NCBI GenBank assembly: GCA_963698595.1
Contig: CAVORL010000002.1
Coordinates: 80,555 to 144,554 of the forward strand
Source of the DNA: an uncultured Chloroflexia bacterium
Lineage (GTDB): Bacteria; Chloroflexota; Limnocylindria; Limnocylindrales; CSP1-4
DNA length: 64,000 nt
Direction of reading: 5' to 3'
Shown: positions 1 through 64,000 of the stretch, piece by piece
How positions within the stretch are numbered: the first letter of the stretch is position 1
How the letters are laid out: each line of letters opens with the position of its first letter
Program-made: the position numbers and the translations under genes
The notes under the pieces: model-generated
The model's database searches: none
The model's input: the letters and a program-made list of their open reading frames with translations, nothing else
What the model was told of the DNA's origin: nothing

Positions 1-556
1 AGCCGTGGGCGGCGTGCAGCTCGACGGCGTCGAAGCCGGCCTGCTTCACCCGCCAGGCCGCCTCGCTGAAGAGGTCGACGAGCTCCAGGATCTCGGCGAT
101 CGAGGCCTCCCGGATCTCCTTGCCCTTCTCCTCGGCGTTCTCGTAGATGATCTCGTGGCCGGCCGACCAGGGGAGCTTGAGGACGCGATCCGTGGCCCCC
201 AGGGTGTTGTAGCGCGGGATCGCGCACTGGCGTCCCGGGTGCTGGAGCTGCACCGCGCACAACGCGCCGTAGCGGTGCATCCCCTCGGCCAGGCGGGCCA
301 GGCCCGGGATGTAGTTGTCACCGTCGGCGACGAGGCAGGTGACGGTTGGGCGGCCGGTCTTCATGTCGGGCGTCGTGGCGCCCACGATGACGAAGCCGGT
401 CCCGCCCCGCGCCACGTCGGTGTGGTGGTGGATGTCGCGCTCGCTCACCTCGCCGTCGGCATGCGACGAGCTGATGTCCACGGGGACGTGGACGATCCGG
501 TTCGGGAGCTCGAGGTTCCCCATCTGGAGCGGGCTGAAGAGGTGCGGGAAGGCCAT
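1..556 (-). CDS. NADH:flavin oxidoreductase, Old Yellow Enzyme family (N-terminal 185 codons; the C-terminus lies left of the window)
   Basis: Not in the ORF track because no stop falls in the window. Hand translation of the minus strand from ATG 556-554 gives MAFPHLFSPLQMGNLELPNRIVHVPV..GGTGFVIVGATT..LCAVQLQHPGRQ..AGFDAVELHAAHG, a typical OYE FMN-barrel N-terminus. GGAG lies a few nt upstream. Confidence 0.8.
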   Translation of the reverse strand, partial: MAFPHLFSPLQMGNLELPNRIVHVPVDISSSHADGEVSERDIHHHTDVARGGTGFVIVGATTPDMKTGRPTVTCLVADGDNYIPGLARLAEGMHRYGALCAVQLQHPGRQCAIPRYNTLGATDRVLKLPWSAGHEIIYENAEEKGKEIREASIAEILELVDLFSEAAWRVKQAGFDAVELHAAHG

Positions 557-580
557 CGGAGGATCTCCTGGGTGACGCGC

Positions 581-614
581 CAGATCTCGACGTCGGATCA
601 AGGCAGATCTTGAC
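581..614. promoter_or_regulatory. Direct repeat CAGATCT(C/T)GAC x2 in the OYE/AraC divergent spacer
   Basis: 581-591 cagatctcgac and 604-614 cagatcttgac, 23 nt centre to centre. A third GATCTC lies at 562-567. The second copy overlaps a perfect TTGACA. Confidence 0.3.
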
Positions 615-809
615 ACCTGATGCTTGCCCGGAGGGGCCCGCCGGGGCAATGCCAGAGCGGGCCGATGAAGTGGCAGAACCGGCTGCGCGTGCCGTCAGAC
701 GCGGGCGAATCGTTCCATCTGGCCCTGTTGGATACGGCTGTCGGGCCCGCAGCATCGGCCCGTGATCACCCTCCCCCGCCCCGCTGCTGGCGCCTGACCG
801 GGACCCGGC

Positions 810-1721
810 ATGGCCGTCTACGTCTGGAACCAGGAGCTCGACCCGGACTTCCCGCTCGCGGTCATCGAGTACGCGACGCAGGGCGACCGGGACCGGATGC
901 ACTGGCATGACCACCTGGAGATCGCCCTGGTCCTCGAGGGGCGCGGCGCGTTCCTCTTCGGCCGCCGGGCCCTGCCGGCCGTCCCCGGGGACGTCTTCTT
1001 CATCGACAACTCACAGCCCCACGTCGCCATCGCCGACCCGGGAGGTTCGCTCCGGCTGCTCCTCGTCCTGTTCAGGCCTGAGCTCGTGGCCGGGCCGGGC
1101 TGCCGCGAGATGGACCTCGGCTACCTGGCTCCGTTCCGGGTCGACGGGCGGACGGCCTCGGCGCGAATCTGCGGGGGATCCGGGCTGGCGGCCGACCTGG
1201 CACCGATCCTGCGCGACCTGCGGGAGGGCTGGGAGCGCCACGACCCGGCCGAGCGGCATCTCCTGGACGCGACGCTGCGCCAGGCCCTGGGGCTCGCGAT
1301 CCGGGACCGGGGGACGGTGGCCGCCGATGCCGCCGCCCGCGCCGCCGCCGACCGCCGCGAGCAGATCCGGCCGGTCCTGGCCTACGTGGACCGCCACTGC
1401 CGCGAGTCCATCACCCTGGAGGACGTCGCGGAGGTCGTCCACGTCAGCCCGTCGCGGGTGCGCCACGTCTTCAAGGACGTCACCGGGGTCGGCTTCAAGG
1501 AGTACGTGACGAACGTCCGGGTCGCCGAGGCGAAGCGCCTCCTGCTGGGCACGGACCTGTCCGTGGCGGAGGTCGCGCGCGCGGTCAGCTACACGAACCT
1601 CCACCAGTTCTACCGCGTCTTCAATCGCTCCTGCGCGATGTCGCCGGGTGAGTACCGGCGGTACTACACGCCGGCCGGGATGAGCGGGGACGCGGGCGAG
1701 GCCGCGGCGAGCACGGGCTGA
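810..1721 (+). CDS. AraC family transcriptional regulator with N-terminal cupin domain
   Basis: 303-aa ORF. Cupin-like HWHDHLEIALVLEGRG..PGDVFFID in the N-terminus. C-terminal dual HTH: ITLEDVAEVVHVSPSRVRHVFK..LSVAEVARAVSYTNLHQFYRVFNRSCAMSPGEYRR. Confidence 0.9.
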   Translation: MAVYVWNQELDPDFPLAVIEYATQGDRDRMHWHDHLEIALVLEGRGAFLFGRRALPAVPGDVFFIDNSQPHVAIADPGGSLRLLLVLFRPELVAGPGCREMDLGYLAPFRVDGRTASARICGGSGLAADLAPILRDLREGWERHDPAERHLLDATLRQALGLAIRDRGTVAADAAARAAADRREQIRPVLAYVDRHCRESITLEDVAEVVHVSPSRVRHVFKDVTGVGFKEYVTNVRVAEAKRLLLGTDLSVAEVARAVSYTNLHQFYRVFNRSCAMSPGEYRRYYTPAGMSGDAGEAAASTG

Positions 1722-1855
1722 CCGAAGCGGGGGGAACCGGCGCGAGGGCCGCGGTCTGGCGGACTGCTCCCATCCCCGGGTCGCGCCGGATTCCACGCAT
1801 GCTCAGACGCGTGGTCACGCCGGCGTCATCGTTGCCCTCCATGCTGAGAGGCGCG

Positions 1856-2608
1856 ATGATCACCTTCGTGCCCGCGCGACCGACCGCCCCTATCCTCGTC
1901 GTCGACGACGATCCGAAGATCGTCGCCCTCGTCCGCACGTACCTCGAGCGCGAACGCTTCCCGGTCGTCACGGCAGGAGACGGCCGCGCCGCGCTCCGGG
2001 CGCTCGAGGAGCACGCGCCGCGCCTCATCGTCCTGGACCTCATGCTCCCGGAGATCGACGGGATGACCGTCATCCGGCGGGCGCGCGCGGACGGTGACGT
2101 CCCGATCCTCGTCTTGTCGGCCCGCGGGGCGGTCGGCGACCGTGTCCTGGGGCTCAGCGAGGGCGCCGACGACTACCTGCCAAAGCCGTTCTCACCGGCC
2201 GAGCTCGTGGCCCGGGTCCGTACCATCCTCCGACGCACGGGGCGGTCGGGCGACGACGAGGAGCCGGCGGTCATGGCCCTGGGCGACCTCGAGGTCGACG
2301 TGGCCCGTCACCAGGTCACCGTTGGCCGGCGCGACGTGGCGCTGAGCGCACTCGAGCTCAGGCTCCTCGCCGTCCTCCTGGAGGCGGATGGGCGCATCCT
2401 CAGCCGCGACCGGCTCCTCGACGCCCTCTACGGCCACGCGGAAGGCGACGTGACCGACCGGGCCATCGACGTCTACGTGAAGCGCCTGCGCGAGAAGCTG
2501 GGCGATGACGCAGACGTGCCGCGCTACGTGGCCACCGTGCGCGGCGCAGGGTACCGGGCGGCCGGCCCGGTGGAACGCCGCGGCGAGGCGCGCGGGAAGC
2601 GCCGATGA
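1856..2608 (+). CDS. OmpR/PhoB-family response regulator (pair 1)
   Basis: ILVVDDDPKIV..VLDLMLPEIDG receiver domain and a winged-helix C-terminus (YVATVRGAGYR). The track ORF opens at 1799. I prefer ATG 1856 (codon 20), which has GAGAGG 4 nt upstream. Confidence 0.85.
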   Translation: MITFVPARPTAPILVVDDDPKIVALVRTYLERERFPVVTAGDGRAALRALEEHAPRLIVLDLMLPEIDGMTVIRRARADGDVPILVLSARGAVGDRVLGLSEGADDYLPKPFSPAELVARVRTILRRTGRSGDDEEPAVMALGDLEVDVARHQVTVGRRDVALSALELRLLAVLLEADGRILSRDRLLDALYGHAEGDVTDRAIDVYVKRLREKLGDDADVPRYVATVRGAGYRAAGPVERRGEARGKRR

Positions 2609-3663
2609 GGGTCAGCGGCATCTCAAGCCGGATCCTGGCGGCCTCGCTCGTCGTCGTCGGCGTCGCGCTGGGGATCGTCGCGGCGGGCGTGCTCCGGGTG
2701 GGTGGCGACATCTTCGAGTCGCTCATGATGGCCGCCGGGGATTCTGCCGATCACGCGCGGGGGATGTTCGACGAGAGCGTCACGGTCGTGTTCCTCGTCG
2801 CGGCCGCTGTCGCAGGCGTCGTGGCCCTCCTGCTCGCCGTCGTCTTCGCACGGCGCCTTGCCCGCCCCATCGAGCGCCTCGCTCGCGCTGCAGACCAGAT
2901 CGCCGAGGGCAACCTCGCGGCCCGCGTTCCGGAAGCCGGCCCGTATGAGCTGCGCTCGCTGGCGGCCGCCTACAACATGATGGCCGAGAGGCTCGCCGAG
3001 CAGGACGCGATCCGCCGCGAGTTCGTCGCAAACGCTTCCCATGAGCTGCGCACCCCGCTCACGAACCTGCAGGGCTACCTGGAGGCCCTGAGGGACGGGG
3101 TGCTGCCGCCGGATCCCGCCACCTTCGACTCGCTGCGCGAGGAGGTCGACCGCCTCACGCGGCTCGCGGCATCGCTCGACATCCTGGCCGGTGGGGAGGG
3201 CGAACGTCCGCTTCCGGGGCCCGTCGATCTTGCCGGGATCGTCCGGACCTCGGCTGACCTCGTGGGCCCGGCCCTGGCGCGGCGCTCGATCGAGCTGGAG
3301 GTCTCGGTCGACGCGTCTCTCGCCGTGCGAGGCCGCCCCGACGAGCTCACGCAGGTCCTGGGGAACCTCCTGCAGAACGCCGTGCGCTACACGCCGGAGG
3401 GGGGGCGCGTGCGGGTGGAGGCGAGCCGGAGCCCGGAGGGGATCGTCGTCCAGGTCTCGAACTCCGGGCCGGGAATCCCGTCGGACGATCTCCCCCACGT
3501 CTGGGAGCGCTTCTACCGCGTGGAGAAGTCGCGGGACCGTGCCCGCGGCGGCGCCGGCGTCGGCCTGGCGATCGTGAAGCAGCTCGTCGAGGGCGCCGGG
3601 GGACGCGTGGGCGCCATGTCCGACGCCGGCTGGACCACGTTCTGGGTTCGGCTCCCGGCCTGA
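2605..3663 (+). CDS. Sensor histidine kinase (HAMP-HisKA-HATPase), pair 1
   Basis: Two N-terminal TM segments, an H-box FVANASHELRTPLT, an N-box LLQNAVRYTP and a G-box GGAGVGLAIVKQLVE. The ATG overlaps the regulator stop (ATGA). Confidence 0.9.
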   Translation: MRVSGISSRILAASLVVVGVALGIVAAGVLRVGGDIFESLMMAAGDSADHARGMFDESVTVVFLVAAAVAGVVALLLAVVFARRLARPIERLARAADQIAEGNLAARVPEAGPYELRSLAAAYNMMAERLAEQDAIRREFVANASHELRTPLTNLQGYLEALRDGVLPPDPATFDSLREEVDRLTRLAASLDILAGGEGERPLPGPVDLAGIVRTSADLVGPALARRSIELEVSVDASLAVRGRPDELTQVLGNLLQNAVRYTPEGGRVRVEASRSPEGIVVQVSNSGPGIPSDDLPHVWERFYRVEKSRDRARGGAGVGLAIVKQLVEGAGGRVGAMSDAGWTTFWVRLPA

Positions 3664-3759
3664 ATCCAGCGCGGCCGGACGCCGCCTGCGGGCGGGCGCG
3701 ACGCACGTCACCGCCGGCGGCTCCCATGTGAGCCCGCGCCCGTAATCCCTCCGCAAGGA

Positions 3760-3784
3760 TCATGGCGCGAAACTCGCGCCATGA
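3760..3784. promoter_or_regulatory. Perfect 10-bp inverted repeat between the two two-component operons
   Basis: TCATGGCGCG-aaact-CGCGCCATGA. It lies 97 nt after the kinase-1 stop, 93 nt before the regulator-2 start, and about 28 nt upstream of a GATAAT box. Confidence 0.3.
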
Positions 3785-3811
3785 CCACCGACGATCGGCT
3801 CGGATGGCGCC

Positions 3812-3817
3812 GATAAT
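3812..3817 (+). promoter_or_regulatory. -10-like hexamer GATAAT upstream of two-component pair 2
   Basis: A local AT-rich patch (gcgccGATAATggcc) 60 nt upstream of ATG 3877. Confidence 0.25.
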
Positions 3818-3876
3818 GGCCGGCATGCGGCGCTCCCCTGGGACGGCGAGCCGTCCACCTGCCCGGCCCTGACCGG

Positions 3877-4545
3877 ATGCGCATTCTCGTGGCTGAGGAC
3901 GACGCCGGCCTGCGAGAGCTCCTCGTCATGGGGCTCGAGCAGGCCGGCTACCGCGTCGACGCGGTGGAGCGTGGCGACGACGCCATCGACCAGCTGCGCT
4001 GGTACGAGTACGACGTCGCGGTCCTCGACTGGAGGATGCCCGGCGCGGAGGGGATCGACGTTGTGCGCTGGGCGCGCCGCCACAAGCGACCCACGGCGAT
4101 CCTCATGCTGACCGCGCGCGACGCGCCGGGCGACCGGATCCAGGGCCTCGACACGGGCGCCGACGACTACCTCGTCAAGCCCTTCGACTTCGGGGAGCTC
4201 CTCGCCCGGGTGCGAGCGCTCCAGCGGCGCCCACGGGGCGTGGATGGTGAGACGATCGACAGAGGTCGCCTCGTGCTCGACCCCCTGCGTCGCGAAGTGG
4301 CCCTCGACGGTCGCACCGTCGCGCTGACCGGCACGGAGTACCTGATCCTGGAGCTGCTCATGCGCCGCGCGCCGGCGGTCGTCGACCGGAAGGCCATCGC
4401 TGAGCATGCCTGGCGCGACGAGACCGACCCGCTCGGATCCAACGCCATCGATGTCCAGATGAGCCGCCTCCGGGCGAAGCTGCCCGGCGCCGGCGTCCGG
4501 ATCGTCACCGTGCGTGGCGCCGGCTACCGGCTGGAGGAGACATGA
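3877..4545 (+). CDS. OmpR/PhoB-family response regulator (pair 2)
   Basis: MRILVAEDDAGLRELL..DVAVLDWRMPGAEG receiver domain and a C-terminal winged helix (IVTVRGAGYRLE). Confidence 0.9.
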   Translation: MRILVAEDDAGLRELLVMGLEQAGYRVDAVERGDDAIDQLRWYEYDVAVLDWRMPGAEGIDVVRWARRHKRPTAILMLTARDAPGDRIQGLDTGADDYLVKPFDFGELLARVRALQRRPRGVDGETIDRGRLVLDPLRREVALDGRTVALTGTEYLILELLMRRAPAVVDRKAIAEHAWRDETDPLGSNAIDVQMSRLRAKLPGAGVRIVTVRGAGYRLEET

Positions 4546-5798
4546 CCGGCCCGGGACGGGATGTCCGCGCGGCGTCCGTCCGCGTTGCGCTGGGGGCGAC
4601 GGCGGTCGTCGCCGCGATGTACCTCGCCGTCGCCGTCGGCGTCTTCGTCGTGGTCACGAACGTCCTTACCGCCCAGCTCGACGAGCGCCTGGCCCGCGAC
4701 CTTGCCCGCATCGAGGAGGCGCCCGGCGGGCTCCCGCCGCCCGGTGGGTTCGAGGCGCCCCCTCCCGATCGGCCCTTCGGCCCGACCCTGCTCGTCTGGA
4801 CCATCCTCCCCGACGGGACGGTCCTCGCCAACACGGCGGGCGCGGAGCTCCCCTCGGACGTCGTCGCCGTGACCACGCCCACGACGGTCAGCATCGGCGG
4901 CGAAGACGTGCGGGTGTCCGGGGGGACGGCCGGCGCGAACCACGTGGTCGTCGGCCAGCGCACGGCGGAGGTCAGGAGCACCCAGCAGACAGTTCTCCTC
5001 GCCGAGCTCGTCACTGGCCCGGTCCTCCTGGTCCTCGTCTTCCTCGGGGCGGTGACGATCGGTCGGCGCGTCGCCGCGCCGATCGAGCGAGCCCGCCGGC
5101 GCCAGCTCGAGTTCAGCGCGGACGCCTCCCACGAGCTGCGGACGCCGGTCTCCGTGATCGAGGCCCAGACGAGCCTCTCTCTCGCCGGCGCACGTGACCC
5201 GGAGGGCGACCGCCGTGCCTTCGAGCGGATCGACCGCGAGAGCCGCCGGGTCCGGCGCATCCTCGACGACCTCCTCTGGCTGGCGAGGTTCGACGCGCTC
5301 CGCGGCGCTCCCGGTGCCGAGCCGGTCGACGTCGCGGTCATGGCTTCGGCGACCGCGGACCGCTTCGGTGTCATCGCCGAGGCGCGCGGCATCGCGATCA
5401 GCGTGGAGGCCGGCCGCGGCAACCACATCGTCGCGGTCCCGCCCGACTGGCTCGACCGCCTCCTCGGGGTGCTCGTCGACAACGCCTGCAAGTTCGCCCC
5501 CGATGGGAGCGCGGTCCGCATCACGGCCGGCGACGAGGGTGGGCGCGTGACGGTGGCCGTCGAGGACGCCGGACCGGGCATTCCCGCCGAGGAGCGCGAC
5601 CGGGTCTTCGATCGCTTCCACCGGGCCGGCGCGACGGGCGGCGGCGCGGGCCTCGGGCTGGCGATCGCCGACGGGATCGTGCGCGCGACGCACGGCCGCT
5701 GGACCGTCGGAGGGAGCTCCCTGGGCGGCACCCGGATGGCCGTGAGCTGGCCGCGGGCGCTCGGCGAGTCGAGAGGGGACACGCGCCCGGCGTCGTAA
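4542..5798 (+). CDS. Sensor histidine kinase, pair 2
   Basis: TM-periplasmic-TM N-terminus, an H-box FSADASHELRTPVS, LVDNACKFAP and GGGAGLGLAIADGIV. The start overlaps the regulator stop by 4 nt. Confidence 0.9.
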   Translation: MTGPGRDVRAASVRVALGATAVVAAMYLAVAVGVFVVVTNVLTAQLDERLARDLARIEEAPGGLPPPGGFEAPPPDRPFGPTLLVWTILPDGTVLANTAGAELPSDVVAVTTPTTVSIGGEDVRVSGGTAGANHVVVGQRTAEVRSTQQTVLLAELVTGPVLLVLVFLGAVTIGRRVAAPIERARRRQLEFSADASHELRTPVSVIEAQTSLSLAGARDPEGDRRAFERIDRESRRVRRILDDLLWLARFDALRGAPGAEPVDVAVMASATADRFGVIAEARGIAISVEAGRGNHIVAVPPDWLDRLLGVLVDNACKFAPDGSAVRITAGDEGGRVTVAVEDAGPGIPAEERDRVFDRFHRAGATGGGAGLGLAIADGIVRATHGRWTVGGSSLGGTRMAVSWPRALGESRGDTRPAS

Positions 5799-5833
5799 CC
5801 GGTTCGAAAGGGTCCCCGCCGGAGACTGCCGGC

Positions 5834-6124
5834 ATGGACACCACTCGACCCGAACCCCTCGATCTCGCGACCCGGGACCGGGCGACCCGACGCCTCAACA
5901 AGCTCACAACCGGCGTCGCCCTCGCGGCGACACTGACCGTCGCCGTCTTCGGCGCCGTCGCGGCGGCGACGGACGGCGGATCCACTGCGACGACCACCAC
6001 GAGCGTGTCGACGGGCGTCGACCTCTCGACGAGCGGCGCGATCACCCCGTCTCCAACGCTCGGGAGGGGCGTGGCCCCCCGGGCCGCGTCGGGTCCCGCC
6101 GAAGCCACCAGGGGCGGCTCGTGA
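5834..6124 (+). CDS. Small membrane-anchored Thr/Ser-rich protein, function unknown
   Basis: 96 aa with one hydrophobic helix (LTTGVALAATLTVAVFGAVAAA). GGAG lies upstream. Its stop overlaps the GtrA start, so it is embedded in the TCS2-GtrA-GT39 operon. Confidence 0.5.
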   Translation: MDTTRPEPLDLATRDRATRRLNKLTTGVALAATLTVAVFGAVAAATDGGSTATTTTSVSTGVDLSTSGAITPSPTLGRGVAPRAASGPAEATRGGS

Positions 6125-6624
6125 TGGCCGTCGCGACCGCGCGGCGGGGAACCCTCGCATTCGCCCCGACCGCCTCCACCCTGCGCCAGGTCGCCTCGTT
6201 CGCGGCGATAGGGGTCGTCAGCACGGCCGTGTACGCGGCCCTCTACTACGGACTGCGCACGGCCCTCGACCCTGCAGCGTCCAACGCGATCGCCCTCCTC
6301 GTCACCGCGGTCGGGAATACGGCCGCGAACCGGCGCCTCACGTTCGAGATCCGCGACCGGGCCGGGATCCTCCGCGACCAGCTGGGCGGGCTCGCCGCGC
6401 TCGGGGTCGCGCTCGCCATCACGACGCTTGCGGTGGCGGCGCTCGGCGCGGTCGCCCCCGCTGCCGGAAGGGCCGTGGAGCTGACGGTCCTGGTCGCCGC
6501 CAACGGGTTGGCCACGGCCTGCCGCTTTCTCCTCCTTCGCCACTGGATCGCCGGCCCGCATCGCGAGTCGGCGGCCACCCAACACCGCGGGCCCGCGCCC
6601 GATCACCGCGGAGCCACGGCGTGA
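6121..6624 (+). CDS. GtrA-family membrane protein
   Basis: 167 aa with four predicted helices. GtrA-like FAAIGVVSTAVYAALYYGL..NTAANRRLTF..CRFLLLRHWI. GTGA/ATG overlaps with both neighbours. Confidence 0.8.
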   Translation: MMAVATARRGTLAFAPTASTLRQVASFAAIGVVSTAVYAALYYGLRTALDPAASNAIALLVTAVGNTAANRRLTFEIRDRAGILRDQLGGLAALGVALAITTLAVAALGAVAPAAGRAVELTVLVAANGLATACRFLLLRHWIAGPHRESAATQHRGPAPDHRGATA

Positions 6625-8648
6625 GCAGCCTCGCGCGGCCCTCGCCCACCCAGGCACCCGGGATCCGGTCGGGCGCCGCCCGCCTGCTGGAGCGCACGCG
6701 CGCGCGGGATGGCGCCGATGCCTGGGCGCTGCCCGCGCTGGCGAGCGTGGCCGGGCTCGCCGCGGTCGTCTACCTCATCAACCTCACCGTCAGCGGCTAT
6801 GCCAACACGTACTACGCGATGGCGGCTCAGGCAGCGTCGCAGAGCTGGTCCGCCTGGTTCTTCGGCTCCCTGGACGCAGCAGGCTTCATCACCCTCGACA
6901 AGCCGCCCCTCGCCACGATGCTGATGGGCCTCTCCGTCCGCCTGTTCGGCCTCTCCTCGGGGAGCATCCTCCTCCCGCAGGCGCTCATGGGCGTCGGGTC
7001 GGCCGCCGTCCTCTTCCTGGCCGTGCGCCGCTCGTTCGGGACGGTCGCGGCGACGATCGCGGGCGTCGTGATGGCGCTGACACCGGCCGCGGTCCTCATC
7101 TTCCGCTACGACAACCCCGACGCCCTGCTGACGCTCCTCCTTGTCTCGGCGGCGTGGGCGCTCCTCCGCGCCCTCGACGCCGGGCGCCTGCGCTGGCTCG
7201 CGCTGGCCGGCACGCTCGTTGGCCTCGGCTTCATGACCAAGTTCCTGCAGGCGTGGATGGTTCTCCCGGTCTTCGCCCTCGTCTGGGTCGTGGCGGCGCC
7301 CGGCGGCTGGCGCCGCCGTCTCGCGGGGCTCGGCGTGTCGGCCCTCGCCGTCGCCGTCGCAAGCCTCGCCTGGCCCGTCGCGGTCGAGCTCATCCCGGCA
7401 GCCACCCGTCCCTACATCGGCGGAAGCACCGGCAACTCGGTCTTCAACCTGATCCTGGGCTACGACGGCCTCGGCCGGATCTTCGGCCGGGGAGGCGGAG
7501 GCGGAGGGGGCAGCGTGTTCGGCGGGGAGTCCGGGATCCTGCGGCTCTTCAACGAGCAGTTCGGCGGCCAGGTGGCCTGGCTCATCCCCTACGCCCTGGC
7601 CGCCGGGGTGAGCGGGCTCTGGCTGCGACGCCGCGCGGGTCGCACCGACCGCGCGCTGGCCGGCTATCTCCTGTGGGGTGGCTGGCTGGTGGTCCATGCC
7701 CTCGTCTTCAGCTTCATGTCCGGCGTGATCCACCCGTACTACAGCGTCGTCCTCGCCCCCGCGATCGGGGCGCTCGTTGGCGCCGGCACGGTCGAGTTGT
7801 GGCGGTGGCGGTCGCGCTCTCCGGTCGGCGGCTTCATCCTCGCGGCGACGCTCGTCGCGAGCGGGGCGCTCGCCTGGGCGCTCCTCGAGCGGACTCCCGA
7901 CTTCGTGCCCGGGCTCGGCGTCGCCGTCCTGGCGATCAGCGCCGCGGCGGCGCTCGTCGTCGCGATCCCGTCCAGGACGATCTCAGCGGGCCGCCGGTCA
8001 CTGGCCGGTGCGGCCGTCGTGGTGGCGCTCGCCGCGCTCCTCGCCGGCCCCGCTGCCTACGCGGTCGACACGATGGCCACGGCATACGCCGGTGGCGACC
8101 CGGCAGCCGGTCCGGCCGTCTCCACCGGGCGCGACGGAGCCGGTTTGCCCCGCCAGGCTCCCGGCGACGGCGCGCTCGCCGGCGTCCCCGGCGGCCTGGG
8201 CGGCGGAGCGGCCGGCAGCACACCGCCGACCAGCCGCGCGCAGCCGGTCGGCGGAGCGACGGGCGGCGCTGACGTCGACGGGGCACTGGCCGCCTACCTC
8301 GTGGAAGACGCGGGCTCGGCACGCTGGATCGTGGCGGTCTCGGGCTCCAGCACGGCGGCCGAGATCCAGCTCGCCACGGGCCTCCCCGTCATGACGATGG
8401 GGGGCTTCAACGGCTCGGACACGGCGCCGACGCTGGAGCAGCTCCAGGCGTACGTCGCCTCCGGCGAGCTCCGCTACGTGCTCCTGGGCAGCGAGGGCGA
8501 CGCGGGCGGTGGCCCCGGAGGCGCTGCCGGCCCGGGCGAGGCCTCGACGACCGGCGTCGGCGCCTGGGTAGCCTCGGCCTGCACCGTCGTCGACACGGGG
8601 TCGTCGGCCGGCACCCTCTACGACTGCGCGGGTGCGACGGGCGGCTAG
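6621..8648 (+). CDS. Glycosyltransferase family 39 (ArnT/PMT-like, polyprenyl-phosphate-sugar dependent)
   Basis: 675 aa and polytopic. N-terminal YANTYYAMAAQAASQSWSAWFFGSLDAAGFITLDKPPLATMLMG, typical of the GT39 first loop. C-terminal soluble domain. The GTG start overlaps the GtrA stop. Confidence 0.85.
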   Translation: MSSLARPSPTQAPGIRSGAARLLERTRARDGADAWALPALASVAGLAAVVYLINLTVSGYANTYYAMAAQAASQSWSAWFFGSLDAAGFITLDKPPLATMLMGLSVRLFGLSSGSILLPQALMGVGSAAVLFLAVRRSFGTVAATIAGVVMALTPAAVLIFRYDNPDALLTLLLVSAAWALLRALDAGRLRWLALAGTLVGLGFMTKFLQAWMVLPVFALVWVVAAPGGWRRRLAGLGVSALAVAVASLAWPVAVELIPAATRPYIGGSTGNSVFNLILGYDGLGRIFGRGGGGGGGSVFGGESGILRLFNEQFGGQVAWLIPYALAAGVSGLWLRRRAGRTDRALAGYLLWGGWLVVHALVFSFMSGVIHPYYSVVLAPAIGALVGAGTVELWRWRSRSPVGGFILAATLVASGALAWALLERTPDFVPGLGVAVLAISAAAALVVAIPSRTISAGRRSLAGAAVVVALAALLAGPAAYAVDTMATAYAGGDPAAGPAVSTGRDGAGLPRQAPGDGALAGVPGGLGGGAAGSTPPTSRAQPVGGATGGADVDGALAAYLVEDAGSARWIVAVSGSSTAAEIQLATGLPVMTMGGFNGSDTAPTLEQLQAYVASGELRYVLLGSEGDAGGGPGGAAGPGEASTTGVGAWVASACTVVDTGSSAGTLYDCAGATGG

Positions 8649-8705
8649 CCTGAACAGTCCCCGAGATCTCCCGACAGATGGGAGATCCGCCGCCGAGTCA
8701 CGCAG

Positions 8706-8742
8706 CGCCCCGCTCCCGGCACAGTGGTCGGGACGCGGGGCG
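8706..8742 (+). terminator. GC-rich stem-loop downstream of the GT39 operon
   Basis: CGCCCCGCTCCCG (8706-8718) pairs with CGGGACGCGGGGCG (8729-8742): 13 bp with one bulged C and a 10-nt loop, followed by TGTT. A weaker 8-bp hairpin lies at 8665-8687. Confidence 0.45.
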
Positions 8743-8977
8743 TGTTCAGCTCCACCCCTGTCGGTTGTCGCGCGGCCCGTCCGTCGCCTTGATGAGAGCG
8801 GCAACAGACCGCTCCCGCGACGGTCCCCGGAAGGAGCCCACGATGGCGTTGTTCTCGCACCATCACACCCGACGGCACCGTCAGAACGGAGGCCCCACCA
8901 TCCCTGGGCGGCGACACCGTGATCCAGGCGGGCGGCCTCGACGCGGGCGTGCCTGCGTCTGTGGCGGCCCCGCTACG

Positions 8978-8983
8978 TAGAAT
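8978..8983 (+). promoter_or_regulatory. -10-like hexamer TAGAAT upstream of the MFS gene
   Basis: An AT-rich island (ctacgTAGAATtgcg) in otherwise GC-rich DNA, 66 nt upstream of the 9049 start. Confidence 0.25.
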
Positions 8984-9048
8984 TGCGCTGACTGCTTCAG
9001 CCAACCCGAGGACGCGCGGATGCAACCGACGCACCAGCAGCCCGCGCC

Positions 9049-10275
9049 GTGATGCGCGGCCAGGAGGCCCCGACGACGCGGCGTGTCGACTTCGTCGCAT
9101 ACGCAGGCTTCGCCGTGATCGGGTGGTCGATGCTCCTGGTCCCCTCGCTGGTCCGCGCCATCAAGTCCGACTTCGACCAGACCGACGCCGGGCTCGGGCT
9201 CCTCTTCTTCGCGACCGCGCTCTTCTTCGCGGTCGGCGCCTTCCTTTCCGGGGCGCTGGCAGGGCGGCTCGGCCGGAGACGCATCCTGCCGGCAGCGGCA
9301 CTCCTCCTCGGCGCCGGGCTGGCAACGGAGGCTCTCGCACCTTCCTGGACGGTGTTCGTGGTGGGGGCGGGCCTGGCCGGCGCAGGTGCCGGGACGCTCG
9401 ATGCAGGGCTCAACGGCGTGGTCATGGATCTGTCGGTGACGGGGCGCGGGAGCGCCCTGAGCATGCTCCACCTCTTCTACAGCGTCGGCGCGCTCACCGC
9501 CCCCCTCGCTGTCGGAGCGACCGTCGGCGTCGGCGTCGACTGGCGCGTGCCCATGCTCCTCACCGGCCTCATCGCGGTCGCGCTGGCCGTCCCGATGCGC
9601 ATCGCAGGCGCCGTCCCGGCCCGCCCGCGGCGCCAGCCGCGAGGCGACACCCTGCCCGCAGGTACCGGCGGCCCGACTCTCCGCCTTCCCCTGGTGGCCC
9701 TCGGCGTCGCCGTGGCGTGCTACGTCGCGGCGGAGGCGGGCGTGTCGAGCTGGCTCGTGGTGTTCCTCGCGGAGGAGCCCATCGGCGCGGCGACGCTCGC
9801 CCTGGGGATGTTCTGGGCGGGGCTCGCCGTCGGCCGCCTCGTGGCGGCGCGGATCGCGGATCGGTTCCCGGCACTGCCATTCGCTGTCGCATGCGTGGCC
9901 ATCGCGGCAATCGCCCTCCTGGGCGGCATCGTCGCGCCCCCCGGGGCCTGCCGGATCGCACTCTTCGCGCTCGCCGGGTTCGGGCTCGGGCCGATCTACC
10001 CGATGGTCATGACCGTGGCGGGAACGTACTACCCGCACCGCGCGGCGGCCGTCAGCGGCATGCTCACCGCCGCGGGGGTCGGCGGATCCGTCGTCTATCC
10101 GCCGCTCATGGGCGTGGCGTCCGGGGCTGTCGGGCTTCGGGCGGGGATGCTCGGCGCGGTCGTGCTCCTGCTCGCCACCGGCGCGGCCGTCGTGATGGCT
10201 GGGCGGCTCGCTGGCCGCCTCGATGGAGTCCGGGCCGAGCCAGAGCCCACGACCACCAGCGAGGCGCGGGACTAG
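9049..10275 (+). CDS. MFS transporter
   Basis: 408 aa with about 12 hydrophobic segments. MFS loop motif GALAGRLGRRRILP between TM2 and TM3. GTG-ATG at the start (ATG at 9052). Confidence 0.85.
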   Translation: MMRGQEAPTTRRVDFVAYAGFAVIGWSMLLVPSLVRAIKSDFDQTDAGLGLLFFATALFFAVGAFLSGALAGRLGRRRILPAAALLLGAGLATEALAPSWTVFVVGAGLAGAGAGTLDAGLNGVVMDLSVTGRGSALSMLHLFYSVGALTAPLAVGATVGVGVDWRVPMLLTGLIAVALAVPMRIAGAVPARPRRQPRGDTLPAGTGGPTLRLPLVALGVAVACYVAAEAGVSSWLVVFLAEEPIGAATLALGMFWAGLAVGRLVAARIADRFPALPFAVACVAIAAIALLGGIVAPPGACRIALFALAGFGLGPIYPMVMTVAGTYYPHRAAAVSGMLTAAGVGGSVVYPPLMGVASGAVGLRAGMLGAVVLLLATGAAVVMAGRLAGRLDGVRAEPEPTTTSEARD

Positions 10276-10414
10276 GGCGATTCCCGGCCCGAGGGTCCTG
10301 TCGGGAGCCGGGACCATGCAGCCGTTTGACGGATCGCGGCCCGGGGGCGAAGGTTGGCCTCCGCTCGGCCCGTGGCCGGGCGACTCGTGCCACGCGACCC
10401 TAGAGAGCCACGCC

Positions 10415-12727
10415 GTGACCCGAACGCGTCCCTTCCGAGCGATCCCTGCGGCCCTCCTCGCGCTCCTGCTGGCTGCCTCCGCCGCGTCCGCCGCCGAGCC
10501 GCCCGTGCCCGCGCCTGTGGATCTCGGGTCGGCCGACCCAGCCGCCGCGGGGCCGGACGACCCGACGCCGGAGGGCCGCGTCATCGTCGTCCTGCGCGGA
10601 GGCACGAACACGGAGACCGCCGCAACCCGTGCCCGCGGACTGGGCGCCCGCGTGGACCGCACGTTCCACAACGCGATGCGTGGCTACGCGGCAACGCTCA
10701 GTCCCGGCCAAGCCCGGCGACTCGCGCGCGACCCGAGTGTCCTCGCGATCGTGCCGGACGAGCGGATCACCGGGGAGGACACGCTGGCGGCCCAGACAAG
10801 TCCGACGGGCGTGCGGCGAGTTTTCGGCAAGCTGAGTGCGGCCGCGCGGATCGACGGCATCGACCAGCGCGTCGACGCCGACGTCGCCATCTATGACACC
10901 GGGATCGACCCGACGCACTCCGACCTCAACGTCGTCGGCGGTTACAACTGCACCGGCTCGAACCGGGCGAACTGGATGGACCAGCACGGTCACGGGACCC
11001 ACGTCGCCGGCACGGTGGGCGCGATCGACAACGGGAACGGCGTCGTGGGTGTCGCTCCCGGTGTCCGGCTGTGGGCCGTGCGGATCCTCGACGCGAAGGG
11101 CGAGGGCTACCTCTCCGGGTGGCTGTGCGGTCTCGATTGGATCGCGGCCCAGGCCGACCCTGCCGACCCATCCCGCCCCCTCATCGAGGCGGTCAACATG
11201 TCGGTCACCCGCTGGGGCAGCGACGACAGGAACTGCGGCGCCACGAACGGCGACCTGCTCCACCAGGCGATCTGCAGGGTCACCCAGCGCGGCATCACCG
11301 TCGTGGCGGCGGCGGCGAACGACAGCGGGCCCTCCTCGAAGCGCGTGCCGGGCGCCTACAACGAGGTGATCACGGTCTCGGCGCTGGCCGATACCGACGG
11401 GAAGCCGGGTGGCCTTGGCGGAAACCGCTGCTGGAGCTGGGGCAGCTACGACGTCGACGACACGTTCGCCAACTTCTCGAACTACGGCGCCGACGTCGAC
11501 CTCATCGCCCCCGGCAAGTGCATCTGGTCGACCACGCGCGGCGAGTCCTACGGCTACTCGTCCGGGACTTCCATGGCAGCCCCGCATGTCACCGGTGCCG
11601 TCGCCCTCTACCGGGCCTCGCGGCCGGGTGCCACCAACTCCGAGGTGAAGTGGGCGCTCAAGTACCTCGGCAACCGCGACTGGAGGTCGTCGACCGACCC
11701 GGACGGCACGTCGGACATCCTTCTCGACGTCGGGCGGATCGCCCCGCTCGCCGACTTCACGGCGACGGCATCCCCACCGGCCGACGGCCTGATCGCGAAC
11801 GAGGCGGGGGCGACGTGGTCGGTTCCTCTCGCGCTGACACGCGATCCCGACTTCATCGAGCCGGTCTCGCTCTCCGTGGTCGGCAACGAGAGCCCGCTCG
11901 GCGCCGCGATCACCGGCACCTCCACCCTGTGGGGCGCGGCGTCCGCCGGGACCCTCGCGGTCACGGTCCCTCCGGCCACGCGCGCCGGCACCTACGAGAT
12001 CGTCGTCCGCGCGGCGTACCGGACCCTGCGCGTCCACCTCGTCGGCGTGTCCGTCCTCGTCGAGAACGAGCCGCCCGTCGCGTCGCCCCCGACCGCCTCG
12101 CTCGACCGCGGCAGCCGCGCCGGGAAGTCCGGCGTCCCGCTGCGTCTTGCGTGGGCGCCGGCCACCGACGCGTCGCCCATCGCCGGCTACCAGCTCGGAG
12201 AGGTCAGCGGTCTCCAGGCGATGGCCGTCGCCGCGACCACCGGGACGACACGGACCACGACCCGCACGATCCCATACGCGACCTCGCGCTCCTATGCGGT
12301 CAGGGCGAAGGACGCCCCCGGGAACACGGGGCCCTGGTCGGCAGCGTCGACGGCGCGCGTGATTAGGGTCCAGGAATCCAGCCCGGCGGTCCGTCGAAGC
12401 TCCGGCTGGACGAAGGTAAGCGCGACCAGCGCGCTCGGGGGCAGGTTCCGCTACGCGACGAGTGCGGGCTCCTGGATCCGCACGACGTTCACCGGGTCGG
12501 GGATCGCCGTGGTCGGACGGAAGGCACCCAACCGCGGCCGGGCCGAGATCCGGATCGACGGCGTGCTCGTGCGGTCGGTGGGGGCGCATGCGAAGAAGCT
12601 CCGGACGCGCATTCTCCTCTACGCGGGCAAGGTCGATCCGTCGCGCCCGCACACGATCGAGGTCCGCGTCGTCGGCACGGCGGGCCACCCGCGGTTCGAC
12701 GTCGACGCCTTCCTCGTGCTCCGCTGA
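10415..12727 (+). CDS. Secreted S8 (subtilisin-family) serine peptidase with C-terminal Ig-like and beta-sandwich modules
   Basis: Catalytic triad motifs IYDTGID, HGHGTHVAGTV and GTSMAAPHVTGAVAL. The track ORF opens at 10223, inside the MFS gene. An in-frame GTG at 10415 gives the signal peptide VTRTRPFRAIPAALLALLLAASAASAAEP. An alternative ATG lies at 10316. Confidence 0.85.
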   Translation: MTRTRPFRAIPAALLALLLAASAASAAEPPVPAPVDLGSADPAAAGPDDPTPEGRVIVVLRGGTNTETAATRARGLGARVDRTFHNAMRGYAATLSPGQARRLARDPSVLAIVPDERITGEDTLAAQTSPTGVRRVFGKLSAAARIDGIDQRVDADVAIYDTGIDPTHSDLNVVGGYNCTGSNRANWMDQHGHGTHVAGTVGAIDNGNGVVGVAPGVRLWAVRILDAKGEGYLSGWLCGLDWIAAQADPADPSRPLIEAVNMSVTRWGSDDRNCGATNGDLLHQAICRVTQRGITVVAAAANDSGPSSKRVPGAYNEVITVSALADTDGKPGGLGGNRCWSWGSYDVDDTFANFSNYGADVDLIAPGKCIWSTTRGESYGYSSGTSMAAPHVTGAVALYRASRPGATNSEVKWALKYLGNRDWRSSTDPDGTSDILLDVGRIAPLADFTATASPPADGLIANEAGATWSVPLALTRDPDFIEPVSLSVVGNESPLGAAITGTSTLWGAASAGTLAVTVPPATRAGTYEIVVRAAYRTLRVHLVGVSVLVENEPPVASPPTASLDRGSRAGKSGVPLRLAWAPATDASPIAGYQLGEVSGLQAMAVAATTGTTRTTTRTIPYATSRSYAVRAKDAPGNTGPWSAASTARVIRVQESSPAVRRSSGWTKVSATSALGGRFRYATSAGSWIRTTFTGSGIAVVGRKAPNRGRAEIRIDGVLVRSVGAHAKKLRTRILLYAGKVDPSRPHTIEVRVVGTAGHPRFDVDAFLVLR

Positions 12728-12745
12728 GGAGCCGTCCGGACCTCC

Positions 12746-13462
12746 CTACCCGCCGTACCCCGCCACGAGCCGGCCGATGACGACGCCGGCGATCGCCGCG
12801 GCGGCGGCGATCGCGAGGGTCTGGAGCACGGTGGCCGCGATCCCGGCCTGCGCGACGCGCGCACGCCCGACCCCGAGTGCCACCAGCAGGAGCGTCGTCA
12901 CGACGATCGACACGGCCCGGGCGTCGTCGAGCGGCAGGAAGACGAACGGGAGGACCGGAGTGGCGGCGGCCACGAGGTCGGCCGCGAACATCCACGCCGC
13001 GTGGACCGATGGCGACTCGCGTGGGGCGGCGCCGATCCCGAGCTCGATCGAGCACACGAACTCCAGCATGGCTTGCGGGTTGCGGCTCAGGGCGGCGCCG
13101 GTCGTGGCTGCCTCGGCCTCGCTGAACCCCTCCGCGCGGAGGCGCTGCTCGATTCGCCGCCGATGCGCTTCCGGATCCGCCGCGATCGAGCGAGCGGCTT
13201 CCGCGCGCAGAGCGATCGCCCGGTCACGGGTGGATTGCACGTCGAGGTAGGTCCCGGCCATCATCGCAACGGCCCCCGCCGCGGCCCCGCTGGCCCCCGC
13301 CAGCAGCACGACCCGCGCGTCATTCGTGCTGGCGGCGACGCCGAAGACGAGCCCGGCGATGGAGACCGCGCCGTCCTCCATGCCGAAGGCGATGTCGCCG
13401 ATCGAGGCGTGCAGGCTGGCTCGCAGGCGCTTGAGGGCGGACGGAGACGGCGTACCGGACAT
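12746..13462 (-). CDS. VIT1/CCC1-family iron/manganese transporter
   Basis: The last 238 codons of track ORF 12746..14011: MSGTPSPS..IGDIAFGMEDGAVSIAGLVFGVAAS...AGTYLDVQS plus C-terminal TM helices. The upstream 183 codons are Arg/Gly-rich junk. Confidence 0.8.
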   Translation of the reverse strand: MSGTPSPSALKRLRASLHASIGDIAFGMEDGAVSIAGLVFGVAASTNDARVVLLAGASGAAAGAVAMMAGTYLDVQSTRDRAIALRAEAARSIAADPEAHRRRIEQRLRAEGFSEAEAATTGAALSRNPQAMLEFVCSIELGIGAAPRESPSVHAAWMFAADLVAAATPVLPFVFLPLDDARAVSIVVTTLLLVALGVGRARVAQAGIAATVLQTLAIAAAAAIAGVVIGRLVAGYGG

Positions 13463-13602
13463 CCGGCCCAGTATCCCCGCCACGGCGAGCGCCTGCGGCG
13501 CCCCCGCGCACAGCGGGTGAAGCCAAGCGACCGATGCATGCCGGGGCGCCCCGACGGCCCGGCGACCGAGAAGGTGCCTGCCTCGGCCCGCTCGGCGTGC
13601 GA

Positions 13603-14589
13603 TCAGGCAGCCGGCGGTTCCGAACCCGGGAGGATCACCGGCTGGTCCGGCGCAGCTCCTCTGACCTCCAGCGTGACGCCTCGGAGAGCCCACAGCAGGC
13701 TCGCCGACGCGAGCAGAGCGCCCGACGCCTGCACGGCCATCGCGAAGAAGAAGGCGCGCGGAGCCTCGACGGCCTCCGCGAGGCTGCCCGCCGGCCCGCG
13801 GGTCGCCCAGGCGTAGGCGAGGAATCCCAGCGCGGCGAGGAAGAGGACCATCGCTCCGGCAAGTAGGAGGCGCGCGATGAGCCGCCCCGAGCCCGTGTGC
13901 CACGAGCGTCGTGGCATCGCGCCTCGCGTTGCCGCGAGGAAGGCCGCGACGAGGCTTGTCCAGGCCAGCGCCACGAGGATCGCCCCGATGCCGTCGCCGA
14001 GACGATGCCAACCCGCGGTGAGGGTGCTGATGCCGACGATGCCGACATAGGCCGCGCCGCCGAGCGCAGCGAGGGAACGAAGGCGCCGTGGCGCGACAAG
14101 GAGCGCTGCGAGCGCCAGCGAAGCGGCCAGCGTCACGTGACCACTGGGAAAGCTGTTGCCGTACGCGTACGCGTCCGGCCCGACGAGGTTCGGACGCTCC
14201 AGGATGGTTTCCTTGAGCAGCTGGGCGGTGAGGTTCGCCCCGGCGATGGCGGCCACGACGCCGCCCGCGAGGAGCGGCCGACCGACCGCGAGAGCGATCC
14301 CGGCGAGGCCGAGCGTCGCCGCGACGGCGACGGCGAGGTTGAGAGTGCCCAGCGCACGCCAGGCGAGCTCGATCGCGGCGACACTCCGGGGGCGCCCGAA
14401 GAGGACCAGGTCATCGAGCGCCTGGCCCACGGGCGTCAGGACCGCCACGACGTAGAGGGCGCCGACCAGCAGCGCGGATAGAAGGGACAGCAGGACGAGC
14501 CGGCGCGCGCTCTGCCCGACGGTGGCGACGGGCGTCGCGGTCCCGCGAAACCGCGGACGCTGAAGTCGCAACGCGAAACGGCGGACCAT
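13603..14589 (-). CDS. PAP2-family phosphatase (membrane)
   Basis: PAP2 motifs KETILERPN, FPSGH and AGWHRLGDG within a polytopic protein. The track starts at TTG 14595; an ATG follows two codons later at 14589. Confidence 0.75.
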   Translation of the reverse strand: MVRRFALRLQRPRFRGTATPVATVGQSARRLVLLSLLSALLVGALYVVAVLTPVGQALDDLVLFGRPRSVAAIELAWRALGTLNLAVAVAATLGLAGIALAVGRPLLAGGVVAAIAGANLTAQLLKETILERPNLVGPDAYAYGNSFPSGHVTLAASLALAALLVAPRRLRSLAALGGAAYVGIVGISTLTAGWHRLGDGIGAILVALAWTSLVAAFLAATRGAMPRRSWHTGSGRLIARLLLAGAMVLFLAALGFLAYAWATRGPAGSLAEAVEAPRAFFFAMAVQASGALLASASLLWALRGVTLEVRGAAPDQPVILPGSEPPAA

Positions 14590-14659
14590 GCGCAATCCTA
14601 GGCCGACCGCGCTCCCGCGGCGCGGCCACGCGCAGCCCGGGCCGGCCTCGCGCGGGGGC

Positions 14660-15076
14660 CTACCTCGCCCGGACCCGGTTGTTCCGCGGCTGGTGCTCCA
14701 GCTCGACGAGCCCGAGGGCCTCGAGGAGGGGTGGGAGGTACATCCCGAAGCGACCTCGGTAGCCCTTGCGCAGGCCGTACCAGCCGCTCACGGGATTGTC
14801 CGAGGAACGGCCCCAGGCTTCCACGGTTCCGACGGCAGCATCCTTCTTCTCGTCAGCTGCGCCGAGCGGCATCCAGTCCCCGTGCGCCTTCAACATGGCG
14901 TGGAGATCCTCGATGGCGCTGAGGTGGTAGCGCAGCTGGGTCGACCCGACCTGACAGACGAGGGTCGGCGGGTCGGCCGCCTCATCGCGCCACATCTGGT
15001 ACTCCGATCCCCCGCTCGGCGTCTCCAGCACCCATGGGTCCTCGCGCGTGCCGTTGCCGCGTGGCATGTCCGACAT
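14660..15076 (-). CDS. Conserved hypothetical protein (138 aa)
   Basis: Starts at MSDMPRGNGTREDPWVLETP (codon 79 of track ORF 14660..15310), with GAGGAGGGAG immediately upstream. Globular, non-repetitive composition (..HAMLKAHGDWMPLG..GWYGLRKGYRGRFGMYLPPLLEALGLVELEH). I recognise it as a widespread uncharacterised family. Confidence 0.65.
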   Translation of the reverse strand: MSDMPRGNGTREDPWVLETPSGGSEYQMWRDEAADPPTLVCQVGSTQLRYHLSAIEDLHAMLKAHGDWMPLGAADEKKDAAVGTVEAWGRSSDNPVSGWYGLRKGYRGRFGMYLPPLLEALGLVELEHQPRNNRVRAR

Positions 15077-15266
15077 GGCTCCCTCCTCGACGTTGATGCG
15101 CACCCCCGGCGCGGACGCTCGCACGAACCATACCGCGGACGCTCGGGCGAAGCTCCAGGTCGCGGGCGTGGCGAGGGGTCGGCCTCGCGCCCCAGGCGAG
15201 GGTGCCGGCCGGCCGTCGGCGTCCCGGGCGAGCCGCAGTACCATGACGCCCGATGGAGGTGCGACG

Positions 15267-15536
15267 ATGACGACGCTGCACGACCCAGCCGAGGCGATCG
15301 GGACCATCACCCACTACTTCGGCCACCTCAACGTGGCCTCGGTGAGCCTGACCGCACCGCTCGACGTGGGCGACCGCATCCATGTCCTGGGCCACACCAC
15401 GGATCTCATCGAGACGATCGCCTCGATGGAGATCGACCACGCGGCGGTGACGCGGGCCGAGCCCGGCGACGACGTGGCGATCAGCGTGGCGGGGCACGTT
15501 CGGGAGCACGACCGGGTCTTCCGCGAGCCCGCCTGA
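15267..15536 (+). CDS. Small EF-Tu-domain-2-like beta-barrel protein (translation elongation factor-like protein)
   Basis: 89 aa: MTTLHDPAEAIGTITHYFGHLNVASVSLTAPLDVGDRIHVLGHTTDLIETIASMEIDHAAVTRAEPGDDVAISV. GGAGGTG lies 5 nt upstream of ATG 15267 (codon 74 of the track ORF). Confidence 0.55.
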   Translation: MTTLHDPAEAIGTITHYFGHLNVASVSLTAPLDVGDRIHVLGHTTDLIETIASMEIDHAAVTRAEPGDDVAISVAGHVREHDRVFREPA

Positions 15537-15609
15537 CCGGGGCCTCGGCGAACCGCCGTCCGCATGCGCCGCGCCCTGATGGGCGCCCGGCCCGCGTCGC
15601 GACGAGCGA

Positions 15610-17448
15610 CTACCGGAAGTCGCGGTCGAGCCGAATGGGCAGAGTCCGACCGCGGATCGTCGCCCCGCGCAGGGCGCGCATCACGGCGTCGACGACGTCC
15701 CCCGCCACGTCGACGAGGGAGAAGCTGTCCGCGATCTGGATCGCCCCGATCGCGGCCCCCGGCACGCCGGCCTCCGCGGTGATGGCGCCCACGAGGTCTG
15801 CCGGCCGGATCCCGGCTCGCCGGCCACCGCCGACGTAGAGGCGGACCCACGGGCCGCCGGGCGGCGGGCCCGGTCGCGTGACCCGTGGCGGAACCGCGCG
15901 CCCCCCCGGAAGCGGGGGCGGACGATCGCGGCCGGACGAGCGATCGGGATGCGCCACGCGGTCCGGGCGAGCGGGGCGCGGCGGCCGATCCTGGGGCAGG
16001 ATCGCCGGCGAGATCTCCACGTCCGCGTCGTTGCCCGTCGCGCCGGCGTCGAGCAGCGCAAGGGCGCCGAGCGCGATCTCGACGGTGTCGTACTCGTCGG
16101 CCAGCGCCTCCACGACAGCTCGATACCGCTCCAGGCTGCCCGGCACGGCAGCCCCACCCGAGGCCCCACTCGCCGCCTCGTCCCCGCCCCCCGTCAGCCG
16201 CTCACGCAGGCGCGTCAGGAGGAGCTCCAGGCGGCGCTCGCGGAGGTCGGCCACGCTCGGCACGCGCGCGCGCTCGAGACGCGTCCGCGTGGCCACCTCG
16301 ATGTTCCCGAGGAGCCGGTGCTCGCGGGGCTCAACGAGCGTGATCGCGGTCCCCTCGCGCCCGGCCCGTCCGGTCCGCCCGATCCGGTGCACGTAGGCGT
16401 CGGGCGAGGAAGGAACATCGAAGTTCACGACGTGAGAGACGTGCTCGATGTCGAGGCCGCGGGCGGCCACGTCGGTGGCGACGAGGACGTCGAGGGCACC
16501 GTCGCGGAAGCGCCCCATCACGCGGTCGCGTTGCTCCTGCGACAGGCCGCCGTGAAGAGCCGCCGCGTCGTGACCGCGCCCGCCCAGCGCCTCCGCCAGG
16601 TTGTCGACCTCGAAGCGCGTGCGGGCGAAGACGAGCGCAGCCGTGGGATCCTCCACGTCCAGAATGCGGCCGAGCGCCGCCAGCTTGTCGGCGCGGCGGA
16701 CGACGAAGACAAGCTGCCGGACCTTGGCCGGCGCCTCCTCCGTGACCCGTTCCGGGCGGACGGACACGCGGACCGGCTCCCTCAGGTGGCGCGCGGCGAT
16801 CCGGGCGATCGTGGGGCTGATCGTGGCCGAGAAGAGCGCTGTGAGGCGCTCCGCGGGGGTCGCGGCGAGAATCGTGTCCAGCTCCTCGGCGAAGCCCATG
16901 TCGAGCATCTCGTCGGCCTCGTCAAGGACGATGGCCTCGACGGCATCGAGACGCAGGCTGCCTCGCGTCAGGTGATCCACCGCCCGCCCGGGCGTCGCCA
17001 CGACCACGTCCAGGCCGCGCCGCAGCCCCCGCAGCTGCTGGCCGATCGGCTGTCCGCCGTAGACCGGCAACACGCGGGCGCCGAGGCCGCGACCGTACCG
17101 GTGGATCGCCTCTGCGACCTGCATTGCCAGCTCGCGGGTGGGCACGAGCACGAGCACGAGCGCCGTGCCCGCCGCGGCCCTGCCCAGGCCGCCGGTCGTG
17201 AGTCGCTGGAGGATCGGCAGGGCGAACGCGGCCGTCTTGCCCGTCCCCGTCGGGGCCTCGGCCAGCAGGTCGGACCCGGCGAGCAGTGGCGGGATCGCCT
17301 CGAGCTGGATCGGCGTGGGCTCCTCGTACCCGAGGGCCGCGAGCGTCTCGAGCAGGGCGGGCCCCAGTCCGAGGGCGGCGAAGGTCGGGAGAGAGTCCGG
17401 GAGGGCAGAGCGTTCCGGGTCGGCGCCCGGCAGAAGCGATTCGGTCAT
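15610..17448 (-). CDS. DEAD-box ATP-dependent RNA helicase with C-terminal DbpA-type RNA-binding domain
   Basis: 612 codons starting at MTESLLPG inside track ORF 15610..18624. Q-motif FAALGL..PTPIQ, Walker A AEAPTGTGKT, the DEAD box VLDEADEMLDMGF, SAT, and HRIGRTGRAG. C-terminal ..VRLYVGGGRRAGIRPADLVGAI.. Confidence 0.9.
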   Translation of the reverse strand: MTESLLPGADPERSALPDSLPTFAALGLGPALLETLAALGYEEPTPIQLEAIPPLLAGSDLLAEAPTGTGKTAAFALPILQRLTTGGLGRAAAGTALVLVLVPTRELAMQVAEAIHRYGRGLGARVLPVYGGQPIGQQLRGLRRGLDVVVATPGRAVDHLTRGSLRLDAVEAIVLDEADEMLDMGFAEELDTILAATPAERLTALFSATISPTIARIAARHLREPVRVSVRPERVTEEAPAKVRQLVFVVRRADKLAALGRILDVEDPTAALVFARTRFEVDNLAEALGGRGHDAAALHGGLSQEQRDRVMGRFRDGALDVLVATDVAARGLDIEHVSHVVNFDVPSSPDAYVHRIGRTGRAGREGTAITLVEPREHRLLGNIEVATRTRLERARVPSVADLRERRLELLLTRLRERLTGGGDEAASGASGGAAVPGSLERYRAVVEALADEYDTVEIALGALALLDAGATGNDADVEISPAILPQDRPPRPARPDRVAHPDRSSGRDRPPPLPGGRAVPPRVTRPGPPPGGPWVRLYVGGGRRAGIRPADLVGAITAEAGVPGAAIGAIQIADSFSLVDVAGDVVDAVMRALRGATIRGRTLPIRLDRDFR

Positions 17449-17643
17449 GCGCGCAGCGTACTCCGCGTCGCGTCGTCGGCCTGCCGCAGCCTGTTCGGCG
17501 CGTGGCGCGTCGTCGCCACGTCGGGCCGGACGCGCCCACATCCCGGGGCCGGGCGGTGCCACCGGGCACCGAACGAGACCAACGCCGCCCGTGGCCGGTA
17601 CCACCAGAGTGTCGCGGGAGCGCAGCACGCCCCTATCGTCGAG

Positions 17644-18456
17644 GTGTGGCGCAGCCGCTGGGGGAGTGCGCCCGCGTGGAGTGCACCGGTGGACCTCGGG
17701 ACCCAGTTCTGCGAACGGTGCGGCCGGGACCGAGACTCGTTCGCCTCCGGCAGGAATGCATACCTCGATTGCCCGGCGTGTGGCGCGGCCTGCTGCGCCG
17801 ACTGCTGGAACCTTCTCGAGCGCGCGTGCCTTGCCTGCGCCCCATTTCGCCTCACGGACGCCACCGCCCGGCCGCGGATCGTGATCCCGGCGACCCCGGC
17901 AAGCCTCCCGGCCGCTGCCGGGTCCGATCCGTACGCTGACCTCCGTATTGACACAGCCGCCATGGACACGTGGTCGTTGCGACCCGCGGCGCGGCGGCGC
18001 GCCCCCGATGCACCGCCCATCGGTGACGCTCCCTCGCTGGCCCCAGACGCCTGGCGCGCGGCCGTCGCACAGCCCGACCCGCCGCCACGAGGCCCGCGCC
18101 GCCGCGCCCGAAGGATCGGTCTCGCGGCCTCGGCGGCCTGGCTCGTCGTGGGGGCGCTCGCGGTGGCCGCCCTCGGGGCATCGCCGGGAAGCCTCCCGCC
18201 GGCAGCCGTCGAGATGGTCGCTTCGCCCACGCCCACTCCCACGGCTGCTCCAAGCCCGACACCACGGCCAGCGCGCAAGCCGCGAACCGCCACCCCGAAG
18301 CCAGTCGTCGTCCCGGGAGTCGTCACACCGCCCACTCCGCGACCGACACCGAAGCCGGTCCCGAGGCCGACCCACCGAACACCGAAACCGGTCGTCGTCC
18401 CGCCGCCACCGGCGCCGACTCCCGACCTGGGCCCCGAGACGACGCCGGGCTCCTGA
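17644..18456 (+). CDS. Hypothetical zinc-ribbon / single-pass membrane / proline-rich protein
   Basis: Only the C-terminal 270 codons of the 835-aa track ORF look real. Cys pattern FCERCG..17 aa..CPACGAACCADCWNLLERACLAC, then a TM helix IGLAASAAWLVVGALAVAAL, then a PT/PK-rich tail. The only in-frame start upstream of the Cys cluster is GTG 17644, with a weak RBS. Confidence 0.45.
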   Translation: MWRSRWGSAPAWSAPVDLGTQFCERCGRDRDSFASGRNAYLDCPACGAACCADCWNLLERACLACAPFRLTDATARPRIVIPATPASLPAAAGSDPYADLRIDTAAMDTWSLRPAARRRAPDAPPIGDAPSLAPDAWRAAVAQPDPPPRGPRRRARRIGLAASAAWLVVGALAVAALGASPGSLPPAAVEMVASPTPTPTAAPSPTPRPARKPRTATPKPVVVPGVVTPPTPRPTPKPVPRPTHRTPKPVVVPPPPAPTPDLGPETTPGS

Positions 18457-18464
18457 GCTCGTCG

Positions 18465-18482
18465 CGCGGGGCACGCCCCGCG
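18465..18482. terminator. Short GC hairpin between convergent genes
   Basis: CGCGGGG-cacg-CCCCGCG, a 7-bp stem, 9 nt after the 18456 stop and 48 nt from the 18530 stop. Confidence 0.3.
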
Positions 18483-18529
18483 GGTGGCGTGGCCGGACGG
18501 CCTCAATGCCGGGCCCCGACCCGCGCCCC

Positions 18530-19459
18530 TCAGGGCAGCAGCTGTCGCAGCGCGAACCCAACGTTCGCCGGCCGCTCCGCGAGCCGGCGCATGTACCACG
18601 GGTACCAGTGTCGGCCGTAGGCAATCAGCGTGAAGGCAGGGAAACCGGCCTGTTGGAGGCGCCGCAGCTCTCCAGCCCGGATCCCGTAGAGCATGTGCAC
18701 CTCGAGCTTCTCGCGAGGAACCTCGGCCGCCTCCGCGAACGAGGCGATCCGCTCGATCAACGTGCTGTCGTGCGTCCCCAGTCCCAGGCGCGCCCTCCCG
18801 TCGCGTGCCGCCTCGGCCAGCACGAGGGCCGCATCCTGGAAGGATCCGTCCACGTCCGTGCGCCGCCGCCACGCGACGTCGGCCGGCTCGTCGTAGGCTC
18901 CCTTCACGAGGCGGACGGCCGGCTCCAGCGGCAGGAGACGACGCAGGTCCGCCGGCGTCCGGCGCAGGTAGGCCTGGAGGCAGATCCCGATGTTCGGGTA
19001 CGAGCCCCTGAGACGCTCGTACAGCGCGAGCGTGCGGTCCACGTAGGCCGACGCCTCCATGTCGACCCAGAGCCACGACCCTGTCGCCTCGGCGCGGGCT
19101 GCCAGCCCCTCTCCCAGCCGGAGGCAGGCCTCGGCATCGATGTCGAGGCCGAGCTGGGTGGGCTTGATCGAGAGCTCGATCGGGCGGGAGAGGCGCGCTC
19201 CGCGCTCGAGGATCTCGTGGTACTCGGCCGCGACCTCGTTGGCTTCGGCGAGCGCCACGAGGTTCTCGCCGAGCCGCGTGACGAGAATCCCCTGCCCCGC
19301 CGCGGCGAGACTCGTCGCCGCGGCGAAGGCGGCGTCGACGTCCTCGCCGGGCATGAAGCGGCGGACCGCCTTGCGCACGAACCGCAGGCGCGGGAGGCGC
19401 TCCTTGAGCCAGGGATTGCGGGCCATCCAGAGCAGGATTCGTCGCACGAGTCGTCTCAC
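18530..19459 (-). CDS. Proline dehydrogenase (PRODH family)
   Basis: 309 aa with ..LSIKPTQLGLD..WVDMEASAYVDRTL..NIGICLQAYLRRT..VRLVKGAYDEP..LGLGTHDSTLI..EVHMLYGIR.., the PutA-type PRODH barrel signature. Confidence 0.85.
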   Translation of the reverse strand: MRRLVRRILLWMARNPWLKERLPRLRFVRKAVRRFMPGEDVDAAFAAATSLAAAGQGILVTRLGENLVALAEANEVAAEYHEILERGARLSRPIELSIKPTQLGLDIDAEACLRLGEGLAARAEATGSWLWVDMEASAYVDRTLALYERLRGSYPNIGICLQAYLRRTPADLRRLLPLEPAVRLVKGAYDEPADVAWRRRTDVDGSFQDAALVLAEAARDGRARLGLGTHDSTLIERIASFAEAAEVPREKLEVHMLYGIRAGELRRLQQAGFPAFTLIAYGRHWYPWYMRRLAERPANVGFALRQLLP

Positions 19460-19561
19460 CTTCGCGAATTGGGGCCGTCGGATCGTGCCATGCCGGGCCG
19501 GCGCGCGCTCTTCGTGCGCGCCGCAGTGGACGACGGACCGAGTCGCACGCGCCCCGCGCGG

Positions 19562-20197
19562 TCAGTCCCCCAGAGGCCTCCGCGGCCATTCGAGCGGACT
19601 GCGGCGGACGGCCGCGTACCGGAGGACCTCGGCGATCCGCCGGGCTCGGGTCTCGGGCCGCTTGGCCGAAGTCACCCAGAAGAGGATCTGCTTCCGCATC
19701 GAGGCGCCCAGGGCGTCGAAACCCGCGCCTGCGAGCGGGTGCCCGGCGAGCGCGGCGGCGAGGTCGGCGGGGACGATGAGCGCGTCGGCGTCGTCGAGAG
19801 CGAGCCACGAGCCGTCGGCTTTCGCGGCTTCGATCGGCAGGAGCCCTGATGGCGTCATGCGGCCTTCTGCCACGAGTCGCTCTACGCGTGCCTTGTTCGA
19901 CCGCGACCAGGAGCTGCCGACCTTGCGCGGCGTGAAACGGAGCATCGTCCGCTGTTCGTCGAGCCTGTCGGCACGGCTGTCGATCCACCCGAAGCAGAGC
20001 GCTTCCTCGACGAGCTCGTCGTACGTCACGGTCGTCCTGCCGGCAGAACGGCGGTACGTCACCGCCCGGACGCCGCGGGCGGTCGCGTGGTTGGCCGCAA
20101 GCCAGGCGCGCCACGCGGCACGGTCGACCGGCTGAAACTGCTCTTCCTCCGCGCGGGACACGGGTACGAGGCGGCCGGGTTCTTCATGACTGGACAT
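19562..20197 (-). CDS. YdeI/OmpD-associated family protein
   Basis: 211 codons from MSSHEEPG within track ORF 19562..20716. ..WRAWLAANHATARGV..EALCFGWIDS..RFTPRKVGSSWSRSNKARVERL..ILFWVTSAKRPETRARRI.. Confidence 0.75.
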   Translation of the reverse strand: MSSHEEPGRLVPVSRAEEEQFQPVDRAAWRAWLAANHATARGVRAVTYRRSAGRTTVTYDELVEEALCFGWIDSRADRLDEQRTMLRFTPRKVGSSWSRSNKARVERLVAEGRMTPSGLLPIEAAKADGSWLALDDADALIVPADLAAALAGHPLAGAGFDALGASMRKQILFWVTSAKRPETRARRIAEVLRYAAVRRSPLEWPRRPLGD

Positions 20198-20499
20198 CGG
20201 GACGACCTCGAGCTCGACGGTGCGTGCATTCTGGCGCGTCGGCCGGCATCCAGCCCGCTTGGTATCGGCGCCACGGGTGAGCCGCTGCCGGTCATCCCCG
20301 CCCGGCAACCGGAGCGGCAGGTGCTCGACGTGCTGGTCGGCGCTGGGGTCGTCCGCAGCCGGAGCGTCGGCCCGCCCCGCGCGGGCCCTCCGGCACTTGG
20401 CAGGGCCGGGCGAACCGCCCGACAATCGACCGTGCACGACCCGGCGGATGCTCGGCGTGATCACCCCGCAGGCCGGGTCGCGCCCGGGAGGTCGCGACC

Positions 20500-21819
20500 G
20501 TGGCGACTCCAACGCCCGGGCGGCGGAGTCTTGTCGTCCTCGTCGCTCTTGCGCTGCTGACATCGAGCTGCTCGGCGCCGGCCGGCCGAACGCCTGGCCA
20601 GGCCGGGGGGAGCCCACCGGGCGCGACGGGGACGCCGCTGCGGCCGGCAGCGCCCGGGAGCGCACCCCAGCCGATCGATGCCGGCCAGGCTGCGCTCGAC
20701 ACCCTCTCCAGCCCATTGTTCACCGCCCGCGTGACGATCCGCGGCACGGAGAGGATCCTGCCCGGCGGCCCGAGCGTCGTACCCGTCGTCTCGCGGGCCT
20801 CGCAGGGGTCGTCGCGACCGGCCGTCCGCGAGTACGCAGGCCAGGCCTATGTCTCGCGCGGCGACCACCTCGTCAGGATGCGCGTCGACGGCCGTCCGCC
20901 GACGGTGATCGCCGAACTGCGCCGTTCGGGGCGCCTGTGGCAGCGCACCGGGGACCAGCCCTGGCGCGAGGTGGCGCTGGGGGCCGACGACCCGGCCACC
21001 CGGCTCTTCGACATGATGGCAGGGATCACCGGTCTTGAGCCCGCGGGCAAGGCCGTCGATGGCTCCGTGCCGCTGCTCCGGTTCGTCGCTCGCGACGTCC
21101 TGCTCGACCCCCCGGCCCTCTGGCTCCCCGAGGCGGCCGCAGGGGGTCGACGGGGGTCGATCGAGATCCTGTCTCTCCAGGATGGCACGCCTGTCCGGCT
21201 CCGCGTCCGCGTCGCGACCACGGACATCGACGATCCGGCGTCTGTCCCGCCCAACCTGGCGGTCCAGCCGCGCTCCTACGCCTTCGACTACGAGCTGTCC
21301 GCCGTCGGCGAGCCGATCCAGCTGCCCGACATGCAGCCGTCCGGGACGACTCGCTCGTCGGGCAACGTGGGCATCTCGCTGAGGACGCCGGAGGGATGGG
21401 AGGTCGCCGAAGACGAGTCGTGGGAGCGCGGCGGGGGGGTGACGGAGATCAGGGGCCCGGGGCCCACGAACGGCGAGCTCGTGATCGTCCGGATCATGCG
21501 GGGATTGGAGCCGGACGGCTCGCCGGAGGACGCGGCCGAGCTCCTCGACGCGTTCGCCACCTGGGCCGTGAGCGACCTCGTGGCGGACGTCGGCATGACC
21601 CTCGTGTCCACCGAGCGGACGATCGTGGCGGGCCGGCCGGCGTACGTCGTGGCCCTCCTGCGGGAGCCTCCGGATCTCGCGGCCTACCTGCACCAGGAGG
21701 CGCTCTTCGTTCGCAGGCCGTGGCTCTACGCGGTCTCCTACCAGAGTCTCCCGGAGGGGGCGCTCGTGGCGCGCTTCGAGTTCGACCAGCTGCTGGCCTC
21801 CATCAGGCTGGAGGAGTGA
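20500..21819 (+). CDS. Hypothetical lipoprotein
   Basis: GTG start with GGAGG upstream. Lipobox VLVALALLTSSC after a basic n-region. 439 aa, non-repetitive. Confidence 0.7.
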   Translation: MATPTPGRRSLVVLVALALLTSSCSAPAGRTPGQAGGSPPGATGTPLRPAAPGSAPQPIDAGQAALDTLSSPLFTARVTIRGTERILPGGPSVVPVVSRASQGSSRPAVREYAGQAYVSRGDHLVRMRVDGRPPTVIAELRRSGRLWQRTGDQPWREVALGADDPATRLFDMMAGITGLEPAGKAVDGSVPLLRFVARDVLLDPPALWLPEAAAGGRRGSIEILSLQDGTPVRLRVRVATTDIDDPASVPPNLAVQPRSYAFDYELSAVGEPIQLPDMQPSGTTRSSGNVGISLRTPEGWEVAEDESWERGGGVTEIRGPGPTNGELVIVRIMRGLEPDGSPEDAAELLDAFATWAVSDLVADVGMTLVSTERTIVAGRPAYVVALLREPPDLAAYLHQEALFVRRPWLYAVSYQSLPEGALVARFEFDQLLASIRLEE

Positions 21820-21909
21820 CGGCGGCCTGACTCCGCGGCAGTCGCCCGCCTCCCGTGACGGACTGCGCCGGGGAGCCGGGTGGCCGGCCCGTCCGCCGGC
21901 GAGGCTGGA

Positions 21910-22359
21910 TCAGTTGCCGGTGGTCGTGACGTATCCGGCCGCGGCCCACTCGTTCATGCCGCCGGCCATCGACGTGACCGACGGGAACCCGGCGCCGAGA
22001 AGGATGTCGCGACCCTGGGCGCTCCGGTTGCCGGAGCGGCACACCACCACGACCTGGCGGTCCCGCGGCACCTCCGCCACCCGCGCCTGGAGCTCGCCGA
22101 GCGGGAGGAGGGTCGCGTCCGGGATGTGACCGGCCGCCCACTCGTCGGGCTCGCGGACGTCGAGGACGAAGGCGCCCGCATCACGCAGCCGACTCGCCTC
22201 GGCCACCGGGACCTCTGCCGGGAGTGCGGCAACGGATCCTGCCGGCACGCTGGCGGGGGCTGCGGTCGGGCTGTCCGCGGTCGGCGAGCAGGCCGCGAAG
22301 AGGGCTGCGGCGCCGATGACGAGGACGGCGAGGGAGCGGCGGGCGAACGGACGTGTCAT
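21910..22359 (-). CDS. Rhodanese-domain lipoprotein (sulfurtransferase)
   Basis: Lipobox AALFAAC and the rhodanese active-site loop VVVCRSGNRSAQ. Confidence 0.85.
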   Translation of the reverse strand: MTRPFARRSLAVLVIGAAALFAACSPTADSPTAAPASVPAGSVAALPAEVPVAEASRLRDAGAFVLDVREPDEWAAGHIPDATLLPLGELQARVAEVPRDRQVVVVCRSGNRSAQGRDILLGAGFPSVTSMAGGMNEWAAAGYVTTTGN

Positions 22360-22524
22360 CGAGGACTCCGGGTGCTGGGCCTGGGTTTCGCGCGCGGGCG
22401 GGACGGCTTCGATGGAGGAGGGACATTATCGCGCATTTGCGCAAGCGCGCAAGTGCTCTTCAGTCCTGCTGCCCCGAGCACGACGGTGCGCCGGCCGGTT
22501 GCCTGGGTCAGCGCCCGGTCTCGA

Positions 22525-24111
22525 TCACGCCCCGAGCGGGTCGAACGGCTCCGTGCGCTCCACGACTGCGTCGGCGCCCAGGCCGTCGTGGGTCGAGCCG
22601 GCGAGGGAAGCGCCGAGGACGGACTGCCATCCCTCGTCCGCGAGGCTCTCGAGCGTCGCCTCGGCTGCGGCGAGCTGCGCCTCGGCCTGGGCGGCCGCGG
22701 CAGCCCGCCCGAACACACCGTCCGGCGTCTCGGCGATCTCCGCGGCGAGCGCCGCGGCGGCGCGCGTCGCCTCCGCTGAGCGGATCGCGCCCTCCCGGTC
22801 GATGGCGCGGCGGAGAATGACCGCCGCCGGGCCGGCGACGGGAAGCGCGAGGGCGACCAGGTACGGCCACCGCGCACCGACAGGCCCGGGAAGGTCAGGT
22901 TCCTCGAACACCAATGGCAGGCCGGGCCACGCCAGGCGGCGCAATGCCACGGCGGTCAGCGCCTGGATCGCCGGCTCGCGCTCGTCGGCCAGCCACGGGA
23001 CAAGCGTTCCCACCGCCAGCTGCCCCGCCCCAAGCCCGTCGCCCCGGGCGAGCGCGACCGCCAGCGCCTGCATCGCGAACGCGCGTCCGGCCCGTGTGGC
23101 CGGGTCGGCCGGTATCCCCCGCGCCAGGTCCGGCGCAACGATGAGCGGGCCCGGTCCGACGAGGACGATGGCCCCCGAGCGCCGGAGAAGACGGTGGCCG
23201 AACACGTGGTCGGCGATGGCCCGGTCCGGGTCCACGCCGTCGGTGACGATCTCAGCGATCGGGTCGGCCTCGACGACGTCGACGCGCTCGAGCGCGGCGA
23301 CGAGGGCCTGCTCAGGTGATGCCAGCGCCGCCGCGGCGGTGCCCAGACGAACGTACCGACCGGCCTCGGCAGCGGCTTCGTCGATCCGCGCTCGAAGAAC
23401 GGCCAGGGCGCGCTGGCTACCCGCCGGGGCGGTTGCCGGGTCCTCGAGGTCGTCGTTCCGAGCGGCGCCGCGGGGATGCCAGTAGGCCGGCTCCAGCCCA
23501 CGATCGCTGAGGCGGAGTGCGAGCTCGCGCCCGGCGGGCACGCGGATCCGGACGAGGTCGGCTCCCGCGGCCACGAGCACCGCGGCGTCATCGGCCGCCC
23601 GTGCAAGGGTTGGACTGGCGAGCCAAAGCCCGAACCAGGGCCGCGGGGCGTCTCCGAGGACACCGAGCAGCTCCAGGCGTGCGGTCCGGTTGGCGTCGAT
23701 CCGGTCGAGCGCCAGCCCCGCCAGCCGGCGGGCCTCGGCCTCCGCCGCGGCGCGACGCTCGGGCTCCGTGAGCAGCTCGGCCTCGAAGGCGAGGTCAACC
23801 GCTCCGCTGGCGACATCGAGGGCTAGCTGCTGGGGCGCGAGGTCGTACTCGAGGAGCGCAACCGCAAACGGCAGGGCGACCCCGGCGGCGAGGCGCTCCG
23901 GCGACCCGCCGACGTGGCGCTCGACGACGGCCGACGCGAGCGGGACACCCGTCCGGTCCAACCCGTCGACCCCGAAGAGGCGGAGCAGAGCCCGTTCGCG
24001 AGCCGGAGTCGTGGACGCCCGGGCACGGGCCCCCCAGGCGCCGGCGAGGTCGTCGGCGCGTCGAAGCACGGCCTCCAGGCGAGCGGCGATGGCGCGCGAC
24101 GGCCCGCTCAT
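22525..24111 (-). CDS. Lysine 5,6-aminomutase alpha-subunit-like (KamD TIM-barrel family) protein
   Basis: 528 codons from MSGPSRAIAA within track ORF 22525..24330. ERALLRLFGVDGLDRTGVPLASAVVERHV, GADLVRIRVP and GRYVRLGTAA resemble, from memory, the KamD N-terminal and barrel segments. No B12-binding partner gene lies next to it. Confidence 0.55.
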   Translation of the reverse strand: MSGPSRAIAARLEAVLRRADDLAGAWGARARASTTPARERALLRLFGVDGLDRTGVPLASAVVERHVGGSPERLAAGVALPFAVALLEYDLAPQQLALDVASGAVDLAFEAELLTEPERRAAAEAEARRLAGLALDRIDANRTARLELLGVLGDAPRPWFGLWLASPTLARAADDAAVLVAAGADLVRIRVPAGRELALRLSDRGLEPAYWHPRGAARNDDLEDPATAPAGSQRALAVLRARIDEAAAEAGRYVRLGTAAAALASPEQALVAALERVDVVEADPIAEIVTDGVDPDRAIADHVFGHRLLRRSGAIVLVGPGPLIVAPDLARGIPADPATRAGRAFAMQALAVALARGDGLGAGQLAVGTLVPWLADEREPAIQALTAVALRRLAWPGLPLVFEEPDLPGPVGARWPYLVALALPVAGPAAVILRRAIDREGAIRSAEATRAAAALAAEIAETPDGVFGRAAAAAQAEAQLAAAEATLESLADEGWQSVLGASLAGSTHDGLGADAVVERTEPFDPLGA

Positions 24112-24184
24112 GCCCCCGGAGTATGCGCGAGCGGCCGGCAGCCGGAGAGGCGAACAGCGAGCTGCGGCGCGATCGTGGGATCGA

Positions 24185-24943
24185 TCACTCGGTCGGGTCC
24201 GTCCGGGCCACCTGGCCGATCCAGACGTGCCCGTCGGCGAAGCGCTCGGCCTTCCAGATCGGCGCCCGCGCCTTCGTCTCGTCCATCGCGAGCCGGGCCG
24301 CGTCGAAGGCAGCCTCGCGGTGCGGCGCACAGGCGACGATCACCACGGAAACGGCCCCCAGGGGCACCTCCCCGGTTGCGTGCACGATCGCCAGGCGCTG
24401 AACGTCGAAGCGGGCCGCGATCGCGTCCGCGATCTCGTTGAGGACCCGCAGGGCGAGTGGCTCGAACGCCTCGTACTCGAGCGCCAGGACGCGCCGGCCG
24501 GCGTGGCGCCGGGCCTCGTCCTCCTCGCCGGGCGCGGGCGTTCCGGCAGTCTCGCGGGTGCGGCCCTCGAAGATCACCACCGCGCCGTCGGCAGCGGTCG
24601 CGAGCCGGTCGGCGAGCTCCAGCCCCAGGCCCACCGGCAGCGGCGCCGGTGCCAGGCGGAGGACCCGCTCCGGCTGGGCGACGCGCCCCACCTCCCCTTC
24701 CCCGCCACTCACCGGCGGGATGCAGGCGACCTCGTCGCCGTTCGCCAGGGACGTCGCCGGGTCCGCGTACTCCCCGTTGCGAGCGAAGCGGACGTAGGGC
24801 CGCCCGTCGGCCAGGCCCGGATGCAGGCCGGCGAGCACCGTCCAGGCGTCCTCGATCGTGCCCCCGTCGGCGACCTCGATCTCGACCTGCCGCGCCCCCG
24901 CGATCTCCCGCTGGCGGGCGAACAGGCGGACCCGGATCCACAT
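24185..24943 (-). CDS. Fused molybdopterin synthase MoaD-MoaE (MoaX-like)
   Basis: 252 codons from MWIRVRLFARQREIAG (GGAGGGGAG upstream). The MoaD part ends in ..ACIPPVSGG (Gly80-Gly81). The MoaE part follows (..VVIFEGRTRE..LEYEAFEPLA..LAIVHATGEVPLG..VVIVACAPHREAAF..KARAPIWK). Confidence 0.85.
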   Translation of the reverse strand: MWIRVRLFARQREIAGARQVEIEVADGGTIEDAWTVLAGLHPGLADGRPYVRFARNGEYADPATSLANGDEVACIPPVSGGEGEVGRVAQPERVLRLAPAPLPVGLGLELADRLATAADGAVVIFEGRTRETAGTPAPGEEDEARRHAGRRVLALEYEAFEPLALRVLNEIADAIAARFDVQRLAIVHATGEVPLGAVSVVIVACAPHREAAFDAARLAMDETKARAPIWKAERFADGHVWIGQVARTDPTE

Positions 24944-25249
24944 CGACTCCCCTCCTCTAGACAGCGGGCCCGCGCCTGGACAGAGACCGGCCGCCGGCGA
25001 AGACCGTCCGGCTGATCCACGCGGGGTTGCGGGCGACCTGCGATGCGGGCACGCTCCCGAGTTTAAGCGTGTCCGGCCCGGCCGGCCGCACGGCCCTTGT
25101 CGGGGCCCGGCGGGCCGGAGTCCCAGGCGAACGACCGCACGCCCGCTGTCGTGGCGCCACGGCCGCACAATCCGGGGTCCCGGTCGGGCGCAGCGGCTGT
25201 TCCCGCGACCACCAGGCGCCGCTAGGATGGGCCACGGAGGTGCGACCCG

Positions 25250-25984
25250 ATGGCACTCGATCCCCTGACGACCATCACCTGGTATGGCCACGCCTGCGTG
25301 GAGGTCGTGAGCCCCGGCGGGAAGACGATCCTGTTCGACCCGTGGTTTGGCAACCCGTCGAGCCCGAAGCCGGCTCAGGAGGTGACCGCCTGCGACCTGC
25401 TGCTGGTCACCCATGGCCACGGCGACCATCTCGGCGATGCCGTCGCGCTGGCCAGCCGCCTGCGGCCGACCTGGCCGTGCATCCACGAGATGAGCCTGTG
25501 GCTGGCGCGACGACTCCCGGCCGGCGGGGACGCCGTGATCGGGATGAACAAGGGCGGGACCTTCAAATTCGGCGACATCACGGTCACGATGACCAGCGCC
25601 GACCACTCCGCGGGCGACTGGAACCCGGGCGGCGACACGACGCTCTACCTCGGCGAGCCGGCCGGATTCATCGTGCGCCTCGAGAGCGGCTACACGATCT
25701 ACCACGCCGGCGACACGAACGTCTTCGGCGACATGGCGCTGATCCGGGAGCTGCATCGGCCCGACCTCGCCTTCCTGCCGATCGGCGGTCACTACACGAT
25801 GGGCCCGCGCGAGGGGGCACTCGCCGTCGACCTGCTCGGCGTGAGCGACGTCGCGCCGATCCACTGGGGGACGTTCCCGATCCTGGCGGGGACGCCGGCG
25901 GCGCTGCGCGAGGAGCTCGACGCCCGCGGGCTGTCCGGGGTGAAGGTGCACGCGTGGAAGCCGGGGGAGACGTTGCCGGGGTAA
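25250..25984 (+). CDS. UPF0173-type metal-dependent hydrolase (metallo-beta-lactamase fold)
   Basis: ITWYGHACVEV..LLLVTHGHGDHLGD..YHAGDT..IGGHYTMG. GGAGGTG RBS. Confidence 0.85.
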   Translation: MALDPLTTITWYGHACVEVVSPGGKTILFDPWFGNPSSPKPAQEVTACDLLLVTHGHGDHLGDAVALASRLRPTWPCIHEMSLWLARRLPAGGDAVIGMNKGGTFKFGDITVTMTSADHSAGDWNPGGDTTLYLGEPAGFIVRLESGYTIYHAGDTNVFGDMALIRELHRPDLAFLPIGGHYTMGPREGALAVDLLGVSDVAPIHWGTFPILAGTPAALREELDARGLSGVKVHAWKPGETLPG

Positions 25985-26027
25985 GCGGCCGGGAGGCATC
26001 CGGGACCACCCCGCGACCGATCGTCCC

Positions 26028-28091
26028 ATGGCCCCCGTTCGCGGTCCGTGGCATGCTGCCGGCGTGACTCGCCGCGGCCGCGCCATGCTCGTCCACGTTG
26101 CCCTCGCCGGGGCGCTCTCCGTCGCGGTGGCCATCCCGGTGCCGGCGGCCGCCGCGGACCCCGGACTCCAGGTCTCGCCGTCACTGCAGGCGCTCCCGAC
26201 GAGTCTCCTCGTGACCGTCCGGCCGGGGGCGTCGCTCGGTCCCGTGGACGCCGCGGCGAGTGCGCGAGGGCTGGTCCGCGTCGCCTGGAACCCGACCCTG
26301 CGGACGGCGCAGTACGTTGCGACGACTGGACCGCTCGACGGTGCCGGTGCCGGTGCCGCGGGTGATGGCGACACCGCGTACGGGCCGATGCATCCCAGCA
26401 CGGTGCGCGTCGCCGACCTCCGCGGCGCGGGTCGCGTCGACGCCCGCCAGCGGTCCCGGCTCGCTCGCCTCGGTGCCGAGCTGCGGTCGAGTCCCGGCGT
26501 CGTCGCGGCAGCTCCGCCAGTCGAGCTCCATCTCCTCGAGGATCCGCTCCCGCCCGACCCGATCCCGATTCCCGTCCCGACCCCCGTGGCCCCGCCGAAC
26601 GACCCGTTGTGGCGCGACCAGTGGGGCCCGGATGCGATCGGGGCGCGCGGAGCGTGGGCGCTGACCCCGGGTCGCCCCGAGATCGTTGTCGCGGTGGTCG
26701 ACTCCGGCGTCGACCTGGGCCAACCGGACCTCGCCGGGCGGCTCATCCCGGGCACCGACACGGGCTCCGGAGACCGGGATCCGAGTGACGAGGACGGCCA
26801 CGGGACACACGTAGCCGGGATCGTCGCCGCCGGGACGGGCAACGGGCGGGGCATTGCCGGGACCGCGCCCGGCGTCGTCGTGATGCCGATCAAGGTGATG
26901 AATGACATCGGCAGCATCTGGGAGATGGCTGTCGCCGAGGGCATCGCATGGGCAGTGGCGCGCGGGGCGCGGGTCGTCAACATGAGCCTCGGCGGGTCGA
27001 ACTCCAGCGCAGCGATCAACGCCGCCATCGACAACGCCCGCGCCCGCGGCGTCGTGGTCGTGGCCGCCGCCGGCAACCACGACGCGCACCTGCCGGACCC
27101 CGGCGTCTCACAGCCTGGGGCGTACGGGCCCGTTCTCGCGGTCGGCGCCCTGGCCGACAACGGCGCCGGCCTGGGAGACCCCGGCGACCCCGCGCGCTAC
27201 ACGGTGGCGACCTTCAGCAACACCGGGCCGCAGGTCGATCTCGCGGCGCCCGGGACGTCGATCATGTCCACGCTGCCACGCTGGGCATCATCGCCGTACG
27301 GCTGGGGATCGGGGACGTCGATGGCAACCCCGTTCGTGTCCGCCGCGGCTGCCCTGGTCCTGTCCCGCGATCCCTCGCTGACGGCCGAACAGGTCGAGGC
27401 CACGTTGATCTCGACGGCCGTGGATCTCGGGCCGGCGGGCCCGGACCCGGCGACGGGCGCCGGGCTGGTGCGGGCGGATGCCGCGGTCGCGTCGATCGCC
27501 GGCCCTCCATCCGACGGGACCGCTCCGACGGTCATGCTCGTCGGCATCGCCGACGGCCGCGTGGTACGGGGGACCGTGACCGTGGCGGCCATGGCAGCCG
27601 ACGCGTCGCCGATCGTGGCGACGCGGGTCTACCGCGACGGCCGGTATGACCGGATTCGTCGCAGCGGCATGGTCGCCGTGAGCTGGCGGTCGACGAAGGT
27701 CGCCGACGGCCTCCACCGCTGGCGTGCGTACGCGACCGACGCCGGGCTCCAGGTCGGGTCGGCGAGTGCGCGCGTTCTCGTCGCGAACGATCGTCGCGTT
27801 GGGAGGGCGAGGTCTTCGCTCGTGATGACCACGAGATCCCGATCGATCAGGCAGTCGATCGGCCTCGCTCGTCGGACGCCGCTCGTCGTGCGTCTCAGGG
27901 CCCCGGCGGGGACGATGCTCCGCGTGCGCCTCGTGAGCTCGTCGGGCCGGGTGGTCGCCGAGGTGAGCGGATCGGGCACGCTGGTCATGGCCCGCACGAC
28001 TCTGCGCGCCGGCCGCTACACGGTCAGGGCACGCGCCACGGCGCCGGCCGGGGGCAGCGAGCTCCACCTCCGGACCGCCTGGCTGCGCTGA
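26028..28091 (+). CDS. Secreted S8 (subtilisin-family) serine peptidase, second copy
   Basis: VAVVDSGVD, DEDGHGTHVAGIVAAG and GTSMATPFVSAAAALV. Signal peptide RRGRAMLVHVALAGALSVAVAIPVPAAAA. Alternative starts lie at 26064 (GTG) and 26085 (ATG). Confidence 0.85.
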   Translation: MAPVRGPWHAAGVTRRGRAMLVHVALAGALSVAVAIPVPAAAADPGLQVSPSLQALPTSLLVTVRPGASLGPVDAAASARGLVRVAWNPTLRTAQYVATTGPLDGAGAGAAGDGDTAYGPMHPSTVRVADLRGAGRVDARQRSRLARLGAELRSSPGVVAAAPPVELHLLEDPLPPDPIPIPVPTPVAPPNDPLWRDQWGPDAIGARGAWALTPGRPEIVVAVVDSGVDLGQPDLAGRLIPGTDTGSGDRDPSDEDGHGTHVAGIVAAGTGNGRGIAGTAPGVVVMPIKVMNDIGSIWEMAVAEGIAWAVARGARVVNMSLGGSNSSAAINAAIDNARARGVVVVAAAGNHDAHLPDPGVSQPGAYGPVLAVGALADNGAGLGDPGDPARYTVATFSNTGPQVDLAAPGTSIMSTLPRWASSPYGWGSGTSMATPFVSAAAALVLSRDPSLTAEQVEATLISTAVDLGPAGPDPATGAGLVRADAAVASIAGPPSDGTAPTVMLVGIADGRVVRGTVTVAAMAADASPIVATRVYRDGRYDRIRRSGMVAVSWRSTKVADGLHRWRAYATDAGLQVGSASARVLVANDRRVGRARSSLVMTTRSRSIRQSIGLARRTPLVVRLRAPAGTMLRVRLVSSSGRVVAEVSGSGTLVMARTTLRAGRYTVRARATAPAGGSELHLRTAWLR

Positions 28092-28128
28092 CCTCCGCGT
28101 ATCAGCCCGGGCACGCCGGGCGCGGAGG
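28092..28128. terminator. Compound GC stem-loop immediately after the S8 stop, between convergent genes
   Basis: CCTCCGCG (28092-99) pairs with CGCGGAGG (28121-28). An inner CCCGG/CCGGG stem has a 5-nt loop. No U-tract. Confidence 0.4.
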
Positions 28129-28195
28129 GGGCGACGCTGAGTTGCTCCCCGCCTGGACCGGCGGCCGCGACATCGCCGTACGCCAGCCCGCCCTT

Positions 28196-29497
28196 CTATC
28201 CCGCCGAAATGCCGAAGTGGCGGTACTGCTCCAACCGCAGCGCGTCCGCGAGCCGGCCCGGGGGCAGCTCCACGTCGTCGGACCGGACCACTTCGTCCTG
28301 CCGGATGTCGCGGCGAAGGACGCAGCCCTCGACGAGGCCCTCAGCCAGGTACCGCTCGCTGGCCATCTCATCGGTGTTGACCGCCTCGCCGTAGGTCATG
28401 TAGCCGCCGTAGCCATCGAGGGTCTCGCCACGCAGGAGGTCGCGCTTGGCGACGGCGCAGACCTCGACGACCGGTCCGCCGAGCGGCTGGGCGAGCGGGT
28501 CGCGAAAGAGTCGCACGCGGGCGATCGCGTTGGGCACCTCGAAGTGGACGAGGTGGTAGGGAACCCAGAACGCATAGAGAGGCCCGGGGCCCATCTTGTA
28601 CAGCTCCAGGTAGTGACGCTGCTTCGGATCGGCATGCTCGGCCAGCACGTACACCTTCGTGCCGATCGTGCCGACCGTGTAGTCGATGATCCCCCCGAGG
28701 TCGCGGATCACATCGAGGATCGGCATGTAGAGCTCGGGCAGCTTCTCGGGGAGCTCGCGGAACTCCCGGCCGCGGGACATGCCGCGCTCGAGCACGCGGA
28801 ATCCGGTCGCGTTCGCGACGATCGCCTGCTCGCAGCTGATCTTCGTGCCGTCGGCGAAGCTCGTGACCATCGACGGGTTCTGCCCCCAGCGCTCGGCCCA
28901 GCCCTGCTGGGTCGTCGGGTTGCGGTAGGGATCCTGCAGACCCTTGACATTGCCGATGACGCGCGGGACCAGGCCGAGGCCCCGAACCCAGCGGACAAGG
29001 TTGAGCTGGACCCCGGGCTCGTCGCCGTCGCACGCCGACATGATGACGCCGTGCTCGCGGGCCTTCACCTGGAGGAGCGGACCGATCGTCGCGTCGAGCT
29101 CGGCGTTCATCAGGACGACGTCCTTGCCGTGGCCAAACGCCTCCAGGACGACGTGGGTCGCGTACTCGACCGCTCCGGTCGCCTCGACGAGGACGTCGAT
29201 CTCCGGCGACCGGCACAGGAGGAGCGGGTCCGCCGTGACGGCCGTGCCACCGGCCGCGATCGCCCGATCCAGCGAAGCCTGTGTGTCGGCCCTCACCGGC
29301 TCCACGCCGGCATACCGTGTCACGCCCGCCGCGCGCTCGACCCGGCGACCTGCGACGGCGGCCAGGCGCATCCCCGGCACGCTGTTGACAAGCTGGTTCG
29401 CGAGGCCCTGGGCCATGAAGCCGGCCCCCACGACGCCGACCCGGATCGGCGTGCCGGCGGCCTCCAGCTCCCGGAGCGCGGCGTCGACGATGATCAT
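28196..29497 (-). CDS. NAD(P)-binding oxidoreductase of the homoserine-dehydrogenase-like / SAF-domain family
   Basis: 433 aa. Rossmann start IRVGVVGAGFMAQG and a C-terminal SAF-like beta-clip (..VCAVAKRDLLRGETLDG..). It sits directly downstream of the RmlC-like gene. Confidence 0.8.
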   Translation of the reverse strand: MIIVDAALRELEAAGTPIRVGVVGAGFMAQGLANQLVNSVPGMRLAAVAGRRVERAAGVTRYAGVEPVRADTQASLDRAIAAGGTAVTADPLLLCRSPEIDVLVEATGAVEYATHVVLEAFGHGKDVVLMNAELDATIGPLLQVKAREHGVIMSACDGDEPGVQLNLVRWVRGLGLVPRVIGNVKGLQDPYRNPTTQQGWAERWGQNPSMVTSFADGTKISCEQAIVANATGFRVLERGMSRGREFRELPEKLPELYMPILDVIRDLGGIIDYTVGTIGTKVYVLAEHADPKQRHYLELYKMGPGPLYAFWVPYHLVHFEVPNAIARVRLFRDPLAQPLGGPVVEVCAVAKRDLLRGETLDGYGGYMTYGEAVNTDEMASERYLAEGLVEGCVLRRDIRQDEVVRSDDVELPPGRLADALRLEQYRHFGISAG

Positions 29498-29501
29498 CGG
29501 C

Positions 29502-30068
29502 TCAGGCCACGGTCATGCGCCGCCGGAGGTCGGCCTCGATGTCGGCGAGGAGCGGCCAGGCACCGTCCTTCGGGGACATCTCCCCCGCCGGGAGCGGCCA
29601 GGCGATGGCGAGCCGCGGGTCGTCGAAGCGGAGGCCCCCCTCCAAGTCGGGTGCGTAGAATTCGCCGACCAGGTAGCTCGTCTCGGTCTCGTCCTGCAGG
29701 GCCTGATAGCCGTGGGCAAAGCGGCGCGGGACGAAGAGCGATCGTCCGTTGTCGGCGGTCAGCTCGACCGCGACGTGCTCGAGGTACGTCGGGGATTCGG
29801 GGCGCATGTCCACGATCACGTCGACGATCGCGCCGCGGGTGCACCGGACGAGCTTCGTCTCGGCCGCCGGCGGGTACTGGAAGTGCATGCCGCGGAGCGT
29901 GCCGCGCCGCCGGTTGAATGCGACGTTGCCCTGGGCGATGACCGGCTCGAGACCGTGCTCGCGGAACTCGTCCTGGCAGAACGCCCGGGCGAAGTAGCCG
30001 CGGTCGTCCTCCCGGCGCTCGAGGTCGACGATGAACGCGCCCTGGAGCTTCGTCTCGGTGAAGATCAT
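29502..30068 (-). CDS. NDP-4-dehydro-6-deoxyhexose 3,5-epimerase (RmlC/RfbC cupin family)
   Basis: MIFTETKLQGAFIVDLERREDDRGYFARAF..GTLRGMHFQ..KLVRCTRGAIVDVIVDMR. The track ORF opens at 30128. I prefer ATG 30068 (codon 21), which has GGAGAGGG upstream. Confidence 0.85.
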   Translation of the reverse strand: MIFTETKLQGAFIVDLERREDDRGYFARAFCQDEFREHGLEPVIAQGNVAFNRRRGTLRGMHFQYPPAAETKLVRCTRGAIVDVIVDMRPESPTYLEHVAVELTADNGRSLFVPRRFAHGYQALQDETETSYLVGEFYAPDLEGGLRFDDPRLAIAWPLPAGEMSPKDGAWPLLADIEADLRRRMTVA

Positions 30069-30317
30069 GTCCCTCTCCGGCCTGCTCGTGGCGACATCCC
30101 GGATCGCCTGGTCCCTCCCACCAACCACTCGGCGACGGTCCTTCCCGTGCCATCTTGATGGTACTGTGCCCGGGACCGGCGACGGTGCGCGGCCTTCATC
30201 CCCGGGAATCGATCGGTGCGCGCGCGCAACGGGTCGCCCGGAGGCCCGTGACAGGCGACGCCGTGGTCAGCGACACTGGGCCGGTTCGCTGACGATCGAA
30301 GGGAGGGGACTTCGCTC

Positions 30318-31106
30318 ATGAAGGTGGTGCTGTTCTCGGGCGGACTCGGGCTCCGCGTTCGCGAGTACCCCGACGTCGCGCCGAAGCCGATGATCCCGAT
30401 CGGCGTGCGACCCATCCTCTGGCACATCATGCGCTACTACGCTCACTTCGGGCACCGGGACTTCGTGCTGTGCCTGGGCTACCGCGCGGATGTCGTGAAG
30501 TCCTACTTCCTCAATTACAGCGAGGCGATGTCGAACGACTTCGTCATGAGCGACGGAGGACGCTCGCTGGAGCTCCTCCAGACCGACATCCAGGACTGGC
30601 GGATCCACTTCGCGGATACGGGCCTCCACACGGTCGTGGGCCAGCGGCTGCGCGCGGTTCGCCGCTACGTGGACGGCGAGGAGATGTTCCTCGCCAACTA
30701 CGGTGACACGCTGACCGACGCACCACTGCCGGATCTCATCGAAGCCTTCAGCCGAACGGACAACGTGGCAGCGTTCCTGGCGGTCCGTCCGACGTACTCG
30801 TTCCATCTCGTCGAGTCCACGCCCGACGGAACGGTGCAGGCGATCAACCACGTGCGGGAGGCCGAGACGCGGATCAACGGCGGCTACTTCATCTTCCGTC
30901 GGGAGATCTTCGACTACATCCGCGAGGGCGAGGAGATGGTCGAGGAGCCGTTCCGCCGCCTGATCGCCGAGCGCAAGCTCATGGCGTTTCGCCACGACGG
31001 CTTCTGGGCGCCCATGGACACGCTCAAGGACAAGCAGGACCTCGACGAGCTGTACGAAGGCGGCTCGGCCCCCTGGGCCGTGTGGCTCCCGCCGGCGTCG
31101 GGCTGA
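30318..31106 (+). CDS. rfbF: Glucose-1-phosphate cytidylyltransferase
   Basis: MKVVLFSGGLGLRVREY..PKPMIPIGVRPILWHIMRYYAHFGHRDFVLCLGYRADVVKSYFLNY is near-canonical RfbF. RBS GGGAGGGG. Confidence 0.9.
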   Translation: MKVVLFSGGLGLRVREYPDVAPKPMIPIGVRPILWHIMRYYAHFGHRDFVLCLGYRADVVKSYFLNYSEAMSNDFVMSDGGRSLELLQTDIQDWRIHFADTGLHTVVGQRLRAVRRYVDGEEMFLANYGDTLTDAPLPDLIEAFSRTDNVAAFLAVRPTYSFHLVESTPDGTVQAINHVREAETRINGGYFIFRREIFDYIREGEEMVEEPFRRLIAERKLMAFRHDGFWAPMDTLKDKQDLDELYEGGSAPWAVWLPPASG

Positions 31107-31145
31107 GGATGCCCGGCACGCCCGCCGGACCCCGCGGGCCTGCTG

Positions 31146-32192
31146 TCAGCGCGCGACGTTCGCGCCGCGACGGGGGCGCAGGTCGGGCCCGAGGGACCCG
31201 TCCGCGAGGCGCTGGCGGATCCGGGCGATCCGCTGGAAGCGGGGCCCCTCGACCTCGTCGAGCGTGAGCCCGGTGGCGGCGTATGCCGCGGCGAGCTCGG
31301 CCGCACCGCGACGGGCGTCCCAGGCCGCCTCGAACCCGACCGCCTCGGAGAACCGGTCGCCCCGGACCCGGTAGTTGCGGACGTCCGGCGACGCATCTGG
31401 GGCGAACTCGACGGCACATCCCGGCACGGCGTCCGCGACGATCCTCGCGAGGTCGCGGACCTGGTAGTTCTCGGCCGTGGAGACAACGTTGAACGCCTTT
31501 CCCCCGACAGCCTCGCGGGGTGCAGTCAGCGCGAGCAGGAAGGCCTGGGCGATGTCGCGGATGTGCACGATCGGGCGCCAGGGCGATCCGTCACTCTTGA
31601 GGCGGACGACGCCGGTCGTGTGCGCCCAGGCGACAAGGTTGTTGAGGACGATGTCGCACCTGAGGCGGGGCGAGACGCCGTAGGCCGTCGCATTGCGGAG
31701 GGACACGACCGTGAATGACGGTCCGTCGAGCGCGGCGATGTCCCGCTCGACTCGGACCTTCAATTCGCCGTAGGGCGTGACCGGCCGGAGCGGCGACTCC
31801 TCGTCCAGGAGCGATCCGCCGGCGGCCCCGTAGTTGCTGCAGGACGAGGAGAACAGGAACCGGCCCACCCCGGCCTCGCGGCCGAGGCGGGCGAGGCGGA
31901 CGCTGGCGAGATGGTTGATGTCGTAGGTCAGCTCCGCGTCGAGGTCGCCGAGCGGGTCGTTCGAAAGCGCCGCCAGGTGCACGATGGCCTCGATCCCGGC
32001 GAGCTGCCGCGCCTCGACGTCCCGCAGGTCGGCGTCGACCACGGGCACCTCGACGAGGGCGGTGGGGTCACCGAACGTGCCGCCGCGATAGAGGTCGCTG
32101 TCGAGCCCGATCACCTCGTGGCCCGCTGCCTGGAGGACGGGCACCACGACGGCGCCGATGTAGCCGAGATGACCGGTGACGAGAACGCGCAT
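31146..32192 (-). CDS. Extended-SDR NAD-dependent sugar epimerase/dehydratase
   Basis: [14 protein letters not shown] Rossmann motif and catalytic [13 protein letters not shown]. Confidence 0.85.
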
Positions 32193-32222
32193 GAACAGGA
32201 ACCCTCCCTCGTGGATGACGGG

Positions 32223-32912
32223 TCAGACGACGATCCTCGGGCAGACGAACGCCTCGGCGAGGCCGCCAGGGGCGCGGCACTCGATGCCGCGCAGGCGCAG
32301 GATCGCGTGGAACGTGTCGGCGCTGAACCAGTCGTGCCCTTCCTGGGACCCGAACGACGCCAGGATGTGGGTGACCTTGGCGACGCCCTCGTCGGGGCGG
32401 AGGGGCACGTACAGGTTCGCCTGCCCGAGGTCGCCGTCCCACTTCGGGATCTCGTACTCGAGGACCGTCGCCGCGCGAAAGATCTGCGGGACGAGCTCGG
32501 CCACGAGCCGGTGGTCCTGGTGGGCATCGTCGCGCCGAGGGCCCAGCACCACGTCGGGCGCGAACGCCTGGTGCGCTGCGAGGGCCTCCTTCGGAGCGGC
32601 TCCCAGGAACGGCAGGTAGCCGTCGCGCAGGTCGCCGACGATCACCCGGTGCTCCGTCCCGGCCAGGAGGCTCTCGGCACTCGCCCGCGCCTCGTCGGCC
32701 CGCCTCGGGTCCGGCGCGGCGAGCACCACCCAGGTGACATCGGCGTCGGGACGCTCCGCGACGAGCCGGGCAATGGTCCCGCCCGCGCCGATCTCGGCGT
32801 CGTCGGGATGCGCCCCGAGGACGAGGATCCGCGGGTCGCGATGGGCCGGCAGGCCCAGTCGCTCCGACAGCGGCCGCACGGCCGCGGTCCCGGGTGGCAT
32901 CTGCGTTCTCAT
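32223..32912 (-). CDS. PIG-L/LmbE-family N-acetyl-sugar deacetylase
   Basis: ILVLGAHPDDAEIGAGGTIA and DDAHQDHR zinc-binding motifs. Confidence 0.85.
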   Translation of the reverse strand: MRTQMPPGTAAVRPLSERLGLPAHRDPRILVLGAHPDDAEIGAGGTIARLVAERPDADVTWVVLAAPDPRRADEARASAESLLAGTEHRVIVGDLRDGYLPFLGAAPKEALAAHQAFAPDVVLGPRRDDAHQDHRLVAELVPQIFRAATVLEYEIPKWDGDLGQANLYVPLRPDEGVAKVTHILASFGSQEGHDWFSADTFHAILRLRGIECRAPGGLAEAFVCPRIVV

Positions 32913-33000
32913 GGTCTCCTCGTGGGGCCGGGTCCCGGGCCGGGGCGGGCGCGACCCCCTCCGGGATAGCCGGGAGCCCGCGAGCGCTGATCGAGCTGCG

Positions 33001-33984
33001 TCAACCCGGTGCCACTGATCGGCGAACCCGGAAGCGCCGGAGCCGACGCGCGATGATGCGGCGCGTGAGCATCGGGTAGTAGCGCAGCTCCTGGCTGCGC
33101 GTGGCCCGGGTCAGGGTCTGTCGCGCGGCGCTGTCCAGTGGGACCTGCTGGATGATCCTCCGCAGATCCGCGTAGTACTGGTGGACGTCCCGGGCCGAGG
33201 CGGCAACCTTGGGGAACCGGGCCAGGCCGAATCGCCCGTTGTGGCGCGTCCAGCGAGGATCCGAGTCGCCTCCCAGGACCAGGTCGCGATGGAAGAAGAG
33301 GGTCTCGCCGGCGACATGGAAATCCCCCTCGAACATCAGCCGGAAGACGGCGAGCAGGTCGATCGCGTAGTAGCCGCGGTTCGGGTTCCGGATGGGGCCG
33401 GGCGGCGCGAAGCCGAGTCGCTGCATGACGGGCGTTCGCATCAGCCCGTAGATCAGCGTGGCGTGCCCACCCCCCGGCGGCGCTTCGATGAACCGCAGCG
33501 CCCGGGCGACCGTCGTGCCCGCAGGGTAGACCGAGGCGACGTCGTAGTCGCACTGCCGGGCGCCGTATTCGTCGATCGAGGCGGCGTTGCTGCCGGCGAG
33601 GATCACCGATCCACGGCCGCCCAGGGCCTCCACCATCGTGGCGAGATAGGTGGGGTCGAACCGGTCATCGTGGCACGCCCACATGAAGCTCGGCGCAGTC
33701 GCGAGGTCGAGGAGGCCGGCGAAGTTCGGTTGGAGCCCGATGTTGTGGGCCTGCCGGTGGTAGTGGATCCTGGCGTCTCTCCGGGCGTACTCCTCGCAGA
33801 TCGCTTGCGTCGCATCGGTCGAGGCGTTGTCCGAGATGTGCAGCTCGAAATCCCCGAAAGTCTGGCCGAGGAGTGACTCGATCCCTTCGCGGATGAACTC
33901 CTCGCCGTTCCACACGGGCATCCCGATGCTCACCGCGGGCCCCCGTTCCCGACGGCCGCGAGACGCGTCCACGCTGCGTGCCAT
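33001..33984 (-). CDS. Glycosyltransferase family 2
   Basis: VSIGMPVWNGEEFIREGIESLLGQTFGDFELHISDNASTDAT (GT-A DxD region). The track opens at GTG 34035; ATG 33984 (codon 18) has GGGAGG upstream. Confidence 0.8.
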   Translation of the reverse strand: MARSVDASRGRRERGPAVSIGMPVWNGEEFIREGIESLLGQTFGDFELHISDNASTDATQAICEEYARRDARIHYHRQAHNIGLQPNFAGLLDLATAPSFMWACHDDRFDPTYLATMVEALGGRGSVILAGSNAASIDEYGARQCDYDVASVYPAGTTVARALRFIEAPPGGGHATLIYGLMRTPVMQRLGFAPPGPIRNPNRGYYAIDLLAVFRLMFEGDFHVAGETLFFHRDLVLGGDSDPRWTRHNGRFGLARFPKVAASARDVHQYYADLRRIIQQVPLDSAARQTLTRATRSQELRYYPMLTRRIIARRLRRFRVRRSVAPG

Positions 33985-34250
33985 GTCCTCCCATTCCCTA
34001 CGTGCATGCCGACGTGCGCGGGCACCACTCGTCACCGGCAGGCGTGCACATTCTGCCTCACGGGCTGGGCCGACAGGAAGATGTGGTCCGCGGCGCGGTG
34101 CGCCGAGGCACCGGCCGACGCCGGCTTCCCCACCGCACCGTCAATCGGCAGCCGGCACCGCGACTCGAGAGCGCGCTGAGAGGTTCCGGTTCAGCCCGCA
34201 GCCAGGGGCCCCCGCGCCGCTGACCTTCGTGTTGCCCGCCGGCGTGGCCT

Positions 34251-35678
34251 TCAGCCGGCCGCCGGTGACGAACCGACGCGGGGCGGGACCCCGAGTCCAA
34301 GCACGCGGACGCCCGGCGGGAACGTGGTGTCGCCGAGACCGTTCCTTCCGTCCAGCACCACCTGGAGGTCCGGGAACCAGGTCGCGTCGAGGGACCGGAA
34401 GACGGCGTCGGCGGTCTGGAGGACGATCGCCCGGGCGGTGCTGGGTGCTCCCCACGTCCACGGTTCGGCTCCGCAGCGCTCGATCTCGTCGGTCGAGAGC
34501 AGCGGATCCCAGGCTGCCACACGTGCCCCCTCCTCCGCGAGCCGCTCGATGAGGGGGATGGCCCGCGAGTAGGCAAGCTCCCTCACGCCCTCCCGGTAGG
34601 TCAGGCCGAGGACCACGACGGGAACGTCCGCGAGCGATCCCAGCGCGGCGAGGAGCGCCCGGACGGCGACGTCGACCTGCCCGTCGTTCACCTGGCGAGC
34701 CAGCGCCACGAGCTCCATCTCCGGGGCGCGCGAGAGAAGGAAGTGCGGGTAGACGGGGATGCAATGGCCACCCACGCCCAGCCCGGGCTGGTGGATGTGG
34801 CTGTAGGGCTGGCTGTTGGCTGCCCGGATCACCTCCAGCACGTCGATGCCGATCCGGTCCGCGTAGCGGGCAAGCTCGTTCGCGAAGGCGATGTTGAGGT
34901 CGCGGTACGTGGTGTCGGCGAGCTTGCTCAGCTCAGCTGCCTCCGCGGAGCTCATGGCCACCACCTCCGCGTCGAGCACGGACGCATAGAACTGCGCGGC
35001 CAGCTCCGTGGAGGCCGGCCCCACGCCGCCGACGAGCTTCGGGTACGTGGCAAGATTGCGGAAGACCGCTCCGGTGAAGAGGCGTTCCGGGGAAAAGGCG
35101 ACGAAGAGGTCGCGTTCGGCCACGAGCCCGGTTGCGGCCTCCAGCATGGGCACGTAGCGGTTCCGCGTATCGCCCGCGGGCAGCGTCGTCTCGAAGATCA
35201 CCGTCGCCCCGGCGCGCACGCCGCGAGCGATCGTGCTCGTCGCCGCGTCCATGTGGCGGTAGTCCGGCTGCTGCCCGGCGTCGAGCATCACCGGGACGAT
35301 CAGGACGACGACGTCCGACTCGGCCGCGGCCGCCGCCCCGTCCGTCGTCGCCCGGAGCCGGCCCGCCGCGTGAGCCTCGGCGACGCGCTCTGCAAGGCCG
35401 GGCTCCTCGGCCACGTGGGCGACGCCCTCGTTGATCGCGTCCACGACCGCCGTGTTGACATCGACGGCGAGGACGCTCCAACCATGGGATGCGAACTGGG
35501 CGGCCAGGGGCAGGCCCATCTTGCCCGCGCCGACCACGGTGACCGTGCCGGCCGTCCCGGGCTCCCCAGCCCACGGCGTGACGATGCGCGCCGGGGCGTG
35601 GCGACAGGGATGCTCCGGGAGGGAGATCGTCCCACCGATGACGCTCGCCGAGCTGGAGGGGCGGTTGGTGATCGTCAT
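34251..35678 (-). CDS. UDP-sugar 6-dehydrogenase (UDP-glucose/GDP-mannose dehydrogenase family; WbpA-like)
   Basis: VTVVGAGKMGLPLAAQFA Rossmann motif and the catalytic-Cys region GLGVGGHCIPVYP. ATG 35678 overlaps the upstream stop (ATGA). The track ORF extends to 35771. Confidence 0.85.
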   Translation of the reverse strand: MTITNRPSSSASVIGGTISLPEHPCRHAPARIVTPWAGEPGTAGTVTVVGAGKMGLPLAAQFASHGWSVLAVDVNTAVVDAINEGVAHVAEEPGLAERVAEAHAAGRLRATTDGAAAAAESDVVVLIVPVMLDAGQQPDYRHMDAATSTIARGVRAGATVIFETTLPAGDTRNRYVPMLEAATGLVAERDLFVAFSPERLFTGAVFRNLATYPKLVGGVGPASTELAAQFYASVLDAEVVAMSSAEAAELSKLADTTYRDLNIAFANELARYADRIGIDVLEVIRAANSQPYSHIHQPGLGVGGHCIPVYPHFLLSRAPEMELVALARQVNDGQVDVAVRALLAALGSLADVPVVVLGLTYREGVRELAYSRAIPLIERLAEEGARVAAWDPLLSTDEIERCGAEPWTWGAPSTARAIVLQTADAVFRSLDATWFPDLQVVLDGRNGLGDTTFPPGVRVLGLGVPPRVGSSPAAG

Positions 35679-36700
35679 CGCGCCGGGATCCTCGCGGCGA
35701 GGCCGGACAGGTCGACCGGGCGGCCCTCGGCGGCGGCCTGCAGCAGGCTCGTGGCGATCGCCACGGCCCACAGCCCATCCGTCCCGTTGACGATCGGGCG
35801 ACCACCGTCGCGGGCCACGGCAAGGAACGCGTCGAGCTCGGCGGCGAGCGGCTCGCGGCTCGCCACCTCGATGATCTCCACCTCGCCGGGGAACGTCGTC
35901 GCGTACCCACCGATGAGCGTGGGGTTGGCCGTGTCGGCCCGCGTGAAGGTGAGGCGCTGGGTGAGGTAGTCGAGCTCGAACATCCCTGCCTCGCCGACCA
36001 CCGCGAGCTGGCGTCGCTTCGCCGGGGTGAGCCAGTTCACGTCGAGCATCCCGATCGCGCCCGAGGGGAAGTGGAGGAGCCCGAAGAGGAGGTCCTCGCG
36101 CGTCGCGTCGACCCGCTGGGCAAGCTCGGCGAAGACCCGGGTGGGTCGCTCTCCGGCGATCCAGGACAGGATGTCCGCGTCATGGGTCGCGAGGTCCACC
36201 GTGACTCCGACGTCGCGGATCCGGGCCGGGTATGGCCCGGCCCGGCGGCTCGTGACCGAGTAGAGGGCGCCCAGCCATCCGTCGGCGAGGCGCCGGCCGA
36301 GCTCGAGGACCGCGGGGTTGAAGCGCTCGACGTGGCCGACCTGGACGGGTACGCCGCGCTCCTGGGCCATCCGCACGAGGGCGAGACCCTCCTCGATCGT
36401 GGCCGCCAGGGGCTTCTCGACGAGGACCGGCAGCCCCCGCTCGATCGCTGCCTCGGCGAGCGACGCATGAGCCGTGGTGGGAGCGGCCACGACCACCGCG
36501 TCGAGGGCTGCCTCACGGATCATCGCGAGCGGGTCCGGGTAGCCGGCGGCGCCGGTTGCGGCGACGGCGTCGGCGAGCGCCGCCTGGTCCGGGTCGCCCA
36601 CGGCCGACAGGCGGCAGTCCGTGCGCGAGGAGAGGTGGCGGAGGTGGTTGCGGCCCATCGAGCCGAGGCCCGCGAGGCCGACGCGGAGGGGCGCGGCCAT
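35675..36700 (-). CDS. Gfo/Idh/MocA-family oxidoreductase (WbpB-like UDP-sugar 3-dehydrogenase)
   Basis: LRVGLAGLGSMGRNHLRHL..VLVEKPLA. The start shares one nt with the upstream stop (TGATG). Confidence 0.85.
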   Translation of the reverse strand: MAAPLRVGLAGLGSMGRNHLRHLSSRTDCRLSAVGDPDQAALADAVAATGAAGYPDPLAMIREAALDAVVVAAPTTAHASLAEAAIERGLPVLVEKPLAATIEEGLALVRMAQERGVPVQVGHVERFNPAVLELGRRLADGWLGALYSVTSRRAGPYPARIRDVGVTVDLATHDADILSWIAGERPTRVFAELAQRVDATREDLLFGLLHFPSGAIGMLDVNWLTPAKRRQLAVVGEAGMFELDYLTQRLTFTRADTANPTLIGGYATTFPGEVEIIEVASREPLAAELDAFLAVARDGGRPIVNGTDGLWAVAIATSLLQAAAEGRPVDLSGLAARIPAR

Positions 36701-37815
36701 CAGTCGCGACCCCTGGCGGCCGGGGCCGCCTCGACAGGCGTCGCGACCTCGCGGATCGCGGCGATGACGTCATCCACCTCGTCACGGGTGAGGTTCGGCC
36801 TCACGGGCACCGACAGGACCTCGTCGGAGAGCCGGTTCGTGACCGGGAGGTGGAGGTCAGCTGCCCCGGGCACGAACGCCTGGAGGTAGGCCTGCCGGTG
36901 GATGGGGACGGGGTAGTAGATCAGGGTTCCCACGCCCCGCTCCGTGAGACCCCGGATCACCTGCTCACGCTGACCGGGGAAGCGCATCGTGAACTGGTGC
37001 CACACGTGCTCTCGTCCGTCCGGTACGCGGGGCACGAGGTAGCCACGGAGGCCCTCGCCGAGCCGGGCTGCGTTCTCCCGACGCCGGGCGGTGCGCTCGT
37101 CGAGGCGGGACAGCTGGGCCAGCCCGATCGCCGCCGCGAGGTCGGTCGGCTTGAAGTTCGAGCCCAGCGCCTCGTGGTGGTAGCGCTCGCGCATCCCGTG
37201 GTTCCGGTAGAGCCGGATCCGGTCGGCCAGCCCGTCGTCGTCGGTCGTCGCGAAGCCGCCCTCGCCCATCATGAGGTTCTTCGTCGCGTACAGGCTGAAC
37301 ATGGCCGGCCCGAACTGCCCCGCCCGCCGGCCGCGATACGTCGCCCCGTGCGCCTGCGCCGCATCCTCCACGAGGGCGATCCCGTGCTGCTCCGCGATGG
37401 CGACGAGGGGATCCATGTCGGCCATGAGACCGTACAGGTGGACTGGAAGGATCGCCCTCGTGCGCGACGTGATGGCCGCCTCGACGAGGTCGGGATCCAT
37501 GCAGAAGTCGTCCGGGCGGACATCCACGAACACCGGGCGCGCGCCGGCCTGCAGGATCGCGCTGACCGTGGCGTTGAAGGTGAAGCCGACCGTGATCACC
37601 TCGTCGCCCCGGCCGATCCCGAGCGACCGCAGGACCGCCTCCAGGGCCACCGTTCCGTTCGACATGAGAACCGCGTGCCGAACGCCGCAATAGGCGGCCC
37701 AGGCCTCCTCGAACTCGGCGGTCCGGCGCCCCATGGCCAGCATCCCGGACCTGAGGACGTCGAGAACAGCCTGCTCCTCGGCCGGACCGACGTCGGGCTT
37801 CGAGATCGGGATCAT
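36700..37815 (-). CDS. DegT/DnrJ/EryC1/StrS-family PLP aminotransferase (WbpE-like)
   Basis: MIPISKPDVGPAEEQAVLDVLRSGMLAMG..SNGTVALE..FSLYATKNLMMGEGG (Lys of the Schiff base). Codon 50 of track ORF 36700..37962. ATGA overlap with the upstream gene. Confidence 0.9.
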   Translation of the reverse strand: MIPISKPDVGPAEEQAVLDVLRSGMLAMGRRTAEFEEAWAAYCGVRHAVLMSNGTVALEAVLRSLGIGRGDEVITVGFTFNATVSAILQAGARPVFVDVRPDDFCMDPDLVEAAITSRTRAILPVHLYGLMADMDPLVAIAEQHGIALVEDAAQAHGATYRGRRAGQFGPAMFSLYATKNLMMGEGGFATTDDDGLADRIRLYRNHGMRERYHHEALGSNFKPTDLAAAIGLAQLSRLDERTARRRENAARLGEGLRGYLVPRVPDGREHVWHQFTMRFPGQREQVIRGLTERGVGTLIYYPVPIHRQAYLQAFVPGAADLHLPVTNRLSDEVLSVPVRPNLTRDEVDDVIAAIREVATPVEAAPAARGRD

Positions 37816-38468
37816 GGGTCCTCCGTAGTGCTCGCGACGCAATCGTCGCCGTCGATGTCGTAACGGGTGTGGCAGGCGAGGCAGGCCACCGGGCCGGTCG
37901 CGTCGGCACCAACGGGTGCGCCGGCAGCGCCGACGAGCCGCCTCCCGCAGGCGCAGACCCAACCGATCCTGCGGGCCGGGTTGCCGGCGACGAGGGCGTG
38001 ATCGGGGACGTCCCGCGTGACGACGGCCCCGGCGCCGACCGTCGCGAAGCGCCCCACGTCGCGGCCGGCCACCACGACCGCGCCGGCCCCGATCGAGGAA
38101 CCGGTTCGCAGGCGGATCGGGCTCACCGTCCAGTCGTCGGCCCGCGCAAGCTCCCCTGCGGCCGTGATCGCGCGAGGGAACCGGTCGTTGGTCAGGATCG
38201 CGTTGGGCCCGATGAACACACCGTCCTCCACGGTGACGCCGTGGTAGACGAGCGCCGCGTTCTGGATCTTGACCCGGTCACCGATCTCGACGCCCTCGTC
38301 GATGAAGGCATCCCTGCCGACGACGCTCTCGGCGCCGATCCGCGCCCCGGTCCTTACCTGGGCGCGATGCCAGATGCTGGTGCGGGCGCCGACGCTGACG
38401 TCGGCCTCGAGGTCGGCCGTCGGGTGGATCCGCGCGGTGGGGTGTATCACGGCGGGGTTGGGCTCCAT
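37812..38468 (-). CDS. Left-handed beta-helix (hexapeptide-repeat) N-acetyltransferase (WbpD/WlbB-like)
   Basis: Repeating [LIV]G-x4 hexapeptides (IHPTADLEADVSVGARTSIW..IGAESVVG..IGDRVKIQN..IGAGAVVVAG..VGAGAVVTRDVP). Confidence 0.85.
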   Translation of the reverse strand: MEPNPAVIHPTARIHPTADLEADVSVGARTSIWHRAQVRTGARIGAESVVGRDAFIDEGVEIGDRVKIQNAALVYHGVTVEDGVFIGPNAILTNDRFPRAITAAGELARADDWTVSPIRLRTGSSIGAGAVVVAGRDVGRFATVGAGAVVTRDVPDHALVAGNPARRIGWVCACGRRLVGAAGAPVGADATGPVACLACHTRYDIDGDDCVASTTEDP

Positions 38469-38715
38469 GCTGGGCGACGAGCACTGGTAGGTGCCCCGGC
38501 TGCCTCGCGCGACAGTAAGTCACACTTTCTCGGTGAGTGCACGGCGTGGCTTGTGGCCGGATCGTCGGGGCTCCGACGCTTCGGTGCCCGTGTGCACCGC
38601 GGTGCGTTGATCGATCCGGCCCCAGCACACCTCATCAACTACGCTTGCGAGCTGAGGGCTCATCCTCAGCGCCGAGGGGGCACCTGGCCCGACCCCGCTG
38701 CACTGGACGAGGACG

Positions 38716-39879
38716 ATGTCGCGATCGCAGGTGCGTTCGCCTGGTGAGACTGGCACTGCCGGCGCGGTTCGCCTGATCCGCCCTGACGATGCCGCGTGGG
38801 ACGCTGCCCTGGCGCAGGTTCCCGGGAGCGCCTTTCACACTGCCGGGTACCACCGCTTTGCGCGCTCCAGGGGCTTGGGTGAGCCCTTCCTGGCGATCAT
38901 AGGCGACGATGCACGAGGCCTTGCATGGCCGTACCTTCTGCGCGACATTGGGGACGTTCCCGGGCTCGAAGGGTGCGATGCGACTGACGTCAGCTCCGTG
39001 TACGGGTACCCCGGCCCGGTCGCCTGGGGAGGCACCCCGGGGGACGGGTTTGCGCGCCAGGCCTGGCTCAGCCTCGTCGACACCTGGCGCCGGCAGCATG
39101 TGGTGAGCGTGTTCACGCGGCTCAATCCGCTGCTCCAGAACGCGGCCATCCTTGGGCGGATCGCCCGCGAGCTGGGTGCGGATGCCGACGGAACGGCGCT
39201 CGCCGGGGCCACCGTGTCGGTGGACCTCACGAGCGAACCCGAGGCGATCGGCGCTGAGTATCCTCGCGACCTTCGGCGTGCCATCGCGGTTGGCCGGCGC
39301 AACGGATTGACGACGTCGCACGACGAAGCCTGGGCCCACATCGGTGCGTTCTCGCTCCTGTACCGGGACACGATGCTGCGCCTTGGCGCATCGCCCGACT
39401 ACCACTTCCGCGACGAGGAGCTGCTACGCCTGCGCGCAGAGCTCGACGGCCGGCTGCACCTCCTCGTCACGCACGTCGGGGCGTTCGTCGCAGCCGCCGG
39501 ACTCGTCATCGAGCACGGAGGCGTCGTCGAGCTGTATCTCACGGGTTGGAGCGACCTCTGTCGCGACATCTCGCCTGGCAAGGTCCTCGTGGACGACGCG
39601 ATCACCTGGGCCCGCCAACGGGGCAACTCCGTTCTCCACCTCGGGGGCGGACGCGGCGGGCATCAAGACTCGCTGTTCCGGTTCAAGAGCCGGTTCTCGT
39701 CGCGCCGCCACTCGTTCCACACGTTTCGCTGGATCCTCCAGCAGGATCTCTACGAGCAGCTCGAGGCACGGCGCTGCGTCTCGCTTCCCGCGCCCGATCG
39801 CATCGACCCGGGCTTCTTCCCGATCTATCGCGCCCCGCAGATTGCGGATCCCCGCCGGGAGCCCGCCGGACTCCGCTGA
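38716..39879 (+). CDS. FemAB-fold / GNAT-like acyl(aminoacyl)transferase, paralog 1
   Basis: 387 aa. ..SSVYGYPGPVAW..VFTRLNPLL..SPGKVLVDDAITWARQRGNSVLHLGGGRGGHQDSLFRFKSRFS.. matches the FemAB-related proteins seen in EPS loci. Confidence 0.75.
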   Translation: MSRSQVRSPGETGTAGAVRLIRPDDAAWDAALAQVPGSAFHTAGYHRFARSRGLGEPFLAIIGDDARGLAWPYLLRDIGDVPGLEGCDATDVSSVYGYPGPVAWGGTPGDGFARQAWLSLVDTWRRQHVVSVFTRLNPLLQNAAILGRIARELGADADGTALAGATVSVDLTSEPEAIGAEYPRDLRRAIAVGRRNGLTTSHDEAWAHIGAFSLLYRDTMLRLGASPDYHFRDEELLRLRAELDGRLHLLVTHVGAFVAAAGLVIEHGGVVELYLTGWSDLCRDISPGKVLVDDAITWARQRGNSVLHLGGGRGGHQDSLFRFKSRFSSRRHSFHTFRWILQQDLYEQLEARRCVSLPAPDRIDPGFFPIYRAPQIADPRREPAGLR

Positions 39880-40131
39880 GAGCGCCTGGGAACGCACCAG
39901 CTCCATCTCGTGTGTCGCTGACACGCCGTCCCTGGCGGGCGCCTGGACCGCCCGGGCGAGGATGTCGAGGTCGCGATGAAGGATCCAGGTGACCGCGGGC
40001 TGAACGTCGGGCTCGTGGCCATCCTGGAATCGCGAGGGCTCTGGCGCACGGTGGCATACTCACCCCGCGGCGTCCTGTGGGGATCGCCGGCGGCCGTGAG
40101 GCGCCGCGCGCGAGGATGTGTCGAGGTGCGA

Positions 40132-41259
40132 ATGGAGGGTCGGGCAGGGCGCCGGCACGAGGGCATTCGGTCCGGTCGCAACGCAGGCGGGACGGGATCG
40201 CTGACTGTCGTCGGGTCCCGGGACGATGAGGCATGGGCGAACGCCCTCGCCGGGGCACGCCAGCACGACTTCCATCATCTCGCCGCATACCACCGGGTCG
40301 CCGAGTCTCGCGGCGAAGGAACCGCCGCCCTGTTCGTGCACCGCGCGCGCGAGTTCACGATCGCCCTGCCGCTGCTCCTCCGACCCGTCGACGCCGCCGA
40401 CCCGGCAGGACACCAGGACGCCACGTCCGTGTACGGCTACGCGGGACCAGTCGCATCGCACCAGCGCATCCCGAGCGACGTCCTCCGCGCATTCCACGCC
40501 GAGCTTCAGGAGGAGCTCGTCAGCCGCCGGGTCGTCGCCGTCTTCTCCCGCCTTCACCCCCTCATCGAGCAGCGCGGGTTGCTGGCCGGCCTGGGTGAGA
40601 TCCGCCGCTTGGGCCGCACCGTGTCGGTCGATCTCACGCTGCCCCTGGAGGACCAATGGGCGGCCTACAGCAAGACGTGTCGACGGACCGTCAGGAAGGC
40701 CCAGGTCGAGGGGGTCGTGTGCGTGCACGACCGCGAGATGGAGCGCCGGTCTGAATGGGTGGGCATGTACCAGGAGACGATGCATCGCGTCGGCGCCGCG
40801 GCGTCCTACTTCTTCGACGAGGCGTACTTCGACCTCCTCGCGGCCGAGCTGGGCGAGGTGCTGCACTTGTTCGTGGCGCTGTACGAAGAGGAGGCCATCG
40901 CCGCCGGGCTGTACACGATCTGCGACGGCATCGTCCAGGCGCACCTGGGAGCGACGCGATCGGCGTACGCGAAGCTTTCTCCGACGCGGCTGCTCGACGA
41001 CACGGTGCGTCGCTGGGCGCACGAGGCCGGGGCGCGGGTCTTCCACCTCGGGGGGGGCGTCGGCGGGCACGAGGACTCCCTCTTCGAGTACAAGGCGAGC
41101 TTCTCGAGCCGTCGGCACCGGTTCGAGACCTGGAGGTGGGTGGTCAATGCCCCAGCCTATCGGGAGCTCTGCGCGCGCAGCGGACGGGCGGATGCGATGG
41201 CGGTCGGGAATGACGAGTACTTCCCGGGGTACCGGCTGCCGGCGCCGGACCTCACCTGA
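40132..41259 (+). CDS. FemAB-fold / GNAT-like acyl(aminoacyl)transferase, paralog 2
   Basis: Collinear with paralog 1 (..TSVYGYAGPVAS..VFSRLHPLI..VFHLGGGVGGHEDSLFEYKASFS..). The track opens at 39976. ATG 40132 gives an N-terminus of similar length to paralog 1. Confidence 0.7.
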   Translation: MEGRAGRRHEGIRSGRNAGGTGSLTVVGSRDDEAWANALAGARQHDFHHLAAYHRVAESRGEGTAALFVHRAREFTIALPLLLRPVDAADPAGHQDATSVYGYAGPVASHQRIPSDVLRAFHAELQEELVSRRVVAVFSRLHPLIEQRGLLAGLGEIRRLGRTVSVDLTLPLEDQWAAYSKTCRRTVRKAQVEGVVCVHDREMERRSEWVGMYQETMHRVGAAASYFFDEAYFDLLAAELGEVLHLFVALYEEEAIAAGLYTICDGIVQAHLGATRSAYAKLSPTRLLDDTVRRWAHEAGARVFHLGGGVGGHEDSLFEYKASFSSRRHRFETWRWVVNAPAYRELCARSGRADAMAVGNDEYFPGYRLPAPDLT

Positions 41260-41445
41260 TCCGCGTCGGCCGGAGCACCCGGGCATGGACGGTCGCACCG
41301 TCGAGGATGCACGGGAGCGGGTCGCGCTGGCAGGAGCCGGCGTCGCCGTCGCGGGTCGCCGGGGCCGACACGACACCGCGTCGCCGCCGACGAAGTTGGT
41401 CGGCGTGAACACGAGCCATCATACTGGCGGCCGAAGCCAGGACAG

Positions 41446-42177
41446 GTGAAGACCCCACCCGCAACGAGGGGACCGTTGGACCGGCCAGACGCTGGGCACG
41501 CGCAGACGACGAGGGCCGCCGCGCTTGCCCTCAAGCGCATGATCGACGCCGTCGGCGCGGTCGTCGGCCTGGTGGCGCTCGCGCCCGTGCTGGCGTGGAC
41601 CGCGCTCGCGATCGGCCTCACGAGCGGGCGGCCGATCTTCTTCCGCCAGCTGCGACCGGGCCTCCACGGGAAGCCCTACCTGATCCTCAAGTTCAGGACG
41701 ATGCGGTCACCCCGCCACGGCGAGGCCTGGTACGACAGCGACGACGAGCGTCTCACGCGGCTCGGTGCGGTTCTGCGGGCCACGAGCATCGACGAGCTGC
41801 CGGAGCTGTGGAACGTGCTGCGCGGCGAGATGAGCCTGGTCGGCCCCCGACCGCTGCTCGTCGAGTACCTGGACCACTACACGCCGGAGGAACGACGGCG
41901 CCACGACATGCGCCCGGGAGTCACCGGCTGGGCGGCCGTCAACGGCCGCCACACGGCACGATTCGAGGATCGCCTGCTCCTCGACGCCTGGTACGTCGAC
42001 AACTGGAGCCTCGCGCTGGACGTCAGGATCCTCGCGATGACCATCGCGCAGGTGCTCCGGCGCGAGGGGGTGGCGGTGACCCAGGACCAGGCGAAGATCG
42101 AGTTCCCGGCACGATTCCAGGCCGCCCTCCAGAAGGGCGACACCCCCTCCACGCCCCGGGATCCGCGCCGGGACTGA
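41446..42177 (+). CDS. Small monotopic phosphoglycosyl transferase (bacterial sugar transferase, PglC/WbaP-C-terminal type)
   Basis: [72 protein letters not shown] start. Confidence 0.85.
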
Positions 42178-42222
42178 CGCTCGACCGGCTTCTGCGTCCC
42201 GCACTCGGCACGAAGATGCCGC

Positions 42223-43350
42223 TCAGCCGGCGACCACCTCCGCGAGCACGTCCGCGACGTACTCGACCTCCTCGTCCGAGAGCCGCGAGGAGAACGGCAG
42301 GGCCAGCGTGGACGCGGCAACGCGTTCGGTCACGGGAAAGTCTCCCGCCTGGAAGCGGAAGCGCTCCTGGTAGAACGGCTGGAGGTGCAGCGGCTGGAAG
42401 TAGGGGCGGGCCGGGACACCCCGCTCTGCCAGGCGGGGAATCAGCGCATCGCGGTCGATCGCCTCGTCGAGCCTGACCACGTAGACGAACCAGTCCACGC
42501 TCTCGTCGACACCGGCCCGTGGAAGCCGGATCCAGGGACGCCCGCCAAGGGTTCGCTCGTAGGCGGCCGCGACGCGCGCGCGGCCCCCGCGAAGCTCGGC
42601 CAGGCGCTCGAGCTGGGCGACGCCGACCGCTGCCGACAGCTCATCCAACCGGTAGTTGAAGCCGAGGCGGACGTGCCGCAGCCACGTGCCGTTGGTGTCG
42701 CGCCCCTGGTTGCGCATGCTGCGCATGACGTCGGCGAGCGCCGGGTCGTCGGTCACGACCATGCCGCCTTCACCGGTCGTGATCTGCTTGTTCGGGTAGA
42801 AGGCGAAGACGGCGACATCTCCGAAGCTGCCCAGCGGGCGTCCGCCGACCCGCGATCCCAGCCCCTCGCAGGCGTCCTCGACGACTCGCCATCCGTGCCG
42901 CCGGGCGATGGCGCCGAGGTCGTCGATCCGGCACGGGCGGCCGAACACGTGGACCGGCAGGATCGCCCGCGTCCGCTCCGAGGCCGCAGCCTCCACGAGC
43001 GCCGGGTCGATCCCGAGGCTGTCCTCCTCGATGTCGACGAAGCGCGGGACAGCTCCCTCGTAGAGGACGCAGTTCGCCGAGGCGACGAAGCTGAAGGGAG
43101 TCGTGATGACTTCGTCGCCCTCGCCGATGCCGAGCGCGCGGACGCCCAGGTGGAGCCCGGCCGTGCCGCTCGAGCAGGCGATGCCCTGCGTCCGCCCGGC
43201 GAGCGCCGCGATGCCGGCCTCGAATCGCGGAGCGAACGGTCCGAGCGCCAGGATGTCACTGCCCAGGACCTCCGTGACCAGCTCCAGCTCGCGCTCACCG
43301 ATGTCGGGGCGCGCGAGCGGGATGCTGCGGCGAGCGCGGCCTGTGGACAT
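42223..43350 (-). CDS. DegT/DnrJ/EryC1/StrS-family PLP aminotransferase (PglE-like), second copy
   Basis: IPLARPDIGERELELVTEVLGSDILALG..SSGTAGLH..FAFYPNKQITTGEGG. Confidence 0.9.
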   Translation of the reverse strand: MSTGRARRSIPLARPDIGERELELVTEVLGSDILALGPFAPRFEAGIAALAGRTQGIACSSGTAGLHLGVRALGIGEGDEVITTPFSFVASANCVLYEGAVPRFVDIEEDSLGIDPALVEAAASERTRAILPVHVFGRPCRIDDLGAIARRHGWRVVEDACEGLGSRVGGRPLGSFGDVAVFAFYPNKQITTGEGGMVVTDDPALADVMRSMRNQGRDTNGTWLRHVRLGFNYRLDELSAAVGVAQLERLAELRGGRARVAAAYERTLGGRPWIRLPRAGVDESVDWFVYVVRLDEAIDRDALIPRLAERGVPARPYFQPLHLQPFYQERFRFQAGDFPVTERVAASTLALPFSSRLSDEEVEYVADVLAEVVAG

Positions 43351-43352
43351 GG

Positions 43353-43811
43353 TCAGTGAACCTCCGGGGATCGCCGCATGCCGTCACCGTCCCCGACGGG
43401 AAGCCGCCGGGCTCGCTGGAGCGTATCGATCAGCTCGACGTTGAGCCCGTCGCCCGCGTAGAGGAAGGCGATCGACGCGCCCTCGAACGCTTCACCGGGC
43501 TCCGGTGGCGCGAGGACCCGCAAACCGAGGGCCTCCAGGCGGACGAGCTCCGTGGCTACGGACGGACAGCGGAAGCAGAGGTGATGAAGCCCACCGCCCC
43601 GCCGCACGAAGGCGTGAACCGGGGAGCTCTCGTCCGACGGCTCGATGAGCTTGACGGGGAGGGAGCCGTCTTTCTCGAGGAAGACGACGCGGACCCGCTG
43701 CCGGGTGTTGAGGACGACCTCGGTCGCCTGCCGGTAGCCGAACGCCGCCTGCCAGTGCTCGATCGACGACTCGAGCGAGCGCACGGCGATTCCGATGTGG
43801 TCGAGCACCAC
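43353..43811 (-). CDS. VOC-superfamily protein (methylmalonyl-CoA-epimerase / glyoxalase-like)
   Basis: MVLDHIGIAVRSLE..VVFLEKDGSLPVKLIEP..GGGLHHLCFR..VELID. GTG start. Confidence 0.8.
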   Translation of the reverse strand: MVLDHIGIAVRSLESSIEHWQAAFGYRQATEVVLNTRQRVRVVFLEKDGSLPVKLIEPSDESSPVHAFVRRGGGLHHLCFRCPSVATELVRLEALGLRVLAPPEPGEAFEGASIAFLYAGDGLNVELIDTLQRARRLPVGDGDGMRRSPEVH

Positions 43812-43828
43812 CGTCGCCTACCTGTTCC

Positions 43829-44083
43829 TCAAGCTGCCGTGGCCTGCTTGCGGCCCACGAAGTCGGCGATCCGCCCGATGGTCTCCAGGTTGTCGGGGGT
43901 CGTCTCCCAATCCTCGACGCGGAAGCCGTACTCGCCCTCGATGAAGAGGATGACCTCGAGCATGCCCGTCGAGTCGACGAGCCCGCTATCGATGAGGGAG
44001 AGGTCGTCCGTCAGCTCAGCCGGGTCGCTCACGTAGAAGGACTCCAGGATGAACTCCCGGACCCGGTCATGGACGGTCATCAC
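43829..44083 (-). CDS. Acyl/aminoacyl carrier protein
   Basis: 84 aa, acidic. Phosphopantetheine-Ser context LIDSGLVDSTGMLEVILFIEGEYG, resembling ACP/DltC-type carriers. The start overlaps the AsnB-like stop. Confidence 0.8.
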   Translation of the reverse strand: MMTVHDRVREFILESFYVSDPAELTDDLSLIDSGLVDSTGMLEVILFIEGEYGFRVEDWETTPDNLETIGRIADFVGRKQATAA

Positions 44084-46122
44084 CGCTCGCTCTCCACCCT
44101 GTGTTCCATTGGGCCGCCCTCCGGCGGCGACTCGGCCAGCCGATCGACGAACGTCGAGTACTCGACGGCGCGATCTCGGTCCGGGCGGCGATCCAGGAGC
44201 TGCTCGACGAGCAGGCCAGTCGACAGGACGCCAACCAGAGCCATGTTATCGGCGTTCGAGAATTGCACATCGCCGCCCGTGGCACGGCACTTGCGCCAGA
44301 GACGTTCGACGGCCGCCGGATCGAAGACGCCGGCCGCTGCCACGTTGCGCGGCGACACCACTTCCTCGACCCAGGCCGGTGCGTCACCCACGAACGACAG
44401 CGCATCCGGGGCGCGGTACGGCTGCTTCGCGCGGCGCAGGATCGCCTCCGGGACAATTCCGGCTGCGGCACGCTTGAGGACGTGCTTCTCTGCGAGCCCA
44501 CGGAGCTTGAACGAGGGGGGCAGGCGGTTCGCAAGCTCCACGACTCGGGCATCGAGAAACGGGAAGCGCCCTTCCACGCCGTGGGCCATCAACATCCGGT
44601 CGCCCTGCGCCGACAGGAGGTAGCCGGACAGGAGGGTGCGCGTCTCGAGGTACTGGTCCTGGGCGAGGAACGGCCAGCGGCTGAAGGTGGCCGGCAGCGA
44701 GGTGAGCAGCCGCGTGGAGACGTCGACCGTGGTGGCCGCGCGACGGACGTCGGGTGTGAACAGGCGGTACAGGGCCGCACCGGCGTGCCAGCGAGTCCGA
44801 TGCGCGAAGCCTGGCTCGGCCCACTTCTCGCGGCCGCGGCCGAAGAACTCCTCCGCCAGCGCCCGGTTGGCCGTCGGCGAGCGCGCCAGGTACGGGTAGA
44901 GCCGGAGCAGCAAGCGGGGGCGCATCCGGGATGCCGGGAGGCGCCCCCAGAACCTCAGGACCCGCCCTTCGCGGAAGAGGTCGTAGCCGGCGAACACCTC
45001 GTCGGCGCCCTCGCCCGTCAGGACCACCTTGATCCCGGACTCGCGGACCAGCCGGGAGAGCAGGAAGAGCGGTGCGGGCGCGGTCCGCAGGAGCGGGCGT
45101 TCGGCATGCTCGACGACCGCGGGGAAGACCTCTGCGATGGCACGCCGGCTGACGGTGATCTCGTGGTGATCGCTGCCGAGCTGCGCGGCCATCAGCCGCT
45201 GGTATCCGGACTCGTCGTACTCGGCGTCCTCGAATTGGATCGAGAAGGTCGCGAAGCGCTCGCCCGTTGCGCTGAGGCCCAGGGCTGCCACCAGCGAGCT
45301 GTCGAGGCCGCCCGAGAGGTAGCTGCCCACGGGAACGTCTGCGCGGAGCATCCGGAGGCGGACCGATTCGGTGAGGGCCTCGAGGACCTGCTCCGCGGCC
45401 TCCTCCACGTTGCCCGCGAACTCGCCGTCGCCGTCCAGCGGGTAGCCCGGCTCCCAGTAGGCCCGATCGAGCACCCGGCCGCCCCGGATCGTCCGAACGT
45501 GACCGGGTTCGAGCTCCGTCACGCCCGCGAAGACGCTCTGCGGCGCCACGGTCGTCCAGAAGGTGAAGGTCTCTGCCAGGCCGATCGGGTCGAGCCGCCG
45601 GGGGATCGACGGGTCGCCCGCGAAGATCGCCTTGACCTCGCTCGCGAACCAGAGACGCCCGCCATGCTCGCAGAGATAGAGCGGCCGCACGCCGTGCCGG
45701 TCGCGCGCGAGGACGAGCGTCTGGTCAGCAGCATCCCACAGCGCGATCGCAAACTGGCCGTTGAAGCGCCCGAACGCCCCGTCGGCCCATTGCTCCCAGG
45801 CGTGGACGATGACCTCGGTGTCGCTTCGCGTCCGGAAGTGGTGCCCCAGGGCAGTCAGCTCGTCCCGCAGCTCAAGGTAGTTGTAGATCTCGCCGTTGAA
45901 GACGACCCAGGTCTGCCCGTCCTCGCCGGCGAGCGGCTGCTGGCCCGTGGCGAGATCGATGATCGAGAGGCGCGCGTGCCCCAGGGCCGCGAGCTGATCC
46001 CGGTAGAGGCCGGACTCGTCGGGACCGCGGTGCCGCAGCGCCGCGACCATCGCCCGGAGGTCGTCCAGAGCCGGCGGCGGCGCCGAATCCCGGAGCGCCA
46101 CGACGCCTGCGATACCGCACAC
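44080..46122 (-). CDS. Asparagine-synthase-family glutamine amidotransferase (AsnB-like)
   Basis: GTG 46122 places the obligatory nucleophile as Cys2 (V-CGIAGVVAL..GPDESG..ARLSIIDL). PP-loop SYLSGGLDSS in the synthetase domain. The track ORF extends to 46278. Confidence 0.85.
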   Translation of the reverse strand: MCGIAGVVALRDSAPPPALDDLRAMVAALRHRGPDESGLYRDQLAALGHARLSIIDLATGQQPLAGEDGQTWVVFNGEIYNYLELRDELTALGHHFRTRSDTEVIVHAWEQWADGAFGRFNGQFAIALWDAADQTLVLARDRHGVRPLYLCEHGGRLWFASEVKAIFAGDPSIPRRLDPIGLAETFTFWTTVAPQSVFAGVTELEPGHVRTIRGGRVLDRAYWEPGYPLDGDGEFAGNVEEAAEQVLEALTESVRLRMLRADVPVGSYLSGGLDSSLVAALGLSATGERFATFSIQFEDAEYDESGYQRLMAAQLGSDHHEITVSRRAIAEVFPAVVEHAERPLLRTAPAPLFLLSRLVRESGIKVVLTGEGADEVFAGYDLFREGRVLRFWGRLPASRMRPRLLLRLYPYLARSPTANRALAEEFFGRGREKWAEPGFAHRTRWHAGAALYRLFTPDVRRAATTVDVSTRLLTSLPATFSRWPFLAQDQYLETRTLLSGYLLSAQGDRMLMAHGVEGRFPFLDARVVELANRLPPSFKLRGLAEKHVLKRAAAGIVPEAILRRAKQPYRAPDALSFVGDAPAWVEEVVSPRNVAAAGVFDPAAVERLWRKCRATGGDVQFSNADNMALVGVLSTGLLVEQLLDRRPDRDRAVEYSTFVDRLAESPPEGGPMEHRVESER

Positions 46123-46124
46123 GG

Positions 46125-47090
46125 TCAGCCGGGCCGCAGGGGCGTGGGGACGTGATGGAGGTAGCGGCTGACGCGTCGCTTCGCCTCGATGTCGCGGAAG
46201 ACCCGCTCCACCTGCTCCAGCGTCAGGCCGATCTCCGGGGCAACCTCGGCTGCCGGGACAGCATGGTTGACGGCCCACAGGCAGAGATCCATCTCGGCGT
46301 ACGGGAGGGCGAAGTAGAACTCCTCCTGGGTCTGGCCAAGGGAGTACGTGTCCGTCGTGGGCTCGCGCCGGCGAATCTCCTCCGGCACGTCGAGTGCCTC
46401 GGCAAGCGCGAAGACCTGGGACTTGTAGAGATGGGCGATCGGCTTGATGTCCGCGGCGCCATCTCCCTGTTTGACGAAGAAGCCCTGGTCGTACTCGACG
46501 AGATTGGGCGTGCCCGCCACCGCGTAGGCAAGGCGGTCGGCGTGGTAGTAGGCGAACATCATCCGCGTGCGCTGCTTGAAGTTGGTCGCGGCCACCATCT
46601 GCCGATAGGCGGCCGGGGGCATGCGACTGCTCCGCTCGTTCCCGTCCGGGTCGGCGGCAACGAGCTGCGCGACGTTCAGGCGATCAGCGTCGAGCAGGGA
46701 GGGAAGCACGATCTTGCAGCGCCAGCCGGGTCCGTACGCGGGAACGACCATCCGTGCGGCCTCATCCTGGCGCTCGTAGCAGCCGAGCGCCTCCAACGTG
46801 GGGGTGAGGTCCTCGACCAGGTACGTGATCCCGAGCTGCTCGGCCTGCAGCCTGCCGAGCCTGAGGGCGTCGCCCGAGGAGTCGCGGTCGGGAAGCAGCA
46901 GGCCGAAGACCCGATCGGGCCCCAGGGCCCGCGCGGCCAGGGTCGCCACCACGGAGCTGTCGATCCCGCCCGACATCGCGACGACGATGCCGCGCCTCCG
47001 GAGGTCCTGCAGGACGGCGGCCCGGACCTGTGCCTCGATTGCCTCGGCTTCGCGGTGCGGATCGATCTGCAGGACGTCCCGTGAGAACAT
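46125..47090 (-). CDS. NadE-like PP-loop ATP-pyrophosphatase (NAD synthetase family amidotransferase)
   Basis: The last 321 codons of the 1003-aa track ORF: MFSRDVLQIDPHREAEAIEAQV..GIVVAMSGGIDSSVVATLA..YYHADRLAYAVAGTPNLVEYDQGFFVKQGDGAADIKPIAHLYKSQV. Confidence 0.8.
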   Translation of the reverse strand: MFSRDVLQIDPHREAEAIEAQVRAAVLQDLRRRGIVVAMSGGIDSSVVATLAARALGPDRVFGLLLPDRDSSGDALRLGRLQAEQLGITYLVEDLTPTLEALGCYERQDEAARMVVPAYGPGWRCKIVLPSLLDADRLNVAQLVAADPDGNERSSRMPPAAYRQMVAATNFKQRTRMMFAYYHADRLAYAVAGTPNLVEYDQGFFVKQGDGAADIKPIAHLYKSQVFALAEALDVPEEIRRREPTTDTYSLGQTQEEFYFALPYAEMDLCLWAVNHAVPAAEVAPEIGLTLEQVERVFRDIEAKRRVSRYLHHVPTPLRPG

Positions 47091-47195
47091 GCTGTGGGCT
47101 CCCGAAGCGGACGCGGGTGAATGCCGTCGCGCTGCCGTCCCGGCGGCACGGTGGCGGCTCCACCGTGAGTCTACGGCAGGCAGCCGACACACTGG

Positions 47196-48830
47196 ATGGA
47201 GGCGATGGGCGTCACGGATCATGCTTCTCCGGCCGGCGTTGACGGGGACACACTCCCGCCGACGTCGTTCCCCGGCGACTGGCTCGCCTTCCACGCTCGA
47301 CGGCGTCCCGACGCGCCCGCCATCGCGAGCCGCACCGCACGCCTTACCTACGGGGAGCTCGCGGAGAACGTGTCCGCCCTCGCCGGCGCCCTGGCCAGGC
47401 ACGGCGTCGAGCCCCGAACGAAGGTGCTCCTCGCGCTGCCGAACTCGGCGGCCACGGTGGTGGCGGGACTGGCGATCAACACGCTGGGTGCCACGTCGGT
47501 CGAGGTGAGCCGCGAATGGAGCGCCGACGTCCTCGGCGACATCGTGGCGCGCAGCGGAACCCGGCACGTGATCATCGCCGGGCGCGACGCGACCACGTGG
47601 GGCGAAGCCCTCGCCGGGCAGCCGGTCGATCGCGCCTGGGTGGTCAGCGACGGCTCCCGCCCCGGCGCCCCGGACGGAGCCCTGGGAACCCTCCCGGTGA
47701 CGCTGCTGCGGGAGGACGGCCGGCTGGATCCGGTCCCGGAGCCGCGGTCGCGGCCGCCCGTGGTCCGCCCGGAACCCGACTGGGCGGCCCTGGTCCTCTT
47801 CACCTCGGGCAGCACCGGCCGGCCGCATGGCGTGATCCAGACATTCCGCAACGTCGATGCCAACAGCCGCTCCATCGTGGAGTACCTCGAGCTGACGGCG
47901 CGCGATCGTGCCCTTCTCAGCCTTCCCCTCTACTACTGCTACGGCCGCAGCGTCCTCCAGACGCACCTCCTGGCGGGCGGGTCGGTCGTCCTCGAAAGTC
48001 GGATGGCATTCCCGCGCCTGGTGGTCGAGACGATGGCTGCCGAGGGCTGCACGGGATTTGCCGGCGTGCCCCTCACGTTCGAGATCCTCCGCCGGCAGGT
48101 GGACGTCGCCTCCATGCCGCTGCCGCACCTGCGATACGTGACCCAGGCAGGCGGCGCGATGGCACCGGACACGATCGCCTGGGCCCGCGCGACGTTCGCT
48201 CCGGCGCGCCTCTTCGTGATGTACGGGCAGACGGAGGCTACCGCGCGCCTCGCCTACCTGCCGCCCGAGCGGGGAGAGGAGAAGCACGGGTCCGTCGGGA
48301 TCCCGATCCCGGGCGTCGAGCTGCGCGTGGTGGACGAGGCGGGGAACGACATGCCGGCCGGCGAGGTCGGCGAGCTCGTCGCCCGCGGCGCGAACGTGAC
48401 CCCCGGCTACCTCGATGAGCCGGCTGAGACGGCGGAGATCCTGCGCGACGGGTGGCTCTGGACCGGCGACCTGGCCGAGCGGGATTCGGACGGCTTCGTC
48501 TACCACCGTGGTCGCGTGAGAGACGTCCTCAAGATCGGCGGCCGCCGGGTGAGCCCGATCGAGATCGAGCAGGTCGTCGCGCGGCACCCCAGCGTGGCCG
48601 AGGCCGCCGTCGTCGGCCGGCCGGACGACCTCATGGGTGAGGTGGCGGTGGCCCTCGTCGTCCTCCGCGCGGGCAGCCGGGTCGACGCGGCCGACATCGT
48701 CGCGCACTGTCGCGGGCATCTGCCCGCTCCTCTCGTCCCGGTGGCCATCCGGGTCGTCCACGCGCTGCCGCGGAACGAGGCAGGCAAGCTCCTTCGTGCC
48801 GAGATTGCGGCCTGGTCCCTGCCCACGTAG
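47196..48830 (+). CDS. Adenylate-forming (AMP-dependent) acyl/aminoacyl ligase
   Basis: A3 core LFTSGSTGRPHGV, A5-like YGQTEAT, A7 WTGDLAE and A8 GRVRDVLKIGGRRVSPIEIE. Confidence 0.85.
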   Translation: MEAMGVTDHASPAGVDGDTLPPTSFPGDWLAFHARRRPDAPAIASRTARLTYGELAENVSALAGALARHGVEPRTKVLLALPNSAATVVAGLAINTLGATSVEVSREWSADVLGDIVARSGTRHVIIAGRDATTWGEALAGQPVDRAWVVSDGSRPGAPDGALGTLPVTLLREDGRLDPVPEPRSRPPVVRPEPDWAALVLFTSGSTGRPHGVIQTFRNVDANSRSIVEYLELTARDRALLSLPLYYCYGRSVLQTHLLAGGSVVLESRMAFPRLVVETMAAEGCTGFAGVPLTFEILRRQVDVASMPLPHLRYVTQAGGAMAPDTIAWARATFAPARLFVMYGQTEATARLAYLPPERGEEKHGSVGIPIPGVELRVVDEAGNDMPAGEVGELVARGANVTPGYLDEPAETAEILRDGWLWTGDLAERDSDGFVYHRGRVRDVLKIGGRRVSPIEIEQVVARHPSVAEAAVVGRPDDLMGEVAVALVVLRAGSRVDAADIVAHCRGHLPAPLVPVAIRVVHALPRNEAGKLLRAEIAAWSLPT

Positions 48831-48990
48831 GACGCGGCCCAGCGGCAGCGACGGGAGGCACCCGGTGAGGGCGTACACTGTCGGGCGGCCCGGCGGGACT
48901 GCGAGCGGCTCCGGCATGGCCCCGGGCTGGAATGGCGCAGGGGAGCTGGCGAAGCGGGAGGCGCCGGGTGTGGCTGGAGGCCGGCAAACG

Positions 48991-49686
48991 ATGTCAACCG
49001 GGATGACGAGGCTCGTGATCGTCGGCGCCGGTGGGTTCGGGCGCGAGGTCCTGGAGCTCGTCGAGGACATCAACGCGACGCGCACGACCTTCGAACCCCT
49101 CGGCTTCCTCGACGACGGCGACGTCAACCCGTACATCCTGGAGCGCCTCGGCGTCCCGCTCCTGGGCCCGTCGACGCACCTCGTGGAGCTGGACGCCAGC
49201 TACGTGATCGCGATCGGCTCGGGCGAGGCCCGGCGCCGGATCGACGCCCTGGCGCGCGCCGAGCGACGTGCGGCCGGGGCCACGCTCGTCCATCCGAGCG
49301 CCACGCTCGGCAGGGATGTCGTGGTCGGGGAGGGTGCGATCATCGGCGCCGGCAGCCGGCTCACCGCGCATGTCGTCGTCGGCCGGCATGCACACGTCAA
49401 CGTCAACTGCACGCTCGGCCACGACGTGATCGTCGAGGACTTCGTGACCCTCGCTCCCGGCGTCCTCCTGGGCGGTGGCAGCGTGATCGAGGAGGGCGCG
49501 ACCATCAGCCTGGGGAGTGTCGTCCTCCCCAGCGTCCGGGTGGGCCGTGGGGCAGTCGTCGGCGCCGGCGCCGTGGTGGCGCGCGACGTCGCGCCCGGTG
49601 CGATTGTCGTCGGGCCTGTCGCCCGACCGACGCTCCGGACGCGGTTCTCGCCGGAAGGGTACTCGCCAGCGGGCGACCCAGGGTAG
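48991..49686 (+). CDS. NeuD/PglD-family sugar N/O-acyltransferase
   Basis: Codon 119 of track ORF 48637..49686: MSTGMTRLVIVGAGGFGREVLELV (N-terminal Rossmann-like subdomain), then hexapeptide repeats VVGEGAIIGAGS..VVGRHAHVNVN..VGRGAVVGAGAVV. GGAGG lies 10 nt upstream. Confidence 0.8.
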   Translation: MSTGMTRLVIVGAGGFGREVLELVEDINATRTTFEPLGFLDDGDVNPYILERLGVPLLGPSTHLVELDASYVIAIGSGEARRRIDALARAERRAAGATLVHPSATLGRDVVVGEGAIIGAGSRLTAHVVVGRHAHVNVNCTLGHDVIVEDFVTLAPGVLLGGGSVIEEGATISLGSVVLPSVRVGRGAVVGAGAVVARDVAPGAIVVGPVARPTLRTRFSPEGYSPAGDPG

Positions 49687-49735
49687 ACGTAGAGCCGCCA
49701 GCCGCGCGCTCGCAGGGGGGTGGCGACGCCCCGCG

Positions 49736-50947
49736 TCACCGACGCCGGCGCTCCGAGCGAGGGTCAAGCTCCTCAAGCGCCCGTTTGCCCATGCGCCAGA
49801 GGCCGGCGACGAAGGGGGCCGGGTCCGTGAGCGAGAGAAGGTCGTAGACGTCCCACGGCCGGAGGATCGCGGGCAGGCGGGTGGCGGATTCGCGGTCGCG
49901 GCGCGGCGCAGCGAGCCAGCGGGCCTCGAGCGTCGGACGGTGGAACCGGCGACCCAGCGGGTAGTCGAGCGGCGGCAGCGGCTCCTCCCCCAGTGCCGCC
50001 AGGACGGCGCGCTCCGTCGGTCGCAGACCGAGGAGCTCAGGAAGCCAGGCCGAGCCCCACACCCGGGGGTTCACCTCGATCAGGCACAGCGACCCGTCCT
50101 CCTGGCCGTACAGCTGGACGTTCGCGAGCCCCTCGAAGCCCGCCGCATCGCACACCCGCTCGGCGGCCTCGAGTGCCCGCGCTCCGATCCCGCGCCGCGG
50201 GTCGATGGTTGCGATGGCGGCCGCCTGGCCTCCCCGGGGCGGATACTCGAGGAAGACCCGGTAGGCGATCCGGAAGCTCGTCCGGCCACGGTGGCGCACG
50301 ATCGCAACGCTGACCTTGTGGGCCCGCTCGACGCGTTCCTGGACCATCGGCTCGAGGTCCGCGGCCTGCAGCACGGCGACCGCCGCATCCTGTTCGGCCT
50401 GGTCGGCGACCACGAACGCTCCTGTCCGGCCGACCACGCGACCCGGCCGCTCCATCGCCGTGCGCCGAGGCTTCACGATCCTGGGCCAGCCGGCGGAGGC
50501 CGGGGCAGGGAGACCCGGCATCCACGTGGCGGGATACGCCACCCCCGCTTCGGCACACGCCGCCGCCAGGTCCACCTTGTCGATCACCCAGTCCAGGGCG
50601 GCATCCATCCGCGGAACCGTCGGCACATCGATGTCGAGATGCCGAAGCCTGGCGATGGTGGAGTCGGAGACCGCGACGATCGCCTGGCATCCGCGCCTGC
50701 GTACGACGGCGGAGAGGGCCGCCTCGAACGGGGCCGCCTCCGCGTAGGGATCCGGGAGGCGCTCGTAGGGGCCGACGGCGTACTTCGACAGGGAGGCGAG
50801 CGCATCAGGCCGCCGTTCTGCGCCGGCGACTACTACGTCCCAGCCCGCGCGCCCCAGCCCACGGACCGCGGCCACGGTGTGGCGTCCGACGGGATCAAGG
50901 ACGAGGATCGGGCCTGCCCGAGTCCTCGGGTGCGGGTGGGCGCCCAT
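49736..50947 (-). CDS. ATP-grasp-fold carboxylate-amine ligase
   Basis: 403 codons from MGAHPHPRTRAGPILVLDP. PreATP-grasp ILVLDPVGRHTVAAVRGLGRAGW, RIVKPR, and ..GLANVQLYGQEDGSLCLIEVNPRVWGS (the Mg/ATP-binding E-x-N). Confidence 0.7.
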   Translation of the reverse strand: MGAHPHPRTRAGPILVLDPVGRHTVAAVRGLGRAGWDVVVAGAERRPDALASLSKYAVGPYERLPDPYAEAAPFEAALSAVVRRRGCQAIVAVSDSTIARLRHLDIDVPTVPRMDAALDWVIDKVDLAAACAEAGVAYPATWMPGLPAPASAGWPRIVKPRRTAMERPGRVVGRTGAFVVADQAEQDAAVAVLQAADLEPMVQERVERAHKVSVAIVRHRGRTSFRIAYRVFLEYPPRGGQAAAIATIDPRRGIGARALEAAERVCDAAGFEGLANVQLYGQEDGSLCLIEVNPRVWGSAWLPELLGLRPTERAVLAALGEEPLPPLDYPLGRRFHRPTLEARWLAAPRRDRESATRLPAILRPWDVYDLLSLTDPAPFVAGLWRMGKRALEELDPRSERRRR

Positions 50948-51322
50948 GCGGTGATCGTAGTGGCACCGGGTCGCAGACGCCTGCTGGGGCGCCGGGCGAC
51001 GCGTCCTGCCCGGCGCTCGCGGCGCGTCCAGGCACCGCCGCGCCTGGTCCCAGGCACCCTCGTGGCGCCACCAGCGGGTGGACCGGAGGCGTCGAGGGCG
51101 GTGCGGATGCCTGAGTCGTAGTCCGTTGGCCGATCCGGTCCCGTACGCATGCGCCTCTGGCTCGACGCCCCTCACGTCCCGTAGTGTCCGTTGCACGCAA
51201 TCAGGTGCCGCGGTCGGCGCTCGCCCACCCCGGCTCCCCGAAATAGCACACCCGTCGCGAGGCGGGGCCGCAAAGCCACGGGACTCACGCAGTCAGCCGG
51301 GTTGCCGAATGGAGCCAGATCG

Positions 51323-53035
51323 ATGTTCTGGGATGGCTCGCGCTGGGTCGACGAGCGCGCTCACTCTGCCACACCGCCCCTTGACACCACGTCCGCCCGA
51401 CGCCGCCCGCGGCGCTGGCTGACCACCGCCGCCGTGCTCGTCGGCCTGGTCGCCCTGACCGCGCCGTCGTCGGCGCCGGTCAGTGCCCGCTACGCGACCG
51501 ACCAGCTGACGGCGGCATGGGGCGCCGAGTATTCCATGGAGGTCGCGCAGGAGTCGGCCCGCCTGTTCGACGTCCAGGGCCTCTGGCATCGTCGGGTGAA
51601 CGAGAGATTCCTGAGTGGCCGCGCCCTCACGTCGTGGCAGCGAGGCGCGCGCGTCAGCGTCACCTTCTCGGGCACGGGCATCGCGATCATCGGCCCGGCC
51701 AGCGTCAACCGCGGAAAGGCCCGTATCTACGTCGACGGGCGCTACGCGAAGACCGTGAGCGCCCAGTCGGATTCCTACCTCCCTCAGCAGCCACTCTTCG
51801 TCGAGACCTGGGAGACGGAGAAGACGCGCACCGTGACGATCGCAGTGGTCGGGACGACGAGGGACGCGAAGTTCACGGTCGACGCAGTCGCCGTGCGCGG
51901 CCCGAAGAAGCCGAAGACCGATGGCCGCGCGCCGGCACCCGCGCCCACGCTCGCGCCGGTCCCGTCGCTCGCGCCGGTCCCTTCCGCCGCGCCGGTCCAG
52001 ACGCAGGCACCCGACCCGAAGCCGGCACCCGCCGCCCCTGCGGCGCCGGAGCCCACGCCGAGGCCGACCGCAGCACCGACCGCAGCACCGACCGCAGCAC
52101 CGACCGCAGCGCCGACCGCAGCACCGGCGCCGACCCCGGCTCCCACGGCGGCTCCCGCGCCGGCATCCTGCGGCTCAACGCTCCAGGCCAAGGTGGACGC
52201 GGCCCCGTCCGGTGGCACGCTCAACCTGACCGGCTGCTCCTATGGCGCCGGGGCGACGATCAGCAAGCCGCTGACGGTCGTTGGGGCCCGCCTGAGTGTC
52301 CCGGCCAATCAGCGCGGCTTCATCGTGACGGCGTCGAACGTGACCCTTGACTCGGTTGTCATCACGGGCCCGCAGGCCACGACCTATCGCTGGAACGAGG
52401 TCGGCGTGCTCACCACCGGCTCGATCTCCAACCTCATCGTGCGCAACGCGACGATCCGCTCGTTCGGCAACGCCGGCATCTGGGTTGGCACGTCTGCCAA
52501 CTCGCGGATCACCGGCACCACGATCGAGGACACCGTCTATGCGGGAATCATGGTCATCGCCGCCTCGGGCGCCCGGGTCGACGGCAACGTCGTACGCCGG
52601 GTCGGGGTGAACGGCGCCTCCGCGAACGGCAACAACGCCTACGGCATCGCGGTCTCCAACGAGGGCGGGGCGGTCTCCAGCGACGTCGTGATCGACGGGA
52701 ACACCGTCGCGACCGTGCCCACCTGGCACGGGCTGGACACCCACGCCGGCGTGCGAGTCTCGTTCACGAACAACACGGTCAGCGGCTCCCCACGCGCCCT
52801 CTTTGTCACGAGCGACAGCTACGGCCGCAATGCCGCGGACATCACCGTGACGGGGAACCGGTTCCTGAGCCCGTCTCCGGCCACGACGAACCTCTCCACC
52901 ATCACGACCTATGCCGCCAGTCGCGTGACGGTCACCGGCAACACCTCCAGCGGCTGGGGAAGCGCGTCGTTCTTCTACGACTACCAGGGGAAGAGCAGCG
53001 GGCTCGTCGTCTCAGGGAACTCCATCACGCCGTAG
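51323..53035 (+). CDS. Secreted/anchored right-handed parallel beta-helix protein 1 (N-terminal beta-sandwich module + Pro/Ala linker + beta-helix)
   Basis: ATG 51323 (GGAG upstream; codon 45 of the track ORF). RRPRRWL plus a hydrophobic segment. Repetitive NxxIxxxGNAGI / TIEDTVYAGI / GNVVRRVG coils typical of pectate-lyase-fold/NosD repeats. Confidence 0.75.
   Translation: MFWDGSRWVDERAHSATPPLDTTSARRRPRRWLTTAAVLVGLVALTAPSSAPVSARYATDQLTAAWGAEYSMEVAQESARLFDVQGLWHRRVNERFLSGRALTSWQRGARVSVTFSGTGIAIIGPASVNRGKARIYVDGRYAKTVSAQSDSYLPQQPLFVETWETEKTRTVTIAVVGTTRDAKFTVDAVAVRGPKKPKTDGRAPAPAPTLAPVPSLAPVPSAAPVQTQAPDPKPAPAAPAAPEPTPRPTAAPTAAPTAAPTAAPTAAPAPTPAPTAAPAPASCGSTLQAKVDAAPSGGTLNLTGCSYGAGATISKPLTVVGARLSVPANQRGFIVTASNVTLDSVVITGPQATTYRWNEVGVLTTGSISNLIVRNATIRSFGNAGIWVGTSANSRITGTTIEDTVYAGIMVIAASGARVDGNVVRRVGVNGASANGNNAYGIAVSNEGGAVSSDVVIDGNTVATVPTWHGLDTHAGVRVSFTNNTVSGSPRALFVTSDSYGRNAADITVTGNRFLSPSPATTNLSTITTYAASRVTVTGNTSSGWGSASFFYDYQGKSSGLVVSGNSITP
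51950..52003 (+). repeat. Imperfect 18-bp tandem repeat x3 inside the linker
   Basis: ctcgcgccggtcccgtcg / ctcgcgccggtcccttcc / gccgcgccggtccagacg, encoding LAPVPS-LAPVPS-AAPVQT. Confidence 0.7.
52064..52123 (+). repeat. 12-bp tandem repeat x5 (ccgaccgcagca), in frame, encoding (PTAA)5
   Basis: Five head-to-tail copies. The fourth ends in g instead of a. Confidence 0.9.
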
Positions 53036-53058
53036 CAGGCCGCGGATCACCACCGTTG

Positions 53059-53092
53059 GGAGTCGGCGCCCCCCATCTGCGGCGCCGACTCC
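53059..53092 (+). terminator. Perfect 12-bp stem-loop after beta-helix gene 1
   Basis: GGAGTCGGCGCC (53059-70) / GGCGCCGACTCC (53081-92) with a 10-nt loop, 24 nt after the stop. Confidence 0.5.
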
Positions 53093-53326
53093 GGATCTGG
53101 GCGATACTGCGCCAATCCCGGGGCTGACCCACGCGTACTCCGGCCGGCCGTGACGCGCCCCATGGCGCCGTCCTGTGCGGACCGGCGGCCCCTACCCGAC
53201 GCGATCGGGCATCGCCGGGCATTTGAGGACCAACCGAGGAGCTTCACGGCGGCGATTGCCACCGTGACCGCGACAACGCCGCCGGCTCCCCGGACCGGCA
53301 CGCGGCGCACGTGCACCCGTCCTAGC

Positions 53327-54415
53327 ATGGTCGACCTGGACTCGGCTCACGCAGCACGGGCTCGGCGCCGCGTCGCGGCCCGCGCCATCGGTGCTCTACG
53401 CAGAGGAGACACGAAGTTGCCCCATCCTGATGACAGCCAGCTGACGCCCCGGCGACCACGCCGCTGGCTCAGCCCCGGCGCCGTCGTGCTCGCTGCGATC
53501 GTCGTCGCCGGGTCACTCGCCGCCGTCGATCCAACGCCGGTCGCGGCAGCGAAGTGCGGGCGATCCCTCCAGGCCAGGGTCGACAGGGCCCGGTCGGGGG
53601 CCGTGCTCGACCTCACCGGCTGCACCTATTCCGCGGGAGCCACGATCAGGAAGGCCATCACGCTGGTGGGGGCCCGGGTGAACGTCCCGGCCAACCAGCG
53701 CGGCTTGATTGTCACGGCGTCGAACGTGACACTCAGGCGCCTCGTCATTCGAGGCCCGCAGGCCACGACGTACCGCTGGAACGAGGTGGGCGTGCTCACC
53801 ACCGGCGCCGTCGCCAACCTCAAGATACGCAACTCGAAGATCCGCTCGTTCGGCAACACGGGCATCTGGCTTGGACGGTCCAGCAACGCGCGGATCACCG
53901 GCACGACCATCGCGGACACTGTCTACGCCGGGATCATGCTCATCTCGGCGGCCGACGCTCGGGTCCTCCGCAACGTCGTGCGCCGCGTCGGCGTGAGGGG
54001 CGCCGCCGCGCACGGCAACAACGCCTACGGGATCTCGATGTCGAACGACGGCTCGACAGTCTCTTCGGACGTGACCGTCAGCGGGAACACGGTCGAGGAC
54101 GTCCCCACGTGGCACGCGCTCGACACCCACGGCGGCATCCGGATTGCATTCACCAACAACACCGTCCGGCGGTCGATGCGCGGGATCTTCATCACCTCCG
54201 ACGGCAGCGGCCGCCGATCCAGGAGCATCACGGTAACGGGCAACAGGCTCCTGAGCCCTCCCGCGAACTCCCAGCAGGCCGTCACCACCTACAACGCGGT
54301 CGACGTGACCGTGACCTCCAACAAGGCCGTCGGCTGGGGTGCCAGCCAGTTCTTCGGCGACACCGGCGGCCTCAGCACGGGTCTCGTCGTCAAGAACAAC
54401 ACCGTGACCCCGTAG
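53327..54415 (+). CDS. Secreted/anchored right-handed parallel beta-helix protein 2 (tandem paralog)
   Basis: ATG 53327 (codon 60 of the track ORF). RRPRRWL plus a hydrophobic segment. Collinear with protein 1 from CGRSLQARVD.. to ..NNTVTP. Confidence 0.75.
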   Translation: MVDLDSAHAARARRRVAARAIGALRRGDTKLPHPDDSQLTPRRPRRWLSPGAVVLAAIVVAGSLAAVDPTPVAAAKCGRSLQARVDRARSGAVLDLTGCTYSAGATIRKAITLVGARVNVPANQRGLIVTASNVTLRRLVIRGPQATTYRWNEVGVLTTGAVANLKIRNSKIRSFGNTGIWLGRSSNARITGTTIADTVYAGIMLISAADARVLRNVVRRVGVRGAAAHGNNAYGISMSNDGSTVSSDVTVSGNTVEDVPTWHALDTHGGIRIAFTNNTVRRSMRGIFITSDGSGRRSRSITVTGNRLLSPPANSQQAVTTYNAVDVTVTSNKAVGWGASQFFGDTGGLSTGLVVKNNTVTP

Positions 54416-54419
54416 GAGT

Positions 54420-54438
54420 CGGCCGGCATCCCCGGCCG
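54420..54438 (+). terminator. Short GC hairpin after beta-helix gene 2
   Basis: CGGCCGG-catcc-CCGGCCG, 5 nt after the stop. Confidence 0.3.
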
Positions 54439-54525
54439 GCCCGACGATGAGGCGCGGAGGGGCTCGGAGGCGGCCGCCCAGCACCGGCTCGACATGAGCC
54501 GGCAGACACGGGATACTCCGGCACT

Positions 54526-55980
54526 GTGAACGCGCCGCTTCGATCCCTGGTCAGGCTCGGCGGCAGCCCACGTGGCGCCATCGTTCAGGTCGTCGGCGCG
54601 CTCGTCGGCGGCCTCGCCGCCGGGCTCGTCGCCGCCACGATGGACCCGCTTGTCGGCGGGATGCTCGCCGCCGGGATCGCGCTCGTCCTCCTGAGCGTCC
54701 GGTGGCCGCTGCTCCTCCTGTTCGTGTTCGTCGCCCTCATCCCGATCGAGGACAGCGTCAACATCACCGGCTTCGGCACGCTGAGCCGCTGGGCCGGCAT
54801 TGCGTTCGCGGGGGTCTACGCCATCCCAAGGCTGGGCCGGCTCGTTCCCGGGGCCCTCCCCCTGGCTGGATGGGCCTACATCGGCTGGGCGGTGCTGAGC
54901 GTCGCGTGGGCCCTCGATCCGGACACGGCCCAGGGCCAGCTGCAGACCCTGGTCCAGCTCGCGGTCATCGGCTTCCTCGTGGCCGACGTCGTGCTCCACG
55001 AGCCGACCGTCGTGCGGCCGCTCCTGTGGGTCTACTCGCTGTCGGCCGCGGCGACGGCGGCGCTCGGAGTCTCCGTGTTCATCCTCGGCGGCGTGGCTGC
55101 CGACGGCCGCGCCGCCGCGATCGCGGGCCAGAACCCTGCCCAGTTCGCATCGCTTCTCCTCCCCGCGCTGATCTTCAGCCTCTACGAGGTGCTCCACGGA
55201 CGGAGGGTCGCCGCGAGCGGCCTCGCCGCCCTCCTGTGCACCGCCGGGATCGTCCTCTCGGGCACCCGGAGCGTCTGGCTGGCCGCGGTCGTCGTCATCT
55301 TCTTCTTGATGATCCCGCGGCTCGGGATCCGCCGGGCCATCGTCGCGCTCGGCGTCGTCGGTCTCCTTGCCATCGCGACCTTGCAGATCCCCGGTGTCGG
55401 AGGCCTCGTGGCGAACCGCGCGGAGACCGCCACGTCGAGCGGGGGCGCCGGTCGGACGGACATCTGGGCCGTCGGCTTCGAGATCTTCGAGGCGTCGCCG
55501 GTCATCGGCGCCGGCTACGCCAACTTCCCGGTCGCCTTCACGACGTCGGTGCTGCGCTCGGCGAACGTCGGAGTGGACGTCGGGACGGGACGGGCGCCCC
55601 ACAACATCGTCGTCGGGACGGCGGGCGAGCTGGGCCTCGTCGGACTTGCGCTGCTCGCGCTCTTCATCGTCCCGCTCGTCGTCCGACGCGGCTGGGGGCC
55701 GGACGGCACCGTCGTCCAGGCGGTCCTCGCCTCCCTCATGCTGGACGCCCTCTTCCTCGACATCGTCGCGAACCGGAAGCAGGTCTGGGTCGCCATCGGT
55801 CTGGCGGCAGGCCTTGCCTACCTCGCCGGGCAGGCGCGCCGCCGCGGGGACGTGCCGGCGATGGGCACGCCCGCGACCGTGCGGCTCGGCACGTCCGGCT
55901 CGGCCACAACCGGCTCGTTTCCCGCACCGCACCGCGGCAGGGTTCGAGGAGCGTCCCCGGCCCCCGACACCAGCGCGTGA
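54526..55980 (+). CDS. O-antigen polymerase/ligase-family membrane protein (Wzy-like)
   Basis: About 11 TM helices. Wzy_C-like loop LSGTRSVWLAAVVV..GGAGRTDIW..FEASPVIGAGYANF..APHNIVVGTAGELGLVGL. GTG start. Confidence 0.8.
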   Translation: MNAPLRSLVRLGGSPRGAIVQVVGALVGGLAAGLVAATMDPLVGGMLAAGIALVLLSVRWPLLLLFVFVALIPIEDSVNITGFGTLSRWAGIAFAGVYAIPRLGRLVPGALPLAGWAYIGWAVLSVAWALDPDTAQGQLQTLVQLAVIGFLVADVVLHEPTVVRPLLWVYSLSAAATAALGVSVFILGGVAADGRAAAIAGQNPAQFASLLLPALIFSLYEVLHGRRVAASGLAALLCTAGIVLSGTRSVWLAAVVVIFFLMIPRLGIRRAIVALGVVGLLAIATLQIPGVGGLVANRAETATSSGGAGRTDIWAVGFEIFEASPVIGAGYANFPVAFTTSVLRSANVGVDVGTGRAPHNIVVGTAGELGLVGLALLALFIVPLVVRRGWGPDGTVVQAVLASLMLDALFLDIVANRKQVWVAIGLAAGLAYLAGQARRRGDVPAMGTPATVRLGTSGSATTGSFPAPHRGRVRGASPAPDTSA

Positions 55981-57155
55981 CCGACGTTGCCTGGCTGACC
56001 TCGTCCTACCCCTGGGCGGACGACCCGGTCGGCGGCATCTTCTTTCGTGCTCAGGCCCGCGCGCTGGGACGTGCGGGCCTCTCGATGACCGTCGTCGCCC
56101 CGGTGCCGGCCGTCCCGTGGCCGCTGGCCCATTTCCGCGCGAGGTGGCGGGCGCACGCCCTCGCCCCCCACGAGGAGCGAGACGGGTCGATCCAGGTGCT
56201 GCGGCCGCGGTACCCGAACGTGCCGGGTCAGCCGAGCTGGGCGATGCCCGATCGCTTCATCGCCGACGCAGCGTGGCGGACGCGAGACCGATGGCCCGAC
56301 GCCCGGCTCATCCACGGCCACTACTCGATCATCGGCCTCGCGACCCGGCGCCTCGCCCTGCGGGCCGGCACGCCGTACGCCCTCACGTTCCACGGCAGCG
56401 ACATCAACACATGGCCCGACCTCCACCCCGAACGCCTTGCCGACCTCCGGGTCGCCGTCCGCGAGGCGGCCGCGGTCTTCGCGGTCAGCGGAGCCCTCGC
56501 TGATCGCGTGCGCTCACTGACCGGCGTCGAAGCCATCCACCTGCCGATCGGCAGCGACCATCGCGCGATCGCCGCCGCCCTCGTGCCTCGTTCGGAGGCG
56601 CGTCGCCTGCTCGGCCTCCGGGACGATGACCTCATCGCCCTGTTCGTCGGACGCCTCGTCCCGGAGAAGGGGGTTCGAGAGCTGGTCAGTGCCGTCCTCG
56701 AGCTGGGGAGCCCCTTCTCGGCCGTGCTCGTCGGGTCCGGACCGGAGGCCGGGTTCGGGGCCGACCAGCCGAGAGCCGCAGGTCGACTGCTGTACGCGGG
56801 GGCCCGATCGCACGAGGAGGTGGTGCGGTTCATGGCGGCGGCCGACGTCCTCGTCCTCCCCTCGCGCAGCGAGGGCCTGCCCACGGTCCTCGTCGAGGCG
56901 GGCTCCGTCGGCCTCCCCGTGATCGCGAGCGGCGTCGGCGGCATCCCAGAGCTCCTCGACGAAAGCCGGGGGGCCGTGATCCCCGAGGTGTCAGGCGCGG
57001 GTGTCGCCGCCGCCCTTGCCGCATTCAGGGCGTCGCCGGAGCAGGCGCGCGAGGCCGCCGATCGGCTCCATGCCCACGTGCTCGAGGCCTACGACATCGA
57101 TCGCAACGCCCAGCTCCTGGCGGCCCGCTATCGCGAGATCGCGGAGCGGCGCTGA
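55977..57155 (+). CDS. Glycosyltransferase family 4 (GT-B)
   Basis: 392 codons from the GTG that overlaps the wzy-like stop (GTGA). ..FVGRLVPEKGV..LPSRSEGLPTVLVEAGSVGLPVIASGVGGIPELL (the EX7E region). Confidence 0.85.
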   Translation: MTDVAWLTSSYPWADDPVGGIFFRAQARALGRAGLSMTVVAPVPAVPWPLAHFRARWRAHALAPHEERDGSIQVLRPRYPNVPGQPSWAMPDRFIADAAWRTRDRWPDARLIHGHYSIIGLATRRLALRAGTPYALTFHGSDINTWPDLHPERLADLRVAVREAAAVFAVSGALADRVRSLTGVEAIHLPIGSDHRAIAAALVPRSEARRLLGLRDDDLIALFVGRLVPEKGVRELVSAVLELGSPFSAVLVGSGPEAGFGADQPRAAGRLLYAGARSHEEVVRFMAAADVLVLPSRSEGLPTVLVEAGSVGLPVIASGVGGIPELLDESRGAVIPEVSGAGVAAALAAFRASPEQAREAADRLHAHVLEAYDIDRNAQLLAARYREIAERR

Positions 57156-57159
57156 CACG

Positions 57160-57969
57160 TCACGACGGCGCCGGCCCCGCAGACCCGGGCAGGCCCCGGC
57201 GGCCCTCCCGCCAGAGCCAGCGCACCGTGTGAGGGGCGAAGCCGGTGCGCTCCTTGAAGAACACGAGGCCCGACGAGGCACCCCAGAACGTGTCGTACAC
57301 GAGCCACGTGGGAGTGCCGTCTGATCGCCGGGCGTCGATGCAGTGGCCCACGACCTCGCCCATCAGCAGGTACATGATCCCTTGCTCGAGGTGGTCGGCA
57401 TGGCCGATCATCGCCGAGAAGGTGTACGCGTCGCCCGCGTCGATCACGACGGCATAGGCGCGAAGATGCCCTGCGGCATCCAGAATTGCGTGGATCGCGG
57501 GATGTGCCCCGACGGTCGCGGCCAGGTAGTCGCGGTCCCGGAACTTGGCGACCATGGGTCTCCCCTGGCGGCTCGGCGCTGATCGATTGATCTCGAGGAT
57601 GTCGTCGAGGTACGGGAGCGGCGCCACGGACGCATAGCGGTACCCGGCGCTCTCCGCATGCTTGCGTCGGCGCCGCGGGAGACGGGATCCCGACCGCAGG
57701 TACGCCTCCCGGGACTCGGGCAGGCGAAGGAGGGCGACGCCCCACCGCTTGGCTGCCGTGAACCTGAAGCGCGGATGGCGCGCCGTGAAGGCAGCGAAGA
57801 CGGCGCGCGCCTCGTCGGCCCCGTGGAGCACGATGGTGACCCGCGGAGCGCGCAGCACCTCGACCGTGCGCTCCCACCGCGCCCGGAGCGAGCGGCCCGC
57901 GCTCCCGCCGCCCGGCCCGTCCGGCGGTGCGCCTGCCGCGGTTCGCGTGGTCCCGGAATCGTCGCTCAT
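57160..57969 (-). CDS. Putative GNAT-fold acyltransferase (uncharacterised)
   Basis: 269 codons from MSDDSGTT, with ATGA overlap to the upstream gene. ..ILEINRSAPSRQGRPM..AYAVVIDAGDAYTFSAMIGHADHLEQGIMYLLMGEVV..LVFFKERTGFAP.. looks like an acyl-CoA N-acyltransferase core. The function call is tentative. Confidence 0.55.
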   Translation of the reverse strand: MSDDSGTTRTAAGAPPDGPGGGSAGRSLRARWERTVEVLRAPRVTIVLHGADEARAVFAAFTARHPRFRFTAAKRWGVALLRLPESREAYLRSGSRLPRRRRKHAESAGYRYASVAPLPYLDDILEINRSAPSRQGRPMVAKFRDRDYLAATVGAHPAIHAILDAAGHLRAYAVVIDAGDAYTFSAMIGHADHLEQGIMYLLMGEVVGHCIDARRSDGTPTWLVYDTFWGASSGLVFFKERTGFAPHTVRWLWREGRRGLPGSAGPAPS

Positions 57970-58871
57970 CGCCGAGGCCCCCGGCGGGGGCGCTTCAGGG
58001 GAGGCAGCGAGAAGGCCGCACCCTCCCACAGGCGCTGCAGGTTGTCACGGGCGTTGACCAACGGGGCTGACCTCCAATGGCGAGGGTGGACGAGCGCGTA
58101 GACGACGTCCTCGCCTCGCCCGATCGCGGCGAGCGGGCTCTCCGGGACCCAGCAGCGTGGTGGCGCGGAATCGGCGGATCGCCTCGGCATGCGGCCCAAG
58201 AGGTCGTCGTCGTAGGCTTCGAGGTCGATCCCTACCTCGCGGCGGTACTGGCGGTCCGCGAGGATCAACCAGTTCGGCACGCCGAGCCGACGATTCGTGA
58301 AGTCGCCGTGCGACGCGGCGACTCGCAGGGACAGGCTCGTGGCCGCGCGCAGCCGCGCGAGGTTGGCCCGGAACAGGGCGCGCGCCTCCGGAAGCGCGCC
58401 GAGGGCTGCCTCGCGAGTCCGCAGGTGTCGCGTCTTGGCGATCGTTGCCAGCTCCTCGTAGTGGTACCCGACCTCGCTGCCGTCCTGCGAGATCGCGGAC
58501 ATCAACGCGCCGTCACTGGTCGAGAGGCGGAAGAAGTAGCTGCTCGAGATCCCCATGTCTCGCTCGATTCGCCACATCTCCTCCGCGGTCCGGGGATCGG
58601 TGTCGACGTCGTGGCGCAGCACGAAGTACCTGTTGTCATCGAGCCCGGACGACTCGGAGGCGAGGCGCCAGAACTGCTCGATGCCGACAACACGGTACCC
58701 TGCGGCGAGCGTCGACTCCAAGAAGCTGGCGTACTCGCCGAGGCGCGACGCCATGAGGAAGTCGGCGCGGATCCGGTACCAGACGATCACGTGGGCTGCT
58801 CCGGGCGCCGCGCACATCTGCCCGTGCACTTGCGCGGGCACCTGGCGGTGGCCGTCCAACGAGACGGGCAT
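57966..58871 (-). CDS. Polysaccharide-deacetylase-like protein
   Basis: 301 codons from MPVSLDGH in track ORF 57966..60290. ..YFVLRHDVDTDP..SSYFFRL..GYHYEE..ASHGDF.. resembles NodB-type/7-stranded-barrel deacetylases. A -10-like hexamer ends 5 nt before the ATG, suggesting a leaderless transcript. Confidence 0.6.
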   Translation of the reverse strand: MPVSLDGHRQVPAQVHGQMCAAPGAAHVIVWYRIRADFLMASRLGEYASFLESTLAAGYRVVGIEQFWRLASESSGLDDNRYFVLRHDVDTDPRTAEEMWRIERDMGISSSYFFRLSTSDGALMSAISQDGSEVGYHYEELATIAKTRHLRTREAALGALPEARALFRANLARLRAATSLSLRVAASHGDFTNRRLGVPNWLILADRQYRREVGIDLEAYDDDLLGRMPRRSADSAPPRCWVPESPLAAIGRGEDVVYALVHPRHWRSAPLVNARDNLQRLWEGAAFSLPPLKRPRRGPRR

Positions 58872-58876
58872 GGGGG

Positions 58877-58886
58877 ATTCTAGAAT
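58877..58886. promoter_or_regulatory. 10-bp perfect palindrome ATTCTAGAAT giving TAGAAT -10-like boxes on both strands
   Basis: The only AT-rich patch in the 120-bp divergent spacer. Confidence 0.35.
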
Positions 58887-58991
58887 AGGCTCGCCCGATG
58901 GGCCCGATGCGAGTGGAGTGCCGATGCGCGATGGACCGACACGCCAGCGCCGCCTGATCGCCGCCGTGGCGAGCCTCGAGGCATCCCGTCC

Positions 58992-60278
58992 TTGATGCAC
59001 CCTGGGCTGCGCGTCGCAATGGCGGTGTACGGCGACATCACGCACGACAGCCGCGTCCAGCGGGAGGCCATCGCCCTCGCCGACGCCGGCCACACCGTTT
59101 CCGTCTACTGCCTCGGGTGGTCGAGCGATCTGGCGCCCCGGTTCGATGACCGCATCGACGTGGTCGTCCTCGTGCCGGAACGCTCGGAGGTCACCCCGGG
59201 AACCGTCAGCCCGTTCCTCGAGCGCTCGTCGCGCTCGATGGTGCGCCGCCTCGGCGCCCGGGCCGGCTGGCTCGTCGGCTACGTGCGAAATCTGCGGGCG
59301 TGGGGCCGGATGGCGCTCGTCCGCGCTGACCGGGCGGACGTGTGGCATCTCCACGACTTCGCCGCGCTCGTCGCGATCGCATCCCGCGTCGAGGGGGGGG
59401 TCCCCATCGTGTACGACGTTCACGACATCTTCGCCGAGACCGGCAGCGGGCGCCACCTGCCGGGCCTCCTTCGTCGCGCCGCGAGAGCATACGAGCAATG
59501 GCTCGTCCGTCGCTCGGCGTTCATCGTTGCCGTCAACGGTGGCATCGCCGCCGACATCGAGCAACGTTCGCGGGGGCGCAAGGTGATCGTCGTGCACAAC
59601 GCTGCACCGCGGTGGGTGGTGCCAGATCCCCGGCCCGACCTGATCCGCCAGCACGCCGGGCTCTCTCCGGGGACTCCAGTCGTCCTCTATCACGGGCTCC
59701 TGTCGCGCCAGCGCGGACTCGAACGGCTGTGCGAGGCCATGCTCGAGCCCGAGCTCAGGGAAGTCCACCTCGCCCTCCTCGGCTACGGCCCCCTGCAGGA
59801 CACGCTGATCGAGATCGCCGGTGACCCCCGGTACCTCGGACGGATCCACGTGCTCGATGCCGTCGCCCCCGACGCGCTCCTGCCATGGGTCGCATCGGCC
59901 GACGTCGGGGCGATGGCCATGCCGCCGGCGACGAAGAACCTGGTGCTCTCCACCCCGAACAAGCTCTTCGAGTGCCTCGCGGCCGGCACCCCGCCAGTGG
60001 TGAGCGACTTCCCCCTGATCCGCCGGATCGTGATGGACGATCCGGGCGGGCCCCTCGGCGCGATCTGCGATCCCTCCGACACGCGGAGCGTCGCCCTCGC
60101 GCTCGCGGGGATCCTGCGCCCCGACCCCGAGATCCGCATGGCGCTCAGGCGACGATGCCACGCGGCGGCGGACGAGCGCTGGAACTGGGAGGCGGAGGCT
60201 GGCCGCCTCGTCGCCGAATATGGCCGGCTCAACAGGGCGACCGAGCCCGCGCCGGTGCCGGCGGGGCATGCGCCGTGA
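58992..60278 (+). CDS. Glycosyltransferase family 4 (GT-B)
   Basis: LRVAMAVYGDITHDSRVQREA..VWHLHDF..VYDVHDIFAE..; C-terminal ..STPNKLFECLAAGTPPVVSD. TTG-ATG at the start (ATG at 58995). Confidence 0.85.
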   Translation: MMHPGLRVAMAVYGDITHDSRVQREAIALADAGHTVSVYCLGWSSDLAPRFDDRIDVVVLVPERSEVTPGTVSPFLERSSRSMVRRLGARAGWLVGYVRNLRAWGRMALVRADRADVWHLHDFAALVAIASRVEGGVPIVYDVHDIFAETGSGRHLPGLLRRAARAYEQWLVRRSAFIVAVNGGIAADIEQRSRGRKVIVVHNAAPRWVVPDPRPDLIRQHAGLSPGTPVVLYHGLLSRQRGLERLCEAMLEPELREVHLALLGYGPLQDTLIEIAGDPRYLGRIHVLDAVAPDALLPWVASADVGAMAMPPATKNLVLSTPNKLFECLAAGTPPVVSDFPLIRRIVMDDPGGPLGAICDPSDTRSVALALAGILRPDPEIRMALRRRCHAAADERWNWEAEAGRLVAEYGRLNRATEPAPVPAGHAP

Positions 60279-61213
60279 GAACGCCGCCACCCGGATCGAC
60301 GCCGCGGTCCCGCATCGTGGTGACCGGCGGCGCGGGGTTCATCGGCAGCCACCTCGTCCACCGGCTGACAGCCGACGACAACGAGGTCCTCGTGCTCGAC
60401 GACCTCTCGACCGGGCTGGAGGCGAACGTGGCGCCCGGGGCGACGCTCGAGCGGCTGGACATCTCCGGGCCGGGCGTCGCTCGCCTGGTGCGAGCGTGGC
60501 GGCCCGCCATCGTCTACCACCTCGCCGCGCAGGCAAGCGTAGTGCGCTCGGGCCTGGATCCGCTGCGCGACCTGCGCGTCAACGTCATGGGAACGCAGCG
60601 GGTCGCGGCCGCCGCGCGGGCGTGCGGGGCTCGGCGCCTCGTCTTCGTCTCCTCGGGCGGAGCCATCTACGGGGAGTCGGCCCGGGCGGCAACAGAGCGC
60701 ACGCCACCAGCCCCCACGTCCCACTACGGCATGCACAAGCTGGCGGCCGAGGGCCACGTGCGCCTTGCCGGGCTCTCCCACGCGATCCTCCGCCCATCAA
60801 ACGTGTACGGCCCGCGCCAGGCCTCCGGTCTGGAAGGTGCGGTCGTCGCCGTGTTCATCGCGCAGGCGCTCACGCACGGCGCCCTCGAGATCCACGGTGA
60901 TGGCCGGCAGACGCGCGACTTCGTCCACGTCTTGGACATCGTCGAGGCCATCGTTGCCCTGGGCCGGCCCTCAGCGGGAGACGGCACCTGGAACGTCGCG
61001 TCCGGGAGGAGCATCCAGATCTCGACGCTTGCCGATCTCGTCGAGCGCGCCGTCCAACGGCCGCTCGTCCGCTCGTTCGGCCCGCCCAGGCCGGGTGACG
61101 TGAGGGTCTCTGCCATCTCACCCACCGCACTCCGGCGCCTCGGCTGGCGGCCGAGGGTGCGCCTCGAGGCCGGGTTGACGGACCTCGTTCGGGCGGCGCG
61201 CCCCGGGGCCTGA
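60275..61213 (+). CDS. NAD-dependent sugar epimerase/dehydratase (GalE-like extended SDR)
   Basis: A GTG overlapping the upstream stop (GTGA) gives VRTPPPGSTPRSRIVVTGGAGFIGSHLV..SSGGAIYG..YGMHK. The track ORF opens at 59885 in the same frame. Confidence 0.85.
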   Translation: MRTPPPGSTPRSRIVVTGGAGFIGSHLVHRLTADDNEVLVLDDLSTGLEANVAPGATLERLDISGPGVARLVRAWRPAIVYHLAAQASVVRSGLDPLRDLRVNVMGTQRVAAAARACGARRLVFVSSGGAIYGESARAATERTPPAPTSHYGMHKLAAEGHVRLAGLSHAILRPSNVYGPRQASGLEGAVVAVFIAQALTHGALEIHGDGRQTRDFVHVLDIVEAIVALGRPSAGDGTWNVASGRSIQISTLADLVERAVQRPLVRSFGPPRPGDVRVSAISPTALRRLGWRPRVRLEAGLTDLVRAARPGA

Positions 61214-61230
61214 CGGACGGGGCACGCCGG

Positions 61231-62281
61231 TCACTGCTCGATGGTGTTGTCCTCGACAACGACCCGCGTGCTCAGGTCCTGGAAGTCGACGAGGAACCGG
61301 TTCTTGCCCCAGCCGGTCGCGGTGTTCCCGACCACCGCGACGATATCCGCGTGGTACAGGGTCACTGCGGCGAGGTTCGTGTCGATCGGGGCAGGGCTGA
61401 GCAGCAGGTTCCCGAGGATGGCGATGTCGGTCGGGTAGTTCCCGGCCCCGTCGCTCGTGACGAAGATGGCACGCATCGATCGTCGGACCGTGTTCTCCTG
61501 GAACACGATGCGCCGGCCTCCGTGCGTGTCGAGGGCATGCCAGGTGGGGACATCCTCGACGGTGTTGCCGCGGACCAGGAAGTCCGCGGTCGGGAGGCTC
61601 GTCTCCCTGGGTCGTCAGCACGATGCCGTAGGCATTGCCACCGCTCGCCTCCGCACCCTCGACGCCGATGCGGCGGACCACGTTGTCCTCGATGGTGCCC
61701 ACCGCGCCCGACAGCACCATGAGGCCCGCGTACACGATGTCGCTCACCTCGTTCCGCTCGAGGTGCACGTCGGCGACGTTGCGCAGGTAGGCGCCGAAGC
61801 CGCCGAGGGAGGCGATCCGGCTGTCCCGGATCGTGAGCCGGCGGACGGGGTTCGACGGGGTGGCGCCCACGTACACCCCGACCTCCTCGAAGACGTAGGA
61901 CGTCGACTGGGCCCCGGTCACCGTGAGCCCGTCGAGCGTGACGTCGTCGGCAGCGACGGTGATCCCGACCCCGCCGGCAGGCACGAGGACCGTCGCCCCC
62001 ACGAGCGTGATCGGCTTGGCGATCGTCGCTCCCGCTGGGTAGACGCAGCCTCGGAGGTCGAGGGTTGCGCCGACCGGGGCGGCGTCAACCTCGGCCTGCA
62101 GCGTGGGGCCGCACGGCTGATCGCTGGGGCGAGCCGGGTACGAGGGTCTCTGCGTGGTCGCAGCAGTCGGGTCCGGGGTCGCCCCCGGAGGCGACGCGGC
62201 GGTGCTCGTGCCGAGGAGGGTGACGACTCCCGCGACGACAAGGATCGCGCCGGCCACGCCAACGAGGTCGCCCCTTCGCAC
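61231..62281 (-). pseudogene. Right-handed parallel beta-helix protein 3, interrupted by a 1-nt frameshift near 61585-61600
   Basis: N-terminal 228 codons in the frame of track ORF 61118..62281 (..PCGPTLQAEVDAAPVGATLDLRGC..GGNAYGIVLTTQGDEPP). Homology to paralogs 1 and 2 then continues in the frame of ORF 61231..61506, which is open from 61614: TADFLVRGNTVEDVPTWHALDTHGGRRIVFQENTVRRSMRAIFVTSDG..EDNTIEQ*. The total length is 1051 nt, which is not a multiple of 3. Confidence 0.7.
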
Positions 62282-62472
62282 GTTCGCCGCCCATTCTCCT
62301 TCGAGGCCGGATGCGTGCCTCGATTATGATCCGCGTCCGTGGCACCATCGGCCTGTCGGACCGGGGTTCTCCACGCATGCTGATCGCCCCGAGCGTCCTC
62401 CCGCAACCCTAGCCCACGGAGAGAGATGCCGCTTCGCAGACACGCCGGCGATCGAGCGGGGTCCCGCCGCCG

Positions 62473-63819
62473 ATGACCCAGGTCGCTCGCAGTGGAGGGT
62501 TCTCCGAACGCGTCGTCACCCTGTTCGCCGCGCAGCTCGTGACGGCCGTCATCGGGATCTTCAACTCGATCTTGTTCGCCCGGCTGCTCGGGCCCGAGGC
62601 GAAGGGCGACTACTACCTCCTCGTCCTCGTGCCGAACACCGTCCTGGTGCTGGTGCAGCTGGGGCTTCCCACGGCCCTGGGCTTCTACGCGGCCCGGGGT
62701 AGGACGACCGAGATCGTGCGCCGCGCCGTCGCCCTGGCGATCTTCCTGTCGACCGTGTCGCTCCTGGCGGTCTTCCTGCTCCTCCCTACGCTCGAGAGCG
62801 CGCTCTTCCGGGGCGTCGATCGCACGCTCGTCGTCGTGGCGGTGTGCGTCATCCCGGTGCTCGTCGTCACCACGTTCGTGTCGAGCATCGTGATCGCGCT
62901 GAAGTCCGTGCGCTGGTATGCCGGCGTCCTGATCGGGCAGTCACTGACGTCCCTGGTCCTGCTCGTGGTCATCGTGGGCTTCATGGGCTACGCGGTCGAG
63001 GGTGCGCTCGCCACGTACCTCGTGGCCGCGCTGTTCGGGGTGACCGGGTTCCTCGTCGGGGCTGTCCGCGCGGTACGGGGCGTCCACGCCGGCCCCGCCG
63101 TCACGTGGTGGGAGCTCGTTCGGTACGGCGTTCCCCTCTATCCCTCCAGCCTCACGTCCTTCTTCAGCTCCCGTGCCGATGTCTTCCTCATCGCGGCGCT
63201 GGTCTCCGACCAGTCGGCCGCCCTCGGCTACTACAGCATGGCCGTCACGCTCGCGGAGATGGCGACCTACCTTCCGAATGCCGTCTCGTCCATCTTCCTC
63301 CCGCACGTCGCCGGCATCGCGCGCGAGGATGCCGACCGCCACGTGACGGCGGTCGCGCGGAGCACGATCCTCCTCACGGGCGCCACGGCGCTCCTCATCG
63401 TGCCGGCGGGAACCATCCTGATCTCCGTCGTCCTTCCGGCCTTCACGCCGGCCCTCCCAGCCCTCTACATGCTCCTGCCGGCCGTGGTGTCGCTCGCGAT
63501 CGCGAGGGTGGTGGGCGAGTACGTCTCGGGGCTCGGACTGACCGGGCGGACGTCGGTCGCCACGGTGATCGGGTTCGCCGTCAACCTCGTCGCGAACGTC
63601 ATCCTCATCCCCGTCTACGGGATCGTCGGAGCGGCGGCGTCGTCGCTCCTCTCGTACACGGTGACAGCGCTCGTCATCACCCTGATCGCTTCGCGCCTGG
63701 CGGGGGCTCCGCTGCATCGTTTCTGGGTCCCGGGCGTCGCCGATGCCCGCTTCATCGCCTCGACGGCCGCCGCGCTCCTGGGCCGCGCGCTGCGACGATC
63801 GGGCAGCCGGCCCTCGTGA
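62473..63819 (+). CDS. Wzx-type oligosaccharide flippase (polysaccharide biosynthesis protein, MOP superfamily)
   Basis: 448 aa with about 12-14 TM helices. N-terminal ..LFAAQLVTAVIGIFNSILFARLLGPEAKGDYYL.. is typical of PST-family flippases. Confidence 0.85.
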   Translation: MTQVARSGGFSERVVTLFAAQLVTAVIGIFNSILFARLLGPEAKGDYYLLVLVPNTVLVLVQLGLPTALGFYAARGRTTEIVRRAVALAIFLSTVSLLAVFLLLPTLESALFRGVDRTLVVVAVCVIPVLVVTTFVSSIVIALKSVRWYAGVLIGQSLTSLVLLVVIVGFMGYAVEGALATYLVAALFGVTGFLVGAVRAVRGVHAGPAVTWWELVRYGVPLYPSSLTSFFSSRADVFLIAALVSDQSAALGYYSMAVTLAEMATYLPNAVSSIFLPHVAGIAREDADRHVTAVARSTILLTGATALLIVPAGTILISVVLPAFTPALPALYMLLPAVVSLAIARVVGEYVSGLGLTGRTSVATVIGFAVNLVANVILIPVYGIVGAAASSLLSYTVTALVITLIASRLAGAPLHRFWVPGVADARFIASTAAALLGRALRRSGSRPS

Positions 63820-63833
63820 TACCGTCCCATCCG

Positions 63834-64000
63834 ATGGACCAGGAACGAGCCTCGGGCCTGCCTGTCGCGCGGCGCGTCTGGATCGTCAATCACCACGCCG
63901 CCCTGCCCGACCAGGCTTCTGGCACGCGCCACTTCTCGCTGGCCCGAGAGCTCGTGCGGCGGGGCCACTCGGTGACGATCTTCGCGGCGAGCGTCGGCCA
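63834..64000 (+). CDS. Glycosyltransferase family 4, N-terminal fragment (continues beyond the window)
   Basis: Hand translation from ATG 63834: MDQERASGLPVARRVWIVNHHAALPDQASGTRHFSLARELVRRGHSVTIFAAS, a WcaI-like GT4 N-terminus. Confidence 0.7.
   Translation, partial: MDQERASGLPVARRVWIVNHHAALPDQASGTRHFSLARELVRRGHSVTIFAASVG

Follow-up and report, generated by a model that had tools for sequence, protein, structure and literature searches.

A described system related to our locus is the operon asnB-smb20651-smb20650-nadE1 on pSymB of Sinorhizobium meliloti, in which nadE1 is the name of the cassette copy, one among several NadE paralogues. The account in PMC7232532 states that SMb20650 is cotranscribed with the acyl carrier protein (ACP) gene SMb20651, that E. 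coli making holo-SMb20651 together with SMb20650 yields acylated SMb20651, and that FadD is not replaceable by SMb20650. Citing Ramos-Vega 2009, it also describes the carrier protein SMb20651 as phosphopantetheinylated. Thus, a ligase-loaded acyl group borne by a carrier protein, as proposed for our locus in an earlier note, is backed by experiments on a homologous operon. As of 2017, the literature still listed the physiological role of the S. meliloti operon as unknown.

We analyzed a 64,000-nucleotide stretch of DNA (the window) from an uncultured Chloroflexia bacterium, whose DNA has 72% G+C. Its core cassette has a homologue in the S. meliloti operon, in print since 2009, and so can not be called undescribed. 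The features of the region are as follows.

34251-38468, minus strand: WbpA/WbpB/WbpE/WbpD-like genes for a 2,3-diacetamido-2,3-dideoxy-hexuronic acid (profile matches)
38716-39879, plus strand: Fem-like tandem-GNAT protein 1, 387 aa, separate module (PF13480, 46 bits)
39976-41259, plus strand: Fem-like tandem-GNAT protein 2, paralogue of protein 1, separate module (PF13480, 43 bits)
41446-42177, plus strand: small PglC-type phosphoglycosyl transferase (Bac_transf, 211.5 bits, residues 30-204)
42223-43350, minus strand: sugar aminotransferase of the DegT family, separated by 2 nt from the VOC gene upstream (DegT, 387 bits)
43353-43811, minus strand: VOC protein, methylmalonyl-CoA epimerase-like, 152 aa (Glyoxalase_4)
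43829-44083, minus strand: dedicated ACP, 84 aa, LVDSTG, core (NCBIfam ACP families)
44080-46122, minus strand: AsnB-like glutamine amidotransferase, 680 aa, GTG start then Cys2, SGGLDS, core (TIGR01536, GATase_7 and Asn_synthase)
46125-47090, minus strand: NadE-like PP-loop ATP pyrophosphatase, 321 aa, SGGIDS, core (NF002048, NAD_synthase)
47091-47195, no strand: divergent spacer between the nadE-like and ligase genes, 105 bp (read from the sequence)
47196-48830, plus strand: adenylate-forming ligase, 544 aa, 'type A', core (AMP-binding, AMP-binding_C)
48988-49686, plus strand: N-acyltransferase of the NeuD/PglD/VioB family with a left-handed beta-helix (LbH), downstream of the ligase (PglD_N, Hexapep)
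49736-50947, minus strand: ATP-grasp ligase, 403 aa, separate module (PF02222, 28.4 bits, cutoff 27)
51235-51309, plus strand: c-di-GMP-I riboswitch (RF01051, 60.1 bits, gathering score 35)

The earlier note had described five packed minus-strand genes with a 105-bp divergent spacer, two paralogous FemAB-fold genes and a PglC-size phosphoglycosyl transferase upstream on the plus strand, and a convergent ATP-grasp ligase, all within a glycan locus. Inspection of open reading frames (ORFs) and profile-HMM scans bore out all of its genes, motifs, spacings, coordinates and strands. Measured on the sequence, the NadE-like and AsnB-like genes are 2 nt apart, the AsnB-like and ACP genes overlap by 4 nt, and gaps of 17 nt and 2 nt separate ACP from VOC and VOC from DegT. 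The spacer has neither a sigma-70-like nor an Rfam match. A start of the NeuD-like gene near 48988 leaves a gap of 157 nt after the ligase, which the earlier note did not mention.

The NadE-like protein scores 500.6 bits with NF002048 (cutoff 313) and 159 bits with NAD_synthase, is 58-85% identical to homologues across phyla and carries an insertion of approximately 65 aa compared with NadE of P. horikoshii. The AsnB-like protein, composed of GATase_7 and Asn_synthase domains, reaches 516 bits with TIGR01536 and 432 with the XrtA amidotransferase model TIGR03108 (cutoff 817). Its (M/V)CGI start, with the N-terminal cysteine, is kept in nearly all inspected homologues. No Pfam family matches the ACP; NCBIfam ACP families do, the best being NF052616 (58.6 bits, cutoff 130), and its serine motif G(I/L)VDSTG is at least 90% conserved across 53 loci. 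The ligase, whose sequence includes LFTSGSTGRPHG and whose 'type A' motif is LPLYYCYGRSVLQTHL, scores 248 bits with AMP-binding, 74 bits with AMP-binding_C and 308 with TIGR03098 (cutoff 592); its nearest PDB entries are FadD5, feruloyl-CoA synthetase and oxalyl-CoA synthetase. Identities to the S. meliloti counterparts are 58% for NadE, 49% for AsnB, 42% for the ACP (SMb20651) and 38% for the ligase, which in S. meliloti is of 'type B'.

The core, consisting of the NadE-like and AsnB-like proteins, the 84-aa ACP and the adenylating ligase, recurs in at least eight phyla. Counts over 48 loci with full flanks are 45 for AsnB, 43 for the ligase and 41 for the ACP, and half of these loci (24/48) have an LbH acyltransferase within 8 kb. 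FemAB-like, ATP-grasp, VOC, DegT and PglC genes, however, each co-occur in only 3-12 of the 48 (VOC in six). Since the core is autonomous, since these other genes are so infrequent, and since Fem-like and ATP-grasp genes are also found at loci without the cassette, the region is not the single pathway that had been proposed but contains at least four separable modules. For the full gene set, a search of the literature found no characterized pathway, in line with the earlier note. As accessories, the VOC protein, the DegT aminotransferase, the NeuD/VioB-like acyltransferase, the FemAB-like pair, the PglC-type transferase and the ATP-grasp ligase are a peculiarity of the Chloroflexota lineage. 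There, the block recurs with its gene order unchanged in five related Chloroflexota MAGs (L004, L005, L006, L008 and L086), and its conservation at 60-85% protein identity argues that it is not a product of chance. Adjacency of the ligase and NeuD-like genes is kept in L005, L007, L008 and L086.

The surroundings are a Wzx/Wzy surface-polysaccharide locus with WbpA/B/E/D-like genes, glycosyltransferases, Wzy and Wzx, so the glycan setting described in the earlier note stands. The WbpA/B/E/D-like set comprises a nucleotide-sugar dehydrogenase (338 bits), a UDP-GlcNAc 3-dehydrogenase-like protein (252 bits), one DegT protein and one LbH acetyltransferase. Directly upstream of the polymerase/glycosyltransferase block lies the c-di-GMP-I riboswitch, whose end is 14 nt short of the start codon (ATG, 51323) of the first gene for a beta-helix protein; a GGAG at 51311-51314 lies in between, and the riboswitch is conserved in L004, L005, L008 and L086. 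The two Fem-like proteins are 36% identical to each other (E = 5e-55), and an alternative ATG at 40132 would shorten the second to 375 aa. Both pass only PF13480 (GNAT Acetyltransf_6), scoring 18-21 with the FemAB profile against a gathering score of 24 (18.4 for the first). Nevertheless, the predicted structure of the first (AF2, pLDDT 88.4), with Sba18/Sbb17, Weissella FemX, FemA and MprF as best Foldseek matches, confirms a FemAB fold. Similarly, an AF2 model (pLDDT 94; Foldseek matches biotin carboxylase, RizA and PurK) confirms the ATP-grasp fold, which is marginal by Pfam. This gene converges on the ligase and NeuD-like genes and belongs to a small family (60 matches); its start at 50947 is supported by conserved LVLDP..RH residues that precede the public gene call P0241. 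Aminoacyl transfer to a sugar amine is the probable reaction of the Fem-like proteins, with aminoacyl-tRNA as putative donor; that of the ATP-grasp enzyme is probably amide formation at the carboxylate of the neighboring diacetamido-uronic acid.

What does the cassette do? DegT has perosamine synthetase (251 bits) and ArnB as nearest solved structures. For the NeuD-like protein (PglD_N 42 bits, Hexapep 63 bits, TIGR03570 160.1 against a cutoff of 160.8) they are VioB, the A. baumannii LbH transferase 4m9c, the Neisseria pilin-glycosylation transferase 4m98 and PerB. Perosamine synthetase, VioB and PerB all work on 4-amino-4,6-dideoxyhexoses, which links the locus to a 4-amino sugar. The VOC protein (Glyoxalase_4 74 bits, TIGR03081 67.9 against a cutoff of 115) has S. 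coelicolor methylmalonyl-CoA epimerase among its PDB matches (E = 7e-13), a weak hint of a malonyl-type unit. Moreover, in 21 loci a HemK-like N-methyltransferase with an NPPY motif (CNPPYI in 21/21) lies between the ligase and the ACP; such enzymes act on amide or amine nitrogens, and its insertion there supports an amide product.

We therefore favor, at a probability of roughly 45%, a composite glycan-decoration segment built around a mobile, phylum-spanning orphan carrier-protein cassette. The ligase would adenylate a carboxylic acid and load it as a thioester onto the 84-aa ACP, a step with experimental support in the S. meliloti homologue; a small dicarboxylate and a fatty acid are both candidates for the acyl group. 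The glutamine-dependent AsnB-like protein, with its Cys2 intact, and the ammonia-dependent NadE-like PP-loop enzyme would convert the free carboxyl or carboxyls of the tethered unit into carboxamides, and the VOC protein may set the C2 configuration of the carboxy-acyl thioester. In the Chloroflexota lineage, the NeuD/VioB-like acyltransferase would attach the finished unit to the 4-amino nitrogen of an NDP-4-amino-4,6-dideoxyhexose. This sugar would be supplied by the perosamine-synthase-like DegT protein, encoded 2 nt from its upstream neighbor in the cassette operon. We infer both the amidation of the tethered acyl group and the acceptor sugar. The PglC-like transferase would begin the repeat unit on undecaprenyl phosphate, the Fem-like pair and the ATP-grasp enzyme being independent add-on modules. 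This reading is weakened by the 'type B' S. meliloti ligase and by the acyl forms of SMb20651 in E. coli, reportedly C12:0 and C18:0, which have no second carboxyl to amidate. NeuD/PglD-family enzymes characterized to date are, to our knowledge, users of acyl-CoA and not acyl-ACP, which also counts against it. Nor did the window yield a PglF-type 4,6-dehydratase; the sole match is a weak one, at 30% identity, to a short-chain dehydrogenase/reductase (SDR) gene (60314-61063).

It is rather unlikely that the amidating enzymes act on sugars, amidating a uronic acid like WbpS or forming an amidine like WbpG, while the ligase and ACP separately deliver a fatty or hydroxy-acyl group that the LbH transferase places on an amino sugar like LpxD. 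A diacetamido-uronic acid pathway does lie 6 kb upstream, and other O-antigen loci use AsnB homologues to amidate uronic acids. The best family and PDB matches of the ligase are long-chain fatty-acid ligases (PRK06187, 333 bits; FadD5), the nearest NCBIfam match of the ACP is a lipid-pathway ACP, and the C12/C18 forms of SMb20651 fit as well. However, NadE and AsnB nearly always adjoin the ACP and the ligase, whereas a WbpA-like uronic-acid dehydrogenase is matched in only 4 of 80 scanned genome loci, so the cassette is not tied to uronic acids. It also occurs where sugar genes are absent nearby, and, at E ≤ 0.01, the WbuX/WbpG-type model for N-acetyl-sugar amidotransferases does not match the NadE-like protein.

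The cassette is not confined to glycan loci: by BLAST, a glycan-assembly gene lies within 10 kb in 29 of 57 loci and none is detectable in 28. In S. meliloti it adjoins minCDE, in the Nitrosomonadales MAG L034 a fab cluster (fabHDG-fabF), and in L029 it sits among non-glycan genes, all of which weakens the glycan-decoration reading. In the Bacteroidota MAG L080, unscanned neighboring ORFs resembled housekeeping genes. These four stand-alone contexts, the 28 loci and the experiments in which the homologous ACP was loaded with fatty-acyl groups speak for a non-glycan product, an amide-containing lipid or small secreted molecule, with the glycan-locus placement due to co-regulation or chance insertion. 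We regard this as improbable, since in the window the cassette continues through 2-17-nt gaps and overlaps into a sugar aminotransferase gene, a sugar N-acyltransferase gene follows the ligase, and this wiring is conserved in five Chloroflexota MAGs. Furthermore, in Anaeromyxobacter dehalogenans and Mesorhizobium the cassette lies within or adjoins polysaccharide genes, and in other phyla it is often accompanied by genes typical of polymer acylation, for a secreted SGNH-like protein and for an LbH acyltransferase resembling EpsC.

An ordinary housekeeping NAD+ synthetase and asparagine synthetase placed here by chance is highly unlikely: both proteins pass generic curated models (NF002048 and TIGR00552 for NadE, TIGR01536 for AsnB) and their homologues are annotated nadE and asnB in RefSeq, but the phylum-spanning synteny with a dedicated ACP and ligase, the NadE insertion relative to canonical NadE, an AsnB-like protein approximately 125 aa longer than E. 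coli AsnB, and the paralogous status of S. meliloti nadE1 argue otherwise. Membership in the XrtA/PEP-CTERM exosortase-associated EPS set can hardly be credited: ligase_PEP_1, eps_aminotran_1 and pepcterm_femAB rank among the best named NCBIfam matches of the ligase, of AsnB and of the Fem-like proteins, respectively, and the L034 cassette has as neighbors an AAA_22 ATPase and a sigma-54 response regulator that are similar to genes of PEP-CTERM loci, but the scores fall far under the curated cutoffs (308 against 592, 432 against 817 and 25-28 against 260), the exosortase-A-associated decarboxylase is absent, and no exosortase-family match came from the scanned ORFs of the 28-64 kb part, in agreement with the earlier note, which saw no exosortase.

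Returning to the favored glycan-decoration segment, the wiring of the cassette into an amino-sugar pathway in this bacterium is the best available clue that its role may lie in decorating a cell-surface sugar polymer.

The window has a G+C content of 70-75%, and its genes were therefore called by third-position GC content and the calls checked with Pfam and NCBIfam. Every gene listed in an earlier note, which had read positions 38716-50947 as one glycan-decoration module, was found in this way.

Genes of the cassette region (window positions)
38716-39879, plus strand: Fem-like protein Fem1
39976-41259, plus strand: Fem-like protein Fem2
42223-43350, minus strand: DegT aminotransferase
43353-43811, minus strand: VOC protein
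43829-44083, minus strand: acyl carrier protein (ACP), 84 aa, LVDSTG motif
44080-46122, minus strand: AsnB-like protein, GTG start followed by Cys2; TIGR01536, 516 bits
46125-47090, minus strand: NadE-like protein, SGGIDS motif; NF002048, 500.6 bits against a cutoff of 313
47196-48830, divergent from the NadE-like gene across a 105-bp spacer: adenylating ligase
about 48988-49686, 157 nt 3' of the ligase: NeuD/PglD-like left-handed beta-helix (LbH) acyltransferase
49736-50947, convergent with the ligase and NeuD-like genes: ATP-grasp protein

On the minus strand, 2 nt separate the NadE-like gene from the AsnB-like gene, which overlaps the ACP gene by 4 nt; 17 nt lie between the ACP and VOC genes, and 2 nt between VOC and DegT. 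All four genes of the core cassette (NadE-like, AsnB-like, ACP and ligase) are contiguous at 43829-48830, with the ligase divergent. Besides the Fem-like paralogues, which share 36% identity (E = 5e-55), the upstream plus strand carries a PglC-size phosphoglycosyl transferase (243-aa ORF; Bac_transf, 211 bits). The stretch that separates the ligase and NeuD-like genes (48831-48987) holds no obvious ORF and gave no match in an Rfam search; where the NeuD-like protein begins is uncertain, with MAPGWNG..., MSTGM... and MTRL... as possible N-termini. A promoter and terminator scan gave no signal exceeding shuffled controls. In these high-GC MAGs, the 5' ends of public gene calls cannot be relied on. 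The NadE-like protein of the Chloroflexota locus L086 (19071-20432) is annotated as 453 aa and is over-extended, and the public call for the ATP-grasp protein of the window (P0241) is 24 aa short of the conserved LVLDP..RH N-terminus. Apparent NadE-AsnB fusions (ORFs of 860-1980 aa in several loci) were discarded as AsnB frames extended upstream in high-GC DNA.

A protein search with the NadE-like sequence returned at least 8,000 clusters (90% identity) at E ≤ 1e-20, the top matches being 71-85% identical, and a scan of species-representative genomes found 401 relatives. Among the best 80 of these 401 loci, which were analysed, the closest (75-79% identity) belong to Chloroflexota, and the nearest relatives of the window are Chloroflexia and Limnocylindrales MAGs. 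Other taxa in this set are Myxococcota, including cultured Anaeromyxobacter, Acidobacteriota, Beta- and Gammaproteobacteria, Gemmatimonadota, Planctomycetota, Bacteroidota and Ignavibacteriota; the cassette loci come from at least eight phyla. Partners were counted by ORF clustering and tblastn, within 8 kb of NadE, in the 48 loci with full flanks.

Partners of NadE in 48 loci
AsnB: 45
ligase: 43
ACP: 41
LbH acyltransferase: 24
SGNH-like secreted protein: 14
HemK-like methyltransferase: 13
phosphoglycosyl transferase: 12
DegT: 7
VOC: 6
Fem-like: 6
ATP-grasp: 3

Thus, the conserved unit consists of NadE, AsnB, ACP and ligase only. The remaining genes of the supposed module are specific to the Chloroflexota lineage (loci L004, L005, L006, L008 and L086), and the twelve genes, formerly taken for a single pathway, resolve into several modules. 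Within the unit, conservation of the ACP motif G(I/L)VDSTG is 90% or higher, and nearly all AsnB homologues inspected start with (M/V)CGI. The AsnB-like protein of the window has the N-terminal Cys nucleophile, scores 155 bits for GATase_7 and 320 bits for Asn_synthase, and passes the TIGR01536 cutoff of 267. The ligases form three subtypes, told apart by the motif that follows A3. The position equivalent to GrsA Asp235 is Cys in type A, Val in type C and, in type B, mostly Asp with variation (N/S/T/G); as a guide to the ligase substrate it was set aside as uninformative. NCBIfam holds no model specific to the cassette and the RefSeq labels of the homologues are generic. The labels 'NAD(+) synthase' and 'asparagine synthase' on cassette genes are probably misleading for annotation.

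The core operon has been described before. A tblastn search of plasmids matched 117 records, 76 of them from Sinorhizobium, including S. meliloti pSymB (locus L088). In the annotation of S. meliloti strain RCAM1750, asnB, acyl carrier protein, acyl-CoA ligase and nadE stand in a row beside minCDE; these genes are the operon asnB-smb20651-smb20650-nadE1 of Ramos-Vega et al. 2009 (Microbiology 155:257). The window matches L088 over full or near-full length, with identities of 58% for NadE, 49% for AsnB, 42% for the ACP and 38% for the ligase. A summary of the findings (PMC7232532) states that smb20650 is cotranscribed with the ACP gene, that AcpS in E. coli yields holo-SMb20651, a genuine 4'-phosphopantetheine carrier, that addition of SMb20650 gives acylated SMb20651, and that SMb20650 does not replace FadD. 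In 2017 the function of SMb20651 was said to call for further investigation (PMC5686131), and in the literature after 2017 we found no assigned role for the operon. Literature searches by enzyme, polysaccharide and exosortase theme did not find a description of the cassette; the link to S. meliloti came from tblastn.

The S. meliloti operon has the same four families, and its ACP shares the DSTG serine motif with that of the window. However, its genes run in one direction as asnB-acp-ligase-nadE, whereas the window ligase is divergent, and its ligase is of type B (LPLAFDYGLYQ) rather than type A (LPLYYCYGRS). Moreover, it lies beside minCDE, outside a glycan locus, and lacks the VOC, DegT and NeuD-like partners of the window. 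Plasmid pSymB also carries a HemK-like methyltransferase homologue (L088 26564-27190; 57% identity), 12 kb from the cassette and adjoining a gene annotated 'lipopolysaccharide biosynthesis protein'. The interpretation in the earlier note is supported in part: its observation is confirmed, and its claim to novelty is weakened because the core operon was already published in 2009 and because the twelve genes are not one pathway.

In the window the cassette is surrounded by a Wzx/Wzy polysaccharide locus. GT2, PIG-L deacetylase and NDP-sugar enzyme genes lie upstream of a set of uronic acid genes, and beta-helix proteins, Wzy, GT4s and Wzx follow downstream of the cassette region.

Features of the surrounding locus (window positions)
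6621-8648, 10223-12727 and 26028-28091, plus strand, upstream of the glycan locus: one PMT_2/YkcB-like membrane glycosyltransferase and two S8 subtilases
34251-38468, minus strand: WbpA/B/E/D-like genes for 2,3-diacetamido-hexuronic acid
51235-51309, plus strand: c-di-GMP-I riboswitch (RF01051, 60 bits)
51323-53035, plus strand: right-handed beta-helix (NosD-like) gene
53150-54415, plus strand: right-handed beta-helix (NosD-like) gene
61118-62281, minus strand: right-handed beta-helix (NosD-like) gene

Located in the divergent gap that follows the ATP-grasp gene, the riboswitch ends 14 nt 5' of the ATG (51323) of the first NosD-like gene, with GGAG in between. It is kept in related Chloroflexota loci (L004 3591-3664, L005 5942-6016, L008 1015-1089 and L086 8821-8895), two of these copies being best scored as the GGC variant RF03167. 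The three NosD-like proteins are candidate polysaccharide lyases, epimerases or surface proteins.

The closest structure to the DegT protein is perosamine synthetase, not PglE, and those closest to the NeuD-like protein are VioB, an A. baumannii LbH transferase (4m9c), a Neisseria pilin-glycosylation transferase (4m98) and PerB. These likenesses point to a 4-amino-4,6-dideoxyhexose as the candidate sugar. The NeuD-like protein scores 42 bits for PglD_N and, for TIGR03570, 160.1 bits, just under the cutoff of 160.8. Of the enzymes of di-N-acetylbacillosamine synthesis, a PglC-type phosphoglycosyl transferase and a PglD_N/hexapeptide acyltransferase are present; for a PglF-type (Polysacc_synt_2) 4,6-dehydratase, tblastn gave only an SDR gene of 30% identity (60314-61063). 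The VOC protein falls short of the TIGR03081 equivalog cutoff of 115 (67.9 bits), and its PDB similarity extends to methylmalonyl-CoA epimerases and glyoxalase I alike.

The FemAB assignment of the paralogue pair is borne out by the fold, modelled for Fem1, but not by the sequence: the two proteins reach 18.4 and 21.1 bits against the Pfam FemAB (PF02388) cutoff of 24, and only PF13480 is passed. The AlphaFold model of Fem1 (pLDDT 88.4) has a tandem-GNAT, FemX-like fold. Its top 14 Foldseek matches in the PDB are Sba18/Sbb17, Weissella FemX, FemA and MprF-type proteins, which we take to be aminoacyl-tRNA-dependent enzymes. Compared with Sba18/Sbb17 and FemX/FemA, Fem1 gives E = 4.5e-15 to 5e-12 and TM-scores of 0.57-0.65 (query-normalised) and 0.60-0.78 (target-normalised), at a sequence identity of only 10-20%. 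Some of the Sba18/Sbb17 entries in the PDB contain bound streptothrisamine, an amino-sugar intermediate; if this is their substrate, the two enzymes would be a precedent for aminoacylation of sugar amines. HfsK and other relatives with the PF13480 domain may draw on different acyl donors. The Fem-like family has about 300 clusters, and many members, of about 530 aa, are fused to a RimI-like GNAT (P0123 and P0128-P0130 among others), a fusion to an N-acetyltransferase that hints at an aminoacyl-tRNA donor. Where the NadE cassette is absent, Fem-like genes also occur beside genes for PglC, DegT and a PglF-like dehydratase (loci L084 10001-11584 and L085 10001-11146), which suggests that the family is an independent 'aminoacyl then N-acetyl' amino-sugar module. 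As two subtilase genes lie upstream of the glycan locus in the window, so a Lactamase_B and subtilase pair lies 5' of the Fem-like locus in L084, suggesting that the flanks are conserved.

The ATP-grasp ligase is also borne out by its fold (AlphaFold pLDDT 94; Foldseek matches to biotin carboxylase, RizA and PurK, E ~1e-12), with marginal Pfam support (PF02222, 28.4 bits against a cutoff of 27). Its family is small (60 matches). One member, 42% identical, accompanies WbpB/E/D-like genes in a locus that lacks the cassette, a setting that points to the uronic acid as the probable substrate. In the locus of a distant homologue (L087 13854-16091), WbpB/E/D-like genes are joined by another ATP-grasp gene and by one resembling phosphatidylserine decarboxylase, a set that hints at an amine donor for uronic acid amidation.

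Our main reading is that a carrier-protein-tethered unit is amidated and transferred, to which we give a rough probability of 0.45, slightly below even. In the window the catalytic motifs are conserved, a sugar aminotransferase is operon-close, the ligase adjoins a sugar N-acyltransferase, and this wiring is kept in five MAGs. That the ACP is a true carrier and that the ligase brings about its acylation is known only from the homologues SMb20651 and SMb20650. The two PP-loop enzymes, AsnB-like and NadE-like, would amidate the carboxyl group or groups of the ACP-tethered unit, the VOC protein would epimerise a 2-substituted carboxy-acyl thioester, and the LbH enzyme would move the unit onto the DegT product. 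The Fem-like proteins may add aminoacyl residues, and the ATP-grasp enzyme may amidate the uronic acid.

The main uncertainty of this model is the identity of the acyl group. In Vibrio cholerae O1, the carrier protein and ligase of rfbKLMNO build the tetronate N-acyl group of perosamine. That system resembles the window in having a dedicated ACP and an adenylating ligase inside an O-antigen locus, together with a perosamine-synthase-type aminotransferase and a hexapeptide-repeat acyltransferase; it has reductase/dehydrogenase-type tailoring and is not known to include AsnB-like or NadE-like enzymes. OxyD-type AsnB homologues convert a malonyl thioester into a malonamyl unit in oxytetracycline biosynthesis. 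OxyD is an AsnB-family amidotransferase acting on a carboxy-acyl thioester, but it belongs to a type II polyketide context with no known second PP-loop enzyme or sugar acceptor. SMb20651 is said to have been malonylated in vitro by FabD in the 2009 work, and C12:0 and C18:0 acyl forms of it were reportedly seen in E. coli. By analogy, OxyD-type chemistry would be consistent with the methylmalonyl-epimerase-like VOC protein and the reported malonylation, and a malonyl-type unit would fit all three. The fatty acyl forms do not fit a second carboxyl group. It is rather unlikely that the sugars themselves are the targets of the amidating enzymes, with the ACP and ligase separately delivering an ordinary acyl group; diacetamido-hexuronic acid genes do lie 6 kb upstream, but among the NCBIfam matches of the NadE-like protein (E ≤ 0.01) there is no WbpG/WbuX-type amidotransferase family.

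In Proteobacteria and Myxococcota the cassette carries three other partners. A HemK-family NPPY N-methyltransferase lies between ligase and ACP, with CNPPYI in 21/21 copies, and in many cases the next genes encode an EpsC-like LbH (hexapeptide) acyltransferase and an SGNH-like secreted protein; cassettes with extra genes include loci L024, L029, L046, L057 and L069. The SGNH-like protein has the motifs FGHQSVG and DGGHLN and matches no NCBIfam family. PIG-L deacetylase was rejected as a recurring partner, being present only in L029 and L030. The methyltransferase lends indirect support to a primary amide as the product of the cassette. Tentatively, the cassette could put a new amide-bearing acyl substituent on surface glycans via its dedicated ACP, N-methylated where the NPPY methyltransferase is present. 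This recalls the logic of DltA/DltC, in which an adenylating enzyme loads a small carrier that donates to a surface polymer, and the SGNH-like protein is of the fold class of DltD. Unlike Dlt, the cassette has no MBOAT protein (DltB), has two added amidating enzymes and employs a cytoplasmic LbH transferase.

Glycan loci are not the only setting of the cassette. Polysaccharide genes surround or adjoin it in A. dehalogenans (strain 2CP-1, CP001359.1, around 3.26-3.28 Mb), where its layout is that of the window with a divergent ligase, in Mesorhizobium and in the Chloroflexota MAGs; a crude BLAST test placed a glycan-assembly gene no more than 10 kb away in 29 of 57 loci. In the Nitrosomonadales MAG locus L034 (586-9318) it stands beside the housekeeping cluster fabH-fabD-fabG-fabF-pabC-yceG-tmk, and the genes after it encode a sigma-54 response regulator and an AAA_22 ATPase; in a Myxococcaceae MAG it lies amid unrelated genes, and in the Bacteroidota MAG locus L080 the neighbours look housekeeping-like by appearance, without a domain scan. 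That the product is not a glycan at all is nonetheless improbable in our estimate.

An exosortase-associated system is a very remote prospect. The XrtA/PEP-CTERM EPS set clusters the same superfamilies (AMP-ligase, AsnB, FemAB-like GNAT and ACP), and the type B cassette ligase reaches 488 bits for TIGR03098, below the curated cutoff of 592; that set, however, has no NadE-like protein. The window scores far under the cutoffs of all three curated models (TIGR03098, 308 of 592; TIGR03108, 432 of 817; TIGR03019, 25-28 of 260). A Pfam scan of the sizeable ORFs at 28-64 kb, with 1-28 kb sampled only, found no exosortase, as the earlier note had stated, and no exosortase-associated decarboxylase or PEP-CTERM genes were seen in the locus. 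It is equally implausible that NadE and AsnB are housekeeping enzymes: the NadE-like protein, with its PP-loop SGGIDS, passes the NadE family model (TIGR00552, 144 bits against a cutoff of 64), but its conserved synteny with ACP and ligase and an insertion of about 65 aa argue for a probable substrate other than NaAD.

Since 2009 the core operon has been on record as the site of an orphan S. meliloti ACP (the smb20649-20652 region); what is new here is the scale of its distribution and its wiring into an amino-sugar branch. In Chloroflexota, the wiring to a sugar aminotransferase and a sugar N-acyltransferase suggests N-acyl decoration of a 4-amino sugar, and so offers a testable function for a long-orphan carrier protein, both in vitro and in the culturable hosts A. 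dehalogenans 2CP-1 and S. meliloti. If true, the DegT and VioB-like arrangement of Chloroflexota would provide the first functional assignment for SMb20651, and the cassette would represent a widespread glycan modification, comparable in logic to D-alanylation, with thousands of homologues in at least eight phyla, including S. meliloti and Anaeromyxobacter.
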